NCBI GenBank assembly: GCA_002245135.1
Contig: NGBS01000919.1
Location: 1-49,208, forward strand
Length of the DNA stretch: 49,208 bases
Reading direction: 5' to 3'
DNA from: Proteromonas lacertae
Taxonomy: Eukaryota
In this document: positions 1-49,208 of the stretch, piece by piece
Numbering within the stretch: position 1 is the first letter of the stretch
Layout: the number at the start of each line of letters is the position of its first letter
Program-made: the position numbers and the translations under genes
Notes under the pieces: model-generated
What the model was told of the DNA's origin: nothing
What the model saw: the letters and a program-made list of their open reading frames with translations, nothing else
Databases searched by the model: none

Positions 1-2552
1 GTTTCTCTAGCATCATAGCTCTTTGATTAATACTATCTCGATTTGCATTTCTCATATAATCATCAATTTTTAAATAATTATTTTCATCTTTATCATCTAA
101 TCTTGCATCTTTTAATACATAAATATTATCTTTCAAAGATACTGGTACTATCAATTCTACTGTATCTCCTATCTTAACAAAGAATGGATAGTTATAGAAT
201 TTGTGAATTCCATCACCTGGTATATCACATGACATATAATCAAACATTGGATCACTTATTACATACCATGCTCTATCACTTTCTTGAGATACTATTACTT
301 TGATTTGTTTACATTTGATTTTTTTATCGTTAGGCCAATTTTTATCATAATCCATACCTATTAATACTTTTATGTTTTTATTTTCCTCTTCATCATCTGA
401 TAGAATATTAATACATGGATTATATATGTATATTTCCTGCTTAGCTTGTCTTTCATTAAATGCTGTTCCTCTATGATTCTTTAACCAATATTCTAATAAA
501 CCAGTAAATGAATATATATTTCTATTGTAATCATATCCATAAAACATCATATTGATACTACTGTAATTTTGAGGTATATATTTACTTCAGTTGCATTATA
601 TTTAGATCTAGGTAATAAAGGTAAATTGATGTTTTCTTCTCTAACCCAATCAGTAAAGAACATATAACTCTTGCTTGAATTTTCATCTACAATTGTACAA
701 GGTGGATTATGATTATGTATAAATGCATCAATTGAATAGATTTTACTATTATTTGTTAACAATTGTGTATAAAACTCTTGTATTATCTTAGTTACACCTA
801 TTTTTGCACCATTTTCTCTAGTAGCTAAAAATCTATGAGATTTATAAAGTCTCTATTTGGATTTGGTATAGCATTAAGCAAATCATCTGGTACTAAAATG
901 AAAATCTATCAGATGGTATAAGATGATGAGGATTAAATTGATTACTTAAACTAATTACATTAGATCTAGATGCATTTAATACAGGAGGAGGTGGAGGTGG
1001 TTGTTGTTGATCAGTTCTTGCTGGCATAGGTCTTGGTGGCAAAGGAGGAGGTGGTATTTGATTACTCATATCACCAAGATCATAAGTGTCTGAATCTTCT
1101 TCAGTATCACTACTTGATGGATTATTATAATTATCTTCACTATCACTATTGCAGGTGATGCATTATAAAATGCATTAACATTTCTATCAATCAATCTGCA
1201 GTAATTGATGGATGAGCAGGAGGATAATTAGCTGGTGCAACATATCTCCAATTTCTATGATCTGCAACATTCATTCCAACATAAGCTGGAACTGATCTTC
1301 TATGTTTAATTTGACGGTTAAGCTGCGTATCTAAAGCTCTATTCATTCTAAAAGTTATAGGATTAGCAAATATATTTGTATTGATTTGTCCTTGTGGTAC
1401 ATGAGCTTCTGTTAATATTTTTTGTATAGTTGCTAAATAGTTATATCTATATCCAGTTCTATTATCACCATCTGGTAATCCCATAAAATTTCTTCTATCA
1501 GAATGATATGGTAAAGTATATTCATTATCATTTTGATAATTACCACTTAGCTTATCTTTTAATATTGGTATATAATATAAAGCTAATATATACAAATCAG
1601 TTACACAGTTGTATATGATTAACGCAATTGAATAAGCTGTTTCTTCTTTTTGATTTGTTAAATACCAAAATTTAGTTCTCATTAAACGACCTATATAAAA
1701 CTTTAACTTATCTTTCAGAGAATCACAAAAGCTAATTATATCATAATTTGCATTGTTGTTATTATTTTCATTATTATCATTGTTATTATTTCCGTTGTTG
1801 TTATTATTGTTATTATCATTACTTCCATTGTCTGCATTTACTAATACTCCTCTTACCATATTATCATGTCTATTTTGCATAACATTTTCTGCTCTTATTT
1901 CAGCTGCACTATTATAATGTTCATTATTCATTATGTTAAAATCATTTTCTGGTTCTGGATGTCTTTCATCAATTTCATAATGAGTTTTTTTAATTCTTCT
2001 ATTTTCTAGTTGTGTAACACCTATTCTCTCTTTTGGGTGTAAAACAACAAATGGATTTCTTTGTAATATAAAATCAGATGCCATACACAATTTATCAATA
2101 CCATCTGCTATACGAGTTTTAAATATTCCACATTCTCTTGCATTAGCAGAATTTTCATTTCCTGCTAATTTTGGATTATAAGCTTCTAATGGTTTGCCAT
2201 GTGCAAAAGGACCTGTTACAAATAAATTCTTACACCAATTAAACATTTTCATATGTTCATCATATAAATTATATATTCTATTAAACTCATGATTTGGCCA
2301 ACCTACAGGAATCAGTCTATATTGCATAATCAATGTTTTGTTAAATCTTTTCACTTCTTGATTCACATAGTTATTCAAATCATCTTCGCTTATATCTTGA
2401 AATGGTATGACTTGATTCCTTCTATGTCTTCTTCTATGCCTTATTCTGTTCATATCAATAGGTACATTATCTTCATCTTCTTCATATTCATAATCATCAT
2501 CTGTTGGTTCATCTTCATCATTTGAATTGTTAACTTGTGGTTGTGGTTGCAT
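1..2552 (-). CDS. Large viral hypothetical protein (>850 aa, 3' end beyond window), broken by five -1 frameshifts
   Basis: ORF 1191..2552 continues through a Pro-rich segment (QIPPPPLPPRPMPARTDQQQPPPPPP), ORF 547..762 and an open frame to base 1 if one base is restored in short A/T runs at ~1193, ~1149, ~896, ~847 and ~568. Confidence 0.7.
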
Positions 2553-2631
2553 ATATATATAACAATATATAAATTAAAGAATAATTCAAATAAAATTATA
2601 TTTTAATATTTCTCAACAATTATAATACATA

Positions 2632-3603
2632 ATGCAACCTAAAGATAGTAATAATGTTTTAAGTAATAGAAGATCATTGTTCTTAACTACATCAGACTAT
2701 GATCCAAAATTTTCTGATAGATGGACAAGATGTATTAATACTCCTACTATAACTGAAAAATATCAATATATGAGTTTAATTACTGCAGTTATTCCAAATA
2801 ACTTCTATACAATACAAGATGAAGTAAATGATCATATACTCTTTAATTTTACTTATTACAGTTGCAGAAATACACAAATAACAGATCGTGAAGAATGGTC
2901 AAAAGCTGAAAACCAAAATGGACCTTATAATAAAACTATTGATATTAAAATACCTCAGAGAAATTATACAGGAAAAGAATTATTAGATTTTTTTAATGAG
3001 CAATTTCTAAAAATAAGCTTTTCAAGGATAGGTGGATCACAACCACCTTTACCTGGTGAGGATCCTGCAAATGATTATCCATTTCGTATAGTAGATGATC
3101 AAACAGATGTACTTCAATTTGATAATACTTCAGAAAATAGATTAGTGCTATATTTTAAGTTTTTAACACATTATGGAAGATATTACTTTACAGATTTTAG
3201 TATAGAATTCCCTAACTTAACTTATAAGTTATATGGTGTTGATGAAAATAATAAAAGTATATCAATTTATCATGCAAATAGTCTTGCAGATGCATATTTC
3301 ACTAATATTTTTGGTGCTTTTCGTAAAGTATTACCCAATCAACCTTCTTTACTATGGGTGTCATTTATTCAAATTAGATGTGACTGGGTTAATAGTGGTG
3401 AGAATTCAATGGTTTTAGCAAATATACCTGTAACTGATATAAATGCAGAATATACAACATTCACTAATCCACAAATTGAATGGACAGCTAAAAAGATGCA
3501 ATATCACGAATATCAACGAATGAAGATAACAGTCTCTCAACAAGATGGCTATGCAATTGATTTAAAAAACCTACCTATTTATTTTGAGATTATTTTGTAT
3601 TAA
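2632..3603 (+). CDS. Minor capsid protein (penton, single jelly-roll) of Polinton-like virus
   Basis: Motifs resembling Polinton/PLV/virophage pentons: IPNNFYTI, IKIPQRNYTGKELL, LANIPV, C-terminal ITVSQQDGYAIDLKNLPIYFEIILY. 323 aa, directly upstream of the MCP. Confidence 0.78.
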   Translation: MQPKDSNNVLSNRRSLFLTTSDYDPKFSDRWTRCINTPTITEKYQYMSLITAVIPNNFYTIQDEVNDHILFNFTYYSCRNTQITDREEWSKAENQNGPYNKTIDIKIPQRNYTGKELLDFFNEQFLKISFSRIGGSQPPLPGEDPANDYPFRIVDDQTDVLQFDNTSENRLVLYFKFLTHYGRYYFTDFSIEFPNLTYKLYGVDENNKSISIYHANSLADAYFTNIFGAFRKVLPNQPSLLWVSFIQIRCDWVNSGENSMVLANIPVTDINAEYTTFTNPQIEWTAKKMQYHEYQRMKITVSQQDGYAIDLKNLPIYFEIILY

Positions 3604-3660
3604 TAAATTTCTTGCTATTTTTAAGCATTTTTTGATTTTTTAAAAATAACATAAAATAAT

Positions 3661-5100
3661 ATGTCAATCACTGCTGTACCTGCTTCACAAAAACATGAAA
3701 GCATTGTGCCAGCTTATATACCTGTCTATAATCATATTTTAGTGACTCCAAATCAAGCTCGTAATGAAACTGTTTTATCTACAAACTCAAACAGTGATTC
3801 AATTACATTTGAAATATCTGGCGATAATTGTGTTAATCTATCAAAAAGTTACTTTGAATTTGAATTAGATTTTAAACCTGGTTTAACAAGAGATCATGTT
3901 GATGGAGAAGAAGAACCTAACCCTTGGGATTCTCCTACTAATTTCACTGAAGAAGGTAATGTATTATTTTTGCGAAATACTATGAATTTTGGAACTATCA
4001 AAGTTTACAACAAAACAGGAACATTGTTATGTGATCTTGATACTAGTTATAACGAATATAGAGATTTAGCTCATCAAATTGCAAATCAATATCCTTATGA
4101 TTTGAAAGAACCTACCTACTATGAGGAAATTTTTGATGGATTACATTTTAATTGTGATAATGGAAGTTATAGTGTTGACAAAATTTTTCTTTGTTCACCA
4201 AATAATGGTGAAGACAGTACTCCTAATTATTGGATTGAACAAGCAAATGGCAAAGATATATTACATGGTAGATTACGTTGTAGATATCATTTCTATGATT
4301 TATATAATACAATTTTAGCATTGAAGAATGATATTTATTTTGGCGAAGTCATTTATATACAATTCACATTTGCTCCTATTGTTAATTGGCTTATACATGA
4401 ATCTGAGTACAAGCTCTACAATAACGAATGGCAACCATTTGTAGAAATGAGAGTTATCAACCCTAGACTATACATTTGTTATAATAAAGATCCTACATGT
4501 AATGCTAATACTATTAATTATACTACTCATCATCCTATTGACTTTACTGACTTTAACATAGTTCAAGTAACTAAAGATCCAATTTCTGGTAGTAATACTT
4601 TTAACTATAACTTCAGTATTAATAGCAGTATAGGAAGTTATGTTAAATTCATATTATACAGAGCTTATTTCAATGCAATACATGATAGAAGTGTAGTTCC
4701 ATTTACTGAAGATCAAGATAGAATAAGATGGCAAATTAATGATTTCGTTTATACACCTGATTATTTATATCCATCAAAATATCAGACATGGGAATATATG
4801 AGAAATTATATTCAAAATACATTATTTGAAAGATGTTCTCAACAATCTTTTGCTTATAGATTCTTTGATATATTAAATTTCAGTACTGACCGTTTAACTG
4901 AATTAAAGTTAAGAGCTGGTAAAGATTTATCGAGTGATTTAAAAATAACATTAGATTGTTCAAACCGTAACTTTGATGCTAGAAAAGATAATCCAGATGA
5001 TGAGGATGAAAACAGAAATAGAACTATTCATCATAAATTCTACATAATTACTGGTAAACAATTGATTATTGGACCAAGGGGTGTTGAAAAAGTAGTATAA
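3661..5100 (+). CDS. Major capsid protein (double jelly-roll) of Polinton-like virus
   Basis: 479 aa, beta-rich. N-terminal ITFEISGDNCVNLSKSYFEFELD resembles Polinton/PLV MCPs. Lies between the penton and the ATPase. Confidence 0.8.
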   Translation: MSITAVPASQKHESIVPAYIPVYNHILVTPNQARNETVLSTNSNSDSITFEISGDNCVNLSKSYFEFELDFKPGLTRDHVDGEEEPNPWDSPTNFTEEGNVLFLRNTMNFGTIKVYNKTGTLLCDLDTSYNEYRDLAHQIANQYPYDLKEPTYYEEIFDGLHFNCDNGSYSVDKIFLCSPNNGEDSTPNYWIEQANGKDILHGRLRCRYHFYDLYNTILALKNDIYFGEVIYIQFTFAPIVNWLIHESEYKLYNNEWQPFVEMRVINPRLYICYNKDPTCNANTINYTTHHPIDFTDFNIVQVTKDPISGSNTFNYNFSINSSIGSYVKFILYRAYFNAIHDRSVVPFTEDQDRIRWQINDFVYTPDYLYPSKYQTWEYMRNYIQNTLFERCSQQSFAYRFFDILNFSTDRLTELKLRAGKDLSSDLKITLDCSNRNFDARKDNPDDEDENRNRTIHHKFYIITGKQLIIGPRGVEKVV

Positions 5101-5180
5101 GTAATAACACTTTATTATTGACTTCTATTTTTATTTTTTGATTTCTCACTACATAATATATATATATATATACACACACT

Positions 5181-5941
5181 ATGTTTAAATTTGAAAAAAT
5201 AAATAATATACAAATTGAACCTGTTGATGGTGGTGAGTCATTTGATCCTAAGAAAATTCTGGGTTATGATTACTTTAACGAGCCTTTCTGTAATATTTTT
5301 ATTGTGGCACGTAAGAACAGTGGGAAAACCACTTTGATATACAATATATTAAGACATATTATAGATCCAAAATATAAGAAAAAACAACATGTACATTTTT
5401 TCGTAGGTACAATCAAACAAGATAGAATATATGATTCAATTAAAGAGTTGTTAGATTATAATGAAATTAGTTATGATGAAAACGATTCTTTATATGATCC
5501 TTACTCAGGAGATAATTTAGTAGAGAAGTTAATGAAATCAATTGATGATACAAACAAAGATAATTATGAGTATGCAGAACATATTATAATATTTGATGAT
5601 CTTAGTTTAGAGTTGAAAACAGCTAATATCATACCAGTATTAATGAAAGAAAATAGACATTTAAAATCAAAAATTATAATTAGTAGTCAATATATTACTG
5701 ATATAGTACCTTCAGCAAGATCACAAGTAGATTATTGTTTAACATTTTATGGATTGAGTAACAGAAATTTGTTTGACTTATATAACTCATTGAATATATG
5801 GATACCTGAATATGAAACATTTAAAGAGTTATATTTAGCTGTTACTAAGCCACAATATAACTTCTTATATATTGATAATGTTAAAAAAGTGTTTAGAGCT
5901 AACTTTAATATTTGATTGAAGATCATTCTGAAGTTTCTTGA
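5181..5941 (+). CDS. A32/FtsK-HerA-like DNA packaging ATPase
   Basis: Walker A FIVARKNSGKTT, Walker B IIIFDD, then KENRHLKSKIIISSQY..ARSQVDY (RH/Q/R motifs of the A32 family). The ORF stops at 5915 as written; adding one T at ~5911 gives ...NFNILIEDHSEVS* ending at 5941. Confidence 0.9.
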
Positions 5942-5985
5942 TGTTTTTATTAATTTTGTTATTTTATTGTTTATTAATTCAAAAA

Positions 5986-6771
5986 ATGTTTATTGGGGAA
6001 CGAAATACTTCAGATATAAATATTGATACAGATAAGCTTGCTAAAGATATAGCTGACAAAATAAATATACAACCTACTGATCCTGATACTATTGTTAAAC
6101 CTATTAATAATCATACTGATACTCAAATAAATAATATTATTACACCTGTTAATGATATCAAAACTACTACAAATACTATATATGGTAAATGTCAAGAAAT
6201 ATATAATGTTGTAAATAATAGCTCTGGAGGTAGCACTACAATAGTTAATAATTCTGTATCACCTAAATTATTGCATACTGAATATACATATTGGTCAGTT
6301 AATTTCTATATATTTCAAGATGGTTCCATCAATCAATATGAATCTACTGTAAAAGTACCTATAAAAATTCAAATGTTTGAACATTTTATGAGAATCAAAA
6401 TATATAATGGCCTTGTTTTAAAAAATCATGATGATGGTTATGGATTTATATTATATCTAGATGACAATCATGTTATTAAAGCTGAACCAGGTAAAGAAGA
6501 TTTATTGCAACAATATTATAACAAATTATTAGAAACATACTTTGTAGATGGTAGTAATGGAATATACTTCCCTATACAAGGTGTAATAAATGAAACTTCA
6601 CAACCTGCAATTAATGATTATGGATGTTTTTGGCCTATATTAAGAAATAATAATAATAAATGTAATCTTTATATAGAACGAAAAGGTCTTGATGCATATT
6701 CATATCAAGCATTCCCACCTCAAGTTATTATAACAGAGTGGATGGATACAGGTGTTACAGAACCATTTTAA
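5986..6771 (+). CDS. Viral hypothetical protein (possible fibre/spike-like)
   Basis: Intronless ORF from ATG 5986 (MFIGERNT). Low-complexity/helical N-terminus, SSGGS linker, aromatic beta-rich C-terminal domain. Function inferred from position only. Confidence 0.6.
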   Translation: MFIGERNTSDINIDTDKLAKDIADKINIQPTDPDTIVKPINNHTDTQINNIITPVNDIKTTTNTIYGKCQEIYNVVNNSSGGSTTIVNNSVSPKLLHTEYTYWSVNFYIFQDGSINQYESTVKVPIKIQMFEHFMRIKIYNGLVLKNHDDGYGFILYLDDNHVIKAEPGKEDLLQQYYNKLLETYFVDGSNGIYFPIQGVINETSQPAINDYGCFWPILRNNNNKCNLYIERKGLDAYSYQAFPPQVIITEWMDTGVTEPF

Positions 6772-6907
6772 TCTTTATTATGATTATTTTATTATGTTTA
6801 TTATAAAATTTATTATATTTTTATTATATTATATGATTTTTATTAAATTACGCATATTTTTAAACCCTGTCCCAAATCATTTTAAGATAAAGATTCGTTT
6901 TTAAAAT

Positions 6908-7387
6908 TTAGACTATGTTTATCGTAGTTTGATCATTGTTTCCTTTAACTTCTTCTTGTGCTTCTTCTTCCTCATCATCATCACTATCATCAAATATATA
7001 ATTCTTCTTTACATAATGTTTCAACATAGGATTCTTCTTCAAATGAACACTTCCCATTCCTTCAGGTAGTGTTAACCATTCAATATACTTATCAAACACT
7101 GCAAAATAATGTCTATTTAATCCTCTTGGTTTTACTGATGGTTTAATATCGAAAAGCATCATATAATATCTCTTATCACTATACTTTGTCCACATCTTTT
7201 GATGGCAAATAGCACAGAATTCATTATAAGACTTTATCTCTTCCTTAGGTAATGGGCTATCTAAAACTGCACTTATGTTATGGTTAAAATATAAGTAAAA
7301 CTTACATGTTCCACATATACACTTATCTAAATAATCTTCATTATTTCTAAATGAACAAAAGAAAGCAAAGTTTACTGAAGCACACAT
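6908..7387 (-). CDS. Viral Cys-rich hypothetical protein (possible Zn-binding) with acidic tail
   Basis: 159 aa intronless ORF with CICGTC and CAICH motifs and a DDSDDDEEEE tail. Confidence 0.65.
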   Translation of the reverse strand: MCASVNFAFFCSFRNNEDYLDKCICGTCKFYLYFNHNISAVLDSPLPKEEIKSYNEFCAICHQKMWTKYSDKRYYMMLFDIKPSVKPRGLNRHYFAVFDKYIEWLTLPEGMGSVHLKKNPMLKHYVKKNYIFDDSDDDEEEEAQEEVKGNNDQTTINIV

Positions 7388-7639
7388 ATTTATATTTTTT
7401 TGATAAAAAACGGTTTTTCTAAAATTTCAGGAAAATCAAAACTGTTTCTTTTTTCTGTTTATAACAACAGTTTCTCGTCAGAATTTCGATTTAGTAAAAA
7501 ATATAGAATACTGCAGATAATTCTTTAAATATATATTTTTGATACTATTTAAATTCTTTTGAATGTTTTTAACTACACTATATAAATCCATGAATAAATT
7601 GATAAATGAAAAAAAATAACCAAAAAAAAGTAAGAACGC

Positions 7640-8030
7640 ATTCTGTAGCTTGGCCATTACACTATTTAATCACTAAGTCCTAGTCAGGCTACACAGGACA
7701 CGCTACTTACTTACATAGAAATACATTTCTTATTCTATAAAGTAGCTACCCTGCCGGGGTAGAACAGGTAGCTACTTATCTATTTCTACACATTATTTCT
7801 ACTATCCTACGCTAAAAACTATTAAAAATATAAAAATAGAATTTGACCCATAAATTTATTCACACACTAAAATATATACACAATTTTAAATTCACCACTT
7901 GCTCCAGTATAACCCGTACCAAAAACTAATTCACACTCAAATCGCTTATTCTTATCTGTAGAAGGCACCTAAGAATAGTCTGGTACGGTTTACCCACATA
8001 CAGTGATATTCTTACGGTTATACATATATA
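7640..8030. repeat. Structured terminal region of the viral element (inverted repeats and iterated motifs; candidate TIR/att end)
   Basis: IR AAGTAGCTACC 7740-7750 / GGTAGCTACTT 7767-7777. Stem TGTAGCTTGGC 7644-7654 / GTCAGGCTACA 7683-7693. GTATAACCCGTACCA 7907-7921 is complementary (1 bulge) to TGGTACGGTT 7981-7990 and TACGGTTATAC 8013-8023. Confidence 0.6.
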
Positions 8031-8032
8031 TA

Positions 8033-8416
8033 TATGGATATTATGGCGAAAATGATGAAGAAAAATGGCAAATCGATATGGTTGTGGATGGAACTTATGA
8101 TTTAAGATCTAAATTATATGATGCTACTGTATTTAGTAAGAATGAAGCTGCTGATTCTAAAGTATTTGTTGAAACAGTACTTCCAACTTGGCTTACTTAT
8201 TTTGAAAACTTGAAGAAGAGAAATGAAGGTGATTTTTATGTAGGAAAGAAAGTAACAATAGCTGATGTTGCTGTATATGATACATTATATGAATGTAATG
8301 TAACTGCCAAAGGTATGGTGTTAGAAAATGAAACTTTAAAGAAATTTATGGAATCTTTTGAAAAAATACCCAAATATGCTGAATATCGTAAATCATCAAG
8401 ATGGCATACAGAATAA
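8033..8416 (+). pseudogene. Glutathione S-transferase, C-terminal domain only (5' part missing at the viral junction)
   Basis: YGYYGENDEEKWQIDMVVDGTYDLR...FYVGKKVTIADVAVYD is a typical GST C-terminal domain. No N-terminal thioredoxin-like domain, ATG or nearby splice acceptor upstream. Confidence 0.75.
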
Positions 8417-8465
8417 TTAATTTTGAATTAAAATTAATTGATTTCTATTTCTATTTACATTATAT

Positions 8466-11400
8466 TTATTCAACATTAAAGAATTCTTTCAAAATCTCTG
8501 CTTTTTCTTCTTCTTTCATTCCACTAAGTTTGATAATTCCAATTGATGAAAATGTATTCAATAATGACTGTAATTCGGATTTATCTATATTCTCTTTAAC
8601 TTTTATCGATAATTCATCTAAATCTTCAAATATATTCTTGTTTTCTTTCATTAATCTCAATTCTTTTTCATTTAATTCTTTTCCTGATAGATTTATCTTT
8701 CTCAATATTTCAGTATATTCTTTTAATCTTTCTATTAACACTCTTAAACCTTTTTCACTCATTCCAACATCTATTGATGTAAAGATTACAAGTATAAATA
8801 CTTGATATATCAAGATTACTCCAATTACAAAATTTATTTACATACTTACATATTATCTCTACTCCTTCATCTCCAATATCATTGCCAAATAGAGAAATAT
8901 TATCTGCAGTTTCTGGTAAAGAATCTGTTAATTCTTTTAACCCTTTAGATGTTATTTTATTATTAGATAAATTGATATTCCAAAACCGCATTTGTGTAAT
9001 ACAAGATATATGCGAATCATTGATATTCATTGAAGAAAAGTCCAAATTATCTCTTTCTTTTTTAATACAATAATCCAAATAGTATTCCAATTCTTCGTTT
9101 GTCCATGATGAAGATTTCACTTCTATAAACGGATACCACTCTCTTTCTACAGACTTTGAACATATGGATATTAATCCATTCATTTTTATATTATTTCCAT
9201 TCTCATAAATAACTTTACACTTTTCAATTGAATCAATTTTATTTGTTAATAACCTTATACTTATATCATCAATCAACATATTACTTAGATTCATTTCATT
9301 TTGATAGTTCAATAATGGTATTCTGTTAAGCAACAATTTAAATCCATCATTACCAACTGGGTTATCTATAATATATTTTATTATAAATATACTATGCATT
9401 GAGAACTTTTTTATATTATCTTTATACCTCACATACTTCATCCAATATTCAACTCCATCCAAATCAATATTATTATCACTAATATCAAGCATCTCAATCT
9501 TTCCTTCAATATTCTTTAGACTATTAAGCAAGCATTTTAATCCTACTGAAGATAATCCTATTTCTATTTTAAATAAAAATATAACTATAACTATACTTCT
9601 ACAACTGATTCTTTTCTTATCATCTATTAATAAATCTATATGTGGAGATAATAATGTCATTCCTTTATCTCCTATTTCATTTCCATTTAACTGAAGTTCT
9701 TTTAGACTTGAAAACGTAGATGAATTAGTATATTATCTAAATAATAGAAACATATTTAATTATACTACTCAAATCTAACTTTTCTATTTCTCCTAATTCA
9801 CTTGATCTTAATGAGATGAAAGATTTGATAAAACTATCATCTATTAAACCATTATTAAATGCTAATCTGCATTTCTTGTATGTATAATTCTTTTTAATAT
9901 TATCTATAATTTGTGGAATTTGTTCATCAATAAGTAATCCTTTACATTCATCAAAATATACTTTATTTATTGGATATTTCAAAAATAAGTATTTTAACCC
10001 TTTATAATGAATATTATTCTTTCTAATATCAATCTTTTTGTTATTATCTATTAAATACAATCTATCTGTCAATGCCATAATTGATTCATCATTCAATCTC
10101 ATATTACTAAGGTTTAATTCATTTTTGTTTATTAATAAATGAATATAAGGTATAAATAAACTAAATTCTCTTGAATTTTTAATATTTTCTACATAAATAT
10201 AATGATAATTTATATATATATATATACTACCAAGTTTTAATGAATTTAGTTTCAAGTATGGAATTATTTTTACAAACGCTTCAAAAAATGAACTATCTAA
10301 TACACATTCTGACAAATCCAATTCTTGTATAGTTGATAATTGAATGAATTGAGAGGCAAATAATATTTGATCTTCTGCTTCAAGATTTATATTAACTACA
10401 ATATAATATGATTGAAATTGGAAATATACCAAATTTGAGTTTTGTTTGCCTTGTTAAAGTAAACATTTTAAACATATATTTTATTCCATCTGAATTAAGA
10501 TATACACTTTCTCTTTTAGTTACTAATACAGTTGCTCTATCATAATTCAATTTCATATTAAAAAACATCTCACTGTTAGAAAAAGGTTTAATATTTATTT
10601 TATTCTTTAACTGATATGATTGGATATATTCTTTAACATACCACAATATAGATAATGATTGATCATCTGCTTGGTTATTATATAGTTTTATAAAATTATC
10701 CCTTAAACTTTCCCATCTTGCAGATTTGATATAATATTCTTTGGGAAATACAATTGGTAATTTTAACACTTCATTATCTACTTCATATATCTGTTGAGCT
10801 ATCTTCCCTTCGATCTTCATACTTTCAACGATTTCTTCATTATTCTCTTTGGTTATAAGAATCTTCAACTCCATTATTACTTCATCTAATGAAATTCTTT
10901 TTATTTCGTTAATATTTAACATTCTTTCAATCAATTCTCTGATATATTTATCCTTAGTTTCATCTTTAATAATCATATTACTTTTGAAATGTTTCTTTGT
11001 TGTTAAATGAAAATATATACAACCTAATGACCATATAACACTATTTTGACTTAACTCTTTGTTTTTTAATCTCTCTGGACTTATAAATAAAAGATCATAT
11101 GAATTTGTATCTTCATAGTCTCTCATCTCATCTAGATACAAATCACATAACAAAATGTTGTTTATTTTTTCATTATAAACTATGTTTGATGTTTTTAAAT
11201 TATAATTTATTAAATTAGTACTATCCAAAAGCGATATTGCTCTGCATATCATCAGCATTAGTGTATATAATTCTTCAAAATGATAATTTGACTGTATAAA
11301 ATAATCCAAATCGTTTGAATAATAGTCTCTATCTATTCCTAAATATCTATTATTATGCAATAGCATCCATCTTGATATAATAAACGGTTTTGGCTGAATT

Positions 11401-11636
11401 AATAACAACTGTTGCTGTATTTCAAAACTGTATTTTATATTCAATGCTTTGTTATAAATATCAAATATTTTAATCAATTTTATCCTTCTTCTGATAGATA
11501 TTTTGTAATGACACTCATTCTTACTTTTATTGGTTATTTTCAGTACCTACAATCAAAACTTAAAATAATATACCTTAAATTCGGTTGGGTATACACTAGA
11601 TAACACATTTTTGAAATCAAAACTTTTGAAACCCAT
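8466..11636 (-). CDS. Multi-exon kinase-like domain + RI-type leucine-rich-repeat protein
   Basis: ORFs 10392..11477, 9737..10432, 8755..9660 and 8466..8813 are joined by short GT-AG introns; ATG at 11636 (MGFKSFDF). Kinase-like NYNLKTSNI/FISPE/VIWSLGC; LRRs such as LDISDNNI and ISLFGNDIGDEGV. Confidence 0.75.
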
Positions 11637-11810
11637 ATATTATTTAAACAGCAAAAAGAAGAAAAGAGAAAGATAAATTGATATCAAAAAACACAAACAA
11701 ATATATCTAGTTATATATATAAAATTACAACATTAAAACTTTAAGTTATATAAAGCTATCTCTTATTTCTGTTTGAATTTGGTTATAAACATAGAATAAT
11801 ACTTCTATAT

Positions 11811-13949
11811 CTATTTATCAGGAATAGATGTACCACTTTTTTCATAGGAAAATCCAGCAAAAGCATCTTCATCAATTTCACTCATAGAAATCTCAGAATG
11901 AATGCTACTATCAGTACCTATGCTTTTATCAGTATAAGTATTATCAAAATTACTAGTATCCATTAAACTACGTATTTGTGGAACAAAAGGAGGTACATAA
12001 GACTTATTAAACACTTCATTCCAATCAACTTTATATTTCTTAAATAATTTATCATTTTTCACATCATCTTCACCACTATTTCCACTACCCAATCTACAAT
12101 TCACATCTTTAGTTAATAAACCTCGAATAAATTCTTTGCTTCTCTACTCATAATGCTATTTTCAGGAAATACAACATCTGCTTTTAATATATTATTAAAT
12201 AAGACATTATTATTCATATTATTATTTCCACAATAAAATGGTGGAACACCCACTATCATTTGATACATTAAGCATCCTAAACTCCACCAATCAACTTCAA
12301 CAGAATATCCCTTTGATTTTTGATTAATTATTTCTGGTGCTAAATAATTCGCACTACCACAAAATGTACTTGCTTTAACCATATTTTCATTTATATCTTT
12401 TCCTATCTTTGCTAATCCAAAATCAGCTAATCTTATATGTCCATTTTTATCCAGTAATACATTCTCTGGTTTTAAATCTCTATATATAATATCTGCATTA
12501 TGTAGAGCACATAAAGCTAAGATTATTTCGCATATATAAAACATACTATCTTCTTCACTAAATTGCTTCTTTGTTCCTAAACGATGAAATAAATCACCTC
12601 CTCCACAATAATCCATTACAAAATACAATTTTAAATCAGATTGAAAGGCATAATATAATTGTACAATAAATGGATGTTTAATTTGTTCTAATATCTTTCT
12701 TTCGGATAATGTATGATCGATTTGTGTTTTATTACTAACCATATGTTTATTAATGATCTTCATAGCGTATATTTGTGAATTATCTATTTTCCTAACCAAC
12801 ATTACTTTACCAAAAGCTCCTTGTCCTATCATTCTAATTAATGTAAAATCACTTATCCCTATTTTATGGTTTAAATTGGATGAAGATGAATTATAACTTC
12901 CTCTAGATCCATTTATATTATTATTATTATTATTATTACTTGATCGTAAATCACTTTTATTACATATCATTAATATTCTACTTTCTATATAACTACGTGA
13001 ATCATTAGATGAATCAATATGACTATCATGTGAATGGATTACTAAGTAGCCCCATTCTCTATCAGGTATATGTAATTCAAAACATGATTTATAACGATTA
13101 CAGGTATGATAATGAAAATGGCAATTTCCACAAAATAAACAATTACGAGTTAATACAAACTGGTTTGAATTATTTAGATTTGTATTGGATTGTGTTATTT
13201 TTATATTCTCTATAATGTGCTTGTGACAGATAACTGGTGATCGATCATAGTCTTTTATTATTGCGTTGTCTAAGGGGATTTTACCTTTAGGGATTATATC
13301 ATGAGGAGTGTAATAATACACTAATTCACCATCATCGTTGATTTCAAACCAACGCTTTTTTATTACGTTGGTTAATTTACCACGTTTTGTATAACAGTAT
13401 CTTCCATCAATGGGAGATTCTGAATGTTGCAAAATTGGATAATTTTCATCGTAATCACTTACATTTTCTTCTACTGGATATAGACTGTCTTTGCCACGGC
13501 TTGAATGAAGTAGAGAACGTGAAGATTTTGAACAGGATGCAATCTCTAAAGATTCAATTACTTGTTGGATTGTATCATCTGATTCTGTGTGTAAATGGAG
13601 GATAATTTTATCTTCTTTATCAGGGACTGATAATAATAAACAAGGAGAACAGAAATTGTATTGATCTACGTGAACTCCTTTTAAAGACATAAAACCAACC
13701 GGTTCTTTATCATACTGATGTTTATAATAAGGCAATGAACCTGAACAAAGTATAACTTTTTAAATATACCTTCTTTGGGCATAGAAAACCATCTCAAAAT
13801 AACTTTTTGAAAAATATTCTTCTTTTTTGTCATCGGCCATCTTGTTTGGGATAAATCAATTTCATTTAAATTCATATTGTTATTCTCATTAATCAACAAG
13901 CTGTAATAAAGAAGTAAGAATACAAATATATGTTCAGTGATTTGACCAT
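11811..13949 (-). CDS. AGC-family Ser/Thr kinase (Akt/SGK/S6K-like) with two PH domains
   Basis: GQGAFGKV, YRDLKPEN, DFG, TFCGSANYLAPE, C-terminal PPFVP and FAGFSY hydrophobic motif; PH-like KKRWFEI. Single-base frameshifts near 12128 and ~13735. Start codon tentative. Confidence 0.85.
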
Positions 13950-14029
13950 TTATTATACATCAAAGAAATGAATTGAGATTACTAAACTTACTATTTTTTT
14001 AAGTTTTGAAATTTCTTGCTCTGTAAACC

Positions 14030-14333
<304 letters not shown>

Positions 14334-14374
14334 TTTAAGATAATTTAGATAAATATTTCTATTTTTGAGTATGT

Positions 14375-14610
14375 GTATATCTGGATTAGCATTACATAAT
14401 CATTTTCATTAATATAATCCAATATCAGCGAGTTTAAACTCTATTACTAACAAAGAATTAGTAATTGATATTAGGAGACTTTTATAGCTTTTGAAATTCA
14501 TCAAAAGTGTTTGTATTTGAAACAAATAAACATAATAAAATCACAGTTAGGGTTAAATCCTTTCATTAAAGAAAGGAAACGAACCAAAAAATGGTAAAAA
14601 GCCTGAATTG
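14375..14610 (-). ncRNA. Structured non-coding RNA, candidate telomerase RNA
   Basis: Minus strand carries UAACCCUAAC (plus GTTAGGGTTA 14546-14555), preceded by a 7-bp hairpin (14558-14577) and followed by two multibranch stem-loop domains. Boundaries approximate. Confidence 0.5.
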
Positions 14611-14775
14611 TTATAAAGTATTTGAAGATATATGTAGAATTATTTATTTGATTATATTTATGGGTTATGAAAAAAACTTTCTTTCATATACATTTTATTG
14701 TATTATAATATGTGATTGCTTCATTAATAAAGCATATTCACTTAAATAACATAGTTATAGGAAAAAAAATAAACA

Positions 14776-15267
14776 TTAATTATCACTACTAGTTTTTCTT
14801 TCTTTTAATACGACTATTAAATAATCACCTTTGTGAAATTTAAGTGAATCCAATGTCTCATCATCATATTTCCCTTTTCTAGTACTATAAACTACACCTA
14901 AATCTGTTATTTTATTATAACCACTTCTGGATGGATAAACAGTGGAATAATTAAATGATGTATTACTGCTTCTAGCTGTTTCGTTCACTTCTTTTATTAA
15001 GTTTGTTAATTCTCTTAAAGTAGCATCACTCCTATAATGAATTTAAACAATTTTGATTATATTATCTATACCATGTATATAATTGAATTTCACCTTCTGG
15101 TGTATTTCCATACACTTTAAAGTCATCATATCTATTGTTATGATAAATTAAAATGCATACTTGTAATCTTCATTAATTATTAAGAATGTTCGAATCAAAA
15201 ATGGACATGTCTATTCACTGTTACATCATAATCATACTTTTTCTCTATCAACTCTTCTATATGGCAT
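14776..15267 (-). CDS. SAP18: Histone deacetylase complex subunit SAP18 (4 exons)
   Basis: Spliced MPYRRVDREK|TCPFLIRTF...EIQLYTW|SDATLRELTNLIKEV...DDETLDSLKFHKGDYL matches SAP18 hallmarks. Confidence 0.9.
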
Positions 15268-15394
15268 TGTAACAATGTGAATATATTGTAAACTGTATTA
15301 TTTGTTCTATAAAAAGTCTGGATTAGAGAATAAAATGAAAAATATAATCTGATTTGATTATTCAAACTCAAGGCTTGAAGATCTTTAGTTTTTA

Positions 15395-16636
15395 ATGAAA
15401 TCCATTTTTTTGTGTCTATTGATAGGTATATTTTAAAATATAATATACTAGTTGGCACTATCCTCTGTGCTGCTGAGAAAACCAAATTCACTGGTTTGAT
15501 AGCTGCTACTTATAGTCCATTTCGTTATGATGTATTTATTTAATCAAAATATTAATACATAGAATCAAGAGTTGAATTTGACTGCAGTTCCATTACAAGC
15601 TGATTATTTAGTAAAGACAGGAGTAAAAGCAGTATTTGTAGGAGGAACAACAGGTGAAAGTTTAATAATGTCAATGGCAGAAAGAAAAGAATTGGCAAAG
15701 AAATGGGTTGAAGTAGGTAAAGAAAAGGGTATTAAAGTTATAATTCACGTTGGAGCTGAAAGTATCAGAGAAGCTAAAGAATTTTCAGCATATTGTGAAA
15801 GTATTGGTGTTGATGGAATAGGTGCTATGTCAACAGTATTCTTCAAACCAAATACAGCTGATAATTTGGTAAAACAAATGAAAGAAATCGCCAGTGGTGC
15901 TCCCAATACACCATTTTTATATTACCACTTACCAGCCTTGACTGGCTGCAAGGTAGGTATGCCAGACTTTTTGAAGTTAGCAATTAATGAAATTCCAACA
16001 TTTGCAGGTATTAAATTCACAGATGTAATCTTAAACGATGTAACTGAAATGCAAAGTATGTTAAAGAATATGGGTAAATCTGATTCAATAAGTTTATTAT
16101 ATGGTGTAGATGAATCATTTGATGTATCTGTATTTATGAGAATGGATGGTGGTGTTGGTTCAACTTATAATTATGCTGGACAGATATACAACAACATAAT
16201 GGAAGCTTATAAAGCTGGAGATCATAAGAGTGTAAGATTATATCAATACAGAAGTGAATTGTTTGTAAGAATCTTTGCAAAATATAATGTCAATAATATG
16301 GATGCTCATAAGTTATTGAATACTTGGACAACTGGTGTAGATGTTGGTCCTCCAAGATTGCCATACTTAATGGTAACAGAAGAATTACAAAAACAATTTA
16401 GAGCTGATTTAGAGAAGGCTAAATATTTTGAATGGGTAAATGAAAAATATGAATCAAAAGATAAAAGTACAAACAGTTGGATAATAGGAGGTATTATTAC
16501 TGGTGCTTTGGTATTGATTATTATTATTATTGGATTGTACTATTTGTTCAGAATGTTGATTTCTAAGAATGTAATGAAGGAAGAACCTACTGCTGGTGAT
16601 TCTACTACTAATGCTCCATTATTAAATCAACAGTAG
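15395..16636 (+). CDS. N-acetylneuraminate lyase (DHDPS/NAL family) with signal peptide and C-terminal transmembrane helix (3 exons)
   Basis: Spliced start MKSIFLCLLI|VGTILCAAEKTKFTGLIAATYSPF; GGTTGE, YYHLPALTG, GIKFT (Schiff-base Lys), GVDE, GGVGSTYN; TM WIIGGIITGALVLIIIIIGLYYLF. Confidence 0.88.
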
Positions 16637-17041
16637 AAAAAAGTAATGTGATAATAATAATAATTCATTGTTTACTTTTCTATTGTTGGTGAAATATGAA
16701 AATAATCTGATTTGTACGATTGATGTTATTCATTTTATTATTTAAATGGATTATTATTTTCAAAAATATACTATTATTAGTGTATAGAACATTAACAAAG
16801 TGTGTAAACTTAAGAAGTCACTTCTGTTATATGTAATATTATTTAGAATATTTTATTCAACTCAGTTAAAAACCTTGATGATGGTAGCTTTCTAGTAACA
16901 TGTCTGTATGCTTCAAAAACCACACTGTAAAGTTCGAATTTCATCAAACCTCAATTTTGGATTTTTTCTTATTTTTCTCGTTTAGGTGTATAATATAGGT
17001 TATATAAATATATAGTATTATTGAATGCAGCTTAAGTAAAA

Positions 17042-19795
17042 ATGCCAACACTGAGTGTAGCTTATGGAGTGGATTTAGGAACAACTTTCTCTGCTGCTTG
17101 TTTTATTGGAGCTGATAGTGTTGAACATATGATTAATCCAAACTCTGGAGCTATTAATACTATTCCTTCTTGTGTTTGTTATTTTGATAAATTAGATAAT
17201 GCCGCTGTAGGTACCGCTGCTGAATTAAAGGCTAAATCAACTCACAGTACATTAATTTATGATTCAAAAAGGTTAATTGGCAAATATTATAGTGATATTA
17301 TACCAGAAGAAATAGATAGTTTCCCATTTGAATGTATTGAAGATGATAAACTTGTGAAGTATAGTATAACTATTGAAGGAAAAAAGACAATAATATCACC
17401 AATAACAATATCATCAGAGATTCTAAAACATATTAACAAAATATCTTTATCTCAAATAACTTATAATAATGTAATAGTAGATGATATTCATGTTGTGATT
17501 GGTATTCCTGCTGTTTTTAAATACCATCAAAGAGAAGCAACCTATCAAGCAGCTAAAAAAGCTGGATTAAAAAACATAGAATTATTAACAGAACCATCAG
17601 CTGCTGCTTTAGCTTATATTCAATCTAACCATGATCAAATCATAAATAAAAATGATTGTAATATTTTAGTATATGATTTTGGAGGTGGAACATTTGATGT
17701 ATCAATAATTAATTTAAAAGATAAAGAAATAAGTGTAAAAGTAACTCATGGAGATGATCATTTAGGAGGTCAAGATATAACTCGAAGATTGGAAGAATAT
17801 ATAAAGAAAGATATTAAAAAGGTAATGAATATAGATATATCAAAGAATGAAAAATTGAAACTTAAAATTCATAATGCATGTGATGAAGCAAAGAAAAACT
17901 TATCATCAGCAGAAGATGCAGAAGTATACATGGAGCTTTCAGGTAAAGAATATTCAAAAACAATAACAAGATCAACTTTAACTAATTTATGTAAGGATTT
18001 GTTTCAAAGAACTGTAGATGTAGTAAATCAAACATTGAATTTAGGTAAAATGACAGCTAAAGATATTGATTATATAGTATTAGTTGGAGGTTCAAGTAGA
18101 TTACCTCAAGTAAAAGAATATATTAATAACAATTTTAAAGAAATTCCTATTAGTAAAAGTGTAAATCCTGATGAAGCTGTAGCTATAGGATGTGGAATAT
18201 ATGCAAATTATAAACTTAATGGGAAGTATCCATTCAAAATAATTGACTTTATTCCTCCTAATCCAATCTCCTTTGGTATAGATTTAGGAACAACATTTAG
18301 TTGTGGTGCTTTTTATAATTACTCATCCAGAAATTATGCTGTTATATCAAGTGGTCAATCATCTAATTCAATTCCTTCTCTTGTTGCATTTGATAAGAAT
18401 ACATCGCAAATAAAAGTAGGAGTTGCTGCAGTATCTTCTCCTTTGAATAAATTCTCAACAGTAGCTGAAGCAAAGAGGTATTTAAATATGAAATTTGCAT
18501 CAGTTAATGAAAATGACTTTAAATATAACAAATATAAATTGATAGAAGGAAAAGATGGGTTTTGTGAATATGAAGTTGAATATAACAAAACATCGAAGAG
18601 ATATACTCCAGTTGAAATATCTTCAATTATATTAAGACATATAAAAGAAATGGCACATCCTCAAATGATAGGAAGTGGAAATGTGGATAAAGAAGCATTT
18701 CCAGTAGTAATAACAGTTCCAGCAGATTTTAGTTTCAATCAAAGAAATGATACAATTCAAGCAGCCAAAAAAGCTGGTTTGAAAGTATTGCATTTAATTA
18801 ATGAACCAACAGCAGCTGCGTTTGCTTATATTTCAAATAATGAAATTAGAAAGAAGAACTGTAACATTTTGGTGTATGATTTTGGTGGTGGTACATTTGA
18901 TGTAACAATAATAAATCTGAATGGAAATATAATTAAAGTATTATCTACAGCTGGTAATAATCATTTAGGTGGTGTAGATGTAACTAATAGATTGTGCGAA
19001 TATCTAATTTCAAAAGTACAAGAAGCTATGGGAGGAGATGAATTAAATCAAACAAAAATTGCTAGAATAAGAAAAAGAGCTGATGAGATAAAAATTGAAC
19101 TTTCATCAACTCATAACAGTACATTTGATTATGACGATGAAGATGAAAATAGTGAAGATATTTCAAGAGAATTCTTAAACAAATTATGTGATGAAGACTT
19201 ATTCTCGAAAACAATCAAAAAAACAAAGCAGGCAATACAACTAGCATCTAATGCAATAGATGATGATATAGTAATTGATTATATAGTATTAGTTGGTGGA
19301 TCAAGTAAGATAAAAAGAATTGAAGAATTAATATCAAACAATTTCAGAGGAATTCCAATCTGTAAAAGTGTAAATCCTGATGAAGCAGTAGCAATTGGAG
19401 CAGCATTATATGCAAGAAATATTCAAGATGAGAAAATTAAACATTATAAAATAGTTGATGTTTTATCAAGAGCTTTAGGAATAGAAGCAAGAAGAACATT
19501 AGGTGGAAAAGTAATGACAGTTATTATTAAAAAATGTTCAGCCTTACCAGCATCTGGAAGTACTATTGTTAGCTGTAAAAGTGGAATGGCAACTGTAAAT
19601 ATTTTTGAAGGAGATGGTAAAACATCTGCATCTCAAGTGAAATTGGGTAGTGTAGAAGTTGAAGTAAGAGGTAGTAATGAAGTGGAAATATTTTTTGACG
19701 TTTCTGAAGACGGTATATTGACATTTAGAGCAGTTAGTAATGGAAGAGAAGTGAGAAGTGAATTTAAAATTAATAATTCTGTTTCTGAAAAGTAA
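17042..19795 (+). CDS. Atypical Hsp70-family protein with two tandem nucleotide-binding domains (paralog 1)
   Basis: Two full sets of G(V/I)DLGTT, EP(S/T)AAA, VYDFGGGTFDV, VLVGGSS and NPDEAVAIG, then a ~100 aa truncated substrate-binding beta domain. Intronless. Confidence 0.92.
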   Translation: MPTLSVAYGVDLGTTFSAACFIGADSVEHMINPNSGAINTIPSCVCYFDKLDNAAVGTAAELKAKSTHSTLIYDSKRLIGKYYSDIIPEEIDSFPFECIEDDKLVKYSITIEGKKTIISPITISSEILKHINKISLSQITYNNVIVDDIHVVIGIPAVFKYHQREATYQAAKKAGLKNIELLTEPSAAALAYIQSNHDQIINKNDCNILVYDFGGGTFDVSIINLKDKEISVKVTHGDDHLGGQDITRRLEEYIKKDIKKVMNIDISKNEKLKLKIHNACDEAKKNLSSAEDAEVYMELSGKEYSKTITRSTLTNLCKDLFQRTVDVVNQTLNLGKMTAKDIDYIVLVGGSSRLPQVKEYINNNFKEIPISKSVNPDEAVAIGCGIYANYKLNGKYPFKIIDFIPPNPISFGIDLGTTFSCGAFYNYSSRNYAVISSGQSSNSIPSLVAFDKNTSQIKVGVAAVSSPLNKFSTVAEAKRYLNMKFASVNENDFKYNKYKLIEGKDGFCEYEVEYNKTSKRYTPVEISSIILRHIKEMAHPQMIGSGNVDKEAFPVVITVPADFSFNQRNDTIQAAKKAGLKVLHLINEPTAAAFAYISNNEIRKKNCNILVYDFGGGTFDVTIINLNGNIIKVLSTAGNNHLGGVDVTNRLCEYLISKVQEAMGGDELNQTKIARIRKRADEIKIELSSTHNSTFDYDDEDENSEDISREFLNKLCDEDLFSKTIKKTKQAIQLASNAIDDDIVIDYIVLVGGSSKIKRIEELISNNFRGIPICKSVNPDEAVAIGAALYARNIQDEKIKHYKIVDVLSRALGIEARRTLGGKVMTVIIKKCSALPASGSTIVSCKSGMATVNIFEGDGKTSASQVKLGSVEVEVRGSNEVEIFFDVSEDGILTFRAVSNGREVRSEFKINNSVSEK

Positions 19796-20001
19796 ATCAA
19801 GTTATTAATGTTATTATATTTTATTGTATTAAATAGAAATTAAACATATACTCTCATAATCATTTCGTTTTATTCTAATGTAAATTTGTGGCTTGATTCT
19901 ACTGTCAAGCTTATTTTTTGTTTTTTTTTGTAATTTTCATTTTACAGTATAATATAGACATTATAATTATATAGATTATATAAATACGAATATAAGTAGT
20001 G

Positions 20002-22755
20002 ATGTCAAATACTAAAATATCATATGGAATAGATTTAGGAACAACTTTTTCAAGTGCATCATTTATTAATTCAGTTGGTAAATTGGAAATTATAAATCCA
20101 GGATCAGGTCAAAAGAATTCAATACCTTCTTGTGTTTATTATGATTTAAATATAAATGAGGTAAAAGTGGGAGAACCAGCAGTAAATTTATCTAATAACA
20201 ACCCATCTAATTTACTTTATGATTCTAAAAGATTTCATGGAAAGTATTACTCAGATATTAGTAAAAGTGAAATTAAAACATATCCGTTTGATTTGGTTGA
20301 AAAAGATCTTCTTCCATATTATGAAATCAGTGTCAATAATGAAGTAAAACATCTAAATTCAATACAAGTTTCAACAGAAATTATCAAACATATCAACAAA
20401 ATATCTTTACCTCACATTACTCATGAATATGAAAAATTGAGTGAAGATGATATTCATGTTGTTATTGGTATTCCTGCTGTTTTTAAATACCATCAAAGAG
20501 AAGCAACCTATCAAGCAGCTAAAAAAGCTGGATTAAAAAACATAGAATTATTAACAGAACCATCAGCTGCTGCTTTAGCTTATATTCAATCTAACCATGA
20601 TCAAATCATAAATAAAAATGATTGTAATATTTTAGTATATGATTTTGGAGGTGGAACATTTGATGTATCAATAATTAATTTAAAAGATAAAGAAATAAGT
20701 GTAAAAGTAACTCATGGAGATGATCATTTAGGAGGTCAAGATATAACTCGAAGATTGGAAGAATATATTACTACTCAAATATCAAAAAAGAAAAGAGTAG
20801 ATATATCTAAAAATAGAAAACTTAAACAAAGAATTCACAAAGTATGTGAAGAAGCAAAAATCATGTTATCAGTTTCTGAAAATTTTGATATTGCTATAGA
20901 ATTACCAGATGATGAAGAATATTCCGAAACAATAACAAGAGCAAGATTAACTAAATTATGTGAAGATTTATTTCAAAGAACAATTGATGTAGTAAATCAA
21001 ACATTGAATTTAGGTAAAATGACAGCTAAAGATATTGATTATATTGTATTAGTTGGTGGTTCAAGTAGATTACCTCAAGTTACAGATTATATAAGTAATA
21101 ATTTTACTGGAATTCCGATATGTAAAAGTGTAAATCCTGATGAAGCTGTTGCAATAGGATGTGGAATATATGCAAATTATAAACTTACAGAAGAAGGAGA
21201 AGGTCCATTCAAAATAATTGACTTTATTCCTCCTAATCCAATCTCCTTTGGTATAGATTTAGGAACAACATTTAGTTGTGGTGCTTTTTATAATTACTCA
21301 TCCAGAAATTATGCTGTTATATCAAGTGGTCAATCATCTAATTCAATTCCTTCTCTTGTAGCATTTGATAAAAAATCAGACAAAATGAAAATTGGTTATG
21401 GTGCTGCAAATTGTACAAATAAAAAATATTCATTTGCAGCTGATGCAAAGAGATATATTTGTAGAAATTTCAAAGGTGTTGATGAAATAGATTTTATGTT
21501 TGCGCCATATAAGTTAGTTGAAACTAAAGAAGGCGCTTGTCAATATGAAATAGAATATAATAAAGAAACAAAGTATTATTCACCAGTAAATATTTTATGT
21601 TTAATTCTGAAATATATTAAGGAAACAGCAATTCCACACATTCCAGAATCATCAAAAGAAAATCCAAACGATTTTCCTGTTATTCTCACTGTTCCAGCTG
21701 ATTTTAGTTTTTTACAGAGAGATAAAACAATGAAAGCAGCAAAAGAAGCTGGTTTAAAAGTAATTCATTTGATTAATGAACCAACAGCAGCTGCGATCGC
21801 GTATATTTCGAATAATGTAATAAAAAAAGATAATTGTAATATAATGGTGTATGATTTTGGAGGTGGAACTTTTGATGTTTCAATATTAAATGTTAGTGGA
21901 GATGATATAACTGTGTTAAGTACAGCAGGTAATAATCATTTAGGAGGTCAAGATGTAACAAATCGATTGTGTGAATATCTTGTGCCAAAAGTTCAGGAAT
22001 CTATAGGAAAAGAATTAGATGAGAAAATAGTGAAAAGAATTAGAAAAACTTCAGATAAACTAAAAATCAACTTATCTTCAACTATAACATTTAATTTTGA
22101 GATTGAAATAGATGATGAAAATGAATTTACAAGAGAAGTAAGCAGATCAGAATTGGAAGAAATTTGTCAAGATCTTTTCTATAAAACAATAAAGAAATGT
22201 AATGATGCAATAAAATTTGGAAAGATAGAAAAGATAGATTATATCGTATTAGTAGGTGGTTCAAGTAGAATTCCAGCTGTAGAAGAAATATTAAAGAAGA
22301 ATTTTAAAGATATTCCAATTTGTAAAAGCATAAATCCTGATGAAGCAGTAGCAATAGGAGCTGCATTATATGGAAGAACATTACAAGATGAAACAATAAA
22401 TCATTATAAAATAGTTGATGTATTATCAAGAGCAGTAGGAATTGGAACAAAACGAGCATTAGGAAGTCCAGCAATGACAGTAATAATAGAGAGATGTTCA
22501 AAATTACCAGCCAAAGGAAGTACAGTAGTTTCATCCAGAAGAGGTATTGCTGTTGTTAGTATTTTTGAAGGAGATGGAACTAGTGTAGCAAGTCAAATAG
22601 AGTTAGGTAAAGTTACAATAAAAGTAATGAATGATGCTTCTAATGTAGAAATATATTTTGATGTTAATGTTAATGGAATACTTAAAGTTACAGCCAAATG
22701 TAATGGTTCAGAAAGCAATGCCACAATTGATCTAGCTCATCCTAAATTGAAATAA
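20002..22755 (+). CDS. Atypical Hsp70-family protein with two tandem nucleotide-binding domains (paralog 2)
   Basis: Same architecture as 17042..19795; first ATG at 20002. Confidence 0.92.
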   Translation: MSNTKISYGIDLGTTFSSASFINSVGKLEIINPGSGQKNSIPSCVYYDLNINEVKVGEPAVNLSNNNPSNLLYDSKRFHGKYYSDISKSEIKTYPFDLVEKDLLPYYEISVNNEVKHLNSIQVSTEIIKHINKISLPHITHEYEKLSEDDIHVVIGIPAVFKYHQREATYQAAKKAGLKNIELLTEPSAAALAYIQSNHDQIINKNDCNILVYDFGGGTFDVSIINLKDKEISVKVTHGDDHLGGQDITRRLEEYITTQISKKKRVDISKNRKLKQRIHKVCEEAKIMLSVSENFDIAIELPDDEEYSETITRARLTKLCEDLFQRTIDVVNQTLNLGKMTAKDIDYIVLVGGSSRLPQVTDYISNNFTGIPICKSVNPDEAVAIGCGIYANYKLTEEGEGPFKIIDFIPPNPISFGIDLGTTFSCGAFYNYSSRNYAVISSGQSSNSIPSLVAFDKKSDKMKIGYGAANCTNKKYSFAADAKRYICRNFKGVDEIDFMFAPYKLVETKEGACQYEIEYNKETKYYSPVNILCLILKYIKETAIPHIPESSKENPNDFPVILTVPADFSFLQRDKTMKAAKEAGLKVIHLINEPTAAAIAYISNNVIKKDNCNIMVYDFGGGTFDVSILNVSGDDITVLSTAGNNHLGGQDVTNRLCEYLVPKVQESIGKELDEKIVKRIRKTSDKLKINLSSTITFNFEIEIDDENEFTREVSRSELEEICQDLFYKTIKKCNDAIKFGKIEKIDYIVLVGGSSRIPAVEEILKKNFKDIPICKSINPDEAVAIGAALYGRTLQDETINHYKIVDVLSRAVGIGTKRALGSPAMTVIIERCSKLPAKGSTVVSSRRGIAVVSIFEGDGTSVASQIELGKVTIKVMNDASNVEIYFDVNVNGILKVTAKCNGSESNATIDLAHPKLK

Positions 22756-22863
22756 TTCTTTGTTTTAATCAATTTACTTTTTTTTAATAAAACCAAAAAC
22801 CAAAAAACAATTTATATCCTCTCTCAAAAATTAAATTATTCTATTTCACTTCTAAAATTTTAT

Positions 22864-24460
22864 TCAATCTATATCAATCACTTCAATTCCATTAATCTTT
22901 AATACACCATTCTTACAAAAATCTCCAAACAATGATTCTGGTTCAGGTTTTATTTTAGTTTTATTATTATTATTATTACCAACTCTATTAATCATCTCAT
23001 CATCATCATCATCATCAATTATATCAACAACTTCCTCTTTGTTCTCCACTTTCTATTTATTTATAAATACATATAATAATATACAGTTTCTTCTTTCTTT
23101 TCTTCTTTAATAATACTCCAATTTCCATCACTTTTCATTTCCACTTTATCTTGATTAGTAGTTTGATTAATAATAGACAATATCAAACCATCAATCATCA
23201 ATTTCATATTATTGCAACATTTATTACATATTGGACATTTCAACATCTTTGAATTATTACAACTTATCATTAAAAATGTCTTTAAATCAAAGCATTGAAT
23301 ATGACAACAATCTACAGATCTTACTGGAATCTTTATTCTACTTAAACTAACAGGATCACATAAATTCAATTCAAAATTTTCATCACTTACAATTACATCA
23401 CCTTTACTACCATCATTATCATCATCATCATCAAATGATAATGTGTCTTTAATTAAACTAAGCGAATAAACAGTAGGAAATTGATTTAATGAATCAATCA
23501 ACATACTATCTTCTAATTCATTATTTCTATATGTATTAACTGAATAAACTAATAAAAATAAACCAAGTTTCTTTGTATGAATGGGAAATGAAGAAGTCAT
23601 TACTTTTACATTGATTTTATTCTCATTAATCATATTTGTAATATTCTTTTCACCTTCATCAATAACTACAACATGAAGATCATTTATTTTAACTATAACT
23701 TTTCCTGCTCTATATATTTCACCATTTAATACAGAATAAACACTTATAAAAAAATCAGTATGAAATTTACCACCAGCAGTGTTAATATTGGTATTATTAA
23801 ACCAAAAGTATTGATCTTGTGTATAGTTCTGTAGTTCATATTTCGATATTACTCTCATCAATGATTTATCATCAAACATACCCACTTTCCTATGACAACA
23901 TTCAAAACATTTCCAACAATCTGGAGGATTGAAGTCTTCAGTGTATAAACAATGTCTATGAAAGACTCTATTGCAATTAGCACACTTAACTTTATCTTTA
24001 CCATCTTTTATGCCACAAATAATGCAGAATTTATTTTTTAAGAAGTATTGGTTGTTTGTGTTTAATACTTCATTTGTATTCATTTTTTTGATAAAAGGCT
24101 GGAATGCTGCCATGGTTATGTTGCTATTTACAAAAACATTCATTGGTGTTGAAGGTAAAGTTGGAGTGTATGTCGGCATATCATTAAACCAAGAATCAAA
24201 TGAACTGTATGGATTTAGTATACGAGAATTGCTCTGTATTTTGTCTGAAATCTTTTTCTTATTATCTGGCGTTGCGTTCTAAATTGAATTATATATTATT
24301 TAGAATATTATACTCTATAATATGTACGTATAGACTCAATTAGTTCATTTTTTCTACCACTTCTACTGATAGCACAATCTCTGCAAATATCTTTCAATAC
24401 ATTACAATTACACTGTTTTAAATAATCAGCAATTTTAACATCAGATATAACCACATTCAT
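22864..24460 (-). CDS. SIZ/PIAS-type SUMO E3 ligase (SAP + PHD + SP-RING)
   Basis: SAP-like LKDICRDCAISRSGRKNELIESI; PHD CIIC..CANC..FHRHC..WKCFEC; SP-RING LCDPVSLSRIKIPVRSVDCCHIQCFD..KCPIC; C-terminal SIM-like VVDIIDDDD. Two short introns. Confidence 0.88.
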
Positions 24461-24816
24461 TTTTCTTTTTGAAAGAGGTTTACCAAAATTTTCGTAAAAC
24501 AAAAAAAAGAACTTACACAATAAAAGCAAAAATAACATTATACTTTCATCAAATTATTCATTATTACTCATTTAAATAATTAATACATATATACAATAAT
24601 TTAAACCTAATTTACTCAATCTTTTGATATTTTCATATATATAATGTAATATTTAAGTGCATCAATGTCAAAAAACAACAATGTTTGTCTTTCAGATTCT
24701 GTTTTAAAGAAACTGAAAATTTAAAAAAGCTTGAGTCTGGGTTTGATAACATCGTTATATTTTATATTTCAATTTTTCTTTAGTCGCAATATTTCTATAA
24801 AGTTCTATCATGTAAA

Positions 24817-25709
24817 ATGACAGAAATAAAAGAATTTTCTCTTCAAATTATTCCAAGTAAGGCTATAGAATGTTATTTATCTAGATCGTTTTTATTTTAT
24901 GGCTTTGGCTGCAAATCCTTCCACAACCTCAGATTCTGAATATATATGCTTTGATAATATGCTAGTATTTATTTTCTTTTATTCTTGTTTGTAGGTTTAT
25001 GAAAGATTCTTTTCAGATTGGGGTCCATTACACATAGGACAAATATATCATTATATTCAAATAATTCAAGGCAAACTATCAGATCCTGGTCTAAAGAAAA
25101 AGAAAATAATCCACTATTGTGATTTACAACCTCATCATTACACAAATTCAGCATTATTATGCATGTGTTATCAAGTATATATATTTATATTTATAAAATG
25201 AACAGTATTTAATTCAACATAAATCAATAGAAGAAATATACACACCATTTTTCAACTTACCTCCTCTTTCTAATTTCAGAGACGCTTCATTTGCAACAAC
25301 AACTTTTCCTTTAATGGTAATAGACTGTTTAAAAGCACTAGATAAAGCAATAAAGTGTTATATATTTAATTTTGAAAAATTTGATATAGATAATTTCGAA
25401 TTGCATGAGAGAATAAAGAATGGTGATTTAAAATGGATTATTCCATCAAAAGTATTGGCATTTAGTGGACCATTTAATGTGAGAAGACAATTATTAGATG
25501 GATCTTATTCATGGTGTCCAGAAGATTATGCAATGTATATATATTTCTAATATATTATATTTAAAATAGGTATTTCAATAGTGTAAATATTACAGATGTA
25601 GTTCGATTAAATGAGCCAATGTATGATAGGAATAAATTCCTAAGATATGGAATAAAACATCACGAATTACAATATCCAGATGGTGGATTACCTACTGATA
25701 AAATCATTT

Positions 25710-25752
<43 letters not shown>

Positions 25753-26647
25753 TAATATTGATAGTGAATTTCTACAAATAGTAGATAATAGCAAAGGAGG
25801 AGTAGCAGTTCATTGTAAAGCAGGTTTAGGAAGAACAGGTAGTTTAATAGGTTGTTATTTAATGAAGAAATATCACTTCACAGCTACAGAAGCAATTGCT
25901 TGGATGAGATTATGTCGACCAGGTTGTGTATTAGGAATACAACAACAATGGCTAGTGTCAGTACAAAATAAAATGTGGAATTTACCAATATTAAATGATA
26001 AGAAAAGATTAGCAGCGAGTGGAGTGAATAATCAGTTGTTTTATAAACATGGTAAACAACAACAACAACAACAACAATATACAAATTCAGTGAAAACTAA
26101 TTTAAGATCTTTTACTACACCTCCTCCTAATAATAAAGTAAGATCCAATACATCTACAGGATTTGCATCACCACCACCATCAGTTACAAAGACAAATACT
26201 GCGACAGGAAATGATACAACAACAACAACAACAACAACTTTATCACCACTCTCATTATCAACAACTAATGTAATAAATAATAAAGGTCGTTCACATAATA
26301 CTACTAAGACAAGATCGCCACCATCCTCTGCATATACTGCATCTTCATCCTCTGCGTTAAATCGATCAGGATTATTATCATCTCCACCTACTAATACAAC
26401 AAATACAGTACCAAAGAGAAGTGGTAGTTCTGCTTCAGGTCAACCTTTATTTATATCAACTAATAAAATATCTACTAGTGTACCACGACAGATATATTAT
26501 AAAAAGAATCAAACTAACACAAACCCAAAGGATCGAAATACAACTCCAACAATTACAAAAGTACCAATATCTAGAGCTATTAGTGCATATTCAAAAGCTA
26601 GAGAGAATGTTATACCTCATACTAAACATAAATATTATGCTGCTTAG
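24817..26647 (+). CDS. CDC14: Cdc14 dual-specificity phosphatase (multi-exon)
   Basis: FFSDWGPLHIG, FRDAS, NGDLKWIIPSKVLAFSGP, catalytic VHCKAGLGRTG, AIAWMRLCRPG; long S/T-rich tail. Confidence 0.93.
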
Positions 26648-26869
26648 TATATGGAATAAAATAGTAAGACAAGTAACATATAATCTTTTTTTTTATTAAC
26701 TTTATAGTTGTAATTTATTTGTTAAACTATCTTATAATGTTTTATTGGGAGGTTTTTAAATTCTTTTACAAAATCAGTCAAAATAAATATGAAAAGCCGT
26801 TTTTTAATTCAAGCCAATAAATCAAGCCAACTGTTATTTTATTTCTTAAATTCATTTTAATCGATACTA

Positions 26870-27348
26870 ATGTCTGACACTGAAGAAGCTCAACAAAATC
26901 CAGTATATATTGAATTATCTATTCATTAAAGGCAACAGAGGAACCAGAAGTTCCAGCAGCAACTGAAGAGAATGAAGAACCTGCACCAGCAGCTGAAGAA
27001 ACCCAACCAGCTGAAGAAGCTGCACCAGAAGCACCAGCAGAAGAAGGAGCAGCTGAAGAGAAACCAGAAGGTGGTGATGAAGCTGAAAAGCCAGCAGAAG
27101 AAGGAGAGGAAAAACCAGCAGCAGAAGAAAAGCCTGCTGAAGATGAAATACCAACTGAAACCTTAGCTGAAGATTTTACTTATGAAGATTATGTGGAAGG
27201 TGAAGAAGTAAATCCAGAAGAATATGAAATAGTTGAAGTGAATGGTGAAAAGAAAAAGAAGCGAATTCAAAAGAAAGAAAATCAACCACAAGGAGATGGA
27301 ACTGCAGAAGTAAAACCAGACTCAGGATCATGTTGTATAGTAATGTAG
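26870..27348 (+). CDS. Small acidic Glu/Ala/Pro-rich protein ending in a CaaX motif (intron 26903-26931)
   Basis: Spliced MSDTEEAQQNP|ATEEPEVPAATEENEEPAPAAEE...KKKRIQKKE...SGSCCIVM*. True frame not in the ORF track. Confidence 0.8.
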
Positions 27349-27465
27349 AAAATAATAATAATAAAAAAAAAATAGTAATAAAATAATAAAAAGTAATTAT
27401 TATATAATATATATTGAATTTTTTATTGATTTTTTGATAATTAACAAAAAACAACATCTTTATAA

Positions 27466-28099
27466 TTAATAAATAGGTTTACTAGATAATTGTGTAGTAC
27501 TCCTATATTGTTTTGTTGTCTGAGTCTTTATATTTCCTTCAAAATCAATCATATAAATTCCTTCACATACACTCTCAACACTATAAAATATATAAACAAC
27601 ATGAACTAGTGAATATACTGTGCATTTGGCAAACTTTTAAATTCATCAGTACTATCAGCTTTTAGACTTTGTGGAATTTCTAACAAAATATTACTCAAAC
27701 TCTTCTTAAATTCTGATGCAATTCCTTTATGAAAATATAACCCAACACACATGCATTGTTTTGAATACCCTAACATAAGAAAATTGTTTTGAACTTCTAA
27801 ATGCAAAGGTTGTGCGATTGTAATTAATAGATCAGTTTTTGATGTTTTGTTGAGTAGTAATATACGATATGGATGATCTTCATTTCTTGAGTATAAAGTA
27901 CAATTACCTTGAATTCCCATCTCACTCCATTTTAGTGGAGTATATGTTACATTTAGTATATATGCAGTGACTAAAGGAGAGTTTGCAATAATCTCTTCAC
28001 AATCTTGGTCTATTTGCTGCAACTTTCTAAATATTGTATTTCTAACAATAGAATATAAATGAATAATTACAGTTTCTGTTGATTAGGTGTGTTATTCAT
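27466..28099 (-). CDS. DCP1: mRNA decapping factor Dcp1-like (EVH1 domain), 3 exons
   Basis: LQQID..CEEIIANSPLVTAY..W..MGIQGNCTLYSR...YRILLLNK matches the Dcp1 EVH1 pattern. Confidence 0.75.
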
Positions 28100-28427
28100 T
28101 CAAAATAAAGAATTTAAATGTCAAGCCAGCTTGTTGTAATTTTGAAAAGAAAAGTAATGTATAGTTTATAATGATTACATATGAAGTAGATAAACTACAG
28201 TATATAGAATAACAAAAGAAAAACATAAAATAATCTTTATAACAAAAAATAACAATTTCATTGCTTGTTTATTTCCTGAATTATGCATGTTTATCATTTT
28301 CATGATTTGTTCAGAATTTTGATGAGTATTTATTCTTACATAGAAATTTCTTTCATTCTATTCTAGAAGCTTCTAGAACAATTTAGATAAATTCTTTATT
28401 TCTTTTATTCTTGTTTTTCTTTTCAAA

Positions 28428-29492
28428 ATGTTTATCTACGTAGCTATACTTAAAGGCTCAGAGACAACAGGTGAAAGTGAGTTAATTCGATTAAATGTCT
28501 CTCCAATGGAGACAATTGCATCACTAAAAGATAAGTATTTACAAACAGGAAAATGTCCAACACCAAACTATGTAGCACTTAAATTTAGGGTATAGTATAT
28601 CATATGAATATGTATTTATAATTTATAGGGTCAATTGTTAAGAGATGAGAAATTATTACGTGAATATAACATTAGTAATGAAGATACAATATATCATGTG
28701 GTAAACAGCTTCCCAAGTTATTCCACTATGAATTATCACGTTTTATCACAAAGCTTAAAAGAAGATGCAAAAGCAAAAGGAGATTATCGTCACGCAGGTT
28801 ATAGTAGTGAAGATCTAAGTAATTGGGATAGTGATTGGAGTAAAGGTGACGAATGGAAGCAATATCCTCCAGTATTAGTCCATGATTTAGAAGAAAGAAA
28901 TCACAATGAATTAGTAGCATCTCCTGGTTTAAAACCTACCGTAATGCCAAGTATGTACAACGGAAGGAGTTTAATTAAGACTTATATATGTAAAGTGAAT
29001 GGTTTCTATTATAATTTATATCACAAAATGGAAGGTAGATGGAATGGCACAGTAAATATAATTGATTCGAAAGAACACAGAAATAGTGTAAGAATCTGTA
29101 CAAGTTTCATTAGTTTTGATATAAAAGGACATTGGAATGAGAAACATACAACTACAACCAGTGATGGAATTACTACAATATATGAGAATATATTAAAGCC
29201 ATTTAGTAATGGTGTATTGAAGGTTGAAACAACTGATCCAAGATATAGTAAATGCTTTATTACTATGAATGAAGAAAGTGATAATATATTGTTATTAACA
29301 TATACAAATAGACAAACAGGCCAGCCTATGATGATTGAGACAATTAACTATATTGACGATTATCAAAGAGTTCGAACTCAACAACATTTTCATAGTAATG
29401 GAAGTTTGGGTTTAGTTCATATTTATCAAGAACAAAGAGTAATAGATAGTGTAAGTGGTGCAGTTGAGAAATTTGGTAATTTTAGTTTATAA
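28428..29492 (+). CDS. Ubiquitin-like domain protein with C-terminal beta-rich domain (intron 28590-28628)
   Basis: LNVSPMETIASLKDK..LKFR|GQLLRDEKLLREYNISNEDTIYHV is UBL-like. The C-terminus (EGRWNG...) is beta-strand rich, function unknown. Confidence 0.75.
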
Positions 29493-29900
29493 GGTTATGT
29501 TATTTTTGTTTTTATTATTAATATTTTTTTATCATATATATATTGACATAATTAATAATGGTATGTATGCTTTCATTAAGTTATAAAATGAAAATAAATA
29601 ATTGAAACGAATTAATTTTTTGAAATAGGCAAACAGGCTTGAAAATGTTTTTCTTAAATAGTTTTGCAGATGAAGTGTTATCATCAGTACTTTCATCCGA
29701 TTGTGGAGTATTTACAACACCTATACTTATAGGTGAAAGAGAGGGATGAAAAGAGTAGTTATGAAGAAAATTTTGTTGTACAACATCAAAATAACAGAAA
29801 TGTTTATTCATTTCCATTTAAAATAGAAATTATTAAAACAAAATTATTAAAAGAATTATTAAAACAATTCTTCAACATTAAATAATCTAATTCATATTAA

Positions 29901-31150
29901 TTAATTATTTTTAAATACATTATACACTAATTCACTATTCTTTTTACTAATAACATGATTTGAAATATCATATAATAAATATTTACCACTATCTGAATTA
30001 TTTATACCTTCATATTCATCCCTTAACAAATATGGAGTAGGATATCTATTTATTATATTCTTTACTTGCAAAATCCCCATTCCTTTTATTTGACTTAATT
30101 GTTGACCAAAATATTCTTTTAATTTTAAATCTTTCATGGATTTTATATAATTACAATAATTAACGAATAATGTTGGAGGATTACTCAAAATATTCTTACA
30201 TAATTCTTCAATTTTATTACTTTTTATCTCATTTTCTATTACATTATGTATTGTACTTAGAAACTCAACAGTTCCATCAATACTAACAGTCCTTTCTATC
30301 ATAAATCCATCATTAATTTCTGTATGAATTATTGAAGATTCTAATGTCTCTTTCGGTATTCTATCTTGACTAATTAAACATCCTTCAATTAAATAGATTA
30401 TATGATGAAGACCACTGTTCTTTAGTCTATATTTCTGTTCACTATATCTTCCATCAAAGATACTGTGAGCCAAATCATAACTTGTTTTTCTTTCTATTAT
30501 ATAATCTGTTAATAATTCTATTCCACTTCTTTTATCTTTTATTATCCATTGATAATCTCCTAGCGGTAATTGGCATATTCTACAACTTATTTTTCGATTT
30601 AATAAATGAGTGTGGATATAAGTTCTATCTTCTTTACTTCTCATTTCTCTATTATCTACTAATAATATCAATTCGAAATTATTATTATTTCTTTCATTTG
30701 AATATTCATTTAATAAAGAGATTGCATCATTATCTATTGGCAAAACAAATTCAGATTCTATTGTTCTTTCTTTTTTATTCAATTTTCTTCTCTTTCTAGG
30801 ATTCTTTTCACCTTGTAACTCATTATCCTCCTCTTTCTCTTCTTCTTCCTCTTCTGATAAGGAAGACGCTGATTTGATAGTATTTCTACCATTTGTTATT
30901 ATTTTTTGTATTTTAGAGGCTAAATAACCACCTACTCCATTTATTAACATAGCATCTTCTTTGGATTTTATTGGGAGTGGGTACCTATTTCATACAATAA
31001 TAATTAGATATACAATGTCATTGCTTTGATAGCTTTAGCATATTGAAAAACAAGGTTTACATTTGCTTTCATTTTCCTCAAACCTAATTCTTCTTCGACT
31101 AATGAATCAACTATATGTTGATTCAATTCACAAGAACATATGCGTTCCAT
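29901..31150 (-). CDS. MUS81: Crossover junction endonuclease MUS81 (2 exons)
   Basis: N-terminal HhH (YPLPIKSKEDAMLINGVGGYLA); ERCC4 domain VDNRE, LPLGDYQW, IIERK..DLAHSIFDGRYSEQKYRL; C-terminal HhH. Confidence 0.92.
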
Positions 31151-31210
31151 TAAATTTGAAGAATAATATAAATACACTTAATACAAAAACGGATATAATC
31201 TTATAATTAA

Positions 31211-31221
31211 TTGGCGCGAAA
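31211..31221. promoter_or_regulatory. E2F-like binding site in the MUS81 bidirectional promoter
   Basis: TTGGCGCGAAA (rc TTTCGCGCCAA) matches TTTSSCGC in an otherwise very AT-rich 82-bp spacer. Confidence 0.55.
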
Positions 31222-31232
31222 TTCTTTTAAAT

Positions 31233-31639
31233 ATGAATGTGTGTGAAGCAGAGAAAGCATCGCTTCCTTTTAGTAACTATCACAAGCCTACAGCAGTATA
31301 TTATTAAATTATTGTAAATAGAACTGTTCACAGTACAAATTCCCAGTATATGTTTCTACAACCTATTCACCTCCAAGAGTACCTAGTATAAAATACAGTA
31401 TTTATATATCAATAGAAAGAAGTAGAAAATCAAAGCCAAGTCCGAGTAAGGAAGTAATGAACTGTAAATCTTTTTATTTGAAAGAAGTAGATGATAAAAT
31501 TGAAGTGTATGATAAATCCATGTTAGATCAATGTGAACAGAAACAGTATGATTTATTTTTCTAACAAATCTATAGAATTCAAATGAAAATAGAATCATTC
31601 ATTCCAGAAAAGAGAGCCAAAATATCTGCATCAAATTAA
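31233..31639 (+). CDS. Small 4-exon hypothetical protein with C-terminal PIP-box-like motif
   Basis: Removing three GTAT..TAG introns gives one open frame, MNVCEAEK...QIQMKIESFIPEKRAKISASN*. Absent from the ORF track. Confidence 0.7.
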
Positions 31640-32012
31640 TTAATCGTTTAAATAGTTTCGTAATAATCATTAATAATTCATATCTTTATTCTTTGTTTTT
31701 CATTTGTTTATAATGGGAGTTTGATAAGTTCTCGAGAAATTTAAGAAATTCATCAAACCAATTAAGGTTAAAAATTTATTTCTTTTCATCTTCAACTTAT
31801 ACTTTTTCTGAAATGAATTTCTTTATGGGTTAAGTTATAATACATAATAGTTACATTTTAATATAATATCTAAAATGTGAATAAATAAAAGAATCACATT
31901 TATAGAACATTATCATTCTCTATGTTCATACAGTATAAAGATTAAAAAATCATAAAAATTCAAATAATTGGCTTGAGTGAGTTTGATTGGTTGATTGATA
32001 TTTTTAAAATTA

Positions 32013-32825
32013 ATGAAGCCAGAAGACGCTGCTGAGAGAATTAGAAAAACTAAATTAGTTTTTGATTATAGTAAAATTATTGGTGATACTTATGTTGCTA
32101 ATCGTCACACATTCTTTCAAAGAATGCAAGATCTTGGGGATATGGGATTGAAATTTGTATCAATAGACATACACAGTGACGAAGTAGTAAGTATTGCAGT
32201 TGATGCAGTAAAAGCTGCAGGTAAGATGATTTTTATTGGTGTTTCTGGTATATGTACTCAAGACCAATTTGATCTCGTGAAAGACACAGGAATTCATTTT
32301 ATTTCATGTCCAATATTACCTCAATTTGATATAGTCACAATGTGTCATGAATTAGGTATTGTATGTATATTATCAGGTGTAACTCCAAAAGATGTGATAG
32401 CAGCACACGATGCAGGTGCAGATTATGTACAAATCATACCAGTAACAAGTTATGATATATCAACATTAAAAAGAATGATTGAAGAGGGTATTTGGCAAGA
32501 TACAAAAATAATAGGCGCAGGAGGAGTATCCTTAGAAACTGCTCAATATTGGTTGAATGCTGGTTGTACATTAGTTACAATGAGTGACTGTATGATGGGA
32601 AAAGATATTTCATTAAAAGCAACTGATAAGATGTTTGGTGATGCTGTTCAAGATTTCAATCAACGTATTCGTAGTGCTGATTTTGAAGTATTAAATAATG
32701 TAGTTGTATGTAGTAGACCTCCTAAGAATTATGTTTGGGAAAAGAAGATTTGGGATGAACCTTGGACTCCAGTTGAAAGAGTAAAAGCCCCACCAGGTGG
32801 TGTTGATCATTGGCAATTGGGCTAA
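32013..32825 (+). CDS. KDPG/KHG aldolase-like TIM-barrel protein (catalytic residues altered)
   Basis: FISCP, SGVTPKDVIAAHDAGADYVQIIP, GAGGVSLETAQYWLNAG align with the Eda family. The usual VKxFP lysine is Q. Confidence 0.78.
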   Translation: MKPEDAAERIRKTKLVFDYSKIIGDTYVANRHTFFQRMQDLGDMGLKFVSIDIHSDEVVSIAVDAVKAAGKMIFIGVSGICTQDQFDLVKDTGIHFISCPILPQFDIVTMCHELGIVCILSGVTPKDVIAAHDAGADYVQIIPVTSYDISTLKRMIEEGIWQDTKIIGAGGVSLETAQYWLNAGCTLVTMSDCMMGKDISLKATDKMFGDAVQDFNQRIRSADFEVLNNVVVCSRPPKNYVWEKKIWDEPWTPVERVKAPPGGVDHWQLG

Positions 32826-32967
32826 TCAATTTAAAAGAAAAATACACACTAAATACTATTATTTTTGAGATGTTTTGTTTTTTATGGTTGTTTAAATATT
32901 GTTCAATCGATTTTATTACGAATGTTTACATGGGTTGTTTTTTTATGAAACAAATCATTTAATTTTA

Positions 32968-35914
32968 ATGACTTCTGATTCAGTAAAAAAGGATTTACAA
33001 AATGTATTATACCTATTTTGACTATATCTATAGCTTGAACATCTAGGTGAATCTGGAGACTCACAATTTGCAGCTCATATTCTTAATTGTCTTGATTCAA
33101 AGAGTGTGGGTAAAACAACATTATCACTATCTGAGTATATAAAGTTTTGGGGAGAATTATCAGAAAAAAATCAAGTATATAACTATGCACTTGGTTTGTT
33201 GACTAAATTCCAAGCTTTTGATGAAATGAAAAAGTCAAAGAAAGCTGAAGTAAATATAGAATTTGAAATGACATATAAAGCAATAGGATTAACATTATTG
33301 TGTTTAAATCTATTCTGGAACTTAAAAAGTGAAGATCCAAAAATAGAATGGCAAATTAGTCAATGGTTTAATGACAAGCCACCATCTGATTCAGCTAAAA
33401 CCATTTTAGATTTATTAAAATGTGCAGGAGATTATAATGCAATGATAGAAAGGACTTTATATGAATATTTATCATTAGATGAATTAACAACAACAATTAA
33501 TATTAGCACAGGTGATGTAGATGTAGATTCACAAAGTATATATCAAATTGTTATTATATATTATATACTATAATATATAGATTTTAATTTTCTATCATGG
33601 TTATTCTTAATAACATGTGCATATAAAAGACAAGGTGTATATGTACTATTAGAGAAATTATTCACATATATTGAACAAATCTCAAAATCTCTCAATGAGA
33701 TAGAAACAACAGGTCCAAAATTGCTGTTGGTATTAGATATGTATTATGATATATACACATTCTATCCATATGTCGAACCACATTATTTGTCCAAATTATT
33801 ACAATATATAGAGCCGTTACAATATTTACCTTTACCTTATAGTAAGGAAATAAAGTCTGTAATGAAGAATATAAAAGAAGAAATATGTTCACCAGGTTAT
33901 ACACTAAGATCTGAATGTTTAAGTGATAATCTATTTCTTAATTCATATGGTGAGGATTTAATCAATTCAAAGCATTTAACATCATCGATTATAGCTTCAA
34001 AGGTACAAAGAGGTTTATTTATATTCCATAATATTCAATCATTTTCATCTACTCAATATAATCACATATTTCAAAAAACATATGTAAGTGATGGAGAATG
34101 GGTTGAAAATGTATATAAGTTAAGAAGTTTAATAATATATGATATATTACATTATGATTTTGATATAATCATTGAAAATAATAATAATAATAATAATAAT
34201 AATAGTAATAGTAATAGTTCAATTAAAAAACCAAATGATGGGATTAGTTTTAGTGTATTAGGAAGTGATGAAGATATGAATAATCATAATAAAAATAACT
34301 TTACATTTGATGAATTAATATTAAAGTGTCAATCTTCAAAGATTGTAGAATGGTATTCAAGAGTAAGAGATATACAGAATATATGTGTTTCAATGTATAA
34401 ATATTCTATTATTTATTTATTTAATTAGTGAAGATTTAACAAATATAAAATCATACAGAGAAAGTCAATTATTACCCATTTTACTAGAAATCATCGAGAC
34501 AATCTATAATACAGTAAAAATAAAATGTGATTATAAGATATTAAGATATACATATATTAAACCAAGTGAATCAATGGTAAAAGAAGATGATGATGGATTA
34601 TTAGATGAGTCAAAGATAGAAATGATTGAAGATCATGATTCAGTAAAACAAATAATGAGGTATATATATGTATTAATTTATAATATAGTATTCCTGATTA
34701 TCTCATTGAAGTGGAACAATTAGAATCATCCCAATCATCTAACGATAATTCCAATGGAGTATTTCCAGATATAATTGAAGGTGAAAAGTTATATGTAATA
34801 ATGAGTGATTTGACTGATTTAGAATCATTGACATACATCTCCAGTCATGTATTATATTCCCTTAGTGAAGCTACAAATAAAGATATTCCTACACTGTTAC
34901 AATCATCAAATATACCATTACCTATATTGAGATTATGTTATTTAGGTGATAGTAATGTAATAGCATAGAATGATTTGTAGTTATATTGGTATTAGATATA
35001 AATGTAGAAGTTATACAGAGTTGGTAGATTATCGATATTATGTATTACCATATGGTAAGAATTTATTAGCTCAATATTTAGCTATGACTGATATATTATA
35101 TAGAAAATTAGTATATATTATTATTATTATTATTAATGTTTAGGTATATTGCATGATGCAATCTCCAGACATTGTACCATCTCTTGAGAAACACGAAGAC
35201 AAGCCAAATCCAGAAATATTAAACATTGTAAATCCATATAAATTACAAAAATACATAATCAATTCATTCATTAGATCCTCCAGAATAGTAACATATATGA
35301 AGATATATCTATGTGAAGGATGGTTAAATACTAATAATACAAACTCACCTGATGTTAAAATACCATTTATAATGAGAGTAGAATTAGGTTGTTCAACTGG
35401 TGCACAAATGCAATTTAGAGAAACGAATGAAAATTTTATAAGACATTTATCAGATAAATCCTTCAATAGATCACCATTACTGAATACACCATCTGTCATA
35501 ATACAATATACTGAAGTTAATATTAATGGAAAACAGATTTCCAGTGTTCAAAAACCTGCTTTTACATATTCAAGAATTGTAGTTGCTAATGCTCCTATTC
35601 CGGAGGATTGGATTTATTGTAATGTCAGACCATCAGATCCTTGGTTGAATTTACATATGATTGAAACACATCCTAATTTTAGTAATCTTATAAATAAGAA
35701 AGATGAAATGGGCTTGAGAAATTATTTGATTCAAGGAGGTAAAAGATGTGATGTTGGCAGTGTGATTATTCAATCTCAAAATCCAAGTGATGTTTTTCCT
35801 ATTTTAATAGATGATAAATTATTTGGACAATTTAGAAAGATCAGAATAGTTCCATGCATTTTGGATGGTCATACTCAAGAAGCTATACCAATTATGCACT
35901 GTGCTGAATATTAA
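32968..35914 (+). CDS. Multi-exon protein resembling PI3K class IB regulatory subunit (p101/p84-like)
   Basis: ORFs 33106, 33721, 34385, 34711 and 35153 are linked by short introns. Helical N-terminus; LRLCYLG, IPFIMRVELG and IRIVPC..IPIM recall p101-family blocks (recalled similarity, not searched). Confidence 0.5.
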
Positions 35915-36017
35915 ATAAAAATATATATTCTTTTAATGTTGTTTTTATTGTTTTTGCTGTTTCAAAATTACTAGTCGTTTGGACAACGAAACTTTTTTTA
36001 TTTCAATTTAGATTTTA

Positions 36018-38174
36018 ATGGCAATAGAGTTAATATTTTTTTCTTTATATATTCTGGTTGTCTACAGTGGTTGTCCAAATATGTGTAATAGTCATGGAAC
36101 ATGCCAAAATGATGGTACTTGTAAATGTATTTCAAATCAAGGAGTTGGAGTTAATCAAGGTAGATTTGCTTTAGAAGCATATACTGGACCAGATTGTTCA
36201 CAAAGAACTTGTCCTGTTGGTTTGAGTTTTAGCATTACGAATGTTGAAGGTATATTACCAGACAGAGTGAAGGATGAGACTGTATCAATTCAGCAGAGAC
36301 TACTTGAGGAAGGATTGCCTGGTTATCTTGAAACTGACAATTTAATACTTGTAGAAATAAATAATACTATAGCATTTGGTAAATATGGTGGATCAATGAA
36401 ATGTGAAAGAATTACAATAACAAGTTCAGAAGAATTAGAAACAAATGTGAGATTAATGTTTGAAACTGAAGAAGAAAGAACTGTAGATGATGGTGATAGA
36501 ACAGAGGAAGGACCTACAACTAAACCACCATACAACACACTCAATACTACCACAATTTCCAATATTAATGTTTTAGCTCAATCTGGGAAGTATTTACTAG
36601 TTCTATGGGATGAAGAAATGAAGAAATTATATGGTGAGAAATTAATATCTGACTCAACAGTTGACTCTCAAACTTCAGAAGAAGGATTAACAACAACTAA
36701 TACACTACAGTGTATTGTACAATCTCAACGTACCGATTTATCTTTGACAATAATTACATCCTTTGAAGATGATTTATACAACAGTAAAGGTGATATATTG
36801 AATGAATCTGATGAAGATTATAGTAAATACTCACTTTACAACTCAACAATACCATATTATAATCGATTATTATCGTATAATAACTTTTCTAATGATAAAA
36901 TATATAATTTCGCTTGTATTTCCAACTTAGAGACAAGCTTAGTTCAAGTTTATGATTCAATTATCTTAACTAGTTTATACAAAATAGAGAATGGTAAAGA
37001 GAATAGTGAAAGTATAAACGATGAAGTTACATTTTTATTAAATACAACTAATTTACCAGAAGGACCATGCTATTTCCTAGGAGATGGAGAAAATAATATA
37101 AATATAGAAAAGAGTGAAGTTTATAAGAAATATATGCAGAAAATTGGAAATGATATTTATTTTTCACCAAAACCATTTATTAATTCAGTTAATGGATATA
37201 AAGATGATGTGACTGTATATAAAGGAAAAAAAGGATTAGAAACAGTAATAACAGAATTACGTAATGAAAATATCACAATAGGTGACTTAAAAATAAATAA
37301 TATAGATTATGAAAGTGAAGATGAAGATGACGATTTTTTATCAAAGGCAAGTTATATTGATATTGATTCTTTCTTTGGAAAAAACAAAAATGAAGTGATT
37401 GTTCATTTAAAAGTTGGTTCAATTCTTCAATTTATAGTTACTCAAAATAGAGTTACATCAATCAAAGTGTATGTTATAACAAAAATAATATTTATAAATT
37501 ACAATGGAGATATTTGTGATTCAACTGGAAAAGTAATAAAACCACGTAAAAATGATAAAAAGAGAATATTACAATCATTTAATGCTAATAATAATAATAA
37601 TAATAATGGTTTAATAATGGTATTTACAACTCAACCACCTTTTGATGATCTAATCGATGCAAAAGTGATATACACTGTAGAATCCCAAGAAAATTCTCAT
37701 CAATATTTAGAATGTAGTGGTAGTGGTTTATGTAATAGAAATACTGGAAAATGTGAATGTTTTGTTGGATATGAAGGAGATGCTTGTCAAAGAATCAGTT
37801 GTCCATTTAATTGCAATAATCATGGTAGATGTGTCACAGTAAGTGAAGCTATCAATGGATTGGATGAGGATTCAAAAATATTAGGCAAATTTGGATATAA
37901 TGGTGGAGATAATGACAGTGAAAGGAAGTTTTATGCATGTCTATGTGACAGTGGTTATAGAGGTGCTGATTGTTCATTGAGAGAATGTCCTTCCTTTAGT
38001 GATCCAGAAAGAGCAACAAATCAAAGAGATGGTAAAGATGGTATATCTCCATTAGATGGAGTAGAACATAGAGATTGCAGTGGAAGAGGTATTTGTGATT
38101 ATAGTACTGGGAATTGTAAGTGTTTTGATGGATTTGTTGGAACAGGTTGTGAAAGTATTTCTTCTACTTCTTAA
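36018..38174 (+). CDS. Secreted tenascin-type EGF-repeat protein, stramenopile mastigoneme (Sig1/OCM)-like
   Basis: Signal peptide; N-terminal CPNMCNSHGTC..GPDCSQRTCP; C-terminal ECSGSGLCNRNTGKCECF..ACQRISCP..GADCSLRECP..DCSGRGICDYSTGNCKCF. Confidence 0.75.
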   Translation: MAIELIFFSLYILVVYSGCPNMCNSHGTCQNDGTCKCISNQGVGVNQGRFALEAYTGPDCSQRTCPVGLSFSITNVEGILPDRVKDETVSIQQRLLEEGLPGYLETDNLILVEINNTIAFGKYGGSMKCERITITSSEELETNVRLMFETEEERTVDDGDRTEEGPTTKPPYNTLNTTTISNINVLAQSGKYLLVLWDEEMKKLYGEKLISDSTVDSQTSEEGLTTTNTLQCIVQSQRTDLSLTIITSFEDDLYNSKGDILNESDEDYSKYSLYNSTIPYYNRLLSYNNFSNDKIYNFACISNLETSLVQVYDSIILTSLYKIENGKENSESINDEVTFLLNTTNLPEGPCYFLGDGENNINIEKSEVYKKYMQKIGNDIYFSPKPFINSVNGYKDDVTVYKGKKGLETVITELRNENITIGDLKINNIDYESEDEDDDFLSKASYIDIDSFFGKNKNEVIVHLKVGSILQFIVTQNRVTSIKVYVITKIIFINYNGDICDSTGKVIKPRKNDKKRILQSFNANNNNNNNGLIMVFTTQPPFDDLIDAKVIYTVESQENSHQYLECSGSGLCNRNTGKCECFVGYEGDACQRISCPFNCNNHGRCVTVSEAINGLDEDSKILGKFGYNGGDNDSERKFYACLCDSGYRGADCSLRECPSFSDPERATNQRDGKDGISPLDGVEHRDCSGRGICDYSTGNCKCFDGFVGTGCESISSTS

Positions 38175-38403
38175 AGACAATATAATTATTCTATGTAAAC
38201 ATTTTTATATATTATTTATTGTTTTTTGTGATGGATATATTCATATTTCTGAAGATGACTGCTATTCATTCTATTTATTAATTCAGTTCTCTTTGTTATT
38301 GCTGAAGAATCATATGTTTTTAAAAATAGTAGGCTTATATATATTATACCGTATTATTTAAGAAAAACGAAAAAAGTCGTTTTTATAACTAGCATTTTAA
38401 ATC

Positions 38404-40608
38404 ATGGGTTGTTCAGGCAGTAAAAATACTAATGAAAATAAAGTACATCCAGATAGTCCAAATAAGAAAGATGGAGCAGAAAAAGTTGATAATCAAGAAG
38501 ATCAGACATCAACTTCAGAAAATGATGCTAGAGAAAGAGCTAAAGCAGATAGTGCTTCTACAAGCCATTCATCCTCATTTTTCTTCATAGACCCCAATAT
38601 TCCTGATCATCAAGGTCAACTTGTTGAATCAACAGAAGGTGAGAAGGAAATGATACTTCCTGTATATTTTATATATGAATATTATTTTTAAATAGACTGG
38701 TTCATATAAAATAAAATTTGCTTGTTTAAGTCTAACGGGGTATTATCCAGATGTATATATTTAATGTTCTATTTGTGTAGTATCCTGGTAAAAACAATCA
38801 AGACAGTTTTGTTTGTGATCCACAGTTTGATTTTGTAGATGAAGAGGATGGATCAAAGAGTTCAGTATTTTTTGCAGTATTTGATGGTCATGGTGCTGAT
38901 GGAGATTTATGTTCAAAGTTTGCTTCTCAGATTTTACCAAAAAAGATTAAATCCAATAAAAAATACAAAAGTGATTTCTTAAGTGCATATAAAGAATCTT
39001 TTCTTCAAACTAATCATTTATTACACAAACAAAAACTAAATAATAAAAATTCAATAGATGATTCAATAAGTGGTACAACTGGTATATGTGCTTTATTCCG
39101 AGGATGTGATATATATATAGCTAATGTAGGTGATAGTAGATGTGTAGGAGCTTGTAAGGATCAAGCCACAGGTAAGATTAAAGCAGTAACACTATCAGTA
39201 GATCAAACTCCATATAGAGATGATGAGATAAAACGAGTAAAAGCATGTGGAGCAGAAGTATTGAGTGTAGATCAAAAAGAAGGAATTAAAGATCCAACGA
39301 TTGAGCATTGGGGTGTAGAAGAAGATCATGATGGTGATCCACCAAGATTATGGGTTAAAGGTGAAGGATATCCAGGTTGTGCATTTACTCGAAGTATAGG
39401 AGATTGCTATAGCTGAATCTATTGGTGTAGTAAGTGAACCAGAAATAGTAAAAAGAACACTGACAGCTGATGATGCTTATATAATAATCTGTAGTGATGG
39501 AGTATTTGAATTTTTAACCAGTCAACAAGTAGTAGATATAGCAAGTGCTTATCCAGAACCAGTTCAAGCTTGTCATGCATTATTAATGGAAAGTTATAAT
39601 TTATGGTTACATTTTGATGTAAGAAGTGATGATATAACAGCAATAGTAATTCAATTAAGTCAAATTCCTGATATTAATAAAGATAACAGTAAAATAATTA
39701 GTCCAAATACTCCAATAAATAATGTAGTAAAACAAAAGATAAGACCAGTTCGTAATAAGATGAATCAAAAAGCTGAAAAGATGATGGGAAAAATGAGTGA
39801 ATTATCTGAAGAAGAATTACATTTTGTATTACCTGATCAATTCAATGGAAGTGAAGAAGAAAAGATGAATCTATTCAAATGTTTAAAGAATCATTTCTTA
39901 TTCCGTCAATTAGATGAAAAAACATTACATGATGTTACAAATGCATTATTAAAGATTGAAGTAGAGAAAGATGATACAATAATAAACCAAGGTGAAGTAG
40001 GTGATAATTTCTTTATTGTTTATGAAGGCTATTTTGATGTATATATAGTTAGAGAAGGTGATGTGATGGAGAAAGTCCACACTTATCAAGCTATGCTTGG
40101 TATATATCCATCCTTTGGTGAATTGGCATTATTATATGATAAACCTAGATGTGCAACAGTAACAGCTCAAAGTGATGGTGTTTTATTTGCATTAGATAGA
40201 CAATCTTTTCGTTCAACTGTATTAAGAAATAATGGTTTAGAATCCTTAAAGAATTTACCATTTTTAAATGGTTTATCAATAGAACAATTAAAAGATATAT
40301 TAAATAAAAGTAAAGAACAATCATTTTTAAAAGATGAAGTGATATATGATTGTTCAATCGAAAGTGATTATTTCTTTGTATTGATTAGTGGTAGTGTAAG
40401 ATATAAAGATGTAAATGATGTAGATGTAATTTTAACTCCTTATGCTATATTTGGTAAACAAACTAGTAATAATAAAGTAAATCAAACATTTATAGCCAAT
40501 TCTGAAATAAAATGTTTACAGATTAATAATGATCAATATAATTTTGTAGAACAATGTATAAATAATATGAGTTTAGATGCATCTGACAATGAAGATTCTG
40601 TTAATTAA
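38404..40608 (+). CDS. PP2C phosphatase fused to two cyclic-nucleotide-binding domains, N-acylation motif MGCSGS
   Basis: NQDSF, VFDGHG, SGTTG, ANVGDSR, FTRSIGD, ICSDGVFE, SDDIT; cNMP QGEVGDNFF..FGELALLYDKPRCATV. Two introns and a +1 frameshift at ~39404. Confidence 0.88.
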
Positions 40609-40846
40609 GTTATTTTATTTATCACTCTTTTTTTATTATTTAATTATGAATTTTTTATTGAATTGAAAAGCTATCAAAAATATAAAAAAATATGATACTA
40701 ATTATTCAGATTTGTTTATATAATTGAAGATTGATTTTTGCTGTATTGGTTTGACATTTACATGATGAAATAAAACAAAAAATGTCCAAAAATATTTGAG
40801 GTAATCAAGCTTTTATTTTTTTACTAAGAAGTGTTTGTTTTTATAT

Positions 40847-41327
40847 ATGGATTATCACGAAGATAATAGAAGCAGGGAATATAAAATGCTCAAAAATAAC
40901 AGAGACAAGGCAACTTTATTAGAATCTAAATCACATTTTTATAGTAAAGTTGTTTTGGTATTTTTGTTAATAGAAATAGTATATTAAATTATTATGTTTA
41001 TAGTATATTGCTACTTTTACATTAGTTGGGCTAATAGAGAGTTTGGTTATGATTTTCATATTTTGCTCTTCATTATATCATATAGTATGTCTTACTATAT
41101 CTAAAACACTAAAGAAAGCATGTTGTGCAGTTGTATGATATTTTTATTTATAAATGTAGGTTTATTGTTCATTTATGAGATGTGCAGCCTATTCAATCAG
41201 ATTTATTGGTTTATTTTGGCCTGAATTATATGGATTAAAGGAGTCAAAAGTTGAAATTCGTGTTATACAAATGATTTATTTAATTTGTTGTTCTTTAGCT
41301 GTATATATTATATTTTTTGTAAATTAA
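40847..41327 (+). CDS. Small multi-exon hydrophobic (membrane) hypothetical protein
   Basis: Three GT..AG introns give MDYHEDNRSREYKML...|YIATFTLVGLIESLVMIFIFCSSLYHI|KACCAV|VYCSFMRC...; 3' end uncertain. Confidence 0.55.
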
Positions 41328-41564
41328 TATGTAAATACTGTAGTTGATTAGTGCATATTTTGGTTTTCATTATTACAGATTAGTTAATATTGAATTGAAA
41401 CATAAAATCATGTTAGATAATATAAATCTTGGTAGTAAAAAGATTAATGAATTGATAATTCGTTTTTATAGGTAATTTATAATTTTATTTATACAGTTTT
41501 TGTTTCTTTAATAAATCAAATCCCAAATAGACTAGAATTTAAATATATTAGGTATTATATATAT

Positions 41565-43797
41565 TTAATAAGTTAGTAATGTCAAATCATGTGGATTTCT
41601 ATACCAATTCTCTTCTCCTGGATCACATAATAAAACACTCTCAACATTATGAATCATTTTATAGTTTATATTATAAATATCATTCTCTGGATCTAATCTT
41701 TTAGCTTGTTCAAAATCTGTTGCACTCTTTAAATACTCTTTTAGAGATTTATAAGCAAATGCTCTTCTGAAATAAACAGATGGAAGATCTGGACATATTT
41801 TCAATAACAATGTAAAATCTTCAATTGCTCCTTCAAAATCTTCAATTAATTGTTTTGCTTTAGCTCTTTCATTGTAATATTTTAAATAGAATGGAGCTTT
41901 TCTGTTAATATCATATTGACTTGTATCTGTTAAAGCTTCTATTGCAGATGTTAAACTAATTATTCCATCATTATAATTCATATTGTTAATATGACATAAT
42001 CCTATATAATAATATATCAAATGTTCATAATAATCATTTGTTATCAGTCTTAAACTTTGTGTAAAACAGTCTAATGCTTCTGTAAAAGATCCTTGAAAAT
42101 ATAAAACTATTCCTTTTCTAAAATTCAATTCAGCTAAATCACTATCATTTGGTTTACTCTTCGTTATTGCTGTGTCTAAATCTTCTTTAGATTTTTCGTA
42201 TATTTCCATACTATATATAATATAATATATTAGATTATTATTATATACTTTAAATAGCAGGTACTTCTGTTTATTAAATACTCTATTCGAGTTGGCTCCA
42301 TTTCTATTGCTTGAGTAATATTATTTAAACCTTCACTGAAATTCTGTAATGCAACATATACTTTTCCTCTATTATTAAAGTATTCAGATGTTTCAAATCC
42401 TAATTCATGAGCTTGATCATAATCAGATAGACTCTCATTATATTCATCTAAACAGTATTTAGATAAACCTCTGTAATAATATAATTTACCATTATCACTA
42501 TTTAATTTTATACATTCTGTAAAATCATCAATTGCTTGTTGATGACAATGTTCATGTTGATAATATAAACCTCTTGTTAAATAATATTCAATATCATTTG
42601 GTTCTAATTCAATTATATGACTTAATGTATTAATAGCATCAGTGTAGTTATTTAAATCTTTATACAATTCAGCTAATACATATAAATTATCTAAATTATT
42701 TGGTTTTAATCTTACAGCTAATTGAATTGAATGTAATGCTTCATCATAATTCTTTAGACTTTTATAACACAAACTTTGATAGAAATAATATTCATAATTA
42801 GTATTCATCTGATATTCAATTGCAGAAGCAATCTCTTTTAAACATCCTCTATAATCTTTTTTATGATAAAATAATAATGCATGACTGAATATAAACTCAC
42901 TTTCTCTTGGATTACTGTCTAAAGCAGCTTGAATATCTTTATCAGCTTTATCTAAATTATTCTTCTTTAAATAAGCTCTACCTCGTTTGTTTTGTATTAT
43001 ATATAGATCTTTACTATCACATTCGAATGCTTCACTGTAACATTGTATTGACTGATCGTATTGTTTGGTTGTTTCATATATATCACCTAATTCTGTTAAT
43101 GTTGAAACATCTCTTGGTTTTATTTCTAATGCTTTCTATTAATATATAGATATATATATATATATAATTATACTTTTAAATCTTCTATTGCACCAAAATA
43201 TTCATCCAAGTTTTTATAACAATTTGAACGATGAACATAACTTTCAAATAAATCAACATTCTAATTACATAATAAAATAAATAGTTTTTACTTCTTCAAT
43301 GGATCTAGTAAAATCAGCAATACCTAATTTATATTCTGTACATTTTTCATATATACAACCTCTTTCAAAATATAATTTCGTCTTTTCTGGACTTAGTTTC
43401 AACGCATAAGTATAATCATCTATTGAACGATCTAATTTACCTAAATCATCTAGAATTTTGGCTCTACGAATATAACCAACACTAAAATGAGGACATAATC
43501 TTATAACTGAAGAATAATCATCATAACTTCTTTGCAACTCATTTTCACGGTAGAAACACTCTCCTCGCAGTAAATACAAAAGAGGGGAATCATTTTTCAT
43601 TTGCAATGCCTTTTCGATCGTATTTATAGCTTCAACTGATTTAAATCCAACATCACATTTTAACATTTCTTTCACCTACATATAAAAAAATAACTGATTG
43701 AAAATACTCTTTCTACCATCCTTTTTATTCTTGGATGTGTAACTGCTATAGTTTCTTCTTCTTCTCTAGTTAATTCATATACAGGACTATCGTTCAT
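41565..43797 (-). CDS. Multi-exon tetratricopeptide-repeat protein
   Basis: Consecutive TPRs (YLLRGECF, YYYRGLSKY, AIEDFT, YFRRAFAYKSL) in ORFs joined by short introns; likely ATG at 43797. Confidence 0.88.
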
Positions 43798-43907
43798 ACT
43801 CTCTAATTTTCGTTTTTTAATTAAAAAACGGTTAGATTTTTTATTCCCCAAGTTATTTTCATAAACCAAACTAAAAACGGATAATAATTTATAAAACGAA
43901 AAATAAC

Positions 43908-46070
43908 ATGTTGAGTAGAAGTGGTCTAAGTACGAGTAGCTTTAAATGAAGATTGTTTATTCAACTGATGGAAAGATATCAATCGAAAGTGAAAGTACCA
44001 GTGGTTGAATAAACATATTAAGTGTCGAACAACGAGTGATGAAATCCAAATATCTATAGGAGAGAATAGATGGATAATGTAGTAATACAGTAGATGGAAG
44101 TAAGACTTGTGGAAGTATTTTCATAATGAATGAATGTGGTGGCGATGTAGTGTGGTAGTACATCTATACTAAGTGGAGATGCTTATAAACAAAGTAGTTC
44201 AATCTCGTTAGACACAATTGGTAGATCTTTAACAATCGAAAATGGTTAATCTACAAATACAGTTGGATGAATCGATGTTCATATAAATGGCAGTGAAACA
44301 GGTGGAGAAATATTTTTATCCTAAATGGAAGTGGTAATATGAGAATAACAAGTGGTAGTATAATAACTGTAAATGGTAAATCTGATACAGTTAATTTAAT
44401 CTTATTAGGTGGCAGTGATCATGAATTATAAGAATAAGAATAAGTACATGTAATGCAAGTCCAAGTGAAAATATATAAATTTCCTCAGATAAAAATATGT
44501 CAATCCAATCAAGTGATGCTGAATCAAGTAGTGGATCAATATCAATCAATATTACAGTTGAAGCAGGTAATTCTAATAATGCAAAAGGTAAAAGAGGTAA
44601 TTTAATATTAGAAGTTGGTTCAGTAATTTAAAGCTTAATCTGGTGTAAATGGAGGAAATATTAATGTAAAATCAAGAAGTGGTAATAATAGAATCAGTGA
44701 TAATATTGATATTAAGACTGATTCGAGTGAAAAAGAATATTCTGATGATGTATCAGTAACAAGAGGTAATTTTGAAATTGCCTCTTGAGAATTAAATGTT
44801 AATTATAGCACTGGTTCAGATAGAGTAATAGTGGAATGATCAAAGTAGAAACATGAGATGGTTAAGATGGTTCTGACTCAATTCAGTTCAAAATAGGAGA
44901 ATCTCAAGGTTTAGAAAGTGGTGATATGACTATCGGAAGTGAAAATAATATTGAAAATTGTAATATTGATATAAAATCTGATGAAAGTGAAAAAAGAAAT
45001 AGCTGTTCAACTAAATTGGATCTATTATTGTTAAAGAAAGTGATGCAAATAATGAAACTGGAACTATTTACTTCAATGCTGATTGAAGTGAAAATCATAA
45101 AGATTAAGAGTGGTAGTTCTGAAAAATATAATGGATGAGTATTATGAATAAAAGCTGAAAGTGATTCAATTTAATATCTTTATAAATAATACTTCATCAT
45201 CTGATGAATCTGGTTAAATCAATATAACTGTAATCGATAGTAAGATTAGATCAGGAAATATCAATATCAAGAATAGAAGTGGTAATAGTGGTGATATTTA
45301 ATGCTTATAGTGGTATTATCTCTGTCGAAAGCAAACCTAATACAATTGCATCTGGTAATGTATAATTTACAACAAGTGATTCAATGAATGGTGGTAATAT
45401 TAATATAAAAAGAAGTTCAACAAATATACCAGAATTAGGAAATACCAATTTAGAAACAGGAAATGGAGGTACAGAAGAGGGTAGCATCAGAATTAAAGCT
45501 GAAAATATTGATGATTTAGTAAATAGAAAGACTGTAGGTATATTGAAAGTGGTAGTGGATTAGCAGAATGTGGTTCAGTTAATATAAGCACTAGAAATGT
45601 GTGAAATATTAATGAAAACAGAAAATTGAGGTAATTGGACAAGTGTTTCAATCTTGATTGCTAGTGGTAAGAGTAGTAATTCAAGTGGTAATATAAAATT
45701 TGAAATAGGTGAAAGTATTGGTGAAGGTGGTAAAATTTCAATTGAAAGTGGAAGTGGTTTAAGATGATCAGGTACAATCTCATTGAAAGGTTCTGAAATT
45801 TCAGTATTAAGTAAATCCAGTGAGAATAAAAGTGGTGATATATTGATGGAAAGTGAATCAAGTTCAGTCAAGATAGTTGGAGGAAATAAAGAAAAGAGAG
45901 TGGTGATTCAATTGAATTTAAGAGTGGAGATAGTGAAGAAGGAATGGTAGGTGAAATAAAAATGAAAGCTGATTCGAGTATAAAATAAGATGGTGGTTGA
46001 ATCTTGTTGAAGAGTGGTTCAAGTAATAAAGATTCCAGTGGTAAGATAGAAATCAAGACAGGAAACAGTA
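43908..46070 (+). pseudogene. Degenerate Gly/Ser/Ile-rich repetitive (beta-solenoid-like) protein gene
   Basis: Purine-rich coding-like composition with recurring GGNINVKS / GNIKFEIG / GKISIESG units, interrupted by many stops and frameshifts. Confidence 0.7.
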
Positions 46071-46571
46071 CGAAACAAAATTGATATCTAATTCGAGTAA
46101 ATTAGATGGCATATATATCATTCTATAAAAAACCGAATTAACAGAAGTTGATGAGTTTTTACTGTTCTTGTATATGTTCTTGTAATTTGATGAGTTTTCA
46201 GCCTGACCTCCATACACAGACCGATTTATACAACCCTGATTAATCATAATTGATTTACATTTTTGTGTTTTGTTTTTTGTTTAATCATTAAGATAAGTAT
46301 TATAATATTCATCTAACTTTTGATCTTCATATTTTAGATATTTTATGTTAGATTTATGAATAACTGACAATAATTATCAAGCTCATATGTATTTTAGTTT
46401 TTTCTTCTTGTTGTGGGTTTATTATGTCCATTAATCTCATTTTTCTTATGACGAATTACTTATGTATGTTATTTCTACTAATTTTACAGAAGATTCTATC
46501 TATAACCCCCACAAATATCTTACTCATGAAAATCTAATTTCGTATTAAGGTTATAACTATATTTTAAGAAC

Positions 46572-49208
46572 ATGTTGTTAATAAACTTCATTCAGAATAA
46601 TTGCATTACAAATAAAATGAATGTTCAATTCAAAATAGCCTATATCAAAACTAAAGAAGATGAAAAATATGTTCAAAATATTACCAAAAGCATAAATGAT
46701 TCAAATTACTATTTTTATTATTATCACCTGAAAATGGCGCAGTTAATTTACATGTTGTAAATAGCTATAATCCAATATATAATGAATTAGCAAATTACTT
46801 AAAGGTCTATGTATCTTCAAATTAAATGATACACATTATAATAATAAAACACTGAATGTTTTGGAAGTATAATCTAATTATCATAATAACTAGACTACAA
46901 TAGATAAGATAATGTATATGGAAGTTGGATGGAATTTAATTATAATTTTTTGTTTTTGTTATATATTCTCACTAGTATATTATAGACATTTCGAAAATAT
47001 AGACAGTAAAAAATGGGAATTATTTTTGAAAAGATTAAACAGAGAAAATCTCCAGGAAATAGAATAGCAAACTCAGAGATGAATTATTGTAAACAGTTGA
47101 ATCAACTTAGATGCTCTAGATAGTGATTCTATTGCTTATGAACTTAACAATAAAATCAAATCACTAACATCATATTATACTCTGATGAAAAGAAGTATTT
47201 TGTATTATTATTATTATGTGATTAGTATAAATCTTTGAAATGATAAAATCCAATATTCGATCAGATAAAATAAAGATTTATGTCAAGTAGAATGTTCAAA
47301 TGAATATCAAAGAATCGAAGAAGAATATTACAATTCACAAGCAACAGCCAATATAAATGAATTAACTAGAAGATAAATCATATTCAAGTCTTATTAGAAG
47401 TCTAGATAAGCAATGGTATATATAAATATTCTATATATTATAGTGCAAAATATGATAAATTAATATCTGAATTCCTGAAGAACAAGTTAAGAATGAATTA
47501 TCATTATTCTTTGATGATAGATTCAAATTATTCTCATTGCTAATGAATATGAACAGATAAAGAATTATTAGAAAATTAGAGAAGATTACACTAATTATCA
47601 AGTAAATATCAATCAAAGAAAGAACCAATTATTATTCAATTTTAATGAAAAGAAGTATATTTAAAAATATTAATCTATTATATTTTAGAAAGAAAATAAA
47701 CAATTTTAGTCATCATAGTAAAGGAGAACAGTTAAAAGATCAATTACAGAATATAATTCAAATTGAAAAATGGTTTAAAGAACATCATGATTGCGATAAT
47801 CTCAATTACTTAGAAGGATGTGAAAAATACAATTTATATTGTCTATTCTATGATAAAATAGTTATTCAAGATTATTTGTATATTTTTATTGGTATATTGC
47901 TATGAAATAGATCAGCAATAGAAGAACAATAGATGAATTAGATGAAAAGATAAAACTGGAAGAAGAATTTGAGATGTTAGAGAAAAGCAAATCAGAATTG
48001 TTAAATGAAATGTTCAAGGATTTAAATTCCAATCAGCTGAAACAAATAAAAGAAGAATCAAGATTATGCTACTATCAAACACAGCATTATCAAAATACTA
48101 TCAATTAAGAGAATTTTCAGAAGAGGAAAGTAGAAAGTATAAAGATGAAATTAATAGTGATGATATAAATACTCTTCAAACACTAATTAAAAAGATTCAG
48201 GAAGATATTAATAATTTGAATAAAACGAGAAAATCATGTGTAGAAGATGAGATAACTACAACAGGATCATCATCAAAAGAAGAAGAAGAAATGCTTAAGC
48301 AACATATTGCAGATAAATTGTATTTTAATAATTTTATTGTTAATAGAGATGATATTTTTAAACTAACTGTTGATAGTCCTGACTTATTAGATATTTTAAA
48401 AAGAATCTCAAAAGATTTAGAAAATAAAGAATTATCAACATTAGAACTGAACGAAATATATGAAAAATGTGATAAAATATATAATACTCTATTGGAAAAA
48501 GTATATTTAGTTTATTATAATTACATTGTATAGATTGATAATAAAAGAAATGAAAGGACATTAACGCAAGATAATACAACATCAACTACAACTGAAGGAA
48601 CAACAACAACAACTACTACTACTACTTCATCTAATACAACTACTGGAATAACAAAAGATTATGATGATGATTCTTTTCCTTCATTTACTTTTTCTCTTAA
48701 CAATGAGGAAATAAAACTTCCACATATTAAATCATGTAAACAAGAATTGTACCAGATGTAAAAGAAATTGAATCAGGATTTTCATCTCATTCATATTCTA
48801 CTTTGGCAGATAATACAAGTAAAATTGAATTGGATGATGGAAATGAATTGTGTTATACTCATTTCGAAATGAAGAAAGAGAGTTAATGCAACAAAAGAAT
48901 GACTTATATAACATTTGCATCAAGACAATAGACATTAGTAAATATAGAGATTATTACCTTCATAATACAATGTAATAAGAAAATTAGAAGTATTTTATAA
49001 ATAATATATTGATAGAAACTCATAGAAGCTATTCCAGATGTGAATAATACAAAGTTAATATTATATAAACAACAAATACAACAGTTACTTAAAGAATATA
49101 ATGAATTAGAATTTCATCTTGAAGATTTGTTTGAAGAATATGATAATGAGAAGAAAAAAGAAATAAAAGAATGTAAAGATCATCTGTATATTTATAAAAA
49201 TAGTTAAT
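46572..49208 (+). CDS. Multi-exon Glu/Lys-rich coiled-coil gene, 3' partial, possibly degenerate
   Basis: Coding-like segments (46572, 47645, 48066) separated by GTAT..TAG introns; some apparent in-frame stops. No family recognised. Confidence 0.45.

Follow-up and report, generated by a model that had tools for sequence, protein, structure and literature searches.

The locus described here raises the question of how a block of uninterrupted ORFs for virion-type proteins comes to share a contig with intron-bearing eukaryotic genes, and of what kind of element these ORFs form a part. Our analyses of the window (viz. the whole stretch of 49,208 nucleotides) indicate that the block is very probably one end, bearing the capsid genes, of a Polinton-like virus (PLV), which is likely integrated in an opalinatan-type nuclear genome and probably belongs to the capsid family of Proteromonas lacertae. 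Such a find is to be expected, because endogenous PLVs are common in protists and have already been reported from this host group.

Organization of the viral gene block and its host surroundings

The block consists of an adjacent, uninterrupted trio of plus-strand ORFs for a probable penton, a major capsid protein (MCP) and a packaging ATPase, flanked by further ORFs on both sides. The leftmost ORF (2–550, minus strand) encodes at least 183 aa and continues past the left edge of the window; it begins within the stop region of the frame upstream, with which it overlaps, its codon use is viral, and no Pfam or PHROG family was matched at E 0.1. PLV genomes are about 14–40 kb long with terminal inverted repeats at both ends, and they carry pPolB or a primase-helicase together with an integrase of the rve or tyrosine recombinase type. 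No protease was seen in the capsid-gene block, and Pfam and PHROG searches found neither a replication gene (pPolB, primase-helicase) nor an integrase (rve, tyrosine recombinase) among the viral ORFs of the window, which also contains neither the left end of the element nor a target-site duplication. A codon-score scan found no intron candidate in positions 1–8033 and 14 in the host part, 12 of which are 26–40 nt long. The ORF list and the intron scan thus agree with the original prediction of an intronless penton-MCP-ATPase triad plus three unknown ORFs, and the structured non-coding end followed by intron-bearing host genes, which it had also described, is seen at 7430–8032 and beyond.

There is no step in composition at the border between the two parts. 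The GC content is 27.0% in the virus and 26.9% in the host, CpG o/e is 0.26 against 0.32, and the codon use of viral and host genes is nearly identical; this likeness to the host in GC, codon use and CpG depletion suggests a long history of copying and transcription of the family in the host nucleus. The host had been called Blastocystis-like, which was a fair placing of the neighbourhood, but a GC content of 26.9% fits none of 11 Blastocystis assemblies (21.5–23.1% and 39.4–55%) and does fit Proteromonas (27.0%); the host is probably an opalinatan-type, Proteromonas-like gut protist. The downstream motif of human-subtype Blastocystis, which has been reported absent from tortoise Blastocystis and from Proteromonas, occurs twice in the 49 kb. 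Elsewhere in the host part are a fragmented LRR/kinase locus (8466–11546), a stop-ridden gene near 44–46 kb, and a neuraminate lyase gene with close relatives at 87–88%.

Capsid proteins, ATPase and predicted fibre

The ORF at 3661–5100 (plus strand, 479 aa) is identified from its structure model as a double-jelly-roll MCP. The AlphaFold2 model, which yielded the fold that had been expected of this ORF, has a pLDDT of 85.3 and a pTM of 0.87; its best Foldseek E-value is to the mavirus MCP (1.2e-11), and in VIA it aligns over its full length with a PBCV-1 capsid chain (Z 23.1, rmsd 4.9, 381 residues aligned). A sequence search of the PDB with the MCP returned nothing useful.

The probable penton, or minor capsid protein, is the 323-aa product of 2632–3603 (plus strand). 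In the ESM Atlas its first match (0.98) had 217 of 256 features, in a cluster of which 26% of the members bear Sputnik V18/19; with scores of 1667 and 1986, neither of the two Atlas queries reached the recognition mark of 2300. A jelly roll had been anticipated here as well; the middle domain, which is the confident part of the model, does match the pentons of mavirus, Sputnik and adenovirus (Z 4.4–5.7), but the jelly-roll part was not recovered in the model (pLDDT 56.9), and Foldseek gave no match at E 0.001.

The 244-aa product of 5181–5915 (plus strand) is, by its sequence motifs, an A32/FtsK-HerA-type genome packaging ATPase. It matches Pfam Pox_A32 with an E-value of 6.3e-5, slightly above the curated cut-off, and the packaging NTPase B204 of STIV2 with an E-value of 7e-4; Walker A and Walker B are intact (motifs at residues 43, 135 and 165), and a tblastn search against phages gave no match. 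The double-jelly-roll MCP, the A32-type ATPase and the probable penton together bear out the assignment of these genes to a Polinton/PLV-type morphogenesis module.

Two further ORFs complete the block. The product of 5986–6771 (plus strand, 261 aa counted from the second ATG; a start at the ATG at 5941 would add 15 hydrophobic residues) is a predicted trimeric fibre or spike with an N-terminal parallel coiled stalk and a C-terminal head. Its predicted three-copy complex scored 0.39, against 0.00 for the best of 3 controls, at a pLDDT of 45–46; the runs share at least 52% of contacts, and the interface comprises residues 15–77. Pfam, PHROG and PDB sequence searches gave no notable family match for this protein. 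The final gene ahead of the element end (6908–7387, minus strand) encodes a Cys-rich protein of 159 aa, which is possibly zinc-binding, having two CxxC-like Cys pairs and a zinc-finger family as its only, weak Pfam match (E 0.073, below the cut-off). PDB sequence searches with the three unknown ORFs and with alignments A2 and A3 returned nothing useful.

Some of these matches could also point to a fragment left by a giant virus (Nucleocytoviricota) that became endogenous, or to a virophage, in place of a PLV. The Z-scores of the MCP model are higher to giant-virus MCPs (19–23 for PBCV-1, iridovirus and faustovirus) than to those of mavirus and Sputnik (17–19), the best Foldseek E-value belongs to mavirus, and among the ESM Atlas neighbours are clusters with Nucleocytoviricota and Sputnik-like labels. 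However, none of the Pfam NCLDV, Sputnik or virophage capsid families matches either the MCP or 63 relatives of it, every solved capsid has an identity of 6–13% to it, an adjacent series of penton, MCP, ATPase and fibre genes followed by the genome end is the layout of a small virus, and the published family that the MCP resembles is classed apart from virophages. We consider a giant-virus or virophage origin most improbable, and assignment to a PLV is preferred.

The likely element end and the incomplete glutathione S-transferase gene

The non-coding stretch at 7430–8032, in which there is no ORF of 80 codons, is likely the right terminal repeat of the element. It contains a hairpin (7740–7777), inverted motifs (7907–7921, 7981–7993 and 8013–8023) and an (AT)6 run (8024–8035). 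Its three GC-containing inverted-repeat stems were equalled by none of 300 shuffles and none of 955 other tiles of the window, a statistic that is somewhat flattering because the region and the rule were picked after inspection. The end as a whole folds better than shuffles (z −2.5, 1/100), as does the stretch 7735–7785 (z −3.2, 1/200), and its raised CpG is matched by 13 of 475 other tiles. Rfam gave a single chance-level match (E 0.13) on 6700–8500, and there is no perfect terminal palindrome at the element end. A hairpin-primed end like the palindromes of Halocafeteria was considered and is unsupported, the last 130 nt folding like shuffles.

Immediately beyond lies a host glutathione S-transferase (GST) gene (8033–8416, plus strand; Pfam GST_C_3, E 2e-18), of which only the C-terminal two thirds are present. 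Clear likeness to GST pi starts near residue 77 of 209, at the AT run, and a Pfam search of nine upstream frames gave no match. Splicing of the N-domain from within 7430–8032 was rejected, since none of the 24 exon chains that reach the GST frame carries any of three GST motifs. No match came from a tblastn search of plasmids with the GST, and a scan of prokaryote genomes with it gave no confirmed relative. The loss of the first third of this gene likely marks the insertion point, the gene having probably been cut by the insertion.

An integrated element could instead end nearer 7430, with 7430–8032 being host intergenic DNA and the GST gene already a fragment. AT runs are frequent in host introns, the host part has other non-coding patches rich in CpG, folding of the last 130 nt is no better than that of shuffles (35/200 and 16/200), and no second copy of the end repeat is found within the window. 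We regard this placement as rather unlikely, since the inverted-repeat content exceeds that of every other tile and the likeness to GST breaks off abruptly at the AT run, upstream of which the N-domain has left no trace. An end at the AT run is thus retained as the likely boundary.

Relationship to a published capsid family and to other elements

The capsid probably belongs, as judged from its sequence, to a family already reported from Proteromonas lacertae. In Table S4 of Bellas et al. (2023; PMC10120064), 285 MCP genes of this species, amounting to about 11% of its DNA, are listed in one cluster, a “new” one that is number 26 by column count; a member of this cluster would be expected to show an identity of at least 25% across 30% of the length. 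A published screen gives no capsid count for any of 10 Blastocystis assemblies. Compared by eye with the P. lacertae MCP given in Table S3 (PMC10120064), the MCP shares its motifs, and their order, from one end to the other (e.g. NCxNLSKSYxE, FNYxFxINSSIGxY and WxINDFxYxP), and the two are alike in length (450 aa in the published MCP vs. 479 aa here), in their PBCV-1-like fold match and in their AT-rich gut opalinatan host. They are not the same protein, differing by many substitutions and indels. Because of this close resemblance the element probably adds another example to a group that is already known, and the earlier suggestion of an undescribed lineage is not upheld.

Seven relatives of the MCP were found at 40–74% identity. 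In a FastTree phylogeny the MCP lies in a 12-row clade with a support of 100 and a long stem (identity 26–52% inside, 20–24% outside), and since the tree has no named reference capsids it does not place this clade among the PLV groups. IMG/VR scans (with the ATPase, A1, P0122 and P0127) and JGI metagenome scans (with A1 and A3) gave no confirmed relative. All of the close relatives come from unannotated sequencing-run assemblies, on short contigs of which the longest is 10.2 kb, as might be seen if the assembler had misjoined a free, co-sampled virus genome and host DNA across an AT-rich run; the border is indeed an (AT)6 run, and the host gene past it is incomplete. Yet relatives of the capsid family are reported to be endogenous in an opalinatan genome in hundreds of copies (Bellas et al., 2023; PMC10120064, in its P. 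lacertae entries), the composition of the element equals that of the host, and a virus end lying against a cut host gene is the mark of a real insertion, so that a misjoin appears very improbable. Integration is the reading that we favour, the viral block lying on the same contig as intron-bearing eukaryotic genes.

The block of MCP, probable minor capsid protein and ATPase genes, here without a protease, resembles that of other protist PLVs, among them the PLVs of Halocafeteria seosinensis, a bigyran, whose repeats average 485 bp compared with the non-coding end of about 500–600 nt here (bioRxiv 10.64898/2026.07.28.741278). Unlike the Halocafeteria PLVs, the present element has no GC contrast to its host and no perfect terminal palindrome, and the Halocafeteria MCPs and those of Proteromonas are reported to form separate clusters (bioRxiv 10.64898/2026.07.28.741278). 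By description it is also like the Blastocystis MELD virus, a linear DNA virus of middle size whose virion proteins are divergent and which is linked to a gut opalinatan; the MELD virus has pPolB and an integrase (Starrett et al., 2021; PMC8502044). With virophages (mavirus, Sputnik) and strict Polintons it has in common a double-jelly-roll MCP, a packaging ATPase and probably a penton, and mavirus likewise integrates in a bigyran host. Identity to the mavirus and Sputnik MCPs is, however, 7–9% with no match to a virophage MCP family, and neither a protease, such as the cysteine protease of virophages, nor the pPolB and rve integrase of strict Polintons were seen in the window, which holds part of the element; the latter two would lie upstream of it.

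State of this copy

The long minus-strand gene at 547–2552 (about 670 codons) bears on whether the element is recent. Its largest open piece is 1191–2552, and our analyses indicate that 550–1190, which the first reading of the sequence missed, is coding too: its score is 52.5 against −52.4 for the best of 100 shuffles, intact ORFs of equal length scoring 50–62. The two parts are joined via four frame breaks (near 1193, 1149, 898 and 839–855), all one base short and spanning about 355 nt. Introns could conceivably account for the breaks in 547–1190, but none of the possible GT-AG pairs there (34, 53 or 121 nt) passed the intron scan; the breaks may represent decay or an assembly error. The product has acidic, Arg-rich, Asn-rich and Pro-rich tracts and no family or structure match in Pfam, PHROG or the PDB.

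The original prediction had reasoned that, its capsid ORFs being uninterrupted, the provirus may be recent and able to form particles. The capsid ORFs are indeed open, but the step from intact to recent is unsafe because 547–2552 carries four frameshifts, and the host-like composition, being what is expected of long residence, weakens it further. A serious contender, to which we accord somewhat less than an even chance, is that an element of the same identity is here a decaying relic in which the breaks are real and the capsid genes have not yet been hit; the four shifts within about 355 nt, the fully host-like composition and the broken neighbours (the half GST gene, the LRR/kinase locus at 8466–11546 and the stop-ridden gene at 44–46 kb) are in keeping with it. 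Against this, each of the four shifts lacks a single base and lies in or beside short base runs and at most 1.2 kb from the window edge, which is the pattern of uncorrected long-read error; artificial frameshifts are reported for such repeated viral regions (PMC10120064, in its treatment of these regions), and about 1,470 codons are unbroken across the other five whole viral ORFs. For the integrated PLV copy described here, we place the chance that it can still form particles near even.

Biological significance

When the genes are expressed, trimers of the MCP would build an icosahedral shell, the penton would cap its vertices and likely bear the trimeric fibre, with the ATPase driving the excised linear DNA into the shell. 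An element-encoded integrase (rve or tyrosine recombinase), lying to the left of the window, may have inserted the genome at the AT run in the GST gene, an event which would have orphaned the 3′ part of that gene.

The published account presents the capsid family, in the tables that cover P. lacertae, as MCP sequences and counts and not as pentons, fibres, ends or insertion sites (PMC10120064), and the family seems to be without an earlier genome description. To it the present element adds genes for a probable penton and a predicted fibre, a candidate for the terminal repeat, and an insertion site at which a gene is likely disrupted, and its relatives at 26–74% identity are spread over public sequencing runs. 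If the host were Blastocystis, the family would be extended to a genus with no capsid count in any of 10 screened assemblies. It is possible, although doubtful, that this is an opalinatan-specific family that is still active, forming fibre-bearing particles free of a helper, spreading from host to host in animal guts and knocking out host genes on insertion; if so, the particles would arise in an anaerobic protist of the gut for which no giant-virus helper is known. Whether PLV particles are formed without a giant virus could be conveniently addressed in a gut opalinatan that is in culture and has such copies by the hundred.

Gene organization of the viral block and its host flank

The element behaves like an endogenous Polinton-like virus (PLV) and very probably is one. 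Positions 1–7387 consist of densely packed, intron-free reading frames, viz. an ORF open at the window edge (2–550, minus strand), a second ORF (1191–2552, minus), a probable penton of 323 amino acids (aa) (2632–3603, plus), the 479 aa major capsid protein (MCP; 3661–5100, plus), a 244 aa A32-type ATPase (5181–5915, plus), a 261 aa ORF read as a fibre (5986–6771, plus) and a Cys-rich ORF (6908–7387, minus). Eukaryotic genes occupy the DNA from 8033 on (viz. glutathione S-transferase [GST], LRR/kinase, PH-kinase, neuraminate lyase, Hsp70s, SP-RING, dual-specificity phosphatase, Dcp1, Mus81-type nuclease, PP2C, and TPR proteins), along with what we take from its sequence to be a dynein light chain. 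In this host part, a scan by codon score yielded 14 candidate introns (12 of 26–40 nt, 13 beginning with GTA), as against 0 in the viral block, bearing out the original prediction of intron-free viral ORFs beside intron-bearing host genes.

Major capsid protein and ATPase

Pfam and PDB sequence searches gave no match for the 479 aa MCP, and its close relatives (7 among 2043 candidates, 40–74% identity) all come from Logan assemblies. A profile of these relatives recovered 262 representatives at E 0.001 and 12 at 1e-30. The AlphaFold2 model (pLDDT 85.3, pTM 0.87) was built from a 129-row alignment of this MCP, the 7 relatives and 121 of 150 listed representatives, short fragments being mostly omitted. 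Its top Foldseek match is the mavirus MCP (E 1.2e-11), followed by iridovirus, PBCV-1, Sputnik, and PRD1, and structure comparison with VIA gave Z 23.1 against a PBCV-1 capsid chain (rmsd 4.9, 381 residues) and Z 17.9 against mavirus, at 6–13% identity. On the strength of the model and these matches we regard the predicted double jelly roll, the fold anticipated for this ORF, as established; by itself this fold does not tell the virus group. The 244 aa ORF matches Pox_A32 in Pfam (E 6.3e-5) and the STIV2 packaging NTPase (E 7e-4), and its Walker A, Walker B and sensor motifs are all in place.

Probable penton and predicted fibre

For the 323 aa ORF, 336 candidates included 5 relatives (38–59%). 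The model of this ORF is of poor quality (pLDDT 56.9, both termini <50) except for a confident middle part, which aligns with the mavirus penton at Z 5.7 (rmsd 3.5, 115 aligned); mavirus, Sputnik and adenovirus penton chains, together with two giant-virus capsid chains that are presumably also pentons, make up six of its top seven matches among 48,161. The first ESM Atlas match is the Sputnik V18/19 minor-capsid cluster (0.98, 217/256), at a recognition value of 1986, below the 2300 mark. Because the Z values are <8, the ORF is a probable penton, short of proof. A three-copy prediction of the 261 aa ORF gave a trimer joined through a parallel stalk (residues 15–77; score 0.39 vs. 0.00 for the best of 3 controls), with pLDDT 45–46 and contacts agreeing between runs in at least 52%; the mark for this score, which 21 of 30 solved homo-pairs but none of 23 single chains attained, was calibrated on two copies, not three. 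We infer that this ORF, which follows the ATPase, may encode a fibre.

Intactness of the copy

The capsid, penton, ATPase, fibre and Cys-rich frames are unbroken. Positions 550–1190 (minus) score as coding (52.5, attained by none of 100 shuffles, against at most -44 in five non-coding gaps). Between 1400 and 550 on this strand, the highest-scoring path has to shift frame four times (near 1193, 1149, 898, and 839), always by one missing base, and it is the same under three different penalties. Hence, 547–2552 is likely a single gene of about 670 codons with four breaks in 355 nt. All shifts have the same sign and lie by base runs not far from the window edge, which suggests long-read error, and artificial frameshifts in such viral repeats are noted in PMC10120064; real decay is a possible alternative. 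Since the breaks could be either, the provirus may or may not be recent and particle-competent, as had been proposed, the unbroken virion frames speaking for this and the broken gene against it.

Non-coding end and host junction

No coding was found in 7430–8032. This region contains a hairpin (7740–7777; z -3.2, 1/200) and one motif in three copies of alternating orientation (7907, 7981, and 8013); with 3 stems it exceeds all 300 shuffles and all 955 other tiles, region and rule having been picked post hoc. The last 130 nt fold no better than chance, so that the region lacks the perfect terminal palindrome described for the Halocafeteria elements in 10.64898/2026.07.28.741278. Directly 3' of an (AT)6 run (8024–8035), the frame is that of GST (from 8033, plus) from about residue 77 of 209; an Arg seven codons before this onset also aligns, perhaps by chance, and the N-domain was not found in 9 upstream frames or 24 possible splice chains. 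The simplest reading is that GST was split by insertion of the viral element. A misjoin is possible, and composition gives no signal at the border: coding GC is 27.0% in the viral vs. 26.9% in the host part, CpG o/e is 0.26 vs. 0.32, and codon choice is common to both. The host-like GC, low CpG and codon choice fit long residence in the host nucleus.

Host and other genes of the flank

The original prediction named a Blastocystis-like host. The host genes have short introns and terminate at normal stops. Both the GC content of 26.9% and the kinship of the capsid favour a Proteromonas-like opalinatan. According to PMC12129017, human and rat Blastocystis have 39–55% GC and 30 nt introns, tortoise isolates 21.5–23.1% GC, longer introns and no downstream motif, and P. 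lacertae 27.0% GC and likewise no human-Blastocystis downstream motif, of which the 49 kb window holds only 2 copies. A low-GC Blastocystis without a sequenced genome is a possible alternative host.

Several other loci were observed. A fragmented kinase and leucine-rich-repeat locus, with introns or decay (8466–11546, minus), adjoins the virus end. The N-acetylneuraminate lyase (15395–16636, plus; relatives at 87–88%, named bacterial and animal ones at 27–41%) has a hydrophobic N-terminus, and its C-terminal part includes a membrane-like segment; for this reason it is possibly surface-anchored for sialic-acid scavenging. A tandem pair of genes without introns, about 917 codons long (17036–19795 and 19996–22755, plus), each encode two successive Hsp70 ATPase domains and a short tail (two Pfam HSP70 stretches), and are 70–97% alike in blocks at a spacing of about 2970 nt. 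A Glu/Pro/Ala-rich repeat protein (26914–27348, plus) without a Pfam family ends in a CaaX-like prenylation motif, and a KDPG/KHG aldolase family gene (31995–32825, plus; GC 34.7%, above its neighbours) is possibly of bacterial origin. A PP2C phosphatase fused with cyclic-nucleotide-binding domains (38781–40608, plus) draws attention because nucleotide cyclases are reported lost in Blastocystis (PMC12129017). A long Gly/Ser/Asn-rich repeat-like coding stretch with many stops and shifts (43950–46080, plus) looks like a decayed surface-protein gene.

Relationship to published virus families

A FastTree of 124 MCP rows, comprising this MCP and its relatives without named reference capsids (5 rows <380 aa dropped), places the MCP in a long-stemmed clade of 12 rows (support 100), whose checked members are Logan-only. 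A P. lacertae MCP printed in Table S3 of PMC10120064 shares, in its first 400 residues, the motifs of this clade one by one as judged by eye; contrary to what had been proposed, the lineage is probably not undescribed, and the element probably belongs to the Proteromonas capsid family (the P. lacertae endogenous-virus MCP cluster of Bellas et al., 2023). Table S4 gives 285 MCP genes for P. lacertae in a single "new" cluster, about 11% of the genome, and the same cluster's column in Table S1 (its meaning taken from the matching 285) is empty for 10 of 10 Blastocystis assemblies. The Blastocystis "MELD" virus carries pPolB and integrase (PMC8502044). The egovirus preprint (10.1101/2024.03.23.586382) describes no gene flux linking Blastocystis with the giant viruses of the gut, and hence no helper virus is known from it for this host group. 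Among the papers found on Polintons in Blastocystis or Proteromonas and on endogenous viral capsid proteins or Preplasmiviricota in Blastocystis, a set without the Proteromonas genome paper, none describes whole genomes of the Proteromonas capsid family. Table S5 of PMC10120064 may cover the other genes of this cluster; our analysis offers a first look at this family's probable penton, predicted fibre and end, and adds, as read here, an insertion that split a host gene.
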